From: Owenia fusiformis
Taxonomy: Eukaryota
DNA length: 64,000 nucleotides
Reading direction: 5' to 3'
Assembly (NCBI GenBank): GCA_903813345.2
Contig: CAIIXF020000001.1
Coordinates: forward strand, 5,084,001 to 5,148,000
Shown piece by piece: positions 1 through 64,000 of this stretch (the stretch's first letter is position 1; each line of letters starts with the position of its first letter). Under the pieces are notes generated by a model. It did not search any database and was not told where the DNA came from. It saw only the letters and a program-made list of their open reading frames with translations. A program made the position numbers and the translations under genes.

Positions 1-2778
1 CCAAGTTTGAATAAAATTCAACAAGAAATAATGTTTTTAGATAAAACGGTGGAGAACTTTTGGATCAACCCTCGTATAACCATATGGTAGAACATGCTTT
101 TGAATATAAATTGTCAAAGTTACTCATGTAAACTGTAGGATATTCTTTAGATCATATTTTTAGTTTACATTTTTCTTAGATATTGCCACGATACATAAAA
201 AATCTCTTGTTATTTTCAGAAACGCATATAACTTATTCCATATATGGCCAGTATCGCGCAAAAGGTGCATATCTGGGTTATTAGTTGATAAATACTTGAG
301 GTTTATAAAAAGGAGAAAATGCAACAACCAGCATTTTTGTTTTAGAAAGTAAGTCACTAAATTTTGTATATTTCACATATTGTGTAAAATTCTTGTCCAA
401 ACTGATAGATGTAGAACATGAATGAAATGTGATATGTGTGTATGGCAATAACAAGGGTGAGGCCATTTCAGTCATCTTGAAAACAAAGAACAAGAACTTT
501 CTACAAGGAATGGCATTTACCGAAGAAGGCTGTCACATGAGAATTGAGTGATTGGACATCTCTGCATGTACACGTATATCTTATCTGAATGTATATAGCA
601 AGCAATATCACGTTCCGCTGTGGCTAATAGAGTCATGGTAAATAGCATTTACACTCCACATTTTCATAACATGCAAGAAAAAACTGATAATGAAGGCAGA
701 GATGTGATTTGACTTTATGGTCAACACCTCCAATTTTTAGATTTTTTTTCCTCATGTTGAAAATCGATGACAGATTTGATTCCAATGTAAACCAAGGGGG
801 AAATCTGGAGGTACATGTAAAGGAAATATATAACACTCCCCTCCAAAAGTTTGGCAACCTTAGCACCCTCATTGAACTACGTGTTAAAGCCTCTCTATGT
901 TTGAATTTTTATTTACATAACCTGTGAAAATAATACTTAAAATAATGATGGAAATGTAACTTGACTTCATTTAACTCAATTACGATAGGTCGAAAATTGA
1001 TGATAGAAGATAGAATCAAATATTTGTATAATATTCAGTTATATGAGTTTTAGATCCTGTAATGTCTTGGTGTATTGCCGTTTGTGAGTATTCAATGTGA
1101 TGTGAGATGTGTGATATATAAGTCAATGTGAAATAAGTACTTTGAATAAGAAACCCCATTATTAGTGTGAGAATGGTATTGTTATTCAGATTATTTAGAC
1201 CTATCATTTTTCAATTGGCTTGCAGTAACTTGTACAAAGCCACCTGTACACATGTTCAGTTTCATACTTTTAAATAAAGTTATTCCAATATAAAGAAATA
1301 ATGATCAGTATGACAATAAATAATGAGTTGAGAAAAAAGGTGATTCCACCTTCAAAAGCCCATTTTACATAGTCATCCAATGACCTCCAGGACTGTCAAT
1401 AGATGGCGAAAAATTCAGTGGATTTAATAGCATACTTAACATGTAAAAATTGCTCCAAAAATATCCCAAAATAAATTTTATTGAAAATATCCAAAACCTT
1501 TTTATTTTGAATCTTAAACATTTTGTAAATAGTAATGAAGGAAAATATGATATTTATGAATTTGAAGTTTTAAAACAGCAATATTTACACAAAAACCAAT
1601 GGGCCAGATGTAAAGAACAACCTAGTAGTTAAGTGCCATCTATACGAGTCCTGGCTCCCATTACATGAATCGTCCATCAAAATATGGCAGGACATGCGAC
1701 TGTCACTACCTAATTTTTAAAAGTTTGTCCTCACATCTCCACAAAGCATGCAGCAGTACGAGATACCTTCTCTTTTGATTAAAAAGAATCCATACAGGCC
1801 GAAACGAGGAATCATTGATATAACTTCAGGTCCATAATATAACATGGGAAACGTGGGTTTAGAATATGTAATGGCATCATTCCTATGGGTTTCAACTTAT
1901 CATGTGTAATAGTAGGGGTAGGTATGGAGTGTGGATTTCACATTTTCTCGTTATAATAAATTGAAATAAAATATCGTATATTTTCTAAATCATGCAAGCT
2001 TAATAAATGTGAATGCACATGTTAATGAAAGTGAGGCTTTTTGTCAACAACATGTATCAATTAACAATATTGTATTACATAGAAACACGTTACCTACAGC
2101 AGGTTAAAAATCGAGTAACTATGGTAACAAGATACCTGTTTGTCCATCTGCCAAGGAAATCAAATTTAAAGGCCCCATATAAAGTGTAAACCATTTTGGC
2201 ATTTTAAAATTTTCTCATTGAATCTTATGGTACATAAATACACATGATAAGACTTATTTTCAACCTAGGCCAACAATATTATACAATTATTTAATTCTAT
2301 TGAAGTGAAAACCTGTGCATATTCACAGAAAATAGAATTAAATATTTTTATATTATTCACTGTTATATCACTCACATGTGATAACAAACTCTTGATATCT
2401 ATAACAGTGCACTCCCGGGGATATAAACTGGACTAAGTCCTGACTGGTGAATATCATTTGTTATTTTAGTCACGTGTACATGGACCAATCAGTGAGTGAG
2501 GAATATGACAAATATAATAATGCAAAATATTTGTACGAGAATAAAAATGAAATTTTTTTTTAAATATTTTGAAACACAGAGTATCATCATGACATCACAA
2601 ATGTCCGGAATTACAAGATGAACAAATCTTTTTGAAATGTTCAAAATAATGTCTCACATGGTTTTTGAAGTCATGAAAAGTAATTACACTATATTTACAA
2701 ATTTTAAACGTGCCTTTAAATCGTTCAAAACGATGAAACCTCACTACAAAATAGATATGATAATATAAAATAATTAAC

Positions 2779-3046
2779 CTTTATCCAAATGTTTGAGCAG
2801 GTTACATCCTTTGGTTCCCAAAGACTCCAACGTTTCATAGTCACTGGTTCCTGCTTTTGGTGATTCGTGGCCATCATCGCAGTCTCTCGCGATCGGCTCG
2901 AGGTATGTAGAGGCAGTTCCCAAATTGGAGTCTGTGATTCCACTTGACCATTCTGCGTAATATAGTCTTCGTGGACGAACGGAACCATCGGGCAAGACTT
3001 CATATGTGACCCTCGGAACAACTAATTTACTACTGCTACAGCCCAT
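2779..3046 (-). CDS. Probable first coding exon of an unknown protein starting MGCSSSK (N-myristoylation/palmitoylation motif); the gene continues toward or past the window start
   Basis: ATG at 3046 in acaATGG context, 89 open codons (MGCSSSKLVVPRVTYEVLPDG...LLKHLDK), then an AAG|gttaat donor at 2778. Downstream exons are not securely identified; 521-584 is a phase-compatible candidate. Confidence 0.55.
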
Positions 3047-3803
3047 TGTTATTTTCGCACTGTACCAAGGTGCTAAGAAATAATTATGACCTATGTCTAT
3101 ATATAGTTTATCCAATCCACAGATATGCTTAAACCAAGAGAGGTGTCATTGTATTTCAAAATGTTGAGTTGGGAATCTATGTAAGCAGGAACCCATACTC
3201 ATTTCTATTCCTTTTGAAACCAATGAACCCAAATCGCCTTGTTTTTTATAAAACAAATCAAGCTTAAGAATATATTGTCTGCTATTAGTTCATATCCTGT
3301 GTTCAGCTTGATTACTGCGTGAAAGATGTGATATTAAGAAGAAGTATATTGCACATGCTATGTACGTGACGTATATAATAATGTACTTATATGTTATGCA
3401 TGTGTCAGAGTTGATAATTAGAGATATTAATCGGCACTAGATCTTGTTCTAATTTGGTTCATACAAACACAGACAAACATATTGAAATAGATTCCGTTTA
3501 GTTGGAATCAAATATTGTAACGATAATGTCCTGATAAAGACGGTGTAGTCTTCAAAGTATATAAAAAGAGCAAAAATAGCAAAAATAGCCATTTTGACAA
3601 ATAAGTTGGTACTAAGACTTGATAGTTGTGTCCTTCTAATAGACACCTTGAAGTAAAACATTTTTCGGCGGTAAACCGACATAATATTTCCTAGCTGTGC
3701 TCTTTGATTCAATGGGGTGTTAAATAAAATTTAAAGATATTTGAGTGAAATCAAAATCAAGCCCGCGATTATTCGATTGTTCCATTATTAACTCCTCCTC
3801 TCG

Positions 3804-3834
3804 GTTACCATAGTAACCGCTGTTTCCAGGTAAC
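3804..3834. promoter_or_regulatory. Two adjacent RFX X-box-like motifs
   Basis: GTTACCATAGTAAC (3804-3817) and GTTTCCAGGTAAC (3822-3834) match the palindromic X-box consensus; they lie about 760 bp 5' of the MGCSSSK ATG. Confidence 0.45.
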
Positions 3835-4154
3835 TGAATGAATTTAATTGTTAGTATTCCACACACTGCTTTAACTAGGTGGAGACAAGTGCAGTACATT
3901 CACTTACCTGTTGCAATATATTCTAGAGAAATATGATACGTTTAATATATCTTGATAATTGTCTATGTACTTATTGGAATACGCGAAGCAGCGTGTGTCG
4001 ACCCCACCCATGTTTTCTGAATAATAACGAATCATTCAGGTACGAGAGAGACTGTTATTCCGGTTTGACTTGAATTTGTCATTTGATGTCTGCACGTGTT
4101 GGCAAATAATATTAGGCCTATCAGGATTGTCCACGAATCCCAAGAATGGGCCTT

Positions 4155-4179
4155 TGTATTGTATTGTATTGTATTGTAT
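4155..4179. repeat. (TTGTA)n microsatellite
   Basis: tgtattgtattgtattgtattgtat is directly visible. Confidence 0.85.
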
Positions 4180-5180
4180 CGTATAATTCTTATTCCTTCA
4201 TATATTGAAGAGTACAATTAAGAGTTACACGTCGCACGAAACTGGGGACAATAAGCGTAACATTATGGCGTCAAAAAACAAGACAAAACAATGAGCATCA
4301 TAGGGCGCAAACAGCCTTACAACGTCAAAAACGACAAGCGTCACATTTTTGTAAAGATCAGTCAAACTAAAAATAAAATACTTTATCCTTATCTAATCAT
4401 GACAAAATTCACAGGGTAGCAAGATCTCGAGGACAGTATTTCTAAAATGTTTTTGAATTTTGAAAAACGGTCAAGAAATCCACTTGGGGCGTTGGTAAAA
4501 ATTGATATGTATGGAATTGGTGGTAAAAATTCGATGCGTCACATTTTTTTCAAGTCTCGAAAACCAGCTCTTATTTTAATATTAGGCTTATTTGCAAAAT
4601 AAACAAACTGGTTATTGTTTTGTAAATTTCGCCATGACAATATTGTGCTGTTAATTTTTCTTTCAAATCAGACTAAATTAGAAAGTTAAATGAAGGTAAA
4701 CTCATTGCTCGTCCCATTCGCCTTCAAAATTTTGAAAATTTTAAAAGCTTTCATATGAGATAATTCGAACTGTAGCCGTTAATCAATTGTGACGTCATAA
4801 ATGAACATGTTCCATTGAATTAATTGTGAAATTTTAGGGGGATTTTGATCATTATTTCAAAAGTTATCCCAATTTCAACGAGCCCTGTAAGCGTAAAGTG
4901 TTACGTCTTACAGCGTATTTGACGATGTCGGTATATATTTAACTTTAAAAATATGTTGGATCCCATCAAAACTTTGACGGAAGAATAATTTCACTGAAAT
5001 GCGAATAAAATTTACTTCAAAATGATATATAAAACACATAATTAGCTTTTAAAATAGGGCAGAGATTAACGCTCAAAGCGATCGGATACAATAAAGCAAT
5101 GCGTTATAGAAATCTTAGAATTAACGCCAATTCTTGACTTTAGATGGCATTCGTGGGTTTTTAGAGATGGCCGCAGTTAA

Positions 5181-5254
5181 AACCTTTAGAGTTCATCTGG
5201 TAGAGCATCAGTCTTTGGATCTAAGGGTCCTGGGTTCGATTCCCACATGGGGCA
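5181..5254 (+). pseudogene. tRNA-derived pseudogene or SINE head (tRNA-Lys-like)
   Basis: A-box-like tagagttcatctggtagagcatcag and B-box ggttcgattccc resemble tRNA-Lys (TAGCTCAGTCGGTAGAGCATCAGAC...GGGTCC.GGGTTC); acceptor and anticodon stems pair poorly. Confidence 0.6.
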
Positions 5255-7116
5255 TTGGATTTAGCACACGTTCTTTCAATTTCTATATCTGGCTTGTAAC
5301 ACTATGCTCCCTAGTATTTCATTCTCCTGGGGCGCCCTCGGGTCACTATAATTTTCTCCGTGGGTTTGCATTTATAGTATGTACAACTTATTGGCTGACT
5401 TTGTCAGATAAAATGTTATTGAGTTAATAGATATGGATATATCGAGCGTCTTTGTAATATTGTCTACATGTATACCAAGAGTAGTGATGTTCAAGCAGTA
5501 ATATGTAGGTAGGTTCCAATATACTTAGACATTTGACATGCTGGAATGTCATTTGCGTAGTGCTTCAATATGTTGTCTAGGGCGCATGCGCATGATCAAA
5601 AAACAACAAAAACACGGAAGGTTCGATCATTAATATTAATATAGCATCTTACTGGTTGTGGATATTCGTGAAGAGTGTAATCAGAAATTGTAACTTGAAG
5701 ATGTATAACATAAATCGAATCTGATTATCACAAGCTTTTCTCTTCCAAAATTAGCTATAGATACATGTAGCCCTAATGCAGGCCCCTAGGCTAAGGTTTC
5801 ACGAGATAGTTCATGCGGTGATAGTCATTTCACCATTTTGGTTTGGGCACTTCTGTTTTAAACATCACTGTGGTGGAACTCTTCAAATTGTTTGCGTTTC
5901 GTCAGCAAAATGTCGCAGCCTCGAAGGTACGATTTTTTCCATGATTGTACGAGATGTCGGCAGAATCTTCGAATTCACGAATTCACATATATATGTCTCT
6001 GGTTTGCATAATGTGTTAAAGAAAATCCAAGCGTTTGCGAACAAATAGTTCACGAGACGCCGGAATCATCGATATAATTTTCACGCACTGAACATATTCG
6101 CACTTTTGATTCAGTTTTGGTATGTCTTCAAAAAATGAACTACACATGTACCTTGTCGAATTGCTTCCAGGAAAAATAACCTCATAACAAATTATCTTCA
6201 TTGAAACTTGGTTTTCTTCAAGATTGACGCAAATGCCCCACAAACTGTACCAAGGTAAACAAAAATTAGTGGCGACCATAGTTTAAGATGATTGTCCAGG
6301 CGGACAAAGGACACGCGATCGAATGATATTAGTTTGTTTTTTATAATCTCACTTTTAAGAACAAATTTTCTTCCTCTTAAAAGTAAAATAAAAAGTCCAA
6401 TATCATTGGCTCGCTCAATTATTTGATTATTTACCTAATTTTGCTAATATATCTATCGTAAATATTTCAATGATTATACATTTGAGAGATTGAAACTTCA
6501 AGTAATTAAAGGTGCATTTTGAAATTAGAAACCAAGTTCTTAATTGAAAAAAGTAGACAGATAAACTCTGCACCATCCTACCCCCTGAATTCGGTATTTG
6601 CCTTTGTAATATTCAAAACATATTCTGCCCCGAGACTGTTCATGATCATGACTTTCTTAGATGCGATAATAGCTACTTTAACACCATTTACCATAAACCT
6701 TGTTGTTAACATATCGATCCTACAAAAATCAATGGCTGGTCCAATGTTAAGTATTCATTTGCAACCTCAAAGCACATTATATGGAATGTATAAAAACAAT
6801 AGGCTTATAATCAGAGCAAACATCGGGGATAAAGACATAAATCACAGGGTGGAACTCCTCAAGTTCGGACCTAAATCTTTTTTATCAATACATCTTTATC
6901 ATATACCAATGATATTGGCGTATCTTCTCCTAAATTATTTTACTATTATATATACTACTATACTACTAGACTATCTATCAGACTACACATGATAGGAAAA
7001 CATGATTAAGATAGTCGACGTCTAAAATGTAGAACAAAATAATCGAAAAATGCATAGCTACAAACAAACATTTATTAAATGGTCTACATTACAATCACTG
7101 AACGATCTACCATGGG

Positions 7117-7192
7117 CACGCGGTACTAACTTCGACCGTTAATTTGAATTTTTGCCCTACCAGATGTTTGGAAATCAAGGATTACTGGTCTC
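7117..7192. repeat. Dispersed repeat fragment; inverted copy at 35528-35604
   Basis: cacgcggtactaacttcgaccgttaatttgaatttttg.cctaccagatg matches the reverse complement of 35528-35604. Confidence 0.75.
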
Positions 7193-9310
7193 ACACTGCA
7201 CCGTTTTTCTTGTTTCAATTCCATTTAAAGCATAACAAAAATGCCATTCTGTTAATGGAACATTATTCTGTTATATACAGAATCCCCACTTCCAGCGACA
7301 TTTTGGTGAGAAGGGCTTCTAATAGCTGGGGACCAAAAAGTTACTGAAACGAGGGACTCTTTGGCAATTTTATTCTAACCTTTCCAGAGGCAAACGTAAA
7401 GTTTAAAAGGCATCGTGTCGGGGTACTAGAGAGAATTCAAAACAAATCCGATAATATCTAACATTAAATCAAAGTTGCTTGTGTGCCTCTGGGACAAGGG
7501 CAACAATGGCGCCATGACATTTATAAGCAGAATATAGTGAAAATTCTAGTTTCCTACCCCTACATCATTCTAGGGCCAGCTTTCACTGAGCTTTATGTCC
7601 CTTTTGGAAGCGTTTTCACGTGATATTATAATTATATCACCAACAGAAACTGATGACATATTGTTCGGCGGTGTTCGGCGGTTGTTGTTCGGCGTTCGGC
7701 GTCTGTAATTACAAATGGCAGGTGATGATATTTTGCATGTCAATGCCTTGTTATTATTTGAACAAGTCAACATGTGTGTATTACAGGCAAACTTATAGGC
7801 TTGCTATTAACTCGAGAACATAATGCTTATGAATTATTGCATTATTAATCATTTGAAAAGAATAGTATTTCCTTGGAATGGGATCTATTATGTTCATCCT
7901 TATACCTCCCTTGAATCATGCCTATATTTGGATTTAGTGTCAAATGTGGCCACCTTAACAACTATAATCAATCTGAAATATATATTATATATCACGATCA
8001 ATCGCTAACTGGTGTCAACTCTTTGAAAACAGTACTTAGTGATTACAGTGTACAAAAACATAAAACTAAAATTGATCGAAAGGGAAATCAATAATTTCTT
8101 ATTATTACGGGGCTTCAATTACCGTCCGCAACGTTCAGTTATGATGATAGAGCATGTATTTTATAGTCATTCGAAGATAAGTTGAACTGAACATCGGGTT
8201 GACAACTAAGCAGCTTTAGGTCCAAATACCAAGTATACAAAATTAAAAGTGTGGAAGTAAATAAGTGGTTTGAACATTGGAATTACGTTAGCGTTCAGCC
8301 ATGCAGCTCGCTGATGGAGGAAAAAGAAAGGTAAGATTTTCTTACGGACGATGGCATTTTCTTTTATTAATAACACAGTTGATAAGATGATCACGACTCA
8401 GTGACTTATAAATGTAATTATGGAAAACCTGAAACAACGCTTAACAATGAATTAATTTAAACATAACAACAGCAACAACCGACATTATAGACGGAATTGA
8501 CGAAAACAATTTGTGCACAATTAATAGAAATAGAGGTATGTATGAACCTGCGTAGATATATCATGATCTTTAATTGTAATCTTTATTTGAGGTTTTAAAT
8601 ACAGGGCTTATTTCAGGGGAAATATACGTATCTCTCGAGAGATATCATTGATAGAGGGAGCTACACATAGTTCTCGAGGGTTTAACCCAGTATCCAAACC
8701 AGCCATACACGTGTACTTTCTACGTTCTATGTTTCTTCTTGTATTAATTTCAAAACTATGAAAGAGACACGTTGGTTATCGCAAACAAGTCTAGATTTTG
8801 AATTTTTTATCGTAAAAACAGGTGAATCTTTTAGATAAAGTATATATAATGATGATTAAGTTATTTAGACTTAATAGTGATATTGAAGGGACAATCAACA
8901 TACTTTTTCAAGAATGTTGACCTAATTTTCACTGAAAAACAACCTTTTATTATAATGTTCAGTGTATAATAAGGATGTTAATTGAGACATGATTTATTTC
9001 ATAAAAGAAATGTGAATTGATCCAGGGAATTAAAAGATACTAAATTTTAATGACCAAAATGAGCTGAAATCAATGGACAGCATGCGTTTTAATGGGAAAC
9101 ACTAATCTTCGAGCTAAAGTTTTTCTAATGCATAGAAACTCGAATTCGAGTAGCCCAAGATTTGGGCTCTGGTTTAACCTTTGGACGAATTGATCAGAAC
9201 CACTTTCGAGTGCATATTCTATCTATGGATTTCATCTATTTATTTATTTATTTAGAAATTACGCTTTCACAACAGCGGCACACAAAATTGGTGCGTCCAT
9301 GCTGCCTTCA

Positions 9311-10234
9311 CTGGCGTTAAGCGTAACTTGGACATACTGCTCCGTAAAGATTATGATACGTGTATATCTGTGGAGCTTTGCTGAATTCTTTAGATCATTT
9401 GCTTAAGTTATATTTTTCAAGCACGAATGATGTGAATGGGCTTTAATATTGGTGAAAATTGGTAAGACTCGTATATAAACAATGGTTTGTTGAAAGAATT
9501 CGGTCGATTTGTCAACTTATTTTACTTCCTAGTCCATTTGTCATTTTCTGAACGTATAAATATTTAAAAGTATGATGTTTTTCTGTGTAAATACTATCAT
9601 TAGGGATTATTGGAGTGATTTAGCTGGGTTGCCAAAAAATAACCTTGGGGAAAATTTTTGTATCTATTACCATGGTAACATACCAGGTATATGGTGGTAT
9701 CCAAACGTTAAGTCAGTTAAATCGCTCGTGTTAAGCGATTGCACCCCTCCCTAATCAGCCTATATCATTTTTTCCCCAAACAAACTTTTTGGGCAACCCA
9801 GTTAAATCACTTCAGAAAACCCTTATTATCATAAATCGACCATAAAACATCGTACTTTTAACAATTTCTAGGTTCACTATTGGATGTATAGGGGTGACAA
9901 ATGGACTATCTACGTAACCAAAGCATCATGATAACGTAACACCTACTTCAAAGAAAATACATAATGAGGTGAGGGTTACGTTATCATGATACTTTGGTTA
10001 CGTAAAAGTGAAACAATTTGACAAATCGAATGAAATCTTTTAACAAACCTTATATATTTTACCGATGTTCCATATGAATAAAAGCCCACTCACACCATTT
10101 ATGGTTGAAAAATATATATCAAATAAATGATCTAAAGAATTTTCGGAACCCCCTGCATATTATACATGTATCACGATCTTAACGTTACGGAGCAGTATGT
10201 CCAAGCTACATTTTATGTACGTTCGACGCCAGTG
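9311..10234. mobile_element. Fold-back/MITE-like element with long imperfect inverted arms
   Basis: cttggacatactgctccgtaa (9327) pairs with ttacggagcagtatgtccaag (ends 10205); further paired blocks continue inward to tgggttgccaaaaa / tttttgggcaaccca. Confidence 0.8.
9911..10004. mobile_element. About 94-bp hairpin element nested in the right arm of the fold-back
   Basis: tacgtaaccaaagcatcatgataacgtaac ... gttacgttatcatgatactttggttacgta; absent from the corresponding position of the left arm. Confidence 0.7.
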
Positions 10235-10527
10235 CTATATAACATACTCTCATGCGTCTTGACTAAAATCTTTAATTAGAATTGTAAGAGTGGATCGACC
10301 ACATACTATTGGACGAGACCTTTATTGTTGTTTCCTGTGTTTATTGGAGACCATTATAGTTCTGATAGCCAGTAAAGCTGTTTTTATAGAATGTTAGCCG
10401 TGTCAATGTTCGACGAGGGATGGTGAAAACCCATATACGATAACACTGTATTCCTTAAAGAGAAAAGAACGTAACGTTACCATAAGATCAGTGTTGAATA
10501 TTTCAAGATTTGTTTTCAATCACACAC

Positions 10528-11042
10528 CGGAATAGCCTAACAACGGTAAGTCAGATACCGTTGTCACAAATGGCGGACATAACTGCCGCTTCAACTCTTC
10601 AATCACTTGGTCCTCATTTCATGGGATTTTATCGTCGCTAATTCTGTGCATGTGTTAAGTTCTTGTGATGATGTATCATATGAAATCCCAATTTCGATAA
10701 AATTTGGTCGTGAATCACCACAATATAGCGTCTTCGATATCGTCAATGACAGCGGAATCTGAATTTGAAATAATTTACAAAGACAACGGCATATGATAAT
10801 ACATGTCCTTTGTCCCATATCTCATTTTGATCGGTTACATTAAAGACTTTATTTCGATGGTAGAACATTATTTAATTTAACTGTACAATGAGTATAAAGG
10901 CACTTTGATTGATTGTTGTTCCAAAATAATTTAGTCTAGGTGCTCGATTAAACATACAGTTCATGGAAATCAAATTGAAGCGACGGTTATGTCCACCATT
11001 TGTGACAACGGTATCTGACTTTACCGTTGTCAGGCTATTCCG
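10528..11042. mobile_element. MITE with about 68-bp terminal inverted repeats
   Basis: cggaatagcctaacaacggtaagtcagataccgttgtcacaaatgg... pairs with ...ccatttgtgacaacggtatctgactttaccgttgtcaggctattccg. Confidence 0.8.
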
Positions 11043-12177
11043 ATTTTAAGGCTAGTCTCTATTCTCTAATTAACATTTAATAGCAGAATTTATTATTTAC
11101 ACAATTAATTGTATATTCTTCAGAGTTGGTCCATCCAAAGAATTTTCTGTTTTTACTTAGCTTGCACTCCCCATGTGGCTGTTAAAGTTGCTTCAAATTA
11201 CACGTTTCTAAACATTAGAAAGCATGCATTCTTAGGAGCGTTGCTTTCATAAACACAACGTGTCTAAAATCCTTTTTTGACGCGTAAACCGGGTACGGAT
11301 GTGCATGACGTCACTCTTTAGAGATACATACTGAGATGCGAAAACATAATCACATAGTTAGGTACTATAAACACATGTCATATTCCAAGATGGCCGCCAT
11401 TTTGCGACGATTTTCGTAGGGTTTCATTTGGAATTCTCTGTTACTCAAAAGCAGTGTTATCCAGTTGAAAGACGTGCCAATTCGTCCAAAAGTTCAAGAT
11501 GTCTGCCAGCCAGTGACATCAACCCCTCAATATACTTTGTAATATTCCAAAGTTCTAAAAATTAAAAGGAAGGCACCAGAGAGTACCGTCCAAAGAATCG
11601 CAAGGATCTAATAATTGCATGTCATATCTTTGCGAATGACTGATTTTTCTCTTTTATTTTTCCAAGTTTACCTGCCATCCGGTATATTTTACATCGCTGT
11701 AAATATGTTGATTGATTGCAAAGTCACTGAAAAGTGGTCATTAAAGAGCAGTTGCAGGTGCTTGTACATAATTCATACTTTTTATATTGCCCATTAAAGT
11801 AAGATACACCGCGGATATAAAATTATTCATGCAACGTTGAGTGGAGTCTGACGATTGAATAACAAGAATACCATAGAGATTATATTAGATGAACAGGTTT
11901 CGTTGTTTCTAGAGAAATTTAGCCTTAAGAGTGGTGACATTTTAAACGAAACGAGAGTTAGATAATAAAAGGAATCGATCCAGTCTCGATCTGTTGTTGA
12001 ATGAATCACGAAACAATCTAATCTAACGGAAATAAGAAACTTATCTCGTTGAAATGAAATTACTAAATTTCAATTTTTAAAAAAGAAAAAAAGATTCGCA
12101 TTGATCATTTTGTTTTTATTCACCGATGTTCTTGATTTGAAATGGTAGGAAATGAGATTGTGCTATTGTGCTTGTAG

Positions 12178-12723
12178 GGATGGGGTAGCGATGATCATAG
12201 AGGTGGAAGGCGAGGAAGTGTCACGACTAACAGCCCAGCGTTAAGTGTTGGTTCCAGCGCTTGCTCTGAATTAGAAGCACTCGTAGACGACGATGAAGGG
12301 GTACGAACACCTCCGCCAACGCTACCAAAACATGGACACGAGAGAGCAAACCATCAGCGGGGAAACAGTGTCGATTTAGGATACAATTCCCTCTGTGATC
12401 AGGAAACATCCCCTTCTAATTTTAAAAGGAATTCAAATCAGAGACAAGGACAGACAATCCAAATGACACAAAAGACAGCATCAGTGCCACAACGTATCCC
12501 AAATCGCTACAGCAGCGAGCAAACGGAGCACATGGGCTACGCACCGTCCCCGCCGGAAAACGCAAAGCCTTCCAACGTGCTAAGCGTGAATCAAGTAAGA
12601 AGCATGGTCCAAATGAGGCGGAGGGTGAGGAAAGTGCACCTGCCACCAAACGATGGTTTAACCCTATGTGAGAGGATACTTCTACACAGACATCTTATTA
12701 ATGAAGGGAAAATCCCTCCACAG
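12178..12723 (+). CDS. Internal coding exon of the unknown repeat-protein gene
   Basis: ttgtag acceptor at 12177, 182 open codons (GWGSDDHRGG...LLHRHLINEGKIPPQ), CAG|gtaaac donor; phase 0/0 and GC-richer than its flanks. It extends the listed ORF 12463-12765 upstream. Confidence 0.7.
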
Positions 12724-14857
12724 GTAAACAAATTAGAATATCCGACATGGTTCAGCCATGCATAATATCGAATTCGAAGGCAACCCTTTGGAATTAATAG
12801 CTAGTACTGATAAATTATATCAGATTTATCAACCTAATAGTTTTCTTTATAATAGCGTTTGACAGTGGGATGAGACTTTGTCGATGAACTTTTTTCTAAG
12901 ATGGTCAATCAATAGTAGTCCTTGCCATACGTTCTTTTATTGATAAAAGATTCCTGGTAAATTATACCGTCTACACAGGCTAATCAATGCCAAAGAGGTT
13001 TCTTGTTAAAACAATAGAAAGACATGCTGATGTTGTAATAAAGTAAGCGTTCGGCGTCTAACAGCTCCTACGGTCAATAATGATCTTTGGAATTGTTCAT
13101 TTTGTAATCTACTCCTTTTCACATGGTTCGAGATTTCTTTGGCCGGATATGCCATCATGGAGGATTAAGAAATTTGAATTGTCATGAAATATCCAAACTT
13201 TAAAATATCCGTGTCCTCATACATACATTTTACATTTGTCAATGTACCAAGACGTCGAATTTCAAAATCGAAAGTACGTTTAATTTGCAATCAAATGTTT
13301 GTTGTTATTGACCATGAACCAATAAGATATAATTGATCATTTCATTATTTGCAACCTTAATTTGTTTAAAAGTTTTCATCCTCTTGGCATATATTATTAC
13401 CATTAGGAATAAAAAATGCCCTGGATCCTTGACAATTAAGATCATTTATATATAATAGCCTCCCGAATTAAGCCCTTTGGGGAACTCCATAAGTGAAGAT
13501 TTCATTTTCTTCCAAATAAGTATCATCAATAAAATTGCGTAATGTTAAAAATATTAAGAAAAAAGTATTTATAAAAAGAAGTTATTCACCAGGAGGGATT
13601 TGATATGGGGAATATCACGAGGATGACATCAATATTTCCCGGGGGAAAATTTGAAAAATAAAAATGTTTCGAAAAATGAAAAATTTCAGAAAAAATGTTT
13701 GAAAATTAATAACTTTTTGAATTTACCCGGGATGATATCAATGTCATTCCTGATCCCTGATATCATCCCTCTAATCCTGATATCATCTCTGTCCCAAATC
13801 AGATGTAAATGCCTGAACAAGCATAAACCATCCCTTTTGCAATACTTGCTATTATATACCTGATATTGCTCTAAATATGGGATAAACACGTATATATTTA
13901 AGTCATTCGAATTATCACTGATTCTGTATTTGAGACACTGGCGTTTTCCCATTTTCAATTTAATTTATATTCAAACCATGGGACAAAAGGCGTAATTCGA
14001 AAAGAATTATCAAGAACCTATCTATATGCTATTATTAAATCACACTTTCAGAATTGTTTTTGTTGGGTCGTGTCTTTAATAGGATATAAAGAATTGATAA
14101 TTCAATTATTCATGCTATAATCATTCTACAGGGGGATGAACCAAACAGCCAACGTTGATGATGATATCCTCACTGCGTACAATACCCATTACTTAGTAAA
14201 TCTAACTAATGGAAAATCTCACAGAGGAACACTACTGATGGATTAACCATTCTCATTATTTTCATGTCTCATGAGTTTATGGTTTCCTCTCCATGTACTA
14301 TTGGATGTTTAACGGTTCATCTAAAGTTTTATTCATTCTCTGTTGCCTAGAGATCTAGTAATCTATACATCCATACTAATACGCAACAAGAGAATAATGA
14401 AATATATCCGTGTTGGTTTCACTATATAAAAGGGCAGGAAAATCGGAATCTCGGTAATGCATGCGCAACAGTACCAATTTTACATTCTATTGTAGATGGC
14501 CCTTGTACACATGGATGTATAAATGCAAATGTTATTTTCTTTTATGACGTGACTGAAAGTTTTTGTACATTTTGGTTTAAACATTATTTCTTCTTGTTTC
14601 AGACCATGTCCTTAAGATACGTGATCATTGCCATGATTAATTAATTATATTTAATTAAATCAAATGTAAATGCCTGAACAACCATAATCCATCCCTTTTG
14701 CAATAATTTTGATAACCATACAATGACCAGTCATAACTATTTAATTATCTATTTATTTTATATACGTATATGGACCAACCTGTACTATATTATATACGTA
14801 TATGGACCAACCTGTACTATATAACTATACTACTTATTCTATTTTGTTTCATTAAAG

Positions 14858-17800
14858 CCAAAGGGAGTTGTCTGGAATACGGTCAAAGAGGGTTCGAGTC
14901 ATCAAGCGGTTGTAACAACACAAACCTCTACGGATGATCCAGCAGAATACCCTGATGGGGACTCCTCTGATTTAGAGACCGAGGAGTCTTCCGAGGATGA
15001 ATCTGAGACGGACGACAGCGAAGAAGAGGAATCGTCGCAAGAGGAATCTTCCGAGTATGACTCATCCGTCGAGGAATCAGATTCTGAATCGAGATATTCA
15101 AGCGCCCAGAGTCACCAAAGTAAAAAGAGTACGGTCAGTAGTGTATCGTCCTATGCAACTGCTAAGAGACATTTGAGCGTATCGTCTGCTGACTCCTATA
15201 GTGCTGACATAGCCCCAGTAGCAAATGAGATACGTCACACAACGATACACCAAACTGTCGAGCATCATCATCATCATCATCACACACATAGTCCAAAGCA
15301 GCAACGTAGACATGAAGAGAGAGTTCATGTTTTGAGTGAGTCTCAAACTATAAAACATAGCCCAACCTTGAAAAGAAACAATAGCTCCAAGGCAGAATCT
15401 GTTAAATCGGGAACTAAAAGTGAAAATTCCAAGAAAATTGTGAAAGAGGAAATTGAAATGAAAAGAGTTAAAAAGAAATCCGCAAAAAAATCTGCAAAAC
15501 ATGTCAAGGAAATTATAGATCAAGAGGTGGATTCTAATACACATACCAATGTCGTAGTTAAGTCCTCTTCGAGTGCTAAAGAAAGAAAGAAAAACAAAGA
15601 ACGCAGTGTCAAACGAGTAAAGTCAGAAAATTTTATAAACATTGATAGTGAGGAGCAAACTACAAACGAGAGTATTACAAAAGACGCCTGGACAAAGAAC
15701 ACGGAAACAAAGGAAAGTTCCAAAGGAAATGGAAAAAAATCTGGTAAACGGAAAAGAACAGCTACAAAGCAAACAGAAGATCATGACAAGCAACAAGAAC
15801 TGTTCCACAAACGAAGTGACAAAGATGAACAGTTTGGAGACTCTAAAATCGTCATTCAGCATAATGAATCTGCTGAAATTGCTGAAAATGTACATTCCCG
15901 AAAACAAGAACATATCAATCAAAAGAACAGTGAAAATGACCCTCCAAAAAAGTACATTAAAGCCTGGAATGATGATGATGGCATGGAAACCCCGAATCAG
16001 CTAAAGGAAAAATATAAGAATAAGACAACTGCAAATACTAAAAACGAAACTAAATATAAATCCGTCAAAAATGAGAAAAGCAGAGATAGTCCTACCATTG
16101 ATTTAAAAGCTGACATTGACACCAAAAGAGAAAGTAAAACAAATACTAAGAAAACCAAGCAAAATGACAATGTTGGTATAAAAGCAGATATAGATGTCAA
16201 TACAGATATCAAAACTTCTGCTAAGAAATCGAAGAGACGTGACAGTGTTAAAGAAGACGTTGATGTCAAGACAGAAACTGTGGATTCTGCTAAGAAAACT
16301 AAGCAAATTGACAATGTTGATATTGACATTGCTGTTAAAAAGAACATTAAGAAATCTGCTAAGAAATCAAAACAAAAAGCCAATGTTGACAAAAAGCTAG
16401 ATATTGATATCAAAACAGACACTGAAACTTCTAAGAAAGCAAACCAAAATGAAAGTGTTGATATCAAGGCAGACATCGATGTCAAAACAGAAGCTAAAAC
16501 GTCTAAGGAAGCAAACCAAAATGAAAGTGTTGATATCAAGGCAAACATCGATGTCAAAACAGAAGCTAGAACGTCTAAGGAAGCAAACCAAAATGAAAGT
16601 GTTGATATCAAGGCAAACATCGATGTCAAAACAGAAGCTAGAACGTCTAAGGAAGCAAACCAAAATGAAAGTGTTGATATCAAGGCAAACGTTGATGTAA
16701 AACCAGAAGCTAAAACGTCTAAGAAAGCAAAACAAAATGAAAGTGTTGATATCAAGGCAGACATCGATGTCAAAACAGAAGCTAAAACGTCTAAGGAAGC
16801 AAACCAAAATGAAAGTGTTGATATCAAGGCAAACATCGATGTAAAGCCAGAAGCTAAAACGTCTAAGAAAGCAAACCAAAATGAAAGTGTTGATATTAAG
16901 GCAGACATCGATGTCAAATCAGAAGCTAAAACGTCTAATAAAGCAAACCAAAATGAAAGTGTTGATATCAAGGCAGACATCGATGTAAAAACAGAAGCTA
17001 AAACGTCTAAGAAAGCAAACCAAAGTGAAAGTGTTGATATCAAGGCAGACATCGATGTCAAAACAGAAACTAAAACGTCTAAGAAAGCAAACCAAAATGA
17101 AAGTGTTGATATCAAGGCAGACATCGATGTAAAAACAGAAGCTAAAACGTCTAAGAAAGCAAACCAAAATGAAAGTGTTGATATAAAAACAGACATTGAT
17201 AACAAAGCAGAGAAAGAAACTTTTAAGAAATCAAAACAAAAAGACAACGTTGATAAAAAGGCAGGCGTTGATGTCAAAGCAGACACTGAAACGTCTAAGA
17301 AAGCAAAACAAAATGAGAGTATTGATATAAAAGCGGGCATTGATGCCAAAGCTCCCGTTAAGAAATTAGAGCAAAATGATAATCTTGATAAAAAGGCAAA
17401 TATTGATTTCGAATCAGAAACGCAATCATCTGCTAAAAAGGTCAAACAAAATGCAGACAATAAAGCAGAGAATGAGATAGTAGCTCAGTCTACAACCCAA
17501 GCAGTGGACATAAGTATTGACAAAATAGCTGCTGTCGAAATCCAAAATGATAAAAATAACTCTAATGATACTACTGTTGAGATACAGGCCAGTATTACAG
17601 TTGAAAATGATGGGAACGAAGACCCTGATAATGAGCCTAGTAAGCCTGATTCAAACGTTGACTTAAAAAGTGGAAACATTGATGTTGATATATCAGCAGA
17701 TGTTGATGAGAACTCCGATGACGAAGCAACAAATGTGGAGGTAAATATGGTAAAAAATGATGATACAACATCGGACGATCTTTCTTCGACACATCTTGAT

Positions 17801-18628
17801 CCTGATGTCGATAGCAATGCTGGTGACTTTACAAACAAAGAGGATGCTACTCTGGAGTCAAAGAACAACATCCATATTGATGCAGATATCAATCAGAAGC
17901 CAGACATGGAAGATCCTATTCAAACTGCTGAAGGGGAAACACCAGAAATTGATGCAGTTGATCTTGCTGTTTCTGCAGACCTAGCTGACTCTGAATCTGG
18001 CAGTACATCCTCTTCGACAGAACCAAAAAGTAAACCACCCTCAGCAAAATCAGAAATCAAATCTACTTTAGCCACAGCCCCGTTAACAAATCAAAAAAGT
18101 AAACCTCCATCGGCAAAGGCAGAAAATAAACCCCCTTCCACAAAATTAGATAGGAAACCGCCCTCCGCAAAATCAGAAAGCAAGCCATCCTCAACTAAAC
18201 CAGAAATTAGCCCTGAGTCAGCCAAAACGAACGACAAACAAGATACTTCTGTTGAAACCCCAACAAATGAATCACCTCCGCCATCTAAGACGGACGCACC
18301 TCCTCCAAAAAGACCTAAAAAGGATCTGGTAAAAGATAGCAAATCAAAACGGGAACCAGTACAAGAGGACCCATCCATTGCAGCAACAATAAGGGCGTTG
18401 GACAAGCGGGCAGATCAAAATCTGCAATCAATACTAAACCCCAAAGAAGACGTTGATATCGTTAACAAGCTGCTGAAAGATGGCAAAATGTCGGATGATG
18501 ATATAGATGCGCTAGAAAAATCAATAACTCCTATACCAGATGAACCTGATATTGATGACGAAACTCTTGATAAACTAATTAATGGTGATTTCAGTAAAGA
18601 ATTAGATGACTTTTTACACCAGGTGTAA
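14858..18628 (+). CDS. Large terminal exon: disordered Ser/Glu/Asp/Lys-rich protein with a poly-His tract, 24-aa tandem repeats and a short helical C-terminus
   Basis: The frame of ORF 15173-18628 stays open back to 14825. A pyrimidine tract plus aag acceptor at 14857 is phase 0, matching the donor at 12723 (junction IPPQ|PKGVVWNTV). The ORF is uninterrupted for 3.77 kb in AT-rich DNA. Confidence 0.8.
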   Translation, partial: PKGVVWNTVKEGSSHQAVVTTQTSTDDPAEYPDGDSSDLETEESSEDESETDDSEEEESSQEESSEYDSSVEESDSESRYSSAQSHQSKKSTVSSVSSYATAKRHLSVSSADSYSADIAPVANEIRHTTIHQTVEHHHHHHHTHSPKQQRRHEERVHVLSESQTIKHSPTLKRNNSSKAESVKSGTKSENSKKIVKEEIEMKRVKKKSAKKSAKHVKEIIDQEVDSNTHTNVVVKSSSSAKERKKNKERSVKRVKSENFINIDSEEQTTNESITKDAWTKNTETKESSKGNGKKSGKRKRTATKQTEDHDKQQELFHKRSDKDEQFGDSKIVIQHNESAEIAENVHSRKQEHINQKNSENDPPKKYIKAWNDDDGMETPNQLKEKYKNKTTANTKNETKYKSVKNEKSRDSPTIDLKADIDTKRESKTNTKKTKQNDNVGIKADIDVNTDIKTSAKKSKRRDSVKEDVDVKTETVDSAKKTKQIDNVDIDIAVKKNIKKSAKKSKQKANVDKKLDIDIKTDTETSKKANQNESVDIKADIDVKTEAKTSKEANQNESVDIKANIDVKTEARTSKEANQNESVDIKANIDVKTEARTSKEANQNESVDIKANVDVKPEAKTSKKAKQNESVDIKADIDVKTEAKTSKEANQNESVDIKANIDVKPEAKTSKKANQNESVDIKADIDVKSEAKTSNKANQNESVDIKADIDVKTEAKTSKKANQSESVDIKADIDVKTETKTSKKANQNESVDIKADIDVKTEAKTSKKANQNESVDIKTDIDNKAEKETFKKSKQKDNVDKKAGVDVKADTETSKKAKQNESIDIKAGIDAKAPVKKLEQNDNLDKKANIDFESETQSSAKKVKQNADNKAENEIVAQSTTQAVDISIDKIAAVEIQNDKNNSNDTTVEIQASITVENDGNEDPDNEPSKPDSNVDLKSGNIDVDISADVDENSDDEATNVEVNMVKNDDTTSDDLSSTHLDPDVDSNAGDFTNKEDATLESKNNIHIDADINQKPDMEDPIQTAEGETPEIDAVDLAVSADLADSESGSTSSSTEPKSKPPSAKSEIKSTLATAPLTNQKSKPPSAKAENKPPSTKLDRKPPSAKSESKPSSTKPEISPESAKTNDKQDTSVETPTNESPPPSKTDAPPPKRPKKDLVKDSKSKREPVQEDPSIAATIRALDKRADQNLQSILNPKEDVDIVNKLLKDGKMSDDDIDALEKSITPIPDEPDIDDETLDKLINGDFSKELDDFLHQV
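16441..17190 (+). repeat. Coding tandem repeat, 72 bp / 24 aa (ANQNESVDIKADIDVKTEAKTSKK), 11 near-identical unit starts plus degenerate flanking units
   Basis: The unit start aaaccaaaatgaaagt recurs every 72 bp from 16441 to 17161; degenerate copies extend over about 16080-17460. Confidence 0.95.
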
Positions 18629-19086
18629 ATAGTCACGACACCGCAGCAGTGCTATTGGAATGTACAGTGCTCAGTGTTGCCAGTGGCATGACATCCATTG
18701 TTATTTATTGATATCCTAGTATCTTTTGAATTTGAACAGCAGTAATATTGCGCTATTGTAAATTGCAAACAACATGTTTGAGGCTAAGTATTGATTATCT
18801 TTCAAATGTAGGAATTCCTACACTGAGGCAAACATTAGTTTCCTACCGTAGGTGTAGAACATTTTTTCAAAATAAGAATGGGTAATTGGGATTTAAATTG
18901 AAAACAAGCATCACTAGGACTAAAATGAATGGCATAATTCCAATCAATAAAATTGCTTTGGGCTTTTGAATATGGATGGTATTTGATATCGCTACTAAAT
19001 TCAAAGAAAGAAAACATTTCAATACATCGAAAGAGTTTTCTCCAACTGATCAGTAACAATTTTTTGTCAAGTTATTGAAAACTAAG

Positions 19087-19931
19087 TGTTACGTTCGAAA
19101 ATAACAGAAGGTAAAAACAGCAATTAAAATATGATAACAATATATTTATATTTTGAAAACTAAATAATTTAACAATAATATAAAGGAGATTTAATACTTA
19201 TGTGATGTCCAATCAATGATACGGCTTATTCTTGATGTCGATAAATGTCGTTGACGATCCTTGAGAATGTTCCGGATCACGAAATGTTTCAATAATCGTT
19301 AATAGTTCTCCAATGTTTGTAATAATCCAATAATGTTTGTTGTTATCCTATAATGTTCGTATCCAATAATGTTTGATGATAATCCACAAATGTTTGATGA
19401 TAATCCACAAATGTTTATGATAATCCACGAATATATATGATAATCCGTATATAATGTATGTTGTAATATATGTCCATATAAAGTCCTCAGGTTGTATGTT
19501 TGTAGTGTTATAAATGTTCCCACAGTAATTATCTGCTAAGAAGATATCCTTTTGATAAACTTTGAAATTCTGCTTTATTTAGTTCCTTTGAGATGTCCAG
19601 TTATGATTACTTAATTATCTGCTACTGAGTCCACTTTGCAGTTTTATTTATAGTGTGAAAGAATCATCTAGAAAGAATCTTCTGGAACTGAGACTACTTG
19701 TTGAGTTTTGATTGGACATCTCCAGTCACATGATTAAGTCTTAATGAATGATTATATTTTCTAGAACTCTCTGGATGGTCAAGGGTTAATGAGTCATTCA
19801 GTTCAGTTTTGTTTACAAGATATAATGTCATTGTGACCTTGACCTAAGATCTTTAATGAAGATCAGTTACAGTATATGCATATTGATAAACTAAACTTAA
19901 TGTGAATATAATAGAATATAATACTGTAACA
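19087..19931 (-). repeat. 3' LTR
   Basis: tgttacg...tgtaaca; no difference from 23628-24472 seen by eye; contains a ~21-bp minisatellite (aatgtttgatgataatccaca). Confidence 0.95.
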
Positions 19932-19942
19932 CCTCCCTCCTT
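19932..19942 (-). other. Polypurine tract
   Basis: The minus strand reads AAGGAGGGAGG immediately before the 3' LTR. Confidence 0.85.
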
Positions 19943-20581
19943 AAAAGAAAAGTTTTGAATAAAATGAAAAACTTTTACAAAAATATCTGGTGTAGCGAGG
20001 GTTACAATTTCTAAAAGTGAGGTTGAGACTTACATAATATTTGTTTACAATATTCTTTTTTTTATATGCAGTATGTTTACAAATATATAATACTTTCTAT
20101 CGTTACAGTGTGAGTACAATCTAATAACATATAATTTTCTGTAATAATCCCATACTACAATAATATCTACATCAGTTATGCATTAAGTCATAAATACAAT
20201 ACACGCAATAGATCATATAACATGTGCAATAGCATAATTTTTGAGTCTGACAAACACAAAACTAGTACAATGTTTTAAATGATCTTATGTAAGTATTTCT
20301 AATAGTACACTCTGATGTTATCAAGTAATCTTGTGACACTATTTAATGATCACCTATAATGCTCATATAATCTAGGAACATTCTTGTAGTTCATATAATA
20401 TCAATTTCACTATTTAGGCAAATGTTTTTATATACAGTATATAAGTGACAGTTATCTCAAATCTCCAATTTGCCTATCATATAATATAATCTTCATGAGT
20501 TAATCATTATAATTTACAATATCTGACTCTTGAATAACATACATGTATAGTTGTCATTGACATACAAGTTTGGCCTACGAG

Positions 20582-23521
20582 CTAAGAGCACAAGCTCAAG
20601 CTCATGTTGAGTAAAGAAATTTTATCACGCTCAACATACCTTTTCATCATATGTAGCTCTCTACACCTCACAGGAGTAGTTTTATCAATGCAAATGAAAT
20701 CATTCAGCACTGAGTTAGATTGTAAGTCAGATATGAGCTCCTTTGGTAGCTCAACTAATGTGGAATTGTTGATTTGTGTTTTCACAATATACTTGGTTTT
20801 GCTATTTCTAAGCATAAGGAGTGATTTTGTTTCTGGAAACTGTGTGGCCATGGACAGAATAATGAGCAGATATTGATTGTCAGATTTTGTTTTTGGTAAA
20901 GGACCAACACAGTCAATAAGAACCTTACTGAATGGTTCATCAAATGCAGGTATAGGGTGTAAAGGAGCAGTTGGAATTTTCTGGTTAGGTTTCCCTACCA
21001 TTTGACATGTATGACAAGACCTACAATACTCTTGGACATCTTGTTTTAATTTGGGCCAAAAGAAATGATTGAGTATTTTATGGTATGTTTTAGTTACTCC
21101 TAAATGACCTGCCATGGGAGAATCGTGAGCTAGACTCAAGATTTCCTTATGATATGATTTGGGGACAACAATTTGATGTACAATTGCCCAATCGTCTTCA
21201 GGGGAAGCTTCAGGAGGTCTCCACTTTCGCATTAATATGCCATCCTTTTTGTAGAAACAAACAGGGACCTTGACAGCTTCATCATTAGTAAGACATCTTT
21301 TATGAAGATCAATGAGTGATGGATCATGCTCTTGTTCATAAATTAACATGGGTTTAGAATGAGGATCATTTTTCAAAGAATCACTATCAGAAATAGAGGA
21401 TGAAACCTCAGAACAAGGAGGGGATGAAACCTCATGAACACTAGCAGAAGAAGATGAAACTTCATCAGAACTAGCAAGAGCGGGCGAAACCGCATTAAAA
21501 TAGTGATCCTGCTCAGAAGGTGAATCACCTCTGGCAATAGGCTTTTTCAATGAAGAATTTGCCTCAATAGATGACTGCTTGGCTTGAACAGAAGGCTGTT
21601 TCAATGAAGAATTTGCCTTTAAAATAGGATAAGGATCATCTTTAACAAGTGGTGAGTGACATTCATCATCAAACAAGGAGCTTAAAAACCCACTATCAAA
21701 GTCATCTCCCACAGACGAATCCCCGCTATTAGCTAACTTTTTAGCCATAGCCCTAGTAACAGCACAAGCAGGATATATATCAGAGTCCTCTTGGACAGAA
21801 TCCTCAATAGAACAAGGCTGATCAGAAACAATGGGGTCTAATGATACCTTACCCCCAGCTAAATCATTGCCTAAAAGCAATGCGACTCCTTCAACAGGAA
21901 GTTGTGGCCTAACACCAACAATAACTGGCCCTTTGACTAACTCTGATGTGATATGAATACGATGGAGGGGAACTTTAGTAAAACCTAATTCAATGCCTTG
22001 CATCAAAATATGGGTACCTGTGAATGACTCCTCAGATAAAGGAAGGACACCTTCTAACAACAAAGTCTGTGATGCACCCGTGTCTCTAAGAATCTTAACA
22101 GGCTTTGAATTGGTATCATCACTTGAAAGTGACACAAATCCTTCCGACATGAAAGGCTTATAATCCTCCATAATATCACTATGAGTAGATTTCTCAGTAT
22201 GAGTATATGAATCCCAAACAATGGGCTTTCTTGAAATGGGAACTGTAGCACAACCATTTGAATGAGCAGAACCAGACATCTCTCTTCTATTCTTTATCCT
22301 ATAGCATTCAGATATAAGATGACCAGGCTTTTTACAATAATTACAGGTGACATTTGATTTTGGACCTGAAGAATTTGATTGATCTGATTTTGAGCTAAAA
22401 CTCTGTGATGAATTAGACTGGTCTTTTGCTTTGTTTGATGCATTTGATGATGAGGACTGATTTGATTTTGAATCATATGAAGGTTTGTTACCTTGATAAC
22501 CTCTAAAGTTAGGATTGCCCTTGATAAAACTACCCTTATGAGTAAGAGCATAATCATCAGACAGGGTGGCAGCTTGACTTAAAGTTTCTACCTTGTGTTC
22601 ATCTAAATAAGTTCTAATGTGATACTGAACACAGTTTTTAAATTGTTCTATTAGCATAAGCTCTCTGAGCTTTTTAAACTCTTCAGATACATCTTTAGAG
22701 ATAAGCCACCTGTCAAAAAGCTGCTCTTGCTCTCGAGCAAACTCAACATGGGTTTGGTCACTCTGTTTGTGGGCATTTCTAAATTTTTGTCTGTAAGCTT
22801 CTGGCACTAGTTCATAAGCTTTAAGAATTGCATTTTTAATAAGGTCATAATCAGAGCATACTTCTGCTGAGAGAGAGGCAAATATTTCACTTGCTTTACC
22901 AATGAATACACTCTGAAGCATAACTGGCCATGCAGATTTAGGCCAGTCTAGGCTCTGAGCGACTTTTTCAAAGTGTGTAAAGTATTTATCAACATTTTTC
23001 TCCTGAAATTTAGGTACAAATTTGAGAAATTTTGAAGCGTCAAACCTATTTTCAAAATGTTGATGCATAGTAGCATGTTCATCAGTTTTGGATTGAGCTT
23101 CTATCTCAAGACGTTTCAATTCAATTTCTCTTTGAATTTCTTGTTCTCTTAATTTTATTTCTTTTTCACTTTGAATTTCTAACTCTTTTTCTCTCAATTC
23201 TCTTTCATTTTGCAATTCTTTCTCTCTCATTTCATTTTGTAATTTGAGTTCAAGTTCTCTCATTTGTAATTGCTGTTGAAATTCAGTAGGATCAACATGC
23301 TGGGTTGGCTCTACAGTAAGCTTTAATGCTTCTTCTGGTAATATTTCTTCCGCCACCAAATATGGCACCAGAATATTTTTTATTGCACCTTTTCGGTATG
23401 AAGTTTTTACTGCCAAACCAACATGTTTTGCTAGTGCCAGAAGTTCAGTTTTCTTTAAACTGTCAAATTCCTCCAAAGAGGGCGATCCTAAAAATGTCTC
23501 AACCTCAAAACTCATTTTCAA
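20582..23521 (-). CDS. Gag (SCAN-like capsid, CCHC knuckle), aspartic protease and truncated integrase polyprotein
   Basis: YELVPEAYRQKFR...LRELMLIEQF capsid region, CNYCKKPGHLISEC knuckle, ILRDTGAS protease, HDSPMAGH...CRSCHTC integrase zinc finger and IDCVGPLP core start; no YxDD RT motif. Confidence 0.92.
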   Translation of the reverse strand: MKMSFEVETFLGSPSLEEFDSLKKTELLALAKHVGLAVKTSYRKGAIKNILVPYLVAEEILPEEALKLTVEPTQHVDPTEFQQQLQMRELELKLQNEMREKELQNERELREKELEIQSEKEIKLREQEIQREIELKRLEIEAQSKTDEHATMHQHFENRFDASKFLKFVPKFQEKNVDKYFTHFEKVAQSLDWPKSAWPVMLQSVFIGKASEIFASLSAEVCSDYDLIKNAILKAYELVPEAYRQKFRNAHKQSDQTHVEFAREQEQLFDRWLISKDVSEEFKKLRELMLIEQFKNCVQYHIRTYLDEHKVETLSQAATLSDDYALTHKGSFIKGNPNFRGYQGNKPSYDSKSNQSSSSNASNKAKDQSNSSQSFSSKSDQSNSSGPKSNVTCNYCKKPGHLISECYRIKNRREMSGSAHSNGCATVPISRKPIVWDSYTHTEKSTHSDIMEDYKPFMSEGFVSLSSDDTNSKPVKILRDTGASQTLLLEGVLPLSEESFTGTHILMQGIELGFTKVPLHRIHITSELVKGPVIVGVRPQLPVEGVALLLGNDLAGGKVSLDPIVSDQPCSIEDSVQEDSDIYPACAVTRAMAKKLANSGDSSVGDDFDSGFLSSLFDDECHSPLVKDDPYPILKANSSLKQPSVQAKQSSIEANSSLKKPIARGDSPSEQDHYFNAVSPALASSDEVSSSSASVHEVSSPPCSEVSSSISDSDSLKNDPHSKPMLIYEQEHDPSLIDLHKRCLTNDEAVKVPVCFYKKDGILMRKWRPPEASPEDDWAIVHQIVVPKSYHKEILSLAHDSPMAGHLGVTKTYHKILNHFFWPKLKQDVQEYCRSCHTCQMVGKPNQKIPTAPLHPIPAFDEPFSKVLIDCVGPLPKTKSDNQYLLIILSMATQFPETKSLLMLRNSKTKYIVKTQINNSTLVELPKELISDLQSNSVLNDFICIDKTTPVRCRELHMMKRYVERDKISLLNMSLSLCS

Positions 23522-23604
23522 TTAATTGCTGTCTTCACAATTTAAATGTACAAGTTTTGGATTTCGAATTTTGAAATATTTGAATTTTAGCTTGTTGTAG
23601 TTGT

Positions 23605-23622
23605 ATCCCGGACGAGCCCCCA
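23605..23622 (-). other. Primer-binding site for tRNA-Pro
   Basis: The minus strand reads TGGGGGCTCGTCCGGGAT, the 18-nt complement of the tRNA-Pro 3' end, 5 nt from the 5' LTR. Confidence 0.92.
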
Positions 23623-23627
23623 ATTTC

Positions 23628-24472
23628 TGTTACGTTCGAAAATAACAGAAGGTAAAAACAGCAATTAAAATATGATAACAATATATTTATATTTTGAAAA
23701 CTAAATAATTTAACAATAATATAAAGGAGATTTAATACTTATGTGATGTCCAATCAATGATACGGCTTATTCTTGATGTCGATAAATGTCGTTGACGATC
23801 CTTGAGAATGTTCCGGATCACGAAATGTTTCAATAATCGTTAATAGTTCTCCAATGTTTGTAATAATCCAATAATGTTTGTTGTTATCCTATAATGTTCG
23901 TATCCAATAATGTTTGATGATAATCCACAAATGTTTGATGATAATCCACAAATGTTTATGATAATCCACGAATATATATGATAATCCGTATATAATGTAT
24001 GTTGTAATATATGTCCATATAAAGTCCTCAGGTTGTATGTTTGTAGTGTTATAAATGTTCCCACAGTAATTATCTGCTAAGAAGATATCCTTTTGATAAA
24101 CTTTGAAATTCTGCTTTATTTAGTTCCTTTGAGATGTCCAGTTATGATTACTTAATTATCTGCTACTGAGTCCACTTTGCAGTTTTATTTATAGTGTGAA
24201 AGAATCATCTAGAAAGAATCTTCTGGAACTGAGACTACTTGTTGAGTTTTGATTGGACATCTCCAGTCACATGATTAAGTCTTAATGAATGATTATATTT
24301 TCTAGAACTCTCTGGATGGTCAAGGGTTAATGAGTCATTCAGTTCAGTTTTGTTTACAAGATATAATGTCATTGTGACCTTGACCTAAGATCTTTAATGA
24401 AGATCAGTTACAGTATATGCATATTGATAAACTAAACTTAATGTGAATATAATAGAATATAATACTGTAACA
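23628..24472 (-). repeat. 5' LTR
   Basis: Direct copy of 19087-19931 at an offset of 4541; the same 74-aa incidental ORF appears in both copies. Confidence 0.95.
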
Positions 24473-26380
24473 CTAAGATTTTAATCGGTAGCATCGGGTC
24501 TATGTCTTGCATAATTGTATTCATAACATGCAAATAACAAAGCAATTGAAATTACAATTCAAAGCTTTACAATGAAAATGATATAACTTCCAGTATGATT
24601 AAAAAAGTTGCTGAGGTGAGCAAACAAATAGAATAATAACAAAATTTTCATTGCATTCCATTTTCTTATTTATATATTACATACATTTGAATGTGGTACC
24701 TCTACAACATTTTAACACATGAACTCGAATTGCAGTAAAAATGAATTTACTTTGAATAAAATTGCAAAGAAAATATATTATAGTTTTATGCTCTTATATA
24801 TGTGTTTTGTTGTGAACAGTGACATACATGCATGTACAAATACTGTAACTAGCTGCCTATTCAAATTGGTCCATATCCTGAGAATTGAACAAATTATTCA
24901 TAGATTATGCTCATAAATCAGCCTTGGTATTTACGTTCTTTTCATGGTGAGGAACATATGCAAAAGAGCAAGATGATTCGTCCTCATTGATTTTGATTGT
25001 AAAAGTCTAGTCAACGGCGACGCCGACTTTACTTACATGTAATTCTATCGTATTCCATTCATTGAGTCGTTTTTCATAAATAATGCCCTAACACGGTGTC
25101 CACTCTAGAAAGCCATTCCCCTCAAGGTCATATACACGGGGATCAATAACTTTTGAATCATTAATCAACAAATAGTGGCCTTCTATCTCAGATAATAATT
25201 TGGAGTCCTGACATAAAACTTGTAGAAACCCTTGTAGAAATATAATACATAGTGCCCTGCGCCCAGAGTCTAGTTTTAAACCTATAACGAAGCAGCTCTC
25301 TTTTAAGAAGCGAAGTCGAACGAATACAAATGATAAGTACATAGACTACCAACAAGTATTGTAACCTCTATTGATTTGCTTTAATTGTTAAACATATAAT
25401 AACATAAACGTGGAAATATATTTAATGTTATGATTATTAGTATCTTACTTTAATTCCCTATGGCCAAACAGTGAGTGAGGAGTACGAACAAAATGATCAT
25501 TTAAAAAAACAAAAGAACGTTTTCATCTTTAATATGCTTAAGGATTTTTCATTGAGGCCACCGTCTGTTGCTTGGGTGGGTTGAGCCATCTGCCCAGAGA
25601 CAATAATTGTGAAACTGAAAAGGTTGGTTCCTCCGTTGATGTCTGAATAGGTTGGTTCCTCCATTGATGTGATAATTGTGATACTGGGAGTTTTACCGTA
25701 TTTCAGCGAGCCATCGCCAGGGACAATAGTAAGGTTGTCGAATGGCAGGAATAGGGTCCAGTATGGTCGCGTTGTAGCTAACTGAGGAAAAAATCAAAGC
25801 CATTCGAGGCCATTCAGGAAATGTTCCTGTTCTTGATTTAACGTGTATTTGTTTTGTTATTAGAATTAATGATATAATGAATAATGTAATTGTTAAAATG
25901 AATAAGATTATAGCACCTGGTTCAAGTTGTATTAAACTTACTATAGTTCCAGCGGATAATATATTCCCTCGAAGAAATGGTTCGATTGGGCAAATGCTAG
26001 ATACTTTCATTACAGGGATGTGTATTACATAGTATTCAGAGGGGTATGATTTTTATTAGACAAATTAGTGAACGAGACATCTATATTTGCTCTAATATTG
26101 TTCGCGTTCTACACAGACAAAAATAGAGATGAAACAAACTAACGTGAACGTGTACAATTTTGGTTTTGTATTCGCACATTCGAAACTGCTTCCCCTGAAA
26201 AAGCCGAACAAAAAATTAAACATTGTTTTCTATTTTCTTTGTAAAATTAGTGAATTTTCTTTGGTATAACAAAACATATCAGTTAAAATTTAATGTGAAG
26301 TTCAATTATAGTGGGGGGAATTTGCTGGAAAATATTTCAGTTGGTGATACAAGCAAATTTAATGGCTTAATCTGTTATTT

Positions 26381-26988
26381 ATGTTATTAGGAAAAATTCC
26401 ATCCCTGTGATCGATAAAACCGAACACTATTTCAAGAAAAATTCAAGATGGCCGCCATATAGGCATAATTTGGTAAAAATAACACTCTAGATTCATATAT
26501 AGAGACAAATATGGTTTAAAAATAATATTGATACAGTAGTAAAGCATGTTGCTTACATCTAGAAATAAGTCACATTCATTAATGATTTGAATTTGGACAA
26601 AATGACTTTATATAGGGATTCTACAAGGTTCTATTTTGGGAGAGCTCGTATTTTGCATCAACTGAAGTCTGTACTTGTAAGTCCTGACTTTTTACATCTC
26701 TTATTATGCTATTAGGAAAAGTTCCATCCCTGTGATCGATAAAATGAAACATTATTTCAAGAAAAATCCAAAATGGCCGCCATATACGCATAATTTGGTA
26801 CAAATAACACTGTAGGTTCATATATAGAGATAAATGTGGTTTATATAATAATACTGTTTCGGTAGTAAAGCATGTTGTTTACATCTAGAAATACAGTCAC
26901 ATTAATTAATGATTTGAACAAAATGACTTTATATAGGGATTTTACAAGGTTCTATTTTGGGAGGGCTCTTATTTTGCAACAACTGAAG
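26381..26988. repeat. Tandem duplication of a ~325-bp unit (2 copies)
   Basis: tattaggaaaa.ttccatccctgtgatcgataaaa... starts near 26381 and again near 26706. Confidence 0.85.
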
Positions 26989-27163
26989 TGAATGAACCTG
27001 TTTTCTTGAATAAGATAATATTTCACACATCATTCAATCTTATATTTCAAGTAAGTTAAATTATTGTCTTACAAGTATAAAATAGCCTTTGAAGGAGTTC
27101 CACATGGTTCCTTTTTACTCTGTTATAATCACAATCTCATATATACTGTCAAAATGTTAATCA

Positions 27164-27627
27164 CTTATACAGAATTGCATGTGCAATTGCACAAGTCTGT
27201 ACATGTAAGTCCTGAACATTGTACATTGTACAAGATCTTGGCAGGTTTTGTATGACTGTGTCTGGGTTGTCAACAGTGGGGTAACTGTTTCATTATTGAC
27301 CCATCCCAGTAGTCGTAAAGGCCAGGTGGTGAAGAATTTAGCATTTGTCACCAATATGCTGTTCCAAGGCATGTGAGTAGGTTGAATTCTTTCGATTGAT
27401 CTTCCTTTTTTGCAAAACGAGTACTTTCTGGATGTATTTATATCAATTGTTTCGCTTGTTCTGTCAGATAACTATTTTCTGTGATATTTGACAGATCTTC
27501 CATATATGTTGATGAATGCCTCTGCCACACTAGTAAACCTTTCCCACAGTTTCCAGGCCTGGAAATGTCCGTGGAAAGCTGAGGTTTTGTCACTTTCTGT
27601 GAATGAGTGGAAAGCTGGGACAGCCAT
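27164..27627 (-). pseudogene. Frameshifted remnant of a transposon-associated protein with a PAFH.FTGCD-type (H3TH/5'-nuclease-like) motif and a C-terminal CXC Cys cluster
   Basis: Translated fragments in order: VPAFHSFTESDKTSAFHG..QAWKLW, NTSRKYSFCKKGRSIEE, GWVNNETVTPLLTT..KTCQDLVQC, GLTCTDLCNC. The family assignment is from memory of the motifs. Confidence 0.65.
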
Positions 27628-27831
27628 GCCTTATCTTTTCACCAGCTTTTGTTTGGAACGAAATTTAGCTTTTCATGTTGTAAGTTCAATGTTATTTTCT
27701 TTTGTGTTCCATATATGGAAAACACTCATTTCTAACTAGCAAATTCCTACCCAACTTTCGAATTAACTTCCCTCCAATCGTTTCCTTCCATGACATGACA
27801 TACCACATATTTGATGTTCACAATTAAAGGA

Positions 27832-29029
27832 CGCGGTGTCCAACCCAAACGCTCTTACATGCAAGATTGAGCATTTCATTACTGAAACTAAACAAAGAAA
27901 CGCTCTGGAGTATGGCCAGTGGGAATGATGAGTCATCTGACAATTTCCCCAATAATGGGAATAAGAAGTATGTGTTACTTATTTTAAGTATACCATTTGA
28001 TGGCTATGATATATTGTACTTGGATGACTGTTGACGTTTGAAGCAATTAGGAAGAGCTGAATGAAGCAGTATAGTTTGTCGAGACATGCGACTAGTTGAG
28101 TTGAACATCAGAGTATATTTTGGTCAAATTCCAAACCTTGATCACACAATACATTATCGTAATCGTGATTTGATAACCTAAAATTAAGTCTTAAAAATGA
28201 TGACATTCTCATATTCAAGAAATGCTGTGATCTGGTTAACACAGTGAACTGGAAACGCTGCGGTACTAGGCTAGATATGTTTAGGAATTAGCTCAACTTT
28301 CCTTTTCAAGAAGAGAAAGAAAAGATCTATTGTATCCCTTGGCATCAAAAGAAGAAAGATTAATTCACAGATAATCTTTTTGTTTTTGTCAATAGTTTTG
28401 TTTTATAGCACACATTAGGCAAAGCATCATCTAATGTAGGCTTAGTTGATTTGTTGCACGTGTAGCACCACCAGGTTGAGAAGTTTCAATTTACTTAACA
28501 AGTACAAAAGGTTTTTTAGAGATAGATTCCATTCCGAACGTTTCTCTAATAATCTGAAAATGATATCAAAACAAAATAGTAAGAACGTTTCAAAAATTTT
28601 GTCCAAAATCGACAGAAACAATCGAGGAAAACAAGCAATTTCTCAAAAACAAGTAATGGATTTGGACTTTCAGCAAATGAGAATAAACAAGTTTGTGATC
28701 TACTACTTTGACAGAAAGATGGACAATTTCATATAAATACTAGTTTAATTCGTAATTTGTGGTCAATACGTCAACTTCAGATTTGTTCTATCTACACTAT
28801 GGAGCTTTGATCAAGCAAATAACAGTTTACCATCAGAAGTTGAATAAATAAGATCTCTGCTCAGAGTATTGTTCATCAAATGGTACATAATATTTCACCA
28901 TAACATATGATATGAAAGAGAAACTAGTGAAACAATACTTACGGTCACAGTGGGATCTTCATTAGCCCCGTTTCCGCATGAATGAAACATTCCTTTGTGC
29001 ATGTAAGAGCGTTTGAGTTGGACACTGTG
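27832..29029. mobile_element. Nested non-autonomous element with 32-bp TIRs and a CACTGTG right end (Transib/CMC-like)
   Basis: cgcggtgtccaacccaaacgctcttacatgca vs tgcatgtaagagcgtttgagttggacactgtg (29/32 complementary); flanks aagga / aaaga. Confidence 0.6.
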
Positions 29030-30799
29030 AAAGAATGCATAAGATACATTTATGGGATGAGTTAATATTTTACACTTAATCAAAATTCTACAAATAATGG
29101 TAGATTTTTGTTACATTAAATTTTGCAAATTCTTACTCAAATTTCAATTCACCTTCCTGCTGGGTTTTTCATTCCTTCTTACTGAAGAGTCGTGGAAAAC
29201 CACATATTTCATATTCATACTCAATAATGCATAGAATACATTGATGGACTTATTAATATTTTTTACCTCAACCAAAATTCAATGAATAATTGGATTTCCT
29301 TTTATTGGTCATGATGTCGCTGTAATAGTCTGTAATTGTGAATACATGGTAAATGTCTGCACTAGATAAACCATTTATTTGAGAAAATCCTTCAATTCTT
29401 AAGGCTACGGTCATTTATACAAACTAATTTGATATACAGCAGAGCATTAAAATCTAAAATTTAAGAGCAATCCTACTCATTATACTTAATTCATAGGAGT
29501 AGGGTTATACAAACTTATAAATGAACAAAATAAGAGGGGGACCAGAAATGAACCTTGCTTTACTCCCATATAATTATTTATTTTGACTTAAGCTCATGAC
29601 ATGTATTATGTGGTGTCCCTATAAGTGCATTTAGTCCTGAAAACACAATTTAAACTTTATATTACAGCTGTATTTGCCAAATCAGAGCTAAATATATTAT
29701 CCGAGCTATAGTGTGTCGGCCATCTTGGATTTTGGCGGGAAAAAGTAAAAAAATCCATCGATCACAGAGACAGATTTTTTCAAAAAGGTTTGAAGTAGTA
29801 GAAAAGCAAAAGTTTATACTTGTATCACCATCTGAAATATTCTGCCAAATATAGGGGTAAATTCCCCCCACTATTAGTGTTTTTTATGTAAAATAGCGTG
29901 CTCCCCTAAAGTGGATGATGATAACCCGTGATTATAATTGTTGGTACATTGCTATAGTGTTCCGAGCCTTGTTGCTTTCAACAATTGAACAAGCTTTTCT
30001 TATTGCGTTGTGATACGCACTTTCTCATGAGCGACATACACTAACCATGCTTTTAGAAAGTGAAGGCTGTCATACAATAAATGAAAAGTTGGGCTTCATT
30101 TTTGATATAAATCATTTGAGTTTTGGCTCGGATAGCCTTGATTCTCTCTGTTCTGTTTCGATTAACATTCATTCCATGCAGAGAGACGATGTTAAGGCAT
30201 TTTAACTTTTTGTACCTGTAACTTTTATATTACTATTTTCTTTTACCTTATATCATTGTATATGTTTATGTTTCTTTATTTCCTCCGTTTTATTGGAGAG
30301 CAAAACAATTTATACATGCATATCACATTACAAACATATATTACAGAAAAGTAAAGGGTTATTAATATTTACATATTTACAAGTTAAATGACTCTAAATA
30401 CATTTTATCATTACAATTCAAGCGTACCTATTTGAAATACATATTTATATTGTAAAATGTATTTGCACATTCGATAACGAACATTTCATAAATGGTGTCA
30501 TTGGCTACATCAAAATCTATTCTGCTACCCTGTGTATCATATGTTTCTCTTTGACACCACTTATTATAGATTACCCTCTGCATTCGTTCAACTTCATTTC
30601 TTAAAAGAGACCTTCGTCTTCAGCAGTTTGTAACTAAAATCTGCACGCAGTGTAATTATAGATCATGTGTCACTTTTTAATTTGGTGACAAAAAATAAGG
30701 ACGTCGTGACAACTGAAAATCGGAAATTAAAGGGTTAATTGATTTGGCCTCCATTGTTAAAATGAAAGACAGATCACTGACATTGTATGTGGATCCTAC

Positions 30800-30833
30800 C
30801 ATGGACCTATATCCTCGAGGATATAGGTCCATG
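30800..30833. repeat. Perfect 34-bp palindrome flanked by a 7-bp direct repeat
   Basis: ATCCTAC|CATGGACCTATATCCTC GAGGATATAGGTCCATG|ATCCTAC. Confidence 0.9.
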
Positions 30834-31006
30834 ATCCTACAGACATCATGACTTATTCATTGGGATCACTACGTACATGTGTCATACTAAATTATGGATG
30901 GACAGATACAACCATTGGAACATAACAACAAATGCTAGATGTCACTATAAATGAGAACCGGCGATGGCTAATTAGACAAGTAAAACCGACGTTCACTATG
31001 CATCTA

Positions 31007-32311
31007 CGAGGGAAGATCCAAAAGTTTCCGGCCTAACATAGTTCTAGTTGATGGATTTTCAAAATGATAGTGTCATTTTTCAATGTAGTCTCCCTGTACT
31101 TCGATGCACTTGGCCCATCTTCTTGGCAGCATCTCAAGTCCAGTTCTGAAGAAATCAGGAGCATTACCCTCCAACCACTGGTTAACAGCTATCTTGACCT
31201 CATCATCAACATCAAAGCGTTGCCCTCGTAGAGATTTTTTGAGTTTCCCAAATAGGTAATAGTCACTGGGTGCTTGATCTGGAGAATAGGGCGCATTCGG
31301 TAATAATTCCAGATGGCATTCTTCTGCTGCATCACGAGCAACTTGGCTTGTGTGAACAGGTGCATTGTCCTGTTGATGCAAAACTCCAAGACGGACTTTG
31401 TGTGGCCTGGTTTCATCAAGTTTAGCTTTTAAAGTACGCAACAAAGCAGCATAATATTCTCCATTCATTGTAGTACATCTTGGAAGGTAGTCTACTAAGA
31501 TAGGACCTTCACAGTCCCAGAAAATGGTAGCCATCATCTTTTTGTTGGATGGGGTGGTGCGAAACTTCTTTGGGGGTGGGGACCCCATATGTTTCCATTG
31601 CATTGACTCATGTTTGGTTGAAGGCTCAAAATGACGCATCCATGTTTCATCACAAGTGACTATTCTCTCCATAAAACCTTGTGGATCAGTGTTATACATG
31701 TCCAAAAGCTCTCTTGCAACAGCAACTCGTTTTGTTTTCATGTCCTCTGTGAGCATGCGTGGCACCCATCTTGAGCTTAACTTTTGCATGTGTAAATCTT
31801 CATGAATTATTCTACAAACGGTGCCATATGATAATCCAGTTTCTTCTACAAGTTCACGTATAGATTTCCGCCTATCTTCCAATATTGTTTGATGTAGAAG
31901 ATCAACATTTCTATCTGAAGTGACATCTTTAGGTCTTCCAGAACGTGGTGCATCATCAATTGATTCCCGTCCGCGTTTAAATTTAACCACCCAAAATTTT
32001 ACAGTAGAATAGGAGGGAGCACCTTCCCCATACACATCCTAAATCTATCGTAGATTTCCTGCCCTCCATTTTCTTCTTGATATAGAAACTTTATCACAGC
32101 TCTATATTCAGTTTTCTCCATTGTGATCACTGATGTGCAGCCACTGTGACCTGACCTCATTATGAATATTCTCAAAATGAGGCTGTGACCCCTAGAGATT
32201 AATCATATGCATAAATTATGTTCATACATAAGCAACATTTGAACTGTGAAGAATGGTTGCTCTCAGACATCGGGAACTATGTTAGGCCGGAAACTTTTGG
32301 ATCTTCCCTCG
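31007..32311 (-). mobile_element. Full-length mariner transposon (1305 bp)
   Basis: Perfect 38-bp TIRs cgagggaagatccaaaagtttccggcctaacatagttc (31007-31044 and 32274-32311); TA target duplication on both sides. Confidence 0.96.
31073..32121 (-). pseudogene. Mariner DD34D transposase with a single 1-bp frameshift near 32036-32040
   Basis: WVPRML, TCDETW, QDNAPVH and YSPDQAPSDY motifs, with 34 residues between the last two Asp. The true start MEKTEYRAVIKFL at 32121 is out of frame with the main ORF (span 1049 bp, 1 short of 350 codons). Confidence 0.88.
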
Positions 32312-32710
32312 TAGCAACTACAATGACAAAGGCCGCCTTCTTACGCAATGGATAGTGATCATCGTATGAAAGCCGCTAATATTGAATCATTCCAACGAGC
32401 TACATGTATGTTCAAGAATCTAGATGTTAGACTGGTTTATTTGTCATACGTCTTTAGCGAGTGATGAATGTTTTATTTGGAGAGGGCTCAAAGTCATGTT
32501 AACAAGCAATACATTTCCAATCATTTCCAATGGATTGAATATAACTGCTGGTATTAGAAGATGGTTCGGATAAGGAAATATACCGGCTACTAATGCAGCA
32601 TTACAAAATTACTAGGAAGATTCGCAAACCCGGAGGTGGTTTCGCCAGAACGGCCTCTTGAACAAATAATTACTAGCATTAATGAATATGTTCAAAGGTA
32701 ATAATTTTCC

Positions 32711-33727
32711 ATGACGCTTGTTGAAACAAGTGATAAGCATGTATGCTTAGATGCTGAAAGAACTAACACATCTACCCCAGAAAGAAATCTCGATATTTTG
32801 AACATTAAACCAATGGATGCAGGGCTGATGAAAGAGAAACCAGAGAACTGCAAGGTCAACAAATTATTCGTGGATGACATTGTTGTAACATCTTCGAACA
32901 ATGATTCCGTTGTTGAATGTGAAAATATTCGAAGTGATCCTGTGTTGAAATTTAGCAATGATGAAGGAATAGAAGTAGACACTCAGCTGATTTCCGAAGA
33001 TAAAACTAATAAAAAGCCTATTGAAAACGATTGGGGTAAATGCAAAGACGATATCATAGATATTAAAAATAAACCAGGGGAAAACATTGTTGATCAACAA
33101 AATAATGATTCCGACATCGGCATCAAATTCGAATCTGGGCGACACAAGAAAACCATCACTGATGTGAATAATATCAAGCAAAGTGCAGAAACCGACGAAC
33201 GCATGGAAGATGATGCCGATTCTGATGATATGTCTGAACACGAATTTGATAACATGATAAAGGAACAAAACAATTTTCATAAAGCTAATTCATCTACGGC
33301 AATAAGTGAGGACAATAATGATGTCAATGCTTGGTTTCTCGAGAAAAGCGATGACAATTCTTTTAACGCAAACATTTGGAAACTGGATTCGGAAAACAAT
33401 ACAAATAAGGATCAAAAGACACTTACTATAGACGAATATGCTGATATGCTTCTGACCGATCCGGATTTGGATAAGGCTGATATTGTTGTGATAAGGCAAA
33501 AACACGAAAATAACGACACGTTGACATCGCAAACCGTCACCGTGAATGAACAAATTGAAAAGACAGATTCAACAGACATAGTCGATAGACTTCTTAACAC
33601 AAATCATATAACAGAAGAAGATCTAAATTGCCTTGTTGGATCTATATCCATGACAAGTCAAGCCCAAACGGATGCAACATTGACGGACGCCATCGACGAT
33701 CTCGAGTCGCTCCTAACTGAAGAATAG
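32711..33727 (+). CDS. Acidic, Asp/Asn-rich disordered protein (338 aa ORF, possibly a terminal exon); probable distant paralogue of the 14858-18628 exon
   Basis: 1-kb open frame with coding-like composition; the C-terminal DIVDRLL...DLNCLVGSIS aligns with DIVNKLL...DIDALEKSIT. Confidence 0.6.
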   Translation: MTLVETSDKHVCLDAERTNTSTPERNLDILNIKPMDAGLMKEKPENCKVNKLFVDDIVVTSSNNDSVVECENIRSDPVLKFSNDEGIEVDTQLISEDKTNKKPIENDWGKCKDDIIDIKNKPGENIVDQQNNDSDIGIKFESGRHKKTITDVNNIKQSAETDERMEDDADSDDMSEHEFDNMIKEQNNFHKANSSTAISEDNNDVNAWFLEKSDDNSFNANIWKLDSENNTNKDQKTLTIDEYADMLLTDPDLDKADIVVIRQKHENNDTLTSQTVTVNEQIEKTDSTDIVDRLLNTNHITEEDLNCLVGSISMTSQAQTDATLTDAIDDLESLLTEE

Positions 33728-34350
33728 ATCTGGCAAAAGAAATCATATACTGTATATACATGTAACAATACCAAACAAAAGTTGATGCAAGCACTATATC
33801 TAAAATAGAAGTTCACAATGTGACAAAGAATTTACCCACCATTGTTGGGAAATCTATCAAGTTGAGGTTTACGACTGCCAAAACATAAGATTTAATACCA
33901 TCCCCTCAAAAATATACTATTAATTTTCAATGCTTTCATAAATAGATGTAAGAAGGACGAATAAACGAAATATACTATTCACTGTTAAAATTTCAATCAG
34001 GCTAAAATCCTCCACACGCAGAGCTTTTAACATCCTCCACTCTACTTTGGAAAGGGGAAACGAACATAGTGGGCGGTGTATAGAGCCCTGTGTTCGTAGA
34101 ATGATAATTAGCACGTGAATTTCCAGCTACGATATTTAATACATATGTATGACTAAACATGTGAATAACAGTTTTGATTGTTTATAAAATATATGCCAAC
34201 AAGCAAGCAACAATACCGCCAACGATTTTTTATCTTTGATGAGTGGATATAATACCCCTGCTTCGAATACCCTGCGCACAGTCTTGTTATAAAAATGAAG
34301 CTCTCTTTTAAGAGGTCGAACGAATGCAAAGGGTATGCTTTAAACGATGT

Positions 34351-34969
34351 ACAGGGTGTCAAAAAACAACGGCACTCCCCCCCCCCTCTACAGCAAAAAG
34401 TCCTTAATGTTACATATTGTGTCATACCTCATTTGAAAGATAATTTAATTCTGGAGTTACTTATCAAATTTCATTTTATAAAACTTTATATTAAAAAAGC
34501 TACGTTGTTTCAAAGTTTGCTACTTCGGTACTTTGTTTGCTGGTCTGTAACTGGTTAAAGGTCAAATCTTAAGAAAGTGGAATATGAAAGAATTAGCCCA
34601 GATTTCAACTGTACTGAAAATATGGGCTCAGTTCTGAAAAACAGGGTATAGGAATTGATGGACAAAGAGCCTCTTGAAAAAAGATACAGTAAGGATGTAA
34701 TTCTGAAGAATTTGAGAAAAGTGCTTAGAGGATTATGCAATGCTACACCTTTATCTGAATTTTTATTGAAATCTTATCCATCCAGATAAGCTGCTGTTCG
34801 AGCAGCAACTGGTAGTCATACCAACTACTAAGGATCAGCTGTAAATCTGTAAAATTGTAAGACATAAAGCTGAAATTTCTCAGGTAACTCCAGAATTAAA
34901 TTGTCTTTAAAATGATATATGACACACCATGTAACAATAAGTACTTTTTGCTGTAGAGGGGGTGCCGTT
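34351..34969. mobile_element. Tc1/mariner-type MITE with the right terminus eroded
   Basis: Left end ta|cagggtgtc; aacggcac..ccctctacagcaaaaagt pairs with actttttgctgtagagggggtgccgtt over about 100 bp. Confidence 0.7.
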
Positions 34970-35812
34970 ATATATTAGTTTAAGAAATGCCAATTTTATA
35001 ACAAATACTTACCTGTATTTTGAGGCGTTTACAATTGGACTGAAACCATTGCCTTTTAACATTCGCAAATGGTACTGCTCATATTTTGTCAAGAAATGGA
35101 TTAAATATTGCGCACGTCATCTCCAACATATATCTATGTATTAAAAAGTTCTAAGAATATTCCAGATTAACAATTTTTCAAGCCTAGTCAACAAACGTCA
35201 ACTAGGAAACGGAAGCTCCATCAAGTAGCAGATCCCAACGAACAAAATATTCACGAATCGTCACAATATAATATTTACCATCTACTATACCCTAGATAAT
35301 AAGGGACAGAAATGGAGATATATCCAATTTTCAACCAATTTAAGCATTTGGGTGACCATTTCGGAGTATCAAAGGCACAAATTATGAAAACAATTCAATA
35401 TTTACTATCTAATGTAGTATATAAGCATACTTTGAAGATATCTCTAACTTATATCGAATTCCTGCTAGGCGGCCATTTTTAATTTTCTAATGCCGTATCA
35501 GAAAAATTATATGCAATAATTGCTATATGAGACTCGCAATCCTTGATTTTAAAGCATCTGGTAGGTCAAAAATTCAAATTAACGGTCGAAGTTAGTACCG
35601 CGTGTTATTGTTGCTAACAGAAGCGCATCTTTTCACTTCTTTCAATTGAATTGAGGAAAAAATGAAGCCCTTTGAATGAAGGATGGGAGAAAAGGGAATA
35701 TCCTACAAGGCATTAGCATGACAAAATGTCAACACAGTTATTGCATAGCGTGATATTGCCCATTATTATTTCCATGCTGAGATACGCGTTCTCTCCATTC
35801 GGGCTGCGGGAA

Positions 35813-36243
35813 GACACCCTCAGAAATATATACAGATATTCAACTCCACAATTCAATATTTGTAAAATATATATCGTATATGCCAATTGATGACATTGTC
35901 CGTTCTATATCTGTTCATATTAAAAATTAAATTCATATATCGCATATATGCTAGAGTTATTTGAGGATGGACGAACGGACGGAGGATGACTGAGAAAAAG
36001 AGGACTTCACGAAATAAGCAATTCCATACAACACAATCAACATACTGCTTGATTACAATGACACCCTCAGAAATATATACAAATATTCAACTCCACAGAT
36101 TTCAATATTTGTATATGCTAGGGTAATTTTCAGACGGACGAACGGACGGAGGATGACTGAGAAAGAGAGGACCTCACAAAATATGCTAAGCAATTCCATA
36201 AAACATTAACCGAACACAATCAACATACTGCTTGATTACAATG
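35813..36243. repeat. Imperfect tandem duplication (~245 bp) with GGAC-type microsatellite remnants
   Basis: gacaccctcagaaatatataca at 35813 and 36060; ggacgaacggacggaggatgactgagaaa occurs twice. Confidence 0.75.
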
Positions 36244-38439
36244 TAATTTATTTTCCAAAAATTACATATTTATATATTCACAACTATAAACATAGAACCT
36301 GTATAATAAACTTAGTTACTTTCAGATTCGTCGACCTATCATAAATACGGACGTAAAACATAAACATAAAACATATTTATGCGAACCCTTTAATCCGGGA
36401 TGTTAAGCTCCCCTCACATATGAACGAATCCACTTAGCGTAGTCTTTTAGATTTGATGGGAACGTGAATATGCGAACCAAAGCGCATCGTTTCGCATGCT
36501 TCCGAAGATTTCCGAAGATTTCCGAATGAACATTTACTCATACAAACACACCTACGATATGCAACGTGCATATACTGATGAGAGCGAACCCCTGTTCTCC
36601 ATTAAATGCAAGATGACGTCGGGGGCTTTCGATCATATGTGAGGAGGCCTTGAAGGTTTTTAAGAGAACTTGCACGTGAGCGCTTAATATTTCGACCCTG
36701 CATGGGAATTACTGTCCAGCTCTCAATTCAATTTTCCAGGGACAGGGACAATTATTTCCCGTATACCGTAATACTCAATCGCCCAAGTAAACAGTACAAA
36801 TGAGAGAACTAATCCACAGAGGGCCATAATTCTATACGTTCACGTACAAGTTTTAAAAACCTCCCTACTGACTACCATGGTAATTAGCACCAAACAATGT
36901 GTTTACCGCTTTCATCTTCTTCAACTCTAAACCTACTTAACATGAATACTAACTATCTAAATGCAAGTATACTAATGAAACATTTCTGTAAAGACCTCAT
37001 TCTATTGAAGTTATTTTGCAATCAATACGAATGCAATTCACAGAATCTCTGCTATTGTATCAGGCCTGTAGCGTCTCGTTTCCTTCCTTTAATGTAATAT
37101 CTTAATTTGACATCTTGATTAAATTAGTGTTATACAAGTTCACGTAAATATCTTCTGGGATCAGTGACTCGTATTACAATATTGTTTTATCAAATGTCAC
37201 CTTCACATTCATTGTTCTTTGTTTCCATGTCGATGAATGATTTATGTAGTGTTACCATAGAATTAGAATGTATACATTTTGTGTAAGTAGTCAGGAAAGT
37301 GAAGGTCATCCAAGGTCAATCAATAATTTCATTTTCTAAAGCTATTCATCTCTGGAGCGGAGACAATGAAAGTTTTAACTTTCATTTACGGGTGAATGAC
37401 ATCTGTCAATGTCAAATTGGATTATGTATCATTATTACATCTATCTCAGCGATCGAGATCAGGTTCACAAAGTCAACCAACACTTTGCTTCGCATTAAAA
37501 GTAATTGCTTCGTGTCATCCATTCTAAATGGGCCATGTCAAGGTCAAATATATATATCAATGTCGTTTGAAGGTCATTAAACATGATATTGTATTTTTAA
37601 CTGAATCTAATATATAGGGTCACTCAATTGGGTTTAAGAAAGGTAAAAAAATAAACCTAGCTATGAGCCTAAAATATGGCAAAAATGCAAGTAATTGTAC
37701 CGTATATTATTCTAAAAGATACCACATAAGAGATGATCAAAAGGGAGAATGAAAGATAATATAAGGATATATCGTATTTACAACATTAGATTTAGTTAAA
37801 GGCAAATTGCAAACACAGCATTACATTACCGATACTACAATGATTCATATGCACTATGTTGCTATGACAACTAAATTATTTTAACTCTTCCAATATACAG
37901 GTAGACTTGTCTGAGTGGACCTACACGTCTGGCATTTGTTTTTATTATGCTTAAAATATAGTGTTCTATATCGTATGGCCCTTTATCATTGAAAACGCCA
38001 ACATTGAATAAACTCACATCACATTATTATCAAGGTCCCTGTAGTTAATAAATATCTGAACAACTTAATACATTAAAACCTGTGTATAATGAACATTTTT
38101 CTGCCAAGAAAAAATTCAGTATTGCAGTATATTGCAGTATATATATTTATGAAATTGCCCATAGATTTCGGATCACATATTGCAACTCTGTTTTTAAATA
38201 CAAATACTATGGTATGGTACATTGTAAATTTTCAAAATCAGTCTTTATAAAACGTTCATGATTGCTAACCTATTAGATAGCTGATAAGACAAAGCACAAA
38301 AAAGACTTTCTTTGTTATAGTCTCGTAGATAACAACTGCTGACTGCCAACGTTTCAACGTTTACCGTTGAACCTGTGAACGTGGATGCTATTATTTATGA
38401 TTTTTACTAGACCTGACCCTAATCATTAATGTATTTGCA

Positions 38440-38555
38440 GTGAAGTACAAATATGTGTCTATGTTATATAACTGGCTATTTTATCCATTTACTCATTGTG
38501 AAGTACAAATATGGGTCTATGTTATATAACTGGCTATTTTATCCATTTACTCATT
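38440..38555. repeat. About 58-bp tandem duplication
   Basis: gtgaagtacaaatatg.gtctatgttatataactggctattttatccatttactcatt occurs twice. Confidence 0.85.
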
Positions 38556-39235
38556 TATTTATTGCACATATAAAACAGTATTGGCACACCAGTACACAGT
38601 ATGCTATTACAATGAATGTACATAAAATACAATACTGTACATAAAATAAAATGCTTACAAAAAATAAAATGCTTAAATTGAATGCAATGCTTACACGTAA
38701 GTACTTTCATTTAGGCAATTATATCAGCTTTCATAAAGCTATGAGGGATGACAAGATCAGATCTCAACATAACATTATTCAGCAATCTACACTTTATACA
38801 AGTAAATGGATATTTTCCATCATATGTCCAACGCTGACTGTATTATTAAAAAATCATACACATCATATAAAGGTCAAGACACTCTGGATCAAAGACTAGA
38901 GACTACATTGTGTATAATTTTTCTTTTGTGTTTTGAATTCAACTCTCATTGCTCTAATCTTCCTTGCATTTCGATACATGTCTAATGTCCATCACTCAAC
39001 AGGTAACGGTTTTTCTTATGGCAAAGCAAGGTAATCTCATCTTAACCGGTTGCAACTGCTTCTCTTATTTGAACAGATGTGTATAAACTAGAGTTCATTA
39101 AAAGTTTAGTTGGGAAGCACACACATTTGTTGATCCCTTAATGGTACCCCGTACTTGTACACAATTTCCGATTGCTAGTCTTTTATAAATGTACATCTGG
39201 AATATATGTCACTTCTTGGAATATATGTGTATCAT

Positions 39236-42200
39236 TCACCAGACTTCACACTTTTTCTGTGGATTCATGGGGGCATCTTTTTTACAGTTAAACTGTTCGG
39301 AAAAGTCCCTTGAATTTGACAATGTACCAATCACCCTGAAAAACAAAATCAATGTAAATACTGTTTAGTAATAAAAATCAGCAACTCCCTGGAGAATCAA
39401 ATTCCATTGAATAAAACATATTTTATCAAATCACTCGAACGCAATTTCGCTATATCCCTCTCAAACCTTTCCACTAAAGAACAAGCTAAAGTGTTAGTGA
39501 CCGGAATTGCAAAAAATATATAATTATAACTTTTATTAAAAAATAAATGAATAAAAATTACTGGTCCAATAGAATGTTGACCCTACATTTCATTTAATTA
39601 AATAATTGCTTTAATTGCTTTATAAAGGAGACCATGAGATGATGGAGAGAGACAATGTCCTTAATGAACCTCTGTCAGTAGACGGTGATTTTACCTGAAT
39701 TTTCCTGGACTATGTGGGTCACCAATGATTGTCTCATGGTCGGCTTCAGCTGTACTAGTTGTGCACCATACCTGAATATACAGGGTTGACAATAAAAATG
39801 GGACACTTTCATCCTTGGAAATATTTAAGATCGAATAAATGAACTATGGGAGTTTGATGAAGTAATTCAGATCTTGACTCTTCTCTTGTATCAGTAAAAA
39901 GTTGAACAGGTAAGCATCTTTCCTGGAATTTTGATGACAATATTTATGAGGCGTGTGCCGGCCTGCCCAGAGAGTCGCATGCCTATCATCACAAGATGAG
40001 AAAAATGCAGCGCTTTGAAAACTGGGAATAAAAATATATCTGAAAAAAATTTACTGTGAAAGGTGTTAAGATTAGGGAGGTGTTCAAATAAAAACATTTT
40101 ACTTTTGTTTTAGTGTGTATGCATATATAGCCAATAATACCTGTGCAAATCCCATAAAGAAGAGTTGCTTCTGTGTTAGGTTGACCCCAGGTAATGGTAA
40201 CTCTTCTCCATTATTAGACACCCAATCCATGTAAGCCTGAAGTTACAATTTGTCAGCATGAAATTATATATTTACACCCTAAGCATGAAACATAAATCTA
40301 ATTGAATATATTGTAGGCTATTTCTATGAAGGATACACAGAATTCTTAATTAATGCCTTTAAGATATTCTTTTCATCAGAATAGTCTCTGTGTGCAATGA
40401 AGTACAGTGGATGGCTAAATATTACTTTATTCAACATTTTTAGTTCTTGATAGTTTTGACAACAGTTCCCATTGGGCAATGTTCAGTGGGCAGAAAGAAA
40501 TGGATGTGGTTTTATTTAGAAACACAGTTTTAAACAGAGACACCAATTCATTTTTTCATGTCGTGTCCATGCTGGAACTTACATTATATGCTGATTTTAG
40601 GCCTCCATTATCTGCAATATTCTCTCCCAGGGTCTGTTTCCCCTTCACATTTTCATCACCTAGTTTATATGAAGAATACTGGTTTTCCATACACTTGGTA
40701 GCATTCTTAAACTTTGTCACAGATTCTTTGTTCCACCAGGGACGTAAGTTACCATTCTTATCATACTCCCTACCTGCAGAACAAAATCAGAGAATATTTA
40801 AGTTGCTGAATGTATATTCATTTTTCTCTTAAGGTTTGTTTGTTTATTTGTTTGTTTGTTTGTTTGTTTGTTTGTTTATCTGATTGCCTTTGTCCTCGTT
40901 ATATATTAAACCTAGAATCACTATAAGCTTTACAGCTACCCTGGTCTCAAACCAAACAGGGGTATGGACCCCAGGTTAAAGGCTAATCAATAATTCAAAA
41001 TTAGTATTGAAGGTAAAGGATTGTGAGAGGTTAAGGTTTCATTTCAAGGTCAATGTCCCATGCAAGGTCAAAGTTCAGTTTATCAAAATTGCATTCTAGG
41101 CTATGACAGATTCATACATATTATATCAAGGTAAGGTGAATGTTTATATAGGTATTCTATATTTACTTTTTTATGAATATCATGAATCAAAAGACAATGC
41201 CATCTTTAGGTCAACCACAGAATAACTAAACAGTCAGGTTTATTTGCTTTATTAACAGGCACTGGATTTTAACTACATGTACCTACCCTGATCATCAAAA
41301 CCATGAGTAAGCTCATGACCCATCACAACACCCATTCCACCAAAGTTTAGAGATCTAAAAGTAAATAGGTCAAGCATTAAGCATAAAGGTATATTTCTTG
41401 CGTTTACTAGGTGTCCCCATTTTGTATAGGTACAACCAATTATCTTTCTATATTCAGATAAACATGAAAAATGTTCAGGTATAATCAAAATTGATTATCT
41501 AACGTTGCAGTGCTCATTTCAAGGCTGCACTATTTTGGACAGGAAGTGATGTCACCGACTCTTCCTCCTTTAAACCTTGCTCATAACAGTATAGGAAAGT
41601 AGCACAAAATCAGTTATAAGAATTGGGTTCTTACTTTGTGAGCTTGTCAATTTAAACTACATGTATATGAATACATTTTCTGTGACATTTAAACCATATT
41701 ATAATTGACTTACTGAGGGTAATTCTGGTCATAAAAAGGAGTTTGTAGAATTCCTGCTGGGAATACAATCTCATTCTTCTGAGGAGTGTAGTAAGCATTA
41801 ACAGTGGGAGGGGTCATCCCCCAGCTAGAAACACACATACATACGTTGTATCATTAATATGCCACTATCCAATCAATTAGGAGGCAAAAGTAATTTGATT
41901 ATGGTTGGAATAATTCCACCTTTTAAGTGGAACATTATTTTGAGGTCCCAATGTGTTCCACTTATGCAGATTTCACTGACAACAATATTCATAAAAAGTA
42001 TCTAAAATTATGTCATTGATAGCATTGAACGGAATCAACAATCTCTTAATGTTACCTTGTTTTATCTGGTGGCTTTCGTAATTTTTCCATATTTCTGTTG
42101 AAGCTGTATCTCATATTGTTAAGATTGTTCTGGAAGTACTCATCTGGAGCTATGTCCAACTGGAACAAAATATACTAATAGATTGCAAGTGTTATCATTT

Positions 42201-45200
42201 CAGAGATATATACTAACTAGGTCTCCTTATGAAATTCAAACATGCAAATACAATCTCAAATGAATACTTTTGTTTTGTATCAACCTGTTACGTCACCCCC
42301 CCCCCCCAACTTCCCTCTTATTCTACCTCAGATAAATGTCAGAGTTCAGACAATATAATCGATTGTGGGAGGGGACTTGATGCCACTCCATTATATGGCT
42401 TTATTGGTATTTTGTGGCTCTCCCTTATATCTAGGTTTCTAGCAATAAATTACTTGTAATAAGTTACTTATATCATTGAACTGTGTTTATCATTCATTGT
42501 GATACATCAGGGCACAATAGCATAAATCAAAATGACAATAATAATACCCCATTTAGACCAGTAATTCAATTGTTCCAGTAGACTAATTGTGATGTCACAT
42601 ATCCGATTACAGTTATGTACACTATATAATTAATGATCTATATTCAATAATGTGGACACAGCCATTTCATCATCCTTGGTCCAAGGGTATTTCACTTCTT
42701 TCCATACTATACCCTTGGTGCAGCCTATACAATTGTTGGGATTGTGCAAACAAACTTTCAAATAAAATCACTAGCAAATCAGAACCATTGTTACAATCAA
42801 GGGTCAAAATAAACAAAGATTTTCTAAGAATGTTCACAGTGATAAACAGGCATTACATGTTCACTAATAAGTTTATTGCCACAGTTTGGATGCATTTTTC
42901 TTTAAGAATCCAATTTATGAGTAATTTGCATCCTATTTGGGGTCGTCATAAACAGAAGGAGGACAAAACATGCCCATTGAATTTAGTATAGAGTATTGTG
43001 ATTGGAAACGCATTTTCTGCTTTGACCACTAGGAAACTCAGCTTTTTTATGACCTCTAAAATGAATCTAACTGGGCTTAAGTGAAGGGCTGAATTTAAGC
43101 ATAAATGAAGTCCTTTGAAGAAGGATGGCATTTCATCTCACCTTTTCATATCTTTCATCCAACTTTTTTGGATCCATTATGAATTTGGGAAATCCAATCA
43201 TATCTATGACTGCATCAGCCTAGAAATAAATATTGTATTAACAAATTAAATGAACGTGTAATTTAGAGTAATTAGATCTGGACCCCTGTCTAATCTGAAC
43301 ACCTTTCAATGTGAACACTTTTTGATCCCATTTTTTAATCTGCCATAAATTACCATTTTACAAAACCTTAAAATGTGAACACCTGCTAATATGAACACTT
43401 TCGACTGCTCAAATTGGTGTTCAGATTCAACAGGTTTTACTGCACATTTGATTGAGGAAGAAATACAGAGGAAAGAGACCAAGAAGGTACAAACATGTAT
43501 ACTCTGTTGTACACAGTATTTTCACAAAAGTGACAAGGAAATGAAATTTACAGTGTATTGCAGCCTTAAGGTAGCCATCTAACTTTAAAAGCGATAATGG
43601 TCAGGTTTGCTTATGTTTTAATTAACTTTTTTCCATGAATAATACAACTTTTTGAGATCTTGAGATATAAGAACTTTCTGTCTGAATTAGTTACCGTTGG
43701 TTGTCAGTTTTAATCAAAGCTGCTAATTACCTTTTCTCTAGCTGCTTTACGTGTGGCTGCATCCATCCACTTTAGATTTGGAAGGTTTGCTTTGAATGCT
43801 CTCTTGATTTGCCCAATCATTTCTGTAGCCTTACATGGAACATATAATACATAATCAGACCAATGAACAATGATAAGAGGTAATCCAATGTATGGTAGTG
43901 TGAAAATATTTGATCTTTGTCGGGTGATAAATCTATGCAACAATAAAATAGGGTTTGAATTATCAAAAATTACAGTTTATAGAAAAATGGCAACCATTTT
44001 GTTTGAGTATTCATATTGAAGATTCCTTCTCTAGCAGAGGTTCTAATATGGCATCAGCCAATAAAATATGAACTCAATCAGACAATTGTTATTTGAGTTA
44101 TCATCTAACACATACGCATGAATGGAAAGCTTCTCTATATTGCTACCCAAACTTCAGTCAATGGGAGAATCAGCTCAAGAATGTATCACCTTTTCTTTGC
44201 TATTTCCATCAAAAGTGGCTCTGACAAACATGGCACCAAGACCAAAGCCCAGTTTGTCATCTGTGTCAGATATGCAAGTCCGCCATTTCTCCTCCTCCCC
44301 TGTAGTACCTGAAAGATATTTTCTCTTGGAACTCTCATCTCTCTAAATAAATTATCACTTTTCTGTAGATTTATTCAAAAAAAACTTAATGAAACTTCTA
44401 AGCAAATCATCACTGATAAGGTCAACATGATTATATTAAGACATTTACAGAAAGACTATTCTCCTATGATACTTCATGTCCAACTTACAACAAAGCAAGG
44501 TTATTAATAATTAATGACATTATATATGTAGCTCTTTAAAATTCATAATATTCTTACCTGAAAAAACTTTGATGAGATCTTTACTTGCATCCTTGAAGTC
44601 CTTTGAAAGGTATGAAGTGAGTGACTTGATAATCCCCCACACCATATACGTATGTAGCACCCTAGCAGAGAGAAAATAAAGCATGTAGAAATCATAGCTA
44701 GACATGAAATATGATTTTGTTTCAAAAAGCCGAGTTGTTAGGGCAGCGTTTGGCTTAACATCTTCTTTGTCAGACATATTTCTTAAAATGTATGGACATG
44801 CCTTTCTATTTCAGCATTTAGAAGTGTAAATTAATTTCCATGAGAAAAGTCCCACTTATACTTTTTAAGATATATATTACTATATTTCAAGATTTTAAAT
44901 GCAGGAATTTCAGCTGAAATAACGTTCATTCAGGGGGGTTCTTTATAGACAATGAAAATAGATGTTAGCCGAGATGAAATATCTAAACTTAAATTTTGAC
45001 ACTAGGTCCATGATTGTTGGTAATGTCTCAATTGTTCAACCTTTCAAATATCTATTTCTTATTGTTTAAAATATCATGACATATTTTTGTGTTAAGTAAA
45101 AAATGTTTTCTTGATACAGATGTTACTAGTATTAGACAATGCTATATGTAGCTATAAGCTACCTACTGGTTGTTGAGTTCAAAGAAATATATTCATTGAG

Positions 45201-48200
45201 AAGTGCAACTACATTTCAAATGTAATACAATGCATTAACATCCAAAATGTCACAAATTGTTACTTTTGGTGGTGACAAAAATCAAACTTACCTTTTCTGG
45301 GTGTCATTCTTTAACATTTCTGTTATCATCATCGAGACATTACCCAGGTATTCAGGGGCAAATACTACAAGCTCTTCTGATTGGTCAATTTGAACTCTGG
45401 TATCGAGTAACATATCATTAAAATAATTCAGCCAATTCAACTGAAAAAAACATTGAAATAATAATTGTTTTCAGATTTCAGGTACAACGTTTTCAAAGAT
45501 TTGTTAATTATTTGTGTGTAAAAGAGGTTTGAAAAAATTGTTTCTTTATCATTTTATCATTCAGAATACTAGATAAGAAATATGAAAGAAAAATTGCTGT
45601 TCATTTCAACTATGCTGTTATCTTTAGAGGGCATCCCTAACAGAAAGTTATTTTGTCAAGGTACATGCAGAAGATCACTTACAAAAGGAACTTTCTCTTG
45701 TAACTCAGCCACAGTCATCTTGTGATATAGTTTTTCCTCATCTCTCCTCTCTTCACTTGGAGTAGTCACCTGGAAACAAACATTTGCATCTTAATAAGCA
45801 GGGCCGTCAGATGGGGGGGTGCGATGGGTGCGACCGCACCCCCCTTTGTTACCTCCCAAAAAAAATTTGAAAAAAAAAAAAAATTGAAAAAAATTTTTTT
45901 TTGTCATTTTTTTTCATTGACTCATACACTTTGAAAGTACCCAGAAAGCACCAAATAGCATCTTAAAATTGTAAAATTTTCTAGGGGTATTGGCCACCCC
46001 TCACACCCCCCACAAAACAATGGAAAAGTTCTAAATTTATTTTAGTGTTTTGTCTCAGACACTTTTTAAATGCCCAGACATCATCAAATAGCTCCTTGAT
46101 ATAGTTAGTGTTTCTGGGGGACTTGCTCCCCTCTTGCATCTTGCACTTGAATAACCCCCCCCCCCCTCTGGCGCCCCCCCCCCCCTCTGGCGCCCCCCCC
46201 CCCCTCTTGACCCCCCCCCCCCCCAAAAAAAAATTGTGATTTTCTCAAATTCTTTAATTGACTCATACAATTTGAAAATGCCCAGAAAGCACCAAATAGC
46301 GTCGTAAAATTGTAAAATTTTCTAGGGGGAGTGGGCCACCCCTCACACCCCAAACAAAACAATGGAAAAATTCTGAATTTGTTTTATGTATTGTCTCAGA
46401 CACTTTTAAATTGCCCAGACATCATCAAATAGCTCCTTGGTAAAGTAAATGATTCTGGAAGACTAACACTTACTCGCCCTCTGACATCCCCACTCCACCT
46501 CCCCCTCTGGCAGCCCCCCCCCCTTAACACCCCCTCCCCCCCAAAAAATTGAGATTTTTCAAATTTTTTTAGTGACTCATACATTTTGAAAGTGCCCAGA
46601 AAGCACCAAATAGCATCTTAAAATTGTAAAATTTTCTTGGGAAATATGCGCTTTTAGGCACAGACACTTTTAAAGTGCCCAAACTTCTAATGGAATTAAG
46701 CACCTTGATATTGTAAGTTTTGATATGGGGGACAAACACTTGCTCCCCCTCTGGCACCTCAGCCCCACCTCCCCCTCTGGCACCCCTCTCCCCCCCCCTC
46801 TTTGACACTCCAAAAATTTGAAAAAAATTGTGATTGTTTTTCAATGTTTTTATTGACTAATACCTTTAAAAGTGCCCAGAAGCACCAAATATCATCTTTA
46901 AATTGTAAAATTTTCTAGGAGAGTTAGCTATCCCTCACATCCCCCACAAAACAAAAGAAATATTCTGAATTTCATGTATTGTCTCAGACATTTTTTAAGT
47001 GCCCAGACATCATCAAATAGCACCTTGATATGGTCAATGTTTCTGGGGGACAACCCCTTGCTCCCCTACTGGCACCCCACCCAACTTCACCCTCTCATCC
47101 TCTTTGACACCCCAAAAGAATTTGAAAAAAATTCACATTTTTCTTATTGACTCATAACGCACAGGCGTACCAGATGGTTCCAAATACAAGCAAATTTCAA
47201 AATTTTCCTGGGGGAGAACCCCCAGACCCCCCTGAATGCTCATTTTTTTATTCACTCAACTCTTATTCTTGTGGTGGTGGCGTACTACTAACTTAGAAAC
47301 TTACACTTTGAATGTGAGCCCAGAAAGCACCAAATAGCATCTCAAAACTGTAAAATTTTCTAGGAGGAGTGGACCACTCCTCACATCCCCCAAAAAACAA
47401 TTGGAACGTTTAGAAGTTGCATTTGTTAATTCCAAACCAATATAGGGAGTAACTGACCCCCCCCCCCCCCCTCTGTCTTACGCGATTTGATTTATGCGGC
47501 AAAAAAATTGACAATTCTATATTCTCTTTAGTAAGCTAAAAACCGCACCCCCCTTGGAGAAAAGTGTCTTACGGGCCTGATAAGGATGTTCCACTTGGAG
47601 AGGTTTAATATTTTAGCTCAATGGGTCATAGGAAAAATATTCAACTTATGGAGATGTTTCATTAACAGATTTTACTATAAATGAATGTCTTCCCCTCAAA
47701 CAATTATTGTGCTCTATAGTTGCGGAGCTCTTCATATGATAGATGCTTTAAGGAGAGCCTTACCTCTGCTAATGACTGCTCAAAGAGTAGCACATCTCTG
47801 AAGTGTTCTTCTGTTGCATTCCTCTCTCCTCCAAGCAACACCCCTATGTCTGTCATGTACTTAAGGTAGGCAGATAAGTACTAAAAATACACAAATGCAG
47901 CTTGATTAAATGGAACAATACCAAATGGACATTGAAGCGATCTTACTGAGGCCCTTTTAGATTATCAAAGCAAATGGCCTTGATATAACCTTTGATTTCT
48001 GAAATGTAGTCTGAATAAAACATTTCTAAGTGAGTTAAGGCAACTGACCATATACATGATGACATCTTAATGAAATCACAAATTTATGAAATTGTACTTG
48101 CTTTTCCTGGCACGTCATTTAATATTCATGAATGGTCAAAAATGCAACCTAATTTAATACATGTACCTCATTCTGAAAATTTTGCTGTAATACTTTGATT

Positions 48201-51200
48201 ATTCCAATTTTGATGAAAACGGATTGTTTCATTTTAGACTTAATTTAGTAAGACAGAAATATGTTGTTTTGCATGTATACAGGGTGTCCTGAAAGTATGC
48301 CCCCCCCCCCCCTAAGCAGACATATACCAGTGTCGTCATAGTATGTGTCATATATCATTTTAAAGCTTATCCAAAGTTACATTGATTCACCAAGTATCAT
48401 GGTTCAACTCTCAAATGTGAAAAAATTACAGGCATTTCAAAATTTAGTGTTTGGTCAAAATAAAGTTCAATTTTACGCCAAATCAATAATCAATGTGTCC
48501 TCCTGGGCCATCTTAACAGCAGCAATTCTTTTCGAGTCGGATGGATATTGAGTTGGAAAAAGAGAATGGTGAGGGTAGAAACTCTAAGGAAACTCTTCTA
48601 AAGTGCCTTAACAGGTTTTAAGAGTCATATCTGAAAATAATTGCTGCTGTCAACATGGCCAAGGGGGGACTCATTGACTAGTAATGTGGTGTAAAATTGA
48701 ACTTTATTTTGACAAAACACTAACTTTTAAAATGACTGTAACTTTTTCCCATTTGGGAGTTAAACCATGATATTTGGAAAATCAATGTAACTTTGAATAA
48801 GCTTTAAAATGATATATGGCACATCCTATGTGGACACCGGAATATGTCTGCCTAGGGGGGCCGCATACTTTCGGGACACCCTGTAATAGTACTATAAGCA
48901 AATACCCCCAACCTTTGGTCAATGTTAAATTGATCATCAAAGTGTAGATTGAATGTTGATAATTATCATGAATATTTACCCCTTCTATAACAATGTCAAT
49001 ATTTCATTAATATGGTATTAATTCTTCGATACAATACCTGGTCTGTACTAAATGTTCCGTTCAGTGCTCCGAAAGCAAAATTTTTGTGAGTTTTTTTGTT
49101 CAAATCGTAATATAGACCTAAATTCAGGTACATGTATTATATCAAGTAATAAATAACTTAGGGCTAGGCACAAAAGCTTTTAAGCCCATTTCAAACCCAG
49201 AAATCATTTTTGCTTAGCGCTGTGGTATTTATTTGTTGATATAATACCTGCTCATCGGTCTATACTTCTTAAATATATTCAAAATAATATGCAACATACC
49301 TTATCATCATCTATTGTTTTATTTATGTAGTAGTCCCTTTGGAGATCCAGTCCTCCCTGTTCAACCTGGAGAATAGTATAAAACATGATGAAAATATGTA
49401 TAAGGGTTATGAACTGGGAGGTTTTGGATATAAGGTTCCTAAATGAGATGTTGATATGTCCCAAGGGATAATCTTCATCAAAATCAACTGTACATAACTG
49501 ATACTATATCATACTTGAATGGGGGTTACCATCTTTCAAAAATAACAAGATAATGTTTTTGTCCTTTTATGATATAACATGTACTTATATTTAACATTCT
49601 CTTTTATTCAATGCATTGAAACCGTGTTGTAAATACAAAATATCACATCATTTTGAGTGATATCATTTTAATCGCCGAGTTGATATCAAATATCAACACG
49701 AGTGAGCGAAGCGAATGAGTGTTGATATTTGATATCTACGAGGCGATAAAATGATATCACGAGAAATTATGTGATATTGGGTTTATCCCATGACTACAAT
49801 CACTTTGTGATGTTCTGATCCAATTTCCAGGACACTGGCAGACCTATTTTCTCAAAAGAGAATAAATTATCTGACCAAATTTCCAACAATATTGTGGCGC
49901 GAAATGCAAATGTGATATCACACGAATATGCGTGAGATAAACGATATCACACGCATATGAGTTTGATAAACGATTTTCTGGAAAATTTCACACGGATTTC
50001 AATAATATCAGAAATATCAATAGCTGTTATTGTACAGATAACACATTAATCGTGGGATAATATTAAATATTGTCTCATCCAACAATTCATTGCTAAGAGC
50101 ATTAAATGTCATTTGTAAATGTCAGACAAATATCATGGAGTTCTATCAATCAGAATTAAATTCATTAATGATAACACATAACCAATAATATAATTGCACA
50201 TAACAAATAATCATTGCTTTCTAGCATGTTAAGGAATATAAATTCCATCTTCTACAAAGTCTAAGGGAATTGCCATATGACGCTAAATAATCACAAGACA
50301 AATATTTGTAAATACGTACATAAATATTTAAAAAATAATGAAAATGAAACAGAAAAATTCCATACAATTTAATCTAAATTGTTCTTTTACATTTTTCAAG
50401 ATTTAATTGATGCTCACAACATTTTTTCGGAACAATTTTGGACCAAATCAACATAATATATATTTTTGCAGGATAATAACTAATAATTAATCCCAAAAAC
50501 ATGTATAGAAGTTCTAATGAAAAAAAACTGTAAAATCTGCTTCTGAGCATAACTTGAGTCTTAAATTTCCTTTGACATTCTAGTAGAATATGAAATGCAG
50601 GATGAACAACATTAAAGAAATCTACCTGTAAAATATTTCTGGAGGAATTTTTATCATCGCCTCCCACCCCTCCTGCGAACAATGTTGCATGGTTAAATCT
50701 GTGGATCTTCGTTAAGAGATCTTGAAAGTTCCAGTTTGATGGATCAAATGGACCAGCTCTGTCGCTTATGCTCCAACCTCCAAGCTTGTCTCTTATAAAA
50801 TTTAATAGAGGTTGGGCACCAAGTTCTTGGATAGTCTCATTTTTGTCAAGGCAGGATTCATAGTACATTTTTGCTTTACGTTCTGCTTCACATTTCATAT
50901 CAGACATAGGTTTTTCTGAAAGTACACGCATTGGTTTTCCATAAGATATGATCTTTGTCTGGAGAAATTCAAGTTGCAATTTGCACATACATGAGTAAAA
51001 TTGGCTAAAGTGAGGAATGTCCATAACAGTAAAATCTGTCTAACCAAAACACTACTTGGACCAGCTACAAGTGTTCAGATTGGCATTTTTCATAGAAGTC
51101 TATGACAAATTACAAGGCTGTTCTATTACCTACTATGAATAACATTAGAAATCACCTATTTCATTTTTCATGACGAGTTGGTTCTGCTTCCATAGAACTC

Positions 51201-53700
51201 CAAATGTGCCCCAAGTTGAGTAGCCCTGAGGCATAGGGTGGTACTTGATCCAGCCTCCGCACGTGTACTGATAAAAATCCTCACAGGGGTCGACACTTCG
51301 GTCCATTGAGTTCACTAACGCACTGGCTGCTGTGATGCAAGCAGGAGTCAGACAGTATTCTGAAATGGTTTAAAAATTCAAATATTCAAAGTGTTTCTCA
51401 GCTTTGAGTATTTCGATGTATTAATTCAAGGTATATGCACTGCAGTTAGAGTCATCCAGCTGTGGAACAGTGATATTGTCAACTGAATAAAAATATTATT
51501 TTACAGTACATTTTGGTTTCATGAGTGAACTGAGCAGTGCCATTATTGGTAAAAGAGTGACATCATCACAGTGCATTGTGATTTCATAAAGAACTGGACA
51601 ATAATGGAGTGAAAGTATATTTGAATTGCAACAAAGAACCTGTATTATTCTTAAGTGAGTTTTGAAGCATTCATGCATCTACTAACCCATCCTGATAATG
51701 CATTCAGGCTCCACCATCATGCAATGTATATTGGTTAGTAAATGCACCCTTGCTTTTCAATTTCCAATAAACAATGATAAATGATTCTTTATTCCTTAGA
51801 TAAAGCACCTAGAATACTAAGTGATTTAAAATGTTCAACCGCAACCTTTCTCATGTTAGCAAGTTGAAGGATGAAAAATTTAGAAAGGTAAAGGGCATAT
51901 TTTGTGAAAAAAGATTATGTATTTCTAAGTCTGCACTATACTGATGAAAAATTATTAAAAATGATTGAAAAGTGTCTAAACTGCAAGTTTACAATTCTTA
52001 TGAAGCACTACAATCCCTGAAGATTCCTGGATAATTATCATACATGTAAGCCTATAGACAGGTATAGCAGAAATACATCTACACCATACACCTAAAACAT
52101 ACCTTATAAATATGGCTTACATCTTTAGACCAAATGTATACCTGTTTTGAGTAATACTGAGCCTTATAACAAATCCTAACCTCAATTTCATTATATACCT
52201 GGCATAAAGAAGTATGGATCAAAGGTTTGCATCAAAAATAATTAAATCTACCTGCAGCATATAGACCAAACGTATCTATGCCTAAAATAAAAACTAGTAC
52301 CGTGGGTACTGGGCTCACATGGTATTGCTCAAAAGTGAAAATAAAAATATGGATATAATTTTTTTGCAGATTTTTTGAGACAAATTGTTTCATATAACTA
52401 CTCTTTACAAAGACATGGCTTTTTACAATGCAGGACACCTGAACTTATTTGTAAAGCTAGGAAATGGGCCAAAAGTGAATTTCCCGAGATAAAAATGGTG
52501 GCCATTTTGAAAAAAAGGCGAGATTTTGAAGCAGGAGTCACAGTTTTTTTTCTTTATTGATGTTGAACAAAAATATTTTGAATCGGGAATCCTACCTACA
52601 GAGGATTTAAAAAGAGCCAAATGTTGACAGAAAGAGGTTTTATAACTTGCCACTATTTTGGACTGAGAGACAGATGGAAAAATCAGTGTTAACTAAAATG
52701 GCTGAAAATAAAAAAAAACTGATATAATATTTTGCCAGTTTTTTGTAACAAAATTATTTGATACAACTACTCTTTACAGTGACATGGCATTTTACAATGC
52801 AGGATAGCTGAAATTATTTGTAAAGCTAGGAAATGGGCCAAAAGTGAATTTCGCGAGACGAAAATGGCGACCATTATGAAAATAGGCGAGCTTTTGAACC
52901 AGGAGTCATAGGGGAGTTTTCTGTATTGATGTTGAACAGAAATAACTTAAAACAGGAATCCTATCGAGTGAGGTTTTAAAACGTGCCACTGTTGTTGAAA
53001 GAAAAGTGGATTTCGCGAGTCAGATAGACAAATCAATGTTAACTAAAATGGCTAAAAATAAAAAAATGGATATAATTTTTCGCTGATTTTTTGTAACAAA
53101 ATTATTTCATATATCTACTCTTTACATTGACATGGATTTTTACAATGTAGGACACCTGAAATTATTTGTAAAGCTAGAAAATGGGTCAAAAGTGAATTTC
53201 GCGAGACAAAAATGGTGGCCATTTTGAAAATAGGTGACCTTTTGAACCAGGAGTCATAGGGGAGTTTTCTGTATTGATGTTGAACAGAAATAACTTAAAA
53301 CAGGAATCCTATCGACAGAGGTTTTAAAATGTTCCACTATCGTTGATGGACAGACGGACGGACGGACAGACGGACAGACGGACGGACAGACAGACGGACA
53401 AGTGAGCGATTGCAAAAGCTCACCATGTGAGCTAAAAACTCTTAACATACCTTTTTTGCTAGTAAGTTGTTGTATTTTGTCATGTTTGGTCGCTAAAATG
53501 ATAGCCAAGATCACCACAATCAGAGTCAGCGCAAGGAGTAAGATGGCAAACAGTCGTTCAAGTATGGTACGATCTTGCCACATACTTGTCCCTACTTTGA
53601 ATACAATCTCAGGGTTGTATGTAACCCCAGGGGGTGTCCCTCCCTCCGATGAGCCCTCATCATCAACAAAGTTAGTGCGCTTGTATTTCTGGCTCGACAT
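39236..53700 (-). CDS. ECE: Endothelin-converting enzyme-like / neprilysin-family (M13) zinc metallopeptidase, type II membrane protein, about 769 aa
   Basis: 18 GT-AG, phase-consistent exons: 53700-53451, 51359-51156, 50915-50626, 49365-49300, 47880-47764, 45769-45683, 45440-45292, 44661-44558, 44308-44190, 43829-43731, 43219-43142, 42159-42056, 41824-41714, 41354-41287, 40773-40583, 40236-40141, 39771-39695, 39335-39236 (2310 nt). Motifs: MSSQKYKR cytosolic tail, transmembrane helix, [42 protein letters not shown] and terminal CEVW. Confidence 0.95.
40835..40878. repeat. (TTTG)n microsatellite
   Basis: Directly visible in an ECE intron. Confidence 0.9.
45799..47579. mobile_element. Non-autonomous hAT-like element with internal ~300-340-bp tandem repeats and poly-C tracts
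   Basis: Ends CAGGGCCGTCAGA / TCTTACGGGCCTG, 5-bp flanking duplication ATAAG; the unit tgactcataca..tgaaa.tgcccagaaagcaccaaatagc recurs at about 45919, 46258, 46573, 46853 and partially 47301. Confidence 0.8.
48280..48883. mobile_element. Tc1/mariner-type fold-back MITE
   Basis: TA|CAGGGTGTCCTGAAAGTATGC ... GCATACTTTCGGGACACCCTG|TA, with arms complementary over about 250 bp. Confidence 0.9.
49637..50060. repeat. Repeat with a long hairpin plus a second inverted-repeat pair
   Basis: gatatcaaatatcaacac-gagtgagcgaagcgaatga-gtgttgatatttgatatc hairpin; ttatcccatga ... tcgtgggataa pair. Confidence 0.65.
52289..53438. mobile_element. Helentron/HINE (DINE-1-like) element carrying three ~350-bp tandem units
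   Basis: 5' hairpin agtacc-gtg-ggtact, units at about 52338, 52705 and 53054, (GACA/GACG)n microsatellite at 53348-53400, 3' stem-loop agctcac-cat-gtgagct followed by an A-run; no TSD. Confidence 0.75.
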
Positions 53701-56579
53701 CTAGAAAAGAATTTCAGTTTTTTTAACATTTCAAGTACATGAGGTAGGGTATGGGGAAGAGGTAAATCACAGGGACTACTTCATTGTTAAACGTATTTGA
53801 GTTTTCACTGCATTAATGGTTTGAGGATAGAGAAAGCCTGCTTTTTTGTTTTAACTGTGTTACTCCTTTCATCCACCTTTGAATAAAATGAATTCCAGTT
53901 TATCACATTAAGACAGCAATCTTAAGTCAGAGCTGACAAAAATAAATACATAAATGTATATGTTTCATGTGCTATGCATAATATCAGGCTTAGCAATATT
54001 TAACAGGTGCTAACTGTGCTAAACAGATATGCTAATGATATCTTTAATTTTAACTTCAGTCTAAACTAGTACAGTACTATGTAACTCTGTGTTTTTGGAA
54101 TAAATTCTTTTGAATATCATCAATACTGACATAAAACATATTTGATGAAAACGTACATATCAAACTGACTGATTGATTAAGTCTATTGTTATTATTCATT
54201 TTTTTCATTTGCCAATTCAAGCCAAAATCAATAAATCTGCTTAAAGTGTGTGATAAATAAACCTATATATAGCAACTAGTTATTGTTAACACATTGATTT
54301 TTTATATAGTAAAGTACACTTTCAGTTGCCGCATTATTTCATTCATAATATGATGGCATGAGTCTGGCATAAATACCAACCTACATGTATATTTGATTAA
54401 TTCGTTTAAATAATTTTTGGTAATGTTTATTTTTATATGTACAGTATATATGACATTGGATTCCACTTATTTGACAAATACTAGTCAGTTACAAAAATAC
54501 AAATGCCAGTATACAACATCACCTGTAATAGACCTTCCTCATCTTGAATGGAGTCATATTGTACCATGATACTTAATAGATTGGGTCCAACTGTGCTGTT
54601 TTGGAGTTTCAATAAACAAATTAATTGAACTTCCTTTTCAGAATAATTCTAGTTCAGGCAGATTGATTTCTGCAACTGCCATTACATTAGTTATTTATTT
54701 TGACCAAATTCTTCTTCCTCAGCTACAATGCCATTTCAAATTTCCATCAATGTCAAAATATAGCTCAAAACGTGGGTTTTTACAATGTTTTCAATTTCCT
54801 TCTTCCTAGTTCAATGATATTTTTTTTACTTTATTTCATCATTTTTTGATTACTCTAACAGATTTTGAGACACCAGCATTAATAACATAAAGATCAATAC
54901 GGTCACTATTGTTTTACGAATTTTATCAGTAATAAAAATTTAAGAAGATTCAGAATCTGAAATCAGAATTGAAATGCAACTTCTGGTTAAACTTTCAATG
55001 ACATTTTTACACAAACATAAGAAATCTGAAAAAATCTAAAAGATATCACAGTGAAATATTTGCTATATATCTTTAAATACATTCAATTTGCATGAAGAAC
55101 AAAAGTAGAAATATCTCAAGATTCCAACTAACTCTCACATTTCAGTGGACATTTTGGACTTCCCAAAGTGTAAAGAAACCATCATTTCAGGGCTCATGAT
55201 CTGTAGCAATTTAAGACAAATTGAGAACTATATTTTTACAATAATTAATAATTAAAGATTGATAATTCCTGAGTTATATTCTACAATTCCTCACCTTTTA
55301 AAGGTAACAGGTAGAATTATCAAAATCTTAATTTTGAGTTAAAAATAGATCAGAATCAATTAATAAAGAAAAATCGTTAACATTTAAATTCTATATTATA
55401 TCAAATTAAAAAGAGCTAAAGAAAGTCTGATGTCTAAAATCTGGAAATCGTCTAAATTTCAACTTGTTTAATTTCACCTATCCAGATAACTAATTGCCTC
55501 AAAGCTTCCTAGTTATCTTTCCCAAGTCTGTTAGAATCATTCTTTCAAGCCTCATTTGCAGCCAATCTTTTGCTGACGTGTGTACAGTTAAGATATGTTT
55601 CATCTTTGATAAATCGCACTGTTATATTGACTCTTATGATAAGACTGGTGTATCCTAATTGGTACATGTAATATTTGCTGAAATATCCTGTATCATTGAT
55701 CACATCAAATATTTCCTCCTTTAATTATGATTTAATTCCATTTCATTTCATTATCAAAAAACATAACTCTGTGTGTGATGATACTCTAGTGATGATTTTC
55801 TTTACTTCAATACATTTTACTAGGCTACTGTAATCAGGTTGGAATATTTCTAGAAATATTTCTAACCATTCTTTCTTGATATTTATCATGCCTGAGCCAG
55901 GGGACAACAGTTAATACCAGGAACGAGTTAATCTCATAGACGTTCTACCAAGGGACGTTACTTTTATTTCTTTTGCAACAAGAGCATAGCATTTTAAGCT
56001 ATAATCATAACACATTGGTTAAAATGGTTTCTTATTATACCACAAGTACATGCAAAAATAATATGAAAATACAATTTGAGAGATGTAAATCAGAATTGTG
56101 GATATATGTGTAATGACTGCATCTTTAAAATTGTTTGATTAGTTTGATAAGGAAAATATATCTAACAAGGAAATGTTTGAAATGTTTATTATTCTGCAAT
56201 ACAAATAGCTAGATAAGGGAGAATTTGAAGCCATGCAATTAAAGGTAACATATTGAAAAAAAACTAAAAAAACTAAAATTGCCATAATTTTGATAAGCCA
56301 ATCCTTAAATACTATGGTGTGTAAACATAACATGAAATAACATAATAACAATATTAAGCTGTACATTGCCTCAGCAATAGCTGTTTATGTTAAACATGTT
56401 TTGATTATTTTGATAATAAAACCTTTAAACCTAAAATATGTTTATCAAGGTGGCACACCTTAATTACAATGCAATAACATACACAGTAACATACAAGAAA
56501 TGAAAGATTTAAATCTGCTTAAAAATCGATATTATTTAACTTATTTAACTTCATGAGCAGAACTAAAACACACATTATG

Positions 56580-56926
56580 CAAAGGGGGAGGGAAATTACT
56601 GCAACAGATTTTGGACAGTCATATGTTGGATTTTGGCCATTTTCTGAGAATTTAAACAATTGCATATGTTAGGCCAATGCATTACCTCCAGGAAAATCAC
56701 TTCTAGAGATGATAAAATAATTTCGACTTTGAGACAGGGTAGATGCAAACAACCCACCCACATGTTTCTTCTGAAATGTTTTCCTAATTTTCGACCCCTT
56801 CCATCCCTGCTTTTTTAATTTTTCTTGCATCCGCCTAACATATGCACCTGTTTAAATCCCCAGGAAATGGCCAAAATCAAACATATGACTGTCCAAAATC
56901 TGTTGCGCTAACTTCCCTCCTCTTTG
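56580..56926. mobile_element. MITE with about 100-bp TIRs
   Basis: gcaacagattttggacagtcatatgtt pairs with aacatatgactgtccaaaatctgttgc; ends caaagggggagggaa / ttccctcctctttg. Confidence 0.85.
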
Positions 56927-58140
56927 TGTCAAATAGTGTTGCCTAGCGGCTGTTGTTTTTTATATTAACTATGCTAGTCTTCTGCTATTATGTATCACAA
57001 AAAAGAGAGAGAGACGAGCATGAAGACAGCAAAATTCACAAGTAACATTTTTACAGATGTAAAGTATTTAAGGCATCACATTTTTCCCAACTCTAACATA
57101 ATGGTTCATCCCAAGAAGCTGCCATGACGTATTCATCACAATTCATTATTCACTGAGCCCATTCTTTGAAAAGCTCAGTGGGAAACTGCTCTACCACCAA
57201 GGGATTTGCTTTTACTTTTTCTTGAGTTAGTCGAGCTTAATTTGCATGTAGATGTCACAAAGGTTTAGCAATAGATCTTTCCCTAATGAAAAAGAATGAG
57301 CATAAAAGTATCATATTTCTAAAGTGAAGTAATAAAGGTGAGCGTAAAGGTGCTCCCTGAGAAATTCTAAGCGTGTTATTAACCAAAAAACAGCAACTCC
57401 ACAGAGAAGCAAATCCCACAGAACAAAACATTTTTTATTAAATCCCCAGTCATTTTGGACATTACAAGATTGAAATAAAGCTGATATGATAAATATAAAT
57501 AAAAAATAATAATATGAAATTTATATAACATTTGAACCAAATCCTTCTTCAACTGGTACATGTATTTGACCTATTTGGCCATTTTGAATTGAGTAGACAT
57601 ATTGGAAATTCATTCTAGAGCAGAGGTCATTTAGCTTATAAAACTTGGAACAAATCCTATATCTGGTATTGAAATTATCAAAAACTGCATTTTTTGATGA
57701 AAAAATGGTAGCCATTTTGATTGAGTAGTAACCTTAAAAAGTCTTTCTTGGAGATTCTTATGTCCCTTAGGCATTACCATATAAAATTTGAACCAATCTG
57801 TCAACTGGTATAAGATTAGATTTTTTATGAAAAATGGTGGCCATTTTTAATTGAGCTGCCATATTGAAAATTCCTTCTCAAGCAGATGTCCTACACCCAT
57901 TTAAGCCTATCAAATTTGAACCAAATGGACGGTTTCTCTATATCCCTACCAACTTCGTTCATTTTACACTGAGAAAAACAACAGAAACATTGATACATGA
58001 CATTACAGACTTGACAGTGGCATATATTTGTCGGTATATATGACACTAAGATCACATGAAGCATGGATACCAATTAAATATTAAAATGAAAGAGAGCATG
58101 AAGATAAACTGTAAACATAGATACTCACATCCGAACTCAC

Positions 58141-58171
58141 CTCTCGAAGGGGTATGGCTTTCATTTACAAC
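58141..58171 (-). CDS. Candidate upstream ECE micro-exon encoding MKAIPLRE
   Basis: atttttcag acceptor, ATG at 58164, GAG|gtgagt phase-0 donor; compatible with the ttctag|ATG acceptor at 53700. Confidence 0.55.
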
Positions 58172-58563
58172 CTGAAAAATAAAATATAACAAGTCAGTTT
58201 AATAATAGATATGACAAGATATGATTGTATTGAATAGCAAACAAAAGTTTTAAATCTTCCATTTTGATGTCTCCTATTTTACTTAAATTCTAATATCTAA
58301 CAATAAGTGGAATGATGTCTTAAGAAATGGTTGGTTTTTTGAATTAGTCACAACTTGATATATCGCTTGGATTTGTACTAAAATTGAACATTTTCTGTTG
58401 ACCTTAGTTATTGGTAACAGATTTTACTTCCCACAATTTAGCATACTTAATAATATCTTGGATATCAAATACTTTGATTCATAATTCATAAGTAATTATT
58501 TCATCAATATAGACTAATATCGTTTTATCACATATTTCAAATAGGACTGGTAAATCTATTTAG

Positions 58564-58778
58564 CATGATCTCCTTAGGATTTTTTTATCAAGTGGGTGCA
58601 AACTTCTTATTTTCACAATTCAGACCAAAATTTGTCAAAACATGCCCATTTTTCATTAATTTTTCTCATTTTCAAGTACATGTAGGTGCTAATAAATTTT
58701 CAGGTTGGTGCAAATCTGTTTATAAATCTCAGGAAGGTGCTGCTACACCCACTTACTTTAATGCTGGGGAGATCACTG
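58564..58778. mobile_element. Small degenerate hAT-like MITE
   Basis: Ends ca-tgatctcc / ggagatcactg; flanks ctatttag / ctattaga. Confidence 0.45.
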
Positions 58779-61042
58779 CTATTAGAATCAGATGTACATG
58801 TAACAATGTTACAATATCGTTTTTAATTTTTGGTACATGTATGTTAGAGACAACTGAACTCCATATATTTATAGAAGATGTGTTCCCAGTTTTCCAAAAT
58901 TTTGAATTCCACAAATGCAAAAACCTTGAAATGTGACTACCTCCTAATTGGAAGACTTTAGCTCTTGCCAAAACCATTCAGATTTTAATTTACTCCAGGT
59001 TCACTAAACTAGTACATGCCAAGTACAATTCTTAACATAATTGTTCAAACATTTGTGCCTGTTGTTACATTGATCAAATCGTCTTTAGTGTACAATTTCC
59101 TTTCTTTGTTGCTCACATTCTTTAAGATAATTGAATTCTCAACACAATGCTAATCGATACTTGTACTTGCAAGGGTATACAATGTAATGATCAAGACACC
59201 TACTGCATATTACGCAACTAACAGGTAGAGCATCTCTGGAAATCCATATGGAAAGTGTACAACTTGTCAACACATTGTCTCTTAAAAGAAATCTGTTCCA
59301 AATTGGAGAATTGACAGGAAATAGGCTTAAGGTCTGATAAAACAATAATGGGCTTATTAGTCTTTTGTAGATTATTGACATAGACATAGAGTCTGATAAA
59401 ATGAGGCCTTGTATGGTTTGAAAGAACTGCAATGCATGCTGCATGTACTGTATCATTTTGTCTTTTAGGGGAGATCCAGGTCCTCTGTCTTGTCAGAGTA
59501 GTTTTATGTTCCTGACAAAGTACAACAAGGCTGCCATTACGTATTTTTCAAATCAAAATTCCCTACAACTTTTGATTCAAGCATGAAATTTCCATGCATA
59601 TTTATGTTGTTTTTAATCAACAAAAATCCAGGGTTAAGACACAAGTTACAGGTTCAATGGCTGCATGGACTGTAGATTTTAATAGTTTTCATTTTCTCTC
59701 ATTTCATGTATTTTTCTGTTGGACTTGAAAAAAGGCATGATATGGAATGGTTGGAGCAAAATACAAATGCATGTACTAGTATACTGTAAAATATATTTCA
59801 TAGTAACACGTCACTTTCAAAAGTTACTCTTTGCTCATCTCTATCCCTTTTACTCCTTTCAAGTTACATTATACAGTAGTGTATGAACTGCATGAAGATA
59901 GAATGACCTGTTAACCAGCCATCTGTAATGAGATCAATTCTGTAGAGGTATCTTGGAAAGCTATAATCTCCATAGATTGATGACCAAGTAAAAGACCGTA
60001 TTGTAGTTATAGCCACAAAATCAATAGCCTTCCACTTCTAATTTGATATGGCTTCAGATTACTCTAATTTATTCCCAGCATCAAGTAGAACAGCAAGCCA
60101 TAATATGAAGCAATTGTATTTCATTTGCATCTGACAATACTTATAGGGAAATTGTAAAATTGTATGCAAGGAATGAATCTCTAAGAGCTCAATTTACCAC
60201 TCATCTCCCTTGAATTAGAGGAGCTACATGTACTTGGTGCTTCCAATGATGAAGAGAAAGAACATTTCTTTACTTCATCCTAAGTCCTCAATGTTGAAAA
60301 TCTGGAAATAACATGCACCCTGTTAAAAATTTGTTTGCCCCTGCCCCCAAAATGGTGTAACACTGAGGCATTTTAACCAAAACAGGGAGAATTAAGATTT
60401 AGCGCCATTTTGTGAAAAAATCCTGGGGAGATACTTATTTGCTTCGCTGTAATCAAAAAATAAATGAAACTGTATCGACTGAAATCATTGATCTAGCAAT
60501 TATTTTTGTTACTTTGCTGCTTCATCTCGACAAAAATTGTTCCAATTTTAGAATATTCTAGGCTCATATCATTCCTTTGAATCTTAAATAACTTCATTAA
60601 TTGATCACTGATCTTCTGGGAGATATTATATTTGAGCTGGTAAGGAACACATTGGTAGATCAATTGTACATATTGCTTGCAATTTTGTCACTCCCTATGC
60701 ATGTAGATCTGATTCTGCCTTTAATCTACCAGTAACGCCTAAAAAGACTGACTTTTTGGGCACAAATTTTTCACTTCACAAACAAGCAAGCAAATGAAAA
60801 TATCTTTACCAATGTCAATTTTTTCTGAATTAATACACCATCAAAAACTGTACATACAGTTTTCGAACCAAAGGTACTGAGCAAGCCCTAAAACCTGTGC
60901 AACACTATGGGTTTGGTTTACCATTGGAGCCTTAGTAAAGTAGCTCTTAAATTAATTTATTGTTAAAATCTTGGCCCACTTCTTTTTTCATGGCCTGACT
61001 CATACGATTTATCAGATTAATATTGATACTACCCATTGGTAC

Positions 61043-61310
61043 CAGCCGTGGATCCAGGATTTTGAGTTAGGGAGGGGGTGCTTGATAATGGCTATGAGGG
61101 AAGCTTACCATGACAAGTGAGCGCAGCGAAAAGGGCCAGAAGTGGGGAATCTGGGAGGGCTCTCTCCACAGAAAATGAAAATTGAACATCATTCGGTGCA
61201 TTCTGAGAAATTTCAGAGCACAATCCTGCACATAAAATTATTACTTTGTAAAGAAGAAGTTGGTTTGGTTGAGAAGGGACGCATCCCCCTCCCCCTTCAA
61301 TCTGCCATTG
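61043..61310. mobile_element. hAT-like MITE with a 5-bp TSD
   Basis: GGTAC|cagccgtggatccagg ... tcaatctgccattg|GGTAC; a degenerate CAGTGGCGGAT-type TIR. Confidence 0.65.
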
Positions 61311-62341
61311 GGTACCCAAATAAATAAATAATATCCCTGGTCATCATTTGTTTATAATCTGTGCTTGTTAAGGGATACTTACCTAACATTCTTTCAGTGT
61401 AACATTCTTCTGTGTTGCTACATGTACATGCAACATTTTTCTGTTTTAAACGATGGAATAATTTTTCAACATTTTAGTCCGTTAGATCTACCGCTAACAT
61501 GTTCTTTTGCGAAAATACATTACAATTTAAAAAGTAGGCTTAATATTTGATAGCTCGTATTATATTTTTTTCAAATGAATTCTGGAAAAAAGTGGAAGGA
61601 TGACTCAATTTATTTCAATTGAATGCTCCTCCGATGTCTGGGAACATGATGAGCATATTGCCAGGGAAAAATATACGAAAAAACGTTCACAGACTACCAA
61701 ATTAAAAACTAAACCTCCCTATTTTCGAACAAAAATACTCATTTACAAAATTACAAAAAAACGGTGAAATCTGTTAGTATTTTATGATTTCTCTAAACGA
61801 ATACTTGACTAAGGTGTGAGATCTATTAAAAAGTCACAATGCTACCAACGTTACATAGGAATCTTATCTTTCGCACCCAACGCACCCCCCTTTCTGATGC
61901 CCATGGGAAGTTCTCCATTACAGATTCATGTTCGGCATCTTGAGTCAGATAAAAACTGCAGCATTCATCCTCGGTAATGTCATTATTCACTGAATTACAA
62001 CTGGCTATAAATTCCCAATTTGTAACAATGATATCCTTCAAATCGTGCCTATTTACTCACAACAGATGGAGCACGAATCCAATTCTAAATTTTGTGCAAC
62101 ATCTTCACTTTGGTACATTATCTGTCTAATAAAGCCTGCAGTTTGAGGTTACAAAAACACAATTCTCCCAGCATGCCTAAAACATGTATATGCCAACAAG
62201 GCAACATTTTACCCTTTTTTCTTTATACAAAAATCTTTACGCACTTCTGGTAAATCATACCCTTTGCATTCGTTTGACTTCACTTCTTAAAAGAGAGCTT
62301 GGTCTTCACTCTTTCAAACTAAAATAAACCTGTGAACTCAC

Positions 62342-62530
62342 CGCGCCAATCAGTGTTCGTCGGCCAAATTTGACCGACGTCCTATATATGGCCATTCCTT
62401 CTGACGTCATCGTTGAGCCCAGAATTGACCAATGACATGTGAACATTTAATTAGAACGCATTTGGCGTACGTTTATTTATGTGTGATTTATTACCCAAAC
62501 TGTCACCGGTACCCGTCGTGGGGGCGGGGC
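62342..62530 (-). promoter_or_regulatory. Probable ECE promoter / first non-coding exon region
   Basis: CpG-richer patch with CCAAT boxes (62346, 62429), TATA-like cctatatatgg (62381), CRE TGACGTCA (62402), GC box GGGGCGGGGC (62521), and a minus-strand gcg|gtgagt donor at 62341. Confidence 0.5.
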
Positions 62531-62871
62531 TACTAAACTGCAATATGGTCTCTACTAGGCACACGCAGGGTAGGTAAATCAATAACATACATTTCAAATA
62601 AATAAAAATTTCGTGAGATCTCGATCCATCCAGAGACGGACATATAGCTAAAACAGATCCATGCGAGAAGAAAAAATGTGGCTTCCACCTTAATCAGAAA
62701 TAAGAGCAAATAAACAACAAGGTGTCGAAGTTATACCCCATGCATCGAAGTTAGAATACCTCAAATTGAAACAAAATGTTGTCTATGTTAGAGTACAGGG
62801 AGGCAATGACGTCCATGTAGGTAGTTGTCCGACACTCAGTGTATGCAGGCATTTGTCCAACAATTACACCC

Positions 62872-62954
62872 TTACTCACGTCGAGAGCTACCATGTTAGA
62901 TTTTGAAAGTATAGCTTATACTTTCAAAATCTAAGTAGCTCTCGACGGGAGTAA
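62872..62954. repeat. Compound hairpin
   Basis: ttactcacgtcgagagctac / gtagctctcgacgggagtaa encloses ttagattttgaaagtata / tatactttcaaaatctaa. Confidence 0.8.
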
Positions 62955-64000
62955 TTACAGTACACCCCTTCTTGAATTTGAAAGTCCATGATGATCTAAA
63001 CATGTCTTTGAAATGGAAAGAAAGAACGTTATAAACATACTCACTTTTTGGACACCTATCACGAATGCATAAAAATAGAAGGCAATCTGCCAGAATGTTG
63101 TTGTAAAGCCACTTTGTCCATTCTCATTTTGTAATTTGGTGAAGTAAAAGTATAAACAAATCCAGGATCAAATGTCAATTGTGTTGGTAAAAATTTTCTT
63201 TTGCCTCATTTTGGTCCTCGATTTATTGCTCATTTTCGCTTTCGTTTTATATAAAAATACGCTATAATCACCCTCATAAAATACCACGATTCTGTTAAAA
63301 TGCCTAATCAGATAACTATTGCCAATTAGGCATATATTGTAGCTTATCATAAATCATAAAACATTATGAAAATTATTGAGACACCATTATGATAACTTCC
63401 GGGGTCAGTACAAACTTCACGAAAACACAGAGACATGTAGCACTATGATATGAGATGAGCACTATGATAGGCCCTGTAGTATATTAAAGTAGTATATAAA
63501 GCATATCAGTCTCCCATATCAGGCAGCCTCATATCAGTCATCATAAACGTGCTACAAGATCCTGTGCACGAAAACATCATTTTAAAGAGTTTTATGAAGA
63601 AATTGCATGTTCCACATTGTAAAAGTACATCAGTTTTATACATTATTCTAATAGTGCATGGTCTTATTGAGTTGAACGTTTGAACAACTAAACAATAACA
63701 TCTACCAATTTTTTTACATTTATTGTGGGCTATAATAGATGATAAAATACCATATTTAAGGTTCAGCTGGAAAGTAACATTTTGGTAAAAAATTGCTATA
63801 CCTGCACATGTTATTTTCTGGTACATAATTAAGTATGAAGGCATGTGTGTATTTCCTTGCTTTTTTCAGGAAAGTAGCATTACACTGTCTACTTTTAGTA
63901 AACCTGGAAACAGGTCAATGGTAGATCTAGCTCCTGTGTTGTCTGGAAACTTTGAAAGAAAATTTGGAAAAACAGGAAGTGTGAAATATCAGAATTCCCT

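Follow-up and report, generated by a model that had tools for sequence, protein, structure and literature searches.

The Academ superfamily of DNA transposons and its AcademX lineage were reportedly described by Kapitonov and Jurka in 2010 and by Kojima in 2020. The Academ protein is about 1500 aa long and carries a C-terminal cysteine cluster. PIF/Harbinger and Zator elements have 3-bp target-site duplications (TSDs) restricted to TWA and termini that start with G; the TSD of the P element is 8 bp. In published accounts, the Academ TSD is given as 3 bp (PMC5199201), AcademX is described with 3-4-bp TSDs and an encoded nuclease, and AcademH with a 9-10-bp TSD and a helicase (PMC10045372); the superfamily is also treated in PMC5751038. 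A preprint on the P element describes internal binding sites, unlike ends that are paired in a manner "similar to the 12-23 rule", and 3' extensions (bioRxiv 10.1101/2024.03.22.586318). Transib elements have CAC termini and a 5-bp TSD, according to PMC1131882.

The window analyzed here is a stretch of 64,000 nt from Owenia fusiformis (GCA_903813345.2, contig CAIIXF020000001.1, positions 5,084,001-5,148,000, forward strand). We conclude, with a probability of about 0.93, that it contains a non-autonomous, internally deleted Academ element of the AcademX type, with TAG…CTA termini and a 3-bp TSD, which is dispersed over many sites and is probably mobilized in trans by an Academ transposase, which would bring its short and long ends together.

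Ends, copies, and classification

The element is 3565 bp long (26309-29873, no strand assigned) and reads 5'-TAG…CTA-3'; its limits follow from end pairs and from a 99% identical sibling. It is flanked by TTA on the left (26306-26308) and on the right (29874-29876), both read on the plus strand. The original prediction was a TA-flanked element at 26311-29871 with perfect 13-bp terminal inverted repeats (TIRs). Both 13-mers were found (26311-26323 and, as reverse complement, 29859-29871), and TA does adjoin each on the outside; however, the TA is part of the element, the perfect TIR is 15 bp with the TA included, the TSD is the 3-bp TTA, and the bounds move outward to 26309-29873. The 15-bp block of the short end, on the gene-3' side, lies at 26309-26323 (plus strand) and that of the long end, on the gene-5' side, at 29859-29873 (minus strand).

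The 15-mer comprising TAG and the TIR occurs 84 times in the genome (42 on each strand) versus 1/0 for a reversed control; thus, the TIRs are not a chance match. These occurrences form 33 inward-facing pairs of 1.9-6.2 kb. In a genome survey of the 32 other paired copies, the 3-bp flanks matched in 29, with 15 different triplets, versus a mean of 3.4 and a maximum of 11 under shuffled pairing (10,000 shuffles); the flanks of none matched over 4 bp. The full-length sibling occupies a different locus, where the TSD is TAT. For a related family, raw reads from a different sample end precisely at the TAG of its terminus. A search for empty sites with the left flank returned short repeats only and no empty paralogue. 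A second subfamily (B; 20 of the 32 copies) has the same ends and an unrelated interior, which shows that foreign sequence is carried between these ends; the interior presumably resembles non-LTR reverse-transcriptase scrap, and gave no match to Pfam. The longer copies of the window family owe their extra length to insertions, and a search of the assembly for an autonomous element bearing the ends of this family found none.

Assignment to Academ (AcademX; DNA/Academ-1 in Dfam and RepeatMasker) is based on the termini, the TSD length, the nuclease domain, and a subterminal motif common to published Academ-1 consensuses. The TAG…CTA termini and the 3-bp TSD are present in the element itself; its relatives have a DDE domain (deleted in the window copy), an XPG/FEN1-like nuclease, and a cysteine cluster. 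Published families were compared in a portion of a bivalve library (PMC10294476, supplement 24; 354,229 of about 2.49 million characters, the first ~400 letters per sequence, offsets counted by hand). In that portion, 11 of 12 curated DNA/Academ-1 families start with TAG, and all seven matches to GTGATACAAG fall in Academ-1 ends, at offset 35-36 (five) or 46 (two); the offsets in the window element are 36 and 46. The CAAGATGGCCGCC motif is likewise common near the Academ-1 ends in this portion, and the exact TIR of the window element was not found there. The window copy differs from described Academ elements in being non-autonomous, with a C-terminal gene remnant, a nested Transib-like element, and a duplicated subterminal unit. 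Within the superfamily, AcademH is ruled out by the 3-bp TSD and the nuclease fold. Tc1/mariner-type duplication of TA is ruled out by the variable 3-bp duplication outside the TA, and PIF/Harbinger and Zator by the 15 triplets, only 11 of 29 being TAA or TTA, and by termini that start with TAG. The proposal of a poorly characterized group is thus not borne out, since the element maps to a described superfamily, of which it is an ordinary dead derivative; the corrected reading averts the naming of a false "new TA-flanked group".

Short and long ends

Inside each terminus lies a conserved inner block, a likely candidate for the transposase binding site. The block of the short end (26332-26353, plus strand; GTGATACAAG core) begins 24 nt from the terminus; that of the long end (29819-29840, minus strand) begins at 34 nt, 10 nt deeper. 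Further inverted blocks occupy 26391-26457 (plus strand; partner 29714-29781) and include the CAAGATGGCCGCC motif at 26444-26456. The subterminal inverted repeats expected from the original prediction were recovered as 26331-26353/29819-29841 (96%), 26391-26415/29757-29781, and 26438-26457/29714-29733.

Six Academ families were examined, and each pairs a short with a long end that differ by 9-10 nt; the inner-block offsets are 24 and 34 nt in 40 of 42 copies. The polarity is also constant: even among families whose spacers are unrelated in sequence, it is the gene-3' side that carries the short end. A fold-back family built of two gene-3' halves comprises 42 long-short pairs, no short-short or long-long pairs, and eight unpaired ends; its two subtypes, ~89-90% identical, are both long-short, the rest of both arms deriving from the gene-3' half. 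The true ends of this family lie 39 and 49 nt outside a pair of symmetric ends with an apparent TATA TSD. Since family copies inherit their ends, the long/short counts represent about 6-7 independent events rather than 42 or more.

With one short and one long end per element, the enzyme is probably obliged to pair ends of different kinds. We lean, with some reserve, toward the view that Academ transposases obey a rule like the 12/23 rule, joining one short and one long end, one helical turn apart, across families and genomes. The Academ transposase would bind the inner blocks and bring together ends that differ by 10 nt, or one helical turn; the CTA-3' ends would be inserted into the target at positions staggered by 3 nt, and the putative role of the fused 5'-nuclease would most likely be trimming or cutting of the non-transferred strand. 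RAG1/Transib, under the 12/23 rule, has similarly bipartite ends with spacers about one helical turn apart, and a DDE fold with a helical insertion that resembles the Academ model (Z 6.2-7.8). Should the long/short rule prove functional, enforced asymmetric end pairing would extend to Academ, alongside P elements and RAG. In the accessible literature, which does not extend to the founding papers and Repbase Reports, no description of unequal Academ ends or Academ dimers was found.

It is possible, if somewhat doubtful, that the elements are Academ but that the difference between long and short ends reflects inherited history or a weak preference, with no pairing requirement. The ends of each family do come from its founder, and a template switch inside the shared inner block could leave the long tip of the fold-back. 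However, the ~10-nt offset and the polarity are constant despite unrelated spacers, published bivalve families show both registers as well within the portion compared, and both fold-back subtypes are long-short although their arms are otherwise derived from the gene-3' side. The fold-back family itself, which consists of two gene-3' halves and still has a long tip, can serve as a natural experiment on the end rule.

Three head-to-tail dimers in the assembly share a single TA at the junction; no such junction was found for the window's own family. The dimer junction was spanned by none of 41 raw reads in a different sample, a set with no reads on the long-end side, and by no listed contig piece in two more runs. 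This weak test did not confirm the dimers, which may be a polymorphism or an assembly artefact. A bolder and less secure interpretation is that dimers joined through a shared TA are traces of a circle junction or of an intermediate of excision bearing 2-nt 3'-TA overhangs, in whose formation the fused FEN1/XPG-like nuclease may take part.

Gene remnant and parent protein

The broken 3' end of an Academ gene lies at 27165-27651 on the minus strand and comprises the end of a FEN1/XPG-like nuclease domain and, in another frame, the cysteine tail. The frameshifted minus-strand gene was thus correctly predicted; the PAFHSFTESD, FCKKGRS, GW, and cysteine (CTDLCNC) motifs lie there in two frames. Their proposed source was also right, the first being a 5'-nuclease domain of the H2TH/H3TH type and the second a tail rich in cysteines. 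However, the gene is a remnant of ~490 bp, corresponding to the last ~190 of ~1520 residues, and not the cargo of the element, whose interior is largely taken up by a separate insertion (27832-29029). Only the GxD/H2TH end of the nuclease survives, broken; it corresponds to positions 1321-1490 of a 1521-position profile (27220-27651). Long ORFs in the same genome match the remnant at their C-termini (E 2e-11), as does a profile built from 53 full-length homologues (iE 7e-14); identity to the L101 and L102 proteins is only ~30-35%. The remnant adjoins the short end, in the same place as the gene 3' end in intact elements. A word-indexed homologue search returned nothing for an 88-aa remnant query; a 955-aa ORF query did find homologues. 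Neither the remnant nor the long homologues gave a passing family against Pfam or PDB sequences. Sub-threshold Pfam matches were to tesmin/CXC (TCR; E 0.086) and DUF6589 (E 0.0019); a weak HflX match in these searches was disregarded.

Among 20 loci selected by protein, eight have TAG…CTA termini and a 3-bp duplication around the gene, which confirms the predicted link between this protein family and the ends of a transposon. One, L102, is a 7570-bp TAG…CTA element in the same genome with TSD AAT, covering profile positions 11-1519. The original prediction named a nuclease-like gene in place of a recognizable DDE transposase. That part was wrong for the family: intact relatives carry a DDE domain upstream of the nuclease, and the domain is therefore deleted in the window copy rather than absent from the family.

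The parent protein of ~1520 aa is predicted to consist of an RNase H-like D-D-E domain with a large helical insertion, a FEN1/XPG-type 5'-nuclease, and the cysteine tail, the folds having been modeled on relatives (L102, P0238) and not on the window copy. The transposase-domain model (pLDDT 93) most resembles the Drosophila P element transposase (PDB 6p5a) in VIA (Z 13.3, rmsd 4.8, 337 aligned residues), followed by Hermes (8.5), ISCth4 (8.3), and RAG/RAGL (7.3-7.8); Foldseek gave no match at E<=0.001 for this model, with the best transposase at E 0.22. The P element has no fused 5'-nuclease, unlike Academ. The D, D, and E are conserved in 88/89, 87/88, and 89/89 alignment rows. For the nuclease model (pLDDT 94), the top 17 VIA matches all belong to the FEN1/XPG/XRN/T5 family (Z 9.5-13.4; next 7.5). 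The predicted fold is that of FEN1/XPG/EXO1/XRN/T5 5'-nucleases, here fused to a transposase, and the acidic active-site motifs DG, EExD, DxD, and GxD are conserved. The cysteine pattern is matched by 46 of the 53 full-length homologues (1450-1620 aa), and nine tail cysteines are at least 85% conserved. Pfam found no helicase in full-length P0019 and P0107. The homologue search yielded 27,829 representatives at E<=0.001, some labeled "tesmin/CXC" or hypothetical. A large unnamed protein set is thereby explained, its best-scoring members being Academ-type transposases for which no Pfam model passes. With the near-whole L102 and many young end pairs in the genome, both the mechanism and what the fused 5'-nuclease contributes to it would be directly testable.

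These data also bear on the idea of an undescribed TA-targeting group with Tc1/mariner-like ends, in whose movement a 5'-nuclease/CXC protein takes the place of the DDE enzyme. It would account for the TA outside both 13-bp arms, for the nuclease and cysteine motifs being all that survives in the window copy, and for homologues with no Pfam transposase match, but is very improbable given the 3-bp duplications of varying sequence that lie beyond the TA in 29 of 32 copies, the other sample's reads that stop exactly at the TAG of a related family, the DDE fold modeled upstream in intact relatives, and the matching Academ-1 ends in the compared part of the library. Equally improbable are independent insertions of the two ends or capture of host DNA (Pack-type cargo), for which the second subfamily with the same ends and an unrelated interior might speak, against 33 inward pairs with matching TSDs, the 99% full-length sibling elsewhere, and a remnant whose position beside the short end is precisely that of the gene 3' end in intact elements.

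Interior of the window copy

The nested element (27832-29029, no strand assigned) is 1198 bp long and non-coding; it has TIRs, ends of the CAC…GTG type, and a 5-bp TSD with one mismatch (AAGGA/AAAGA). CAC termini and a 5-bp TSD, the RAG1/Transib features, are found in this element only and not in its Academ host; judged by its ends, it is Transib-like. Free copies have a perfect 5-bp TSD in 12 of 16 cases and an imperfect one in two, with one end found in the other two. The element was captured once, in the subfamily founder.

A duplicated subterminal unit of 325 nt was also predicted, and it is present on the plus strand at 26370-26989 as two ~300-bp copies at 325-nt spacing (26370-26668 and 26696-26989, 88% identical). 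The duplication is also found in most subfamily-A copies, and the joint between the two units contains a scrap of cysteine-tail coding sequence.

Ends, copies and interior types

The element at window 26309-29873 is bounded by a perfect 15-bp inverted repeat, TAGTGGGGGGAATTT (window 26309-26323 and 29859-29873), with TTA directly outside each copy. The features listed in the original prediction were present in the sequence, but the limits of the element lie two bases further out on each side. The 15-mer occurred 84 times in the 500-Mb genome of Owenia fusiformis (42 forward, 42 reverse), and a reversed control 1 and 0 times. These sites formed 33 inward-facing pairs, the window element among them; the 32 others, 1.9-6.2 kb in length, were surveyed for target site duplications (TSD). 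Identical 3-bp flanks, comprising 15 different triplets, were detected in 29 of the 32 pairs and a 4-bp match in none; shuffled pairing gave a mean of 3.4 3-bp matches (maximum 11 in 10,000). Thus the TA, previously read as the flank of 13-bp repeats, belongs to the element, and the TSD is the 3 bp outside it.

Two interior types share these ends. Subfamily A (12/32 copies) has its interior in common with the window element; identity among its copies is 93-100% in the final 900 bp, and the 325-nt duplication is a trait of this subfamily, not of the window copy alone. Subfamily B (20 copies among loci L038-L062) has only the ends in common and carries no Academ remnant. Its unrelated interior resembles what we take to be a decayed non-LTR reverse-transcriptase fragment; a Pfam scan of it gave no match. 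A full-length sibling of the window element on a different contig is identical at 3533 of 3563 aligned bases and has its own TSD (TAT), and a second, truncated sibling is 98.5-99.5% identical; the window derivative has therefore been mobile recently, as one unit. It is a mobile, non-coding unit set by its ends. Secondary insertions lengthen three members of the family, with a mariner-like ORF in L031 and LINE-like ORFs in L033 and L037 (judged by eye).

Nested inside is a further, distinct element bounded by CAC…GTG-type ends (window 27832-29029). A perfect 5-bp TSD was found at 12 of 16 free copies surveyed; the combination of 5-bp TSD and CAC-type ends is a Transib signature (PMC1131882, in part). 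Its flanks are the same in the window copy and in 12/12 subfamily A copies, so a single insertion in the subfamily A founder is indicated. A Transib-like, non-coding element of ~1.29 kb, with CACGGTG ends and a 5-bp TSD, is abundant (at least 30 copies; L142-L157).

The gene remnant and its parent protein

A protein profile of 1521 positions was built from 53 full-length proteins (1450-1620 aa) among 121 homologues. The window element matched only positions 1321-1490 (iE 7e-14; window 27220-27651, minus strand), and the cysteine tail of the remnant lies in a different frame from the nuclease part. An 88-aa remnant query, taken from a sister copy, gave 138 genome matches, two of them with long frames: L101 (955 aa) and L102 (870 + 592 aa). 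L102 (G000:C7) holds a nearly whole Academ element of 7570 bp (L102:1112-8681) with 25-bp TAG…CTA inverted repeats and TSD AAT. Its gene covers profile positions 11-1519, with a GT-AG intron positioned as in L101 and one frameshift. The short end of L102 contains a nested insertion of ~530 bp that has CAG…CTG ends, and in L101 the 5' part of the otherwise long gene is broken by a repeat-rich insertion of ~1.45 kb bounded by short inverted ends (L101:2290-3750). Among 20 loci picked by protein match, the gene lay between TAG…CTA ends flanked by a 3-bp TSD at eight; one (L119) belongs to the window element's family, one more had such ends but a mismatched TSD, and convincing ends were not found at the remaining 10.

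The C-terminal 416 aa of L102 gave a predicted fold (pLDDT 94) whose top 17 structural matches were all FEN1/XPG/EXO1/XRN/T5 5'-nucleases (Z 9.5-13.4; next 7.5), in agreement with Foldseek. The acidic motifs DG, EExD, DxD and GxD are kept in 71/73 to 81/81 alignment rows and are followed by nine conserved cysteines; the TESD noted earlier is a decayed TGCD of this domain. For P0238, a 528-aa homologue spanning the middle of the protein (pLDDT 93), the best match was the P-element transposase (Z 13.3, rmsd 4.8, 337 aligned), with further matches to Hermes, ISCth4, RAG-like, RAG1, Transib and integrases; Foldseek with this model gave no significant match. Judging by their place in the fold, D75 (conserved in 88/89 rows), D258 (87/88) and E478 (89/89) would form the catalytic triad. 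Based on these fold matches and conserved residues, the family owns a DDE transposase that was lost in the window copy. The suggestion of a new group without DDE therefore fails: relatives carry the predicted domain upstream, where the window copy is deleted. The parent protein is predicted to combine DDE, 5'-nuclease and cysteine tail. The XPG label, cysteine finger and ~1500-aa size are presumably defining features of Academ.

Pfam scans of the remnant and long homologues were blank for transposase, since Pfam lacks a model for the RNase H-like domain of Academ (PMC5751038, in part). TSDs are 3-4 bp long in AcademX, which encodes a nuclease, and 9-10 bp in AcademH, which has a helicase (PMC10045372, in part); the window family, with its 3-bp TSD and nuclease, differs from AcademH. 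A TSD of 3 bp has been given for Academ (PMC5199201, in part). In a curated bivalve library, 11 of the 12 Academ-1 families listed start with TAG, and in the part of supplement 24 covered all seven matches to GTGATACAAG fell in Academ-1 ends (PMC10294476), at positions 35, 36, 36, 36, 36, 46 and 46 by hand count. The window element has GTGATACAAG at like offsets, 36 at one end and 46 at the other; its terminal repeat had no match in that part of the supplement. We conclude that the window element is a new non-autonomous member of the known superfamily Academ.

Unequal long and short ends

It is the evidence on long and short ends, rather than the window element itself, that carries the interest. 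The two ends of the window element are set apart by a 10-nt insertion between outer and inner blocks, a difference that may reflect a 12/23-like rule, and distances from terminus to inner block (short/long, nt) were 24/34 in 40 of 42 copies of its family, with one at 24/33 and one without an assigned value. Offsets were 39/49 in family L104-L106, 36/45 in L108 and, after discounting the nested insertion, 24/34 in L102 (hand count); L110, L111, L113 and L114 showed a 10-nt gap between ends. The gene-3' side carried the short end in each of these.

A sixth family, of ~45 fold-back copies (L158-L174, L176; e.g. G000:C8:12892321-12895689), consists of two gene-3' halves placed head to head, in two subtypes ~89-90% identical. 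The arms of L160 are mostly 90-100% identical over the first ~700 nt, the outer 50 nt excepted; L171 is more variable. One long and one short end were found in 18/18 copies, 17 with a 3-bp TSD, and genome-wide 42 fold-back pairs were long plus short, none like-ended and eight unpaired. Because family copies are not independent, the support comes to about six or seven founding events. A template switch within the inner block that both ends share could preserve the long tip of the fold-back without selection. The P-element transposase, the best fold match of the DDE domain, is also a precedent for unequal-end pairing: its two ends are unlike, and the way in which it pairs them is considered similar to the 12-23 rule (bioRxiv 10.1101/2024.03.22.586318, in part).

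The enzyme would bind at the inner blocks and pair one short with one long end; the CTA-3' ends would be strand-transferred with a 3-nt stagger, repair of which would yield the TSD, and the nuclease, in a putative role, most likely processes the non-transferred strand. No autonomous copy with the exact ends of the window family was found in the assembly; its driver is therefore either a cross-acting family or an element that has been lost or is missing from the assembly.

Head-to-tail dimers occur at three fold-back loci (junctions at L178:3891-3892, L179:3865-3866 and L180:3542-3543) and probably at a fourth, L181. At each of the three junctions the long end meets the short end across a single TA common to both; there is no TSD within the junction, and each dimer is flanked by one of 3 bp (CAT, AAA, CCT). 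Such a junction is expected from ends with 2-nt 3'-TA overhangs or from a circle junction, and we regard it as a lead. Assembly duplication is possible, and would equally produce the 100% identity of units within a dimer (94-96% between dimers); the junction was spanned by 0/41 raw reads from another sample and by no listed contig piece, a weak test as no long-end reads were among them. No shared-TA dimer junction was found in the window element's own family.

Neighboring features

An 80-nt inverted pair (74%; window 25257-25336 and 30571-30650) surrounds the whole element and is perhaps an older element with terminal repeats into which it inserted; a perfect hairpin with 17-bp arms lies to its right (window 30800-30833). 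An LTR-retrotransposon-like ORF of 979 aa (window 20582-23521, minus strand) matched SCAN and integrase zinc-binding (H2C2) in Pfam, and a mariner-type transposase ORF of 321 aa (PF01359, HTH_48) was identified at window 31073-32038 (minus strand). Pfam scans gave no match for an A-rich open frame of 1267 aa (window 14825-18628, plus strand) or a 340-aa frame (window 32705-33727, plus strand). A 221-aa frame matching Peptidase_M13_N (window 50374-51039, minus strand) is likely a host exon.
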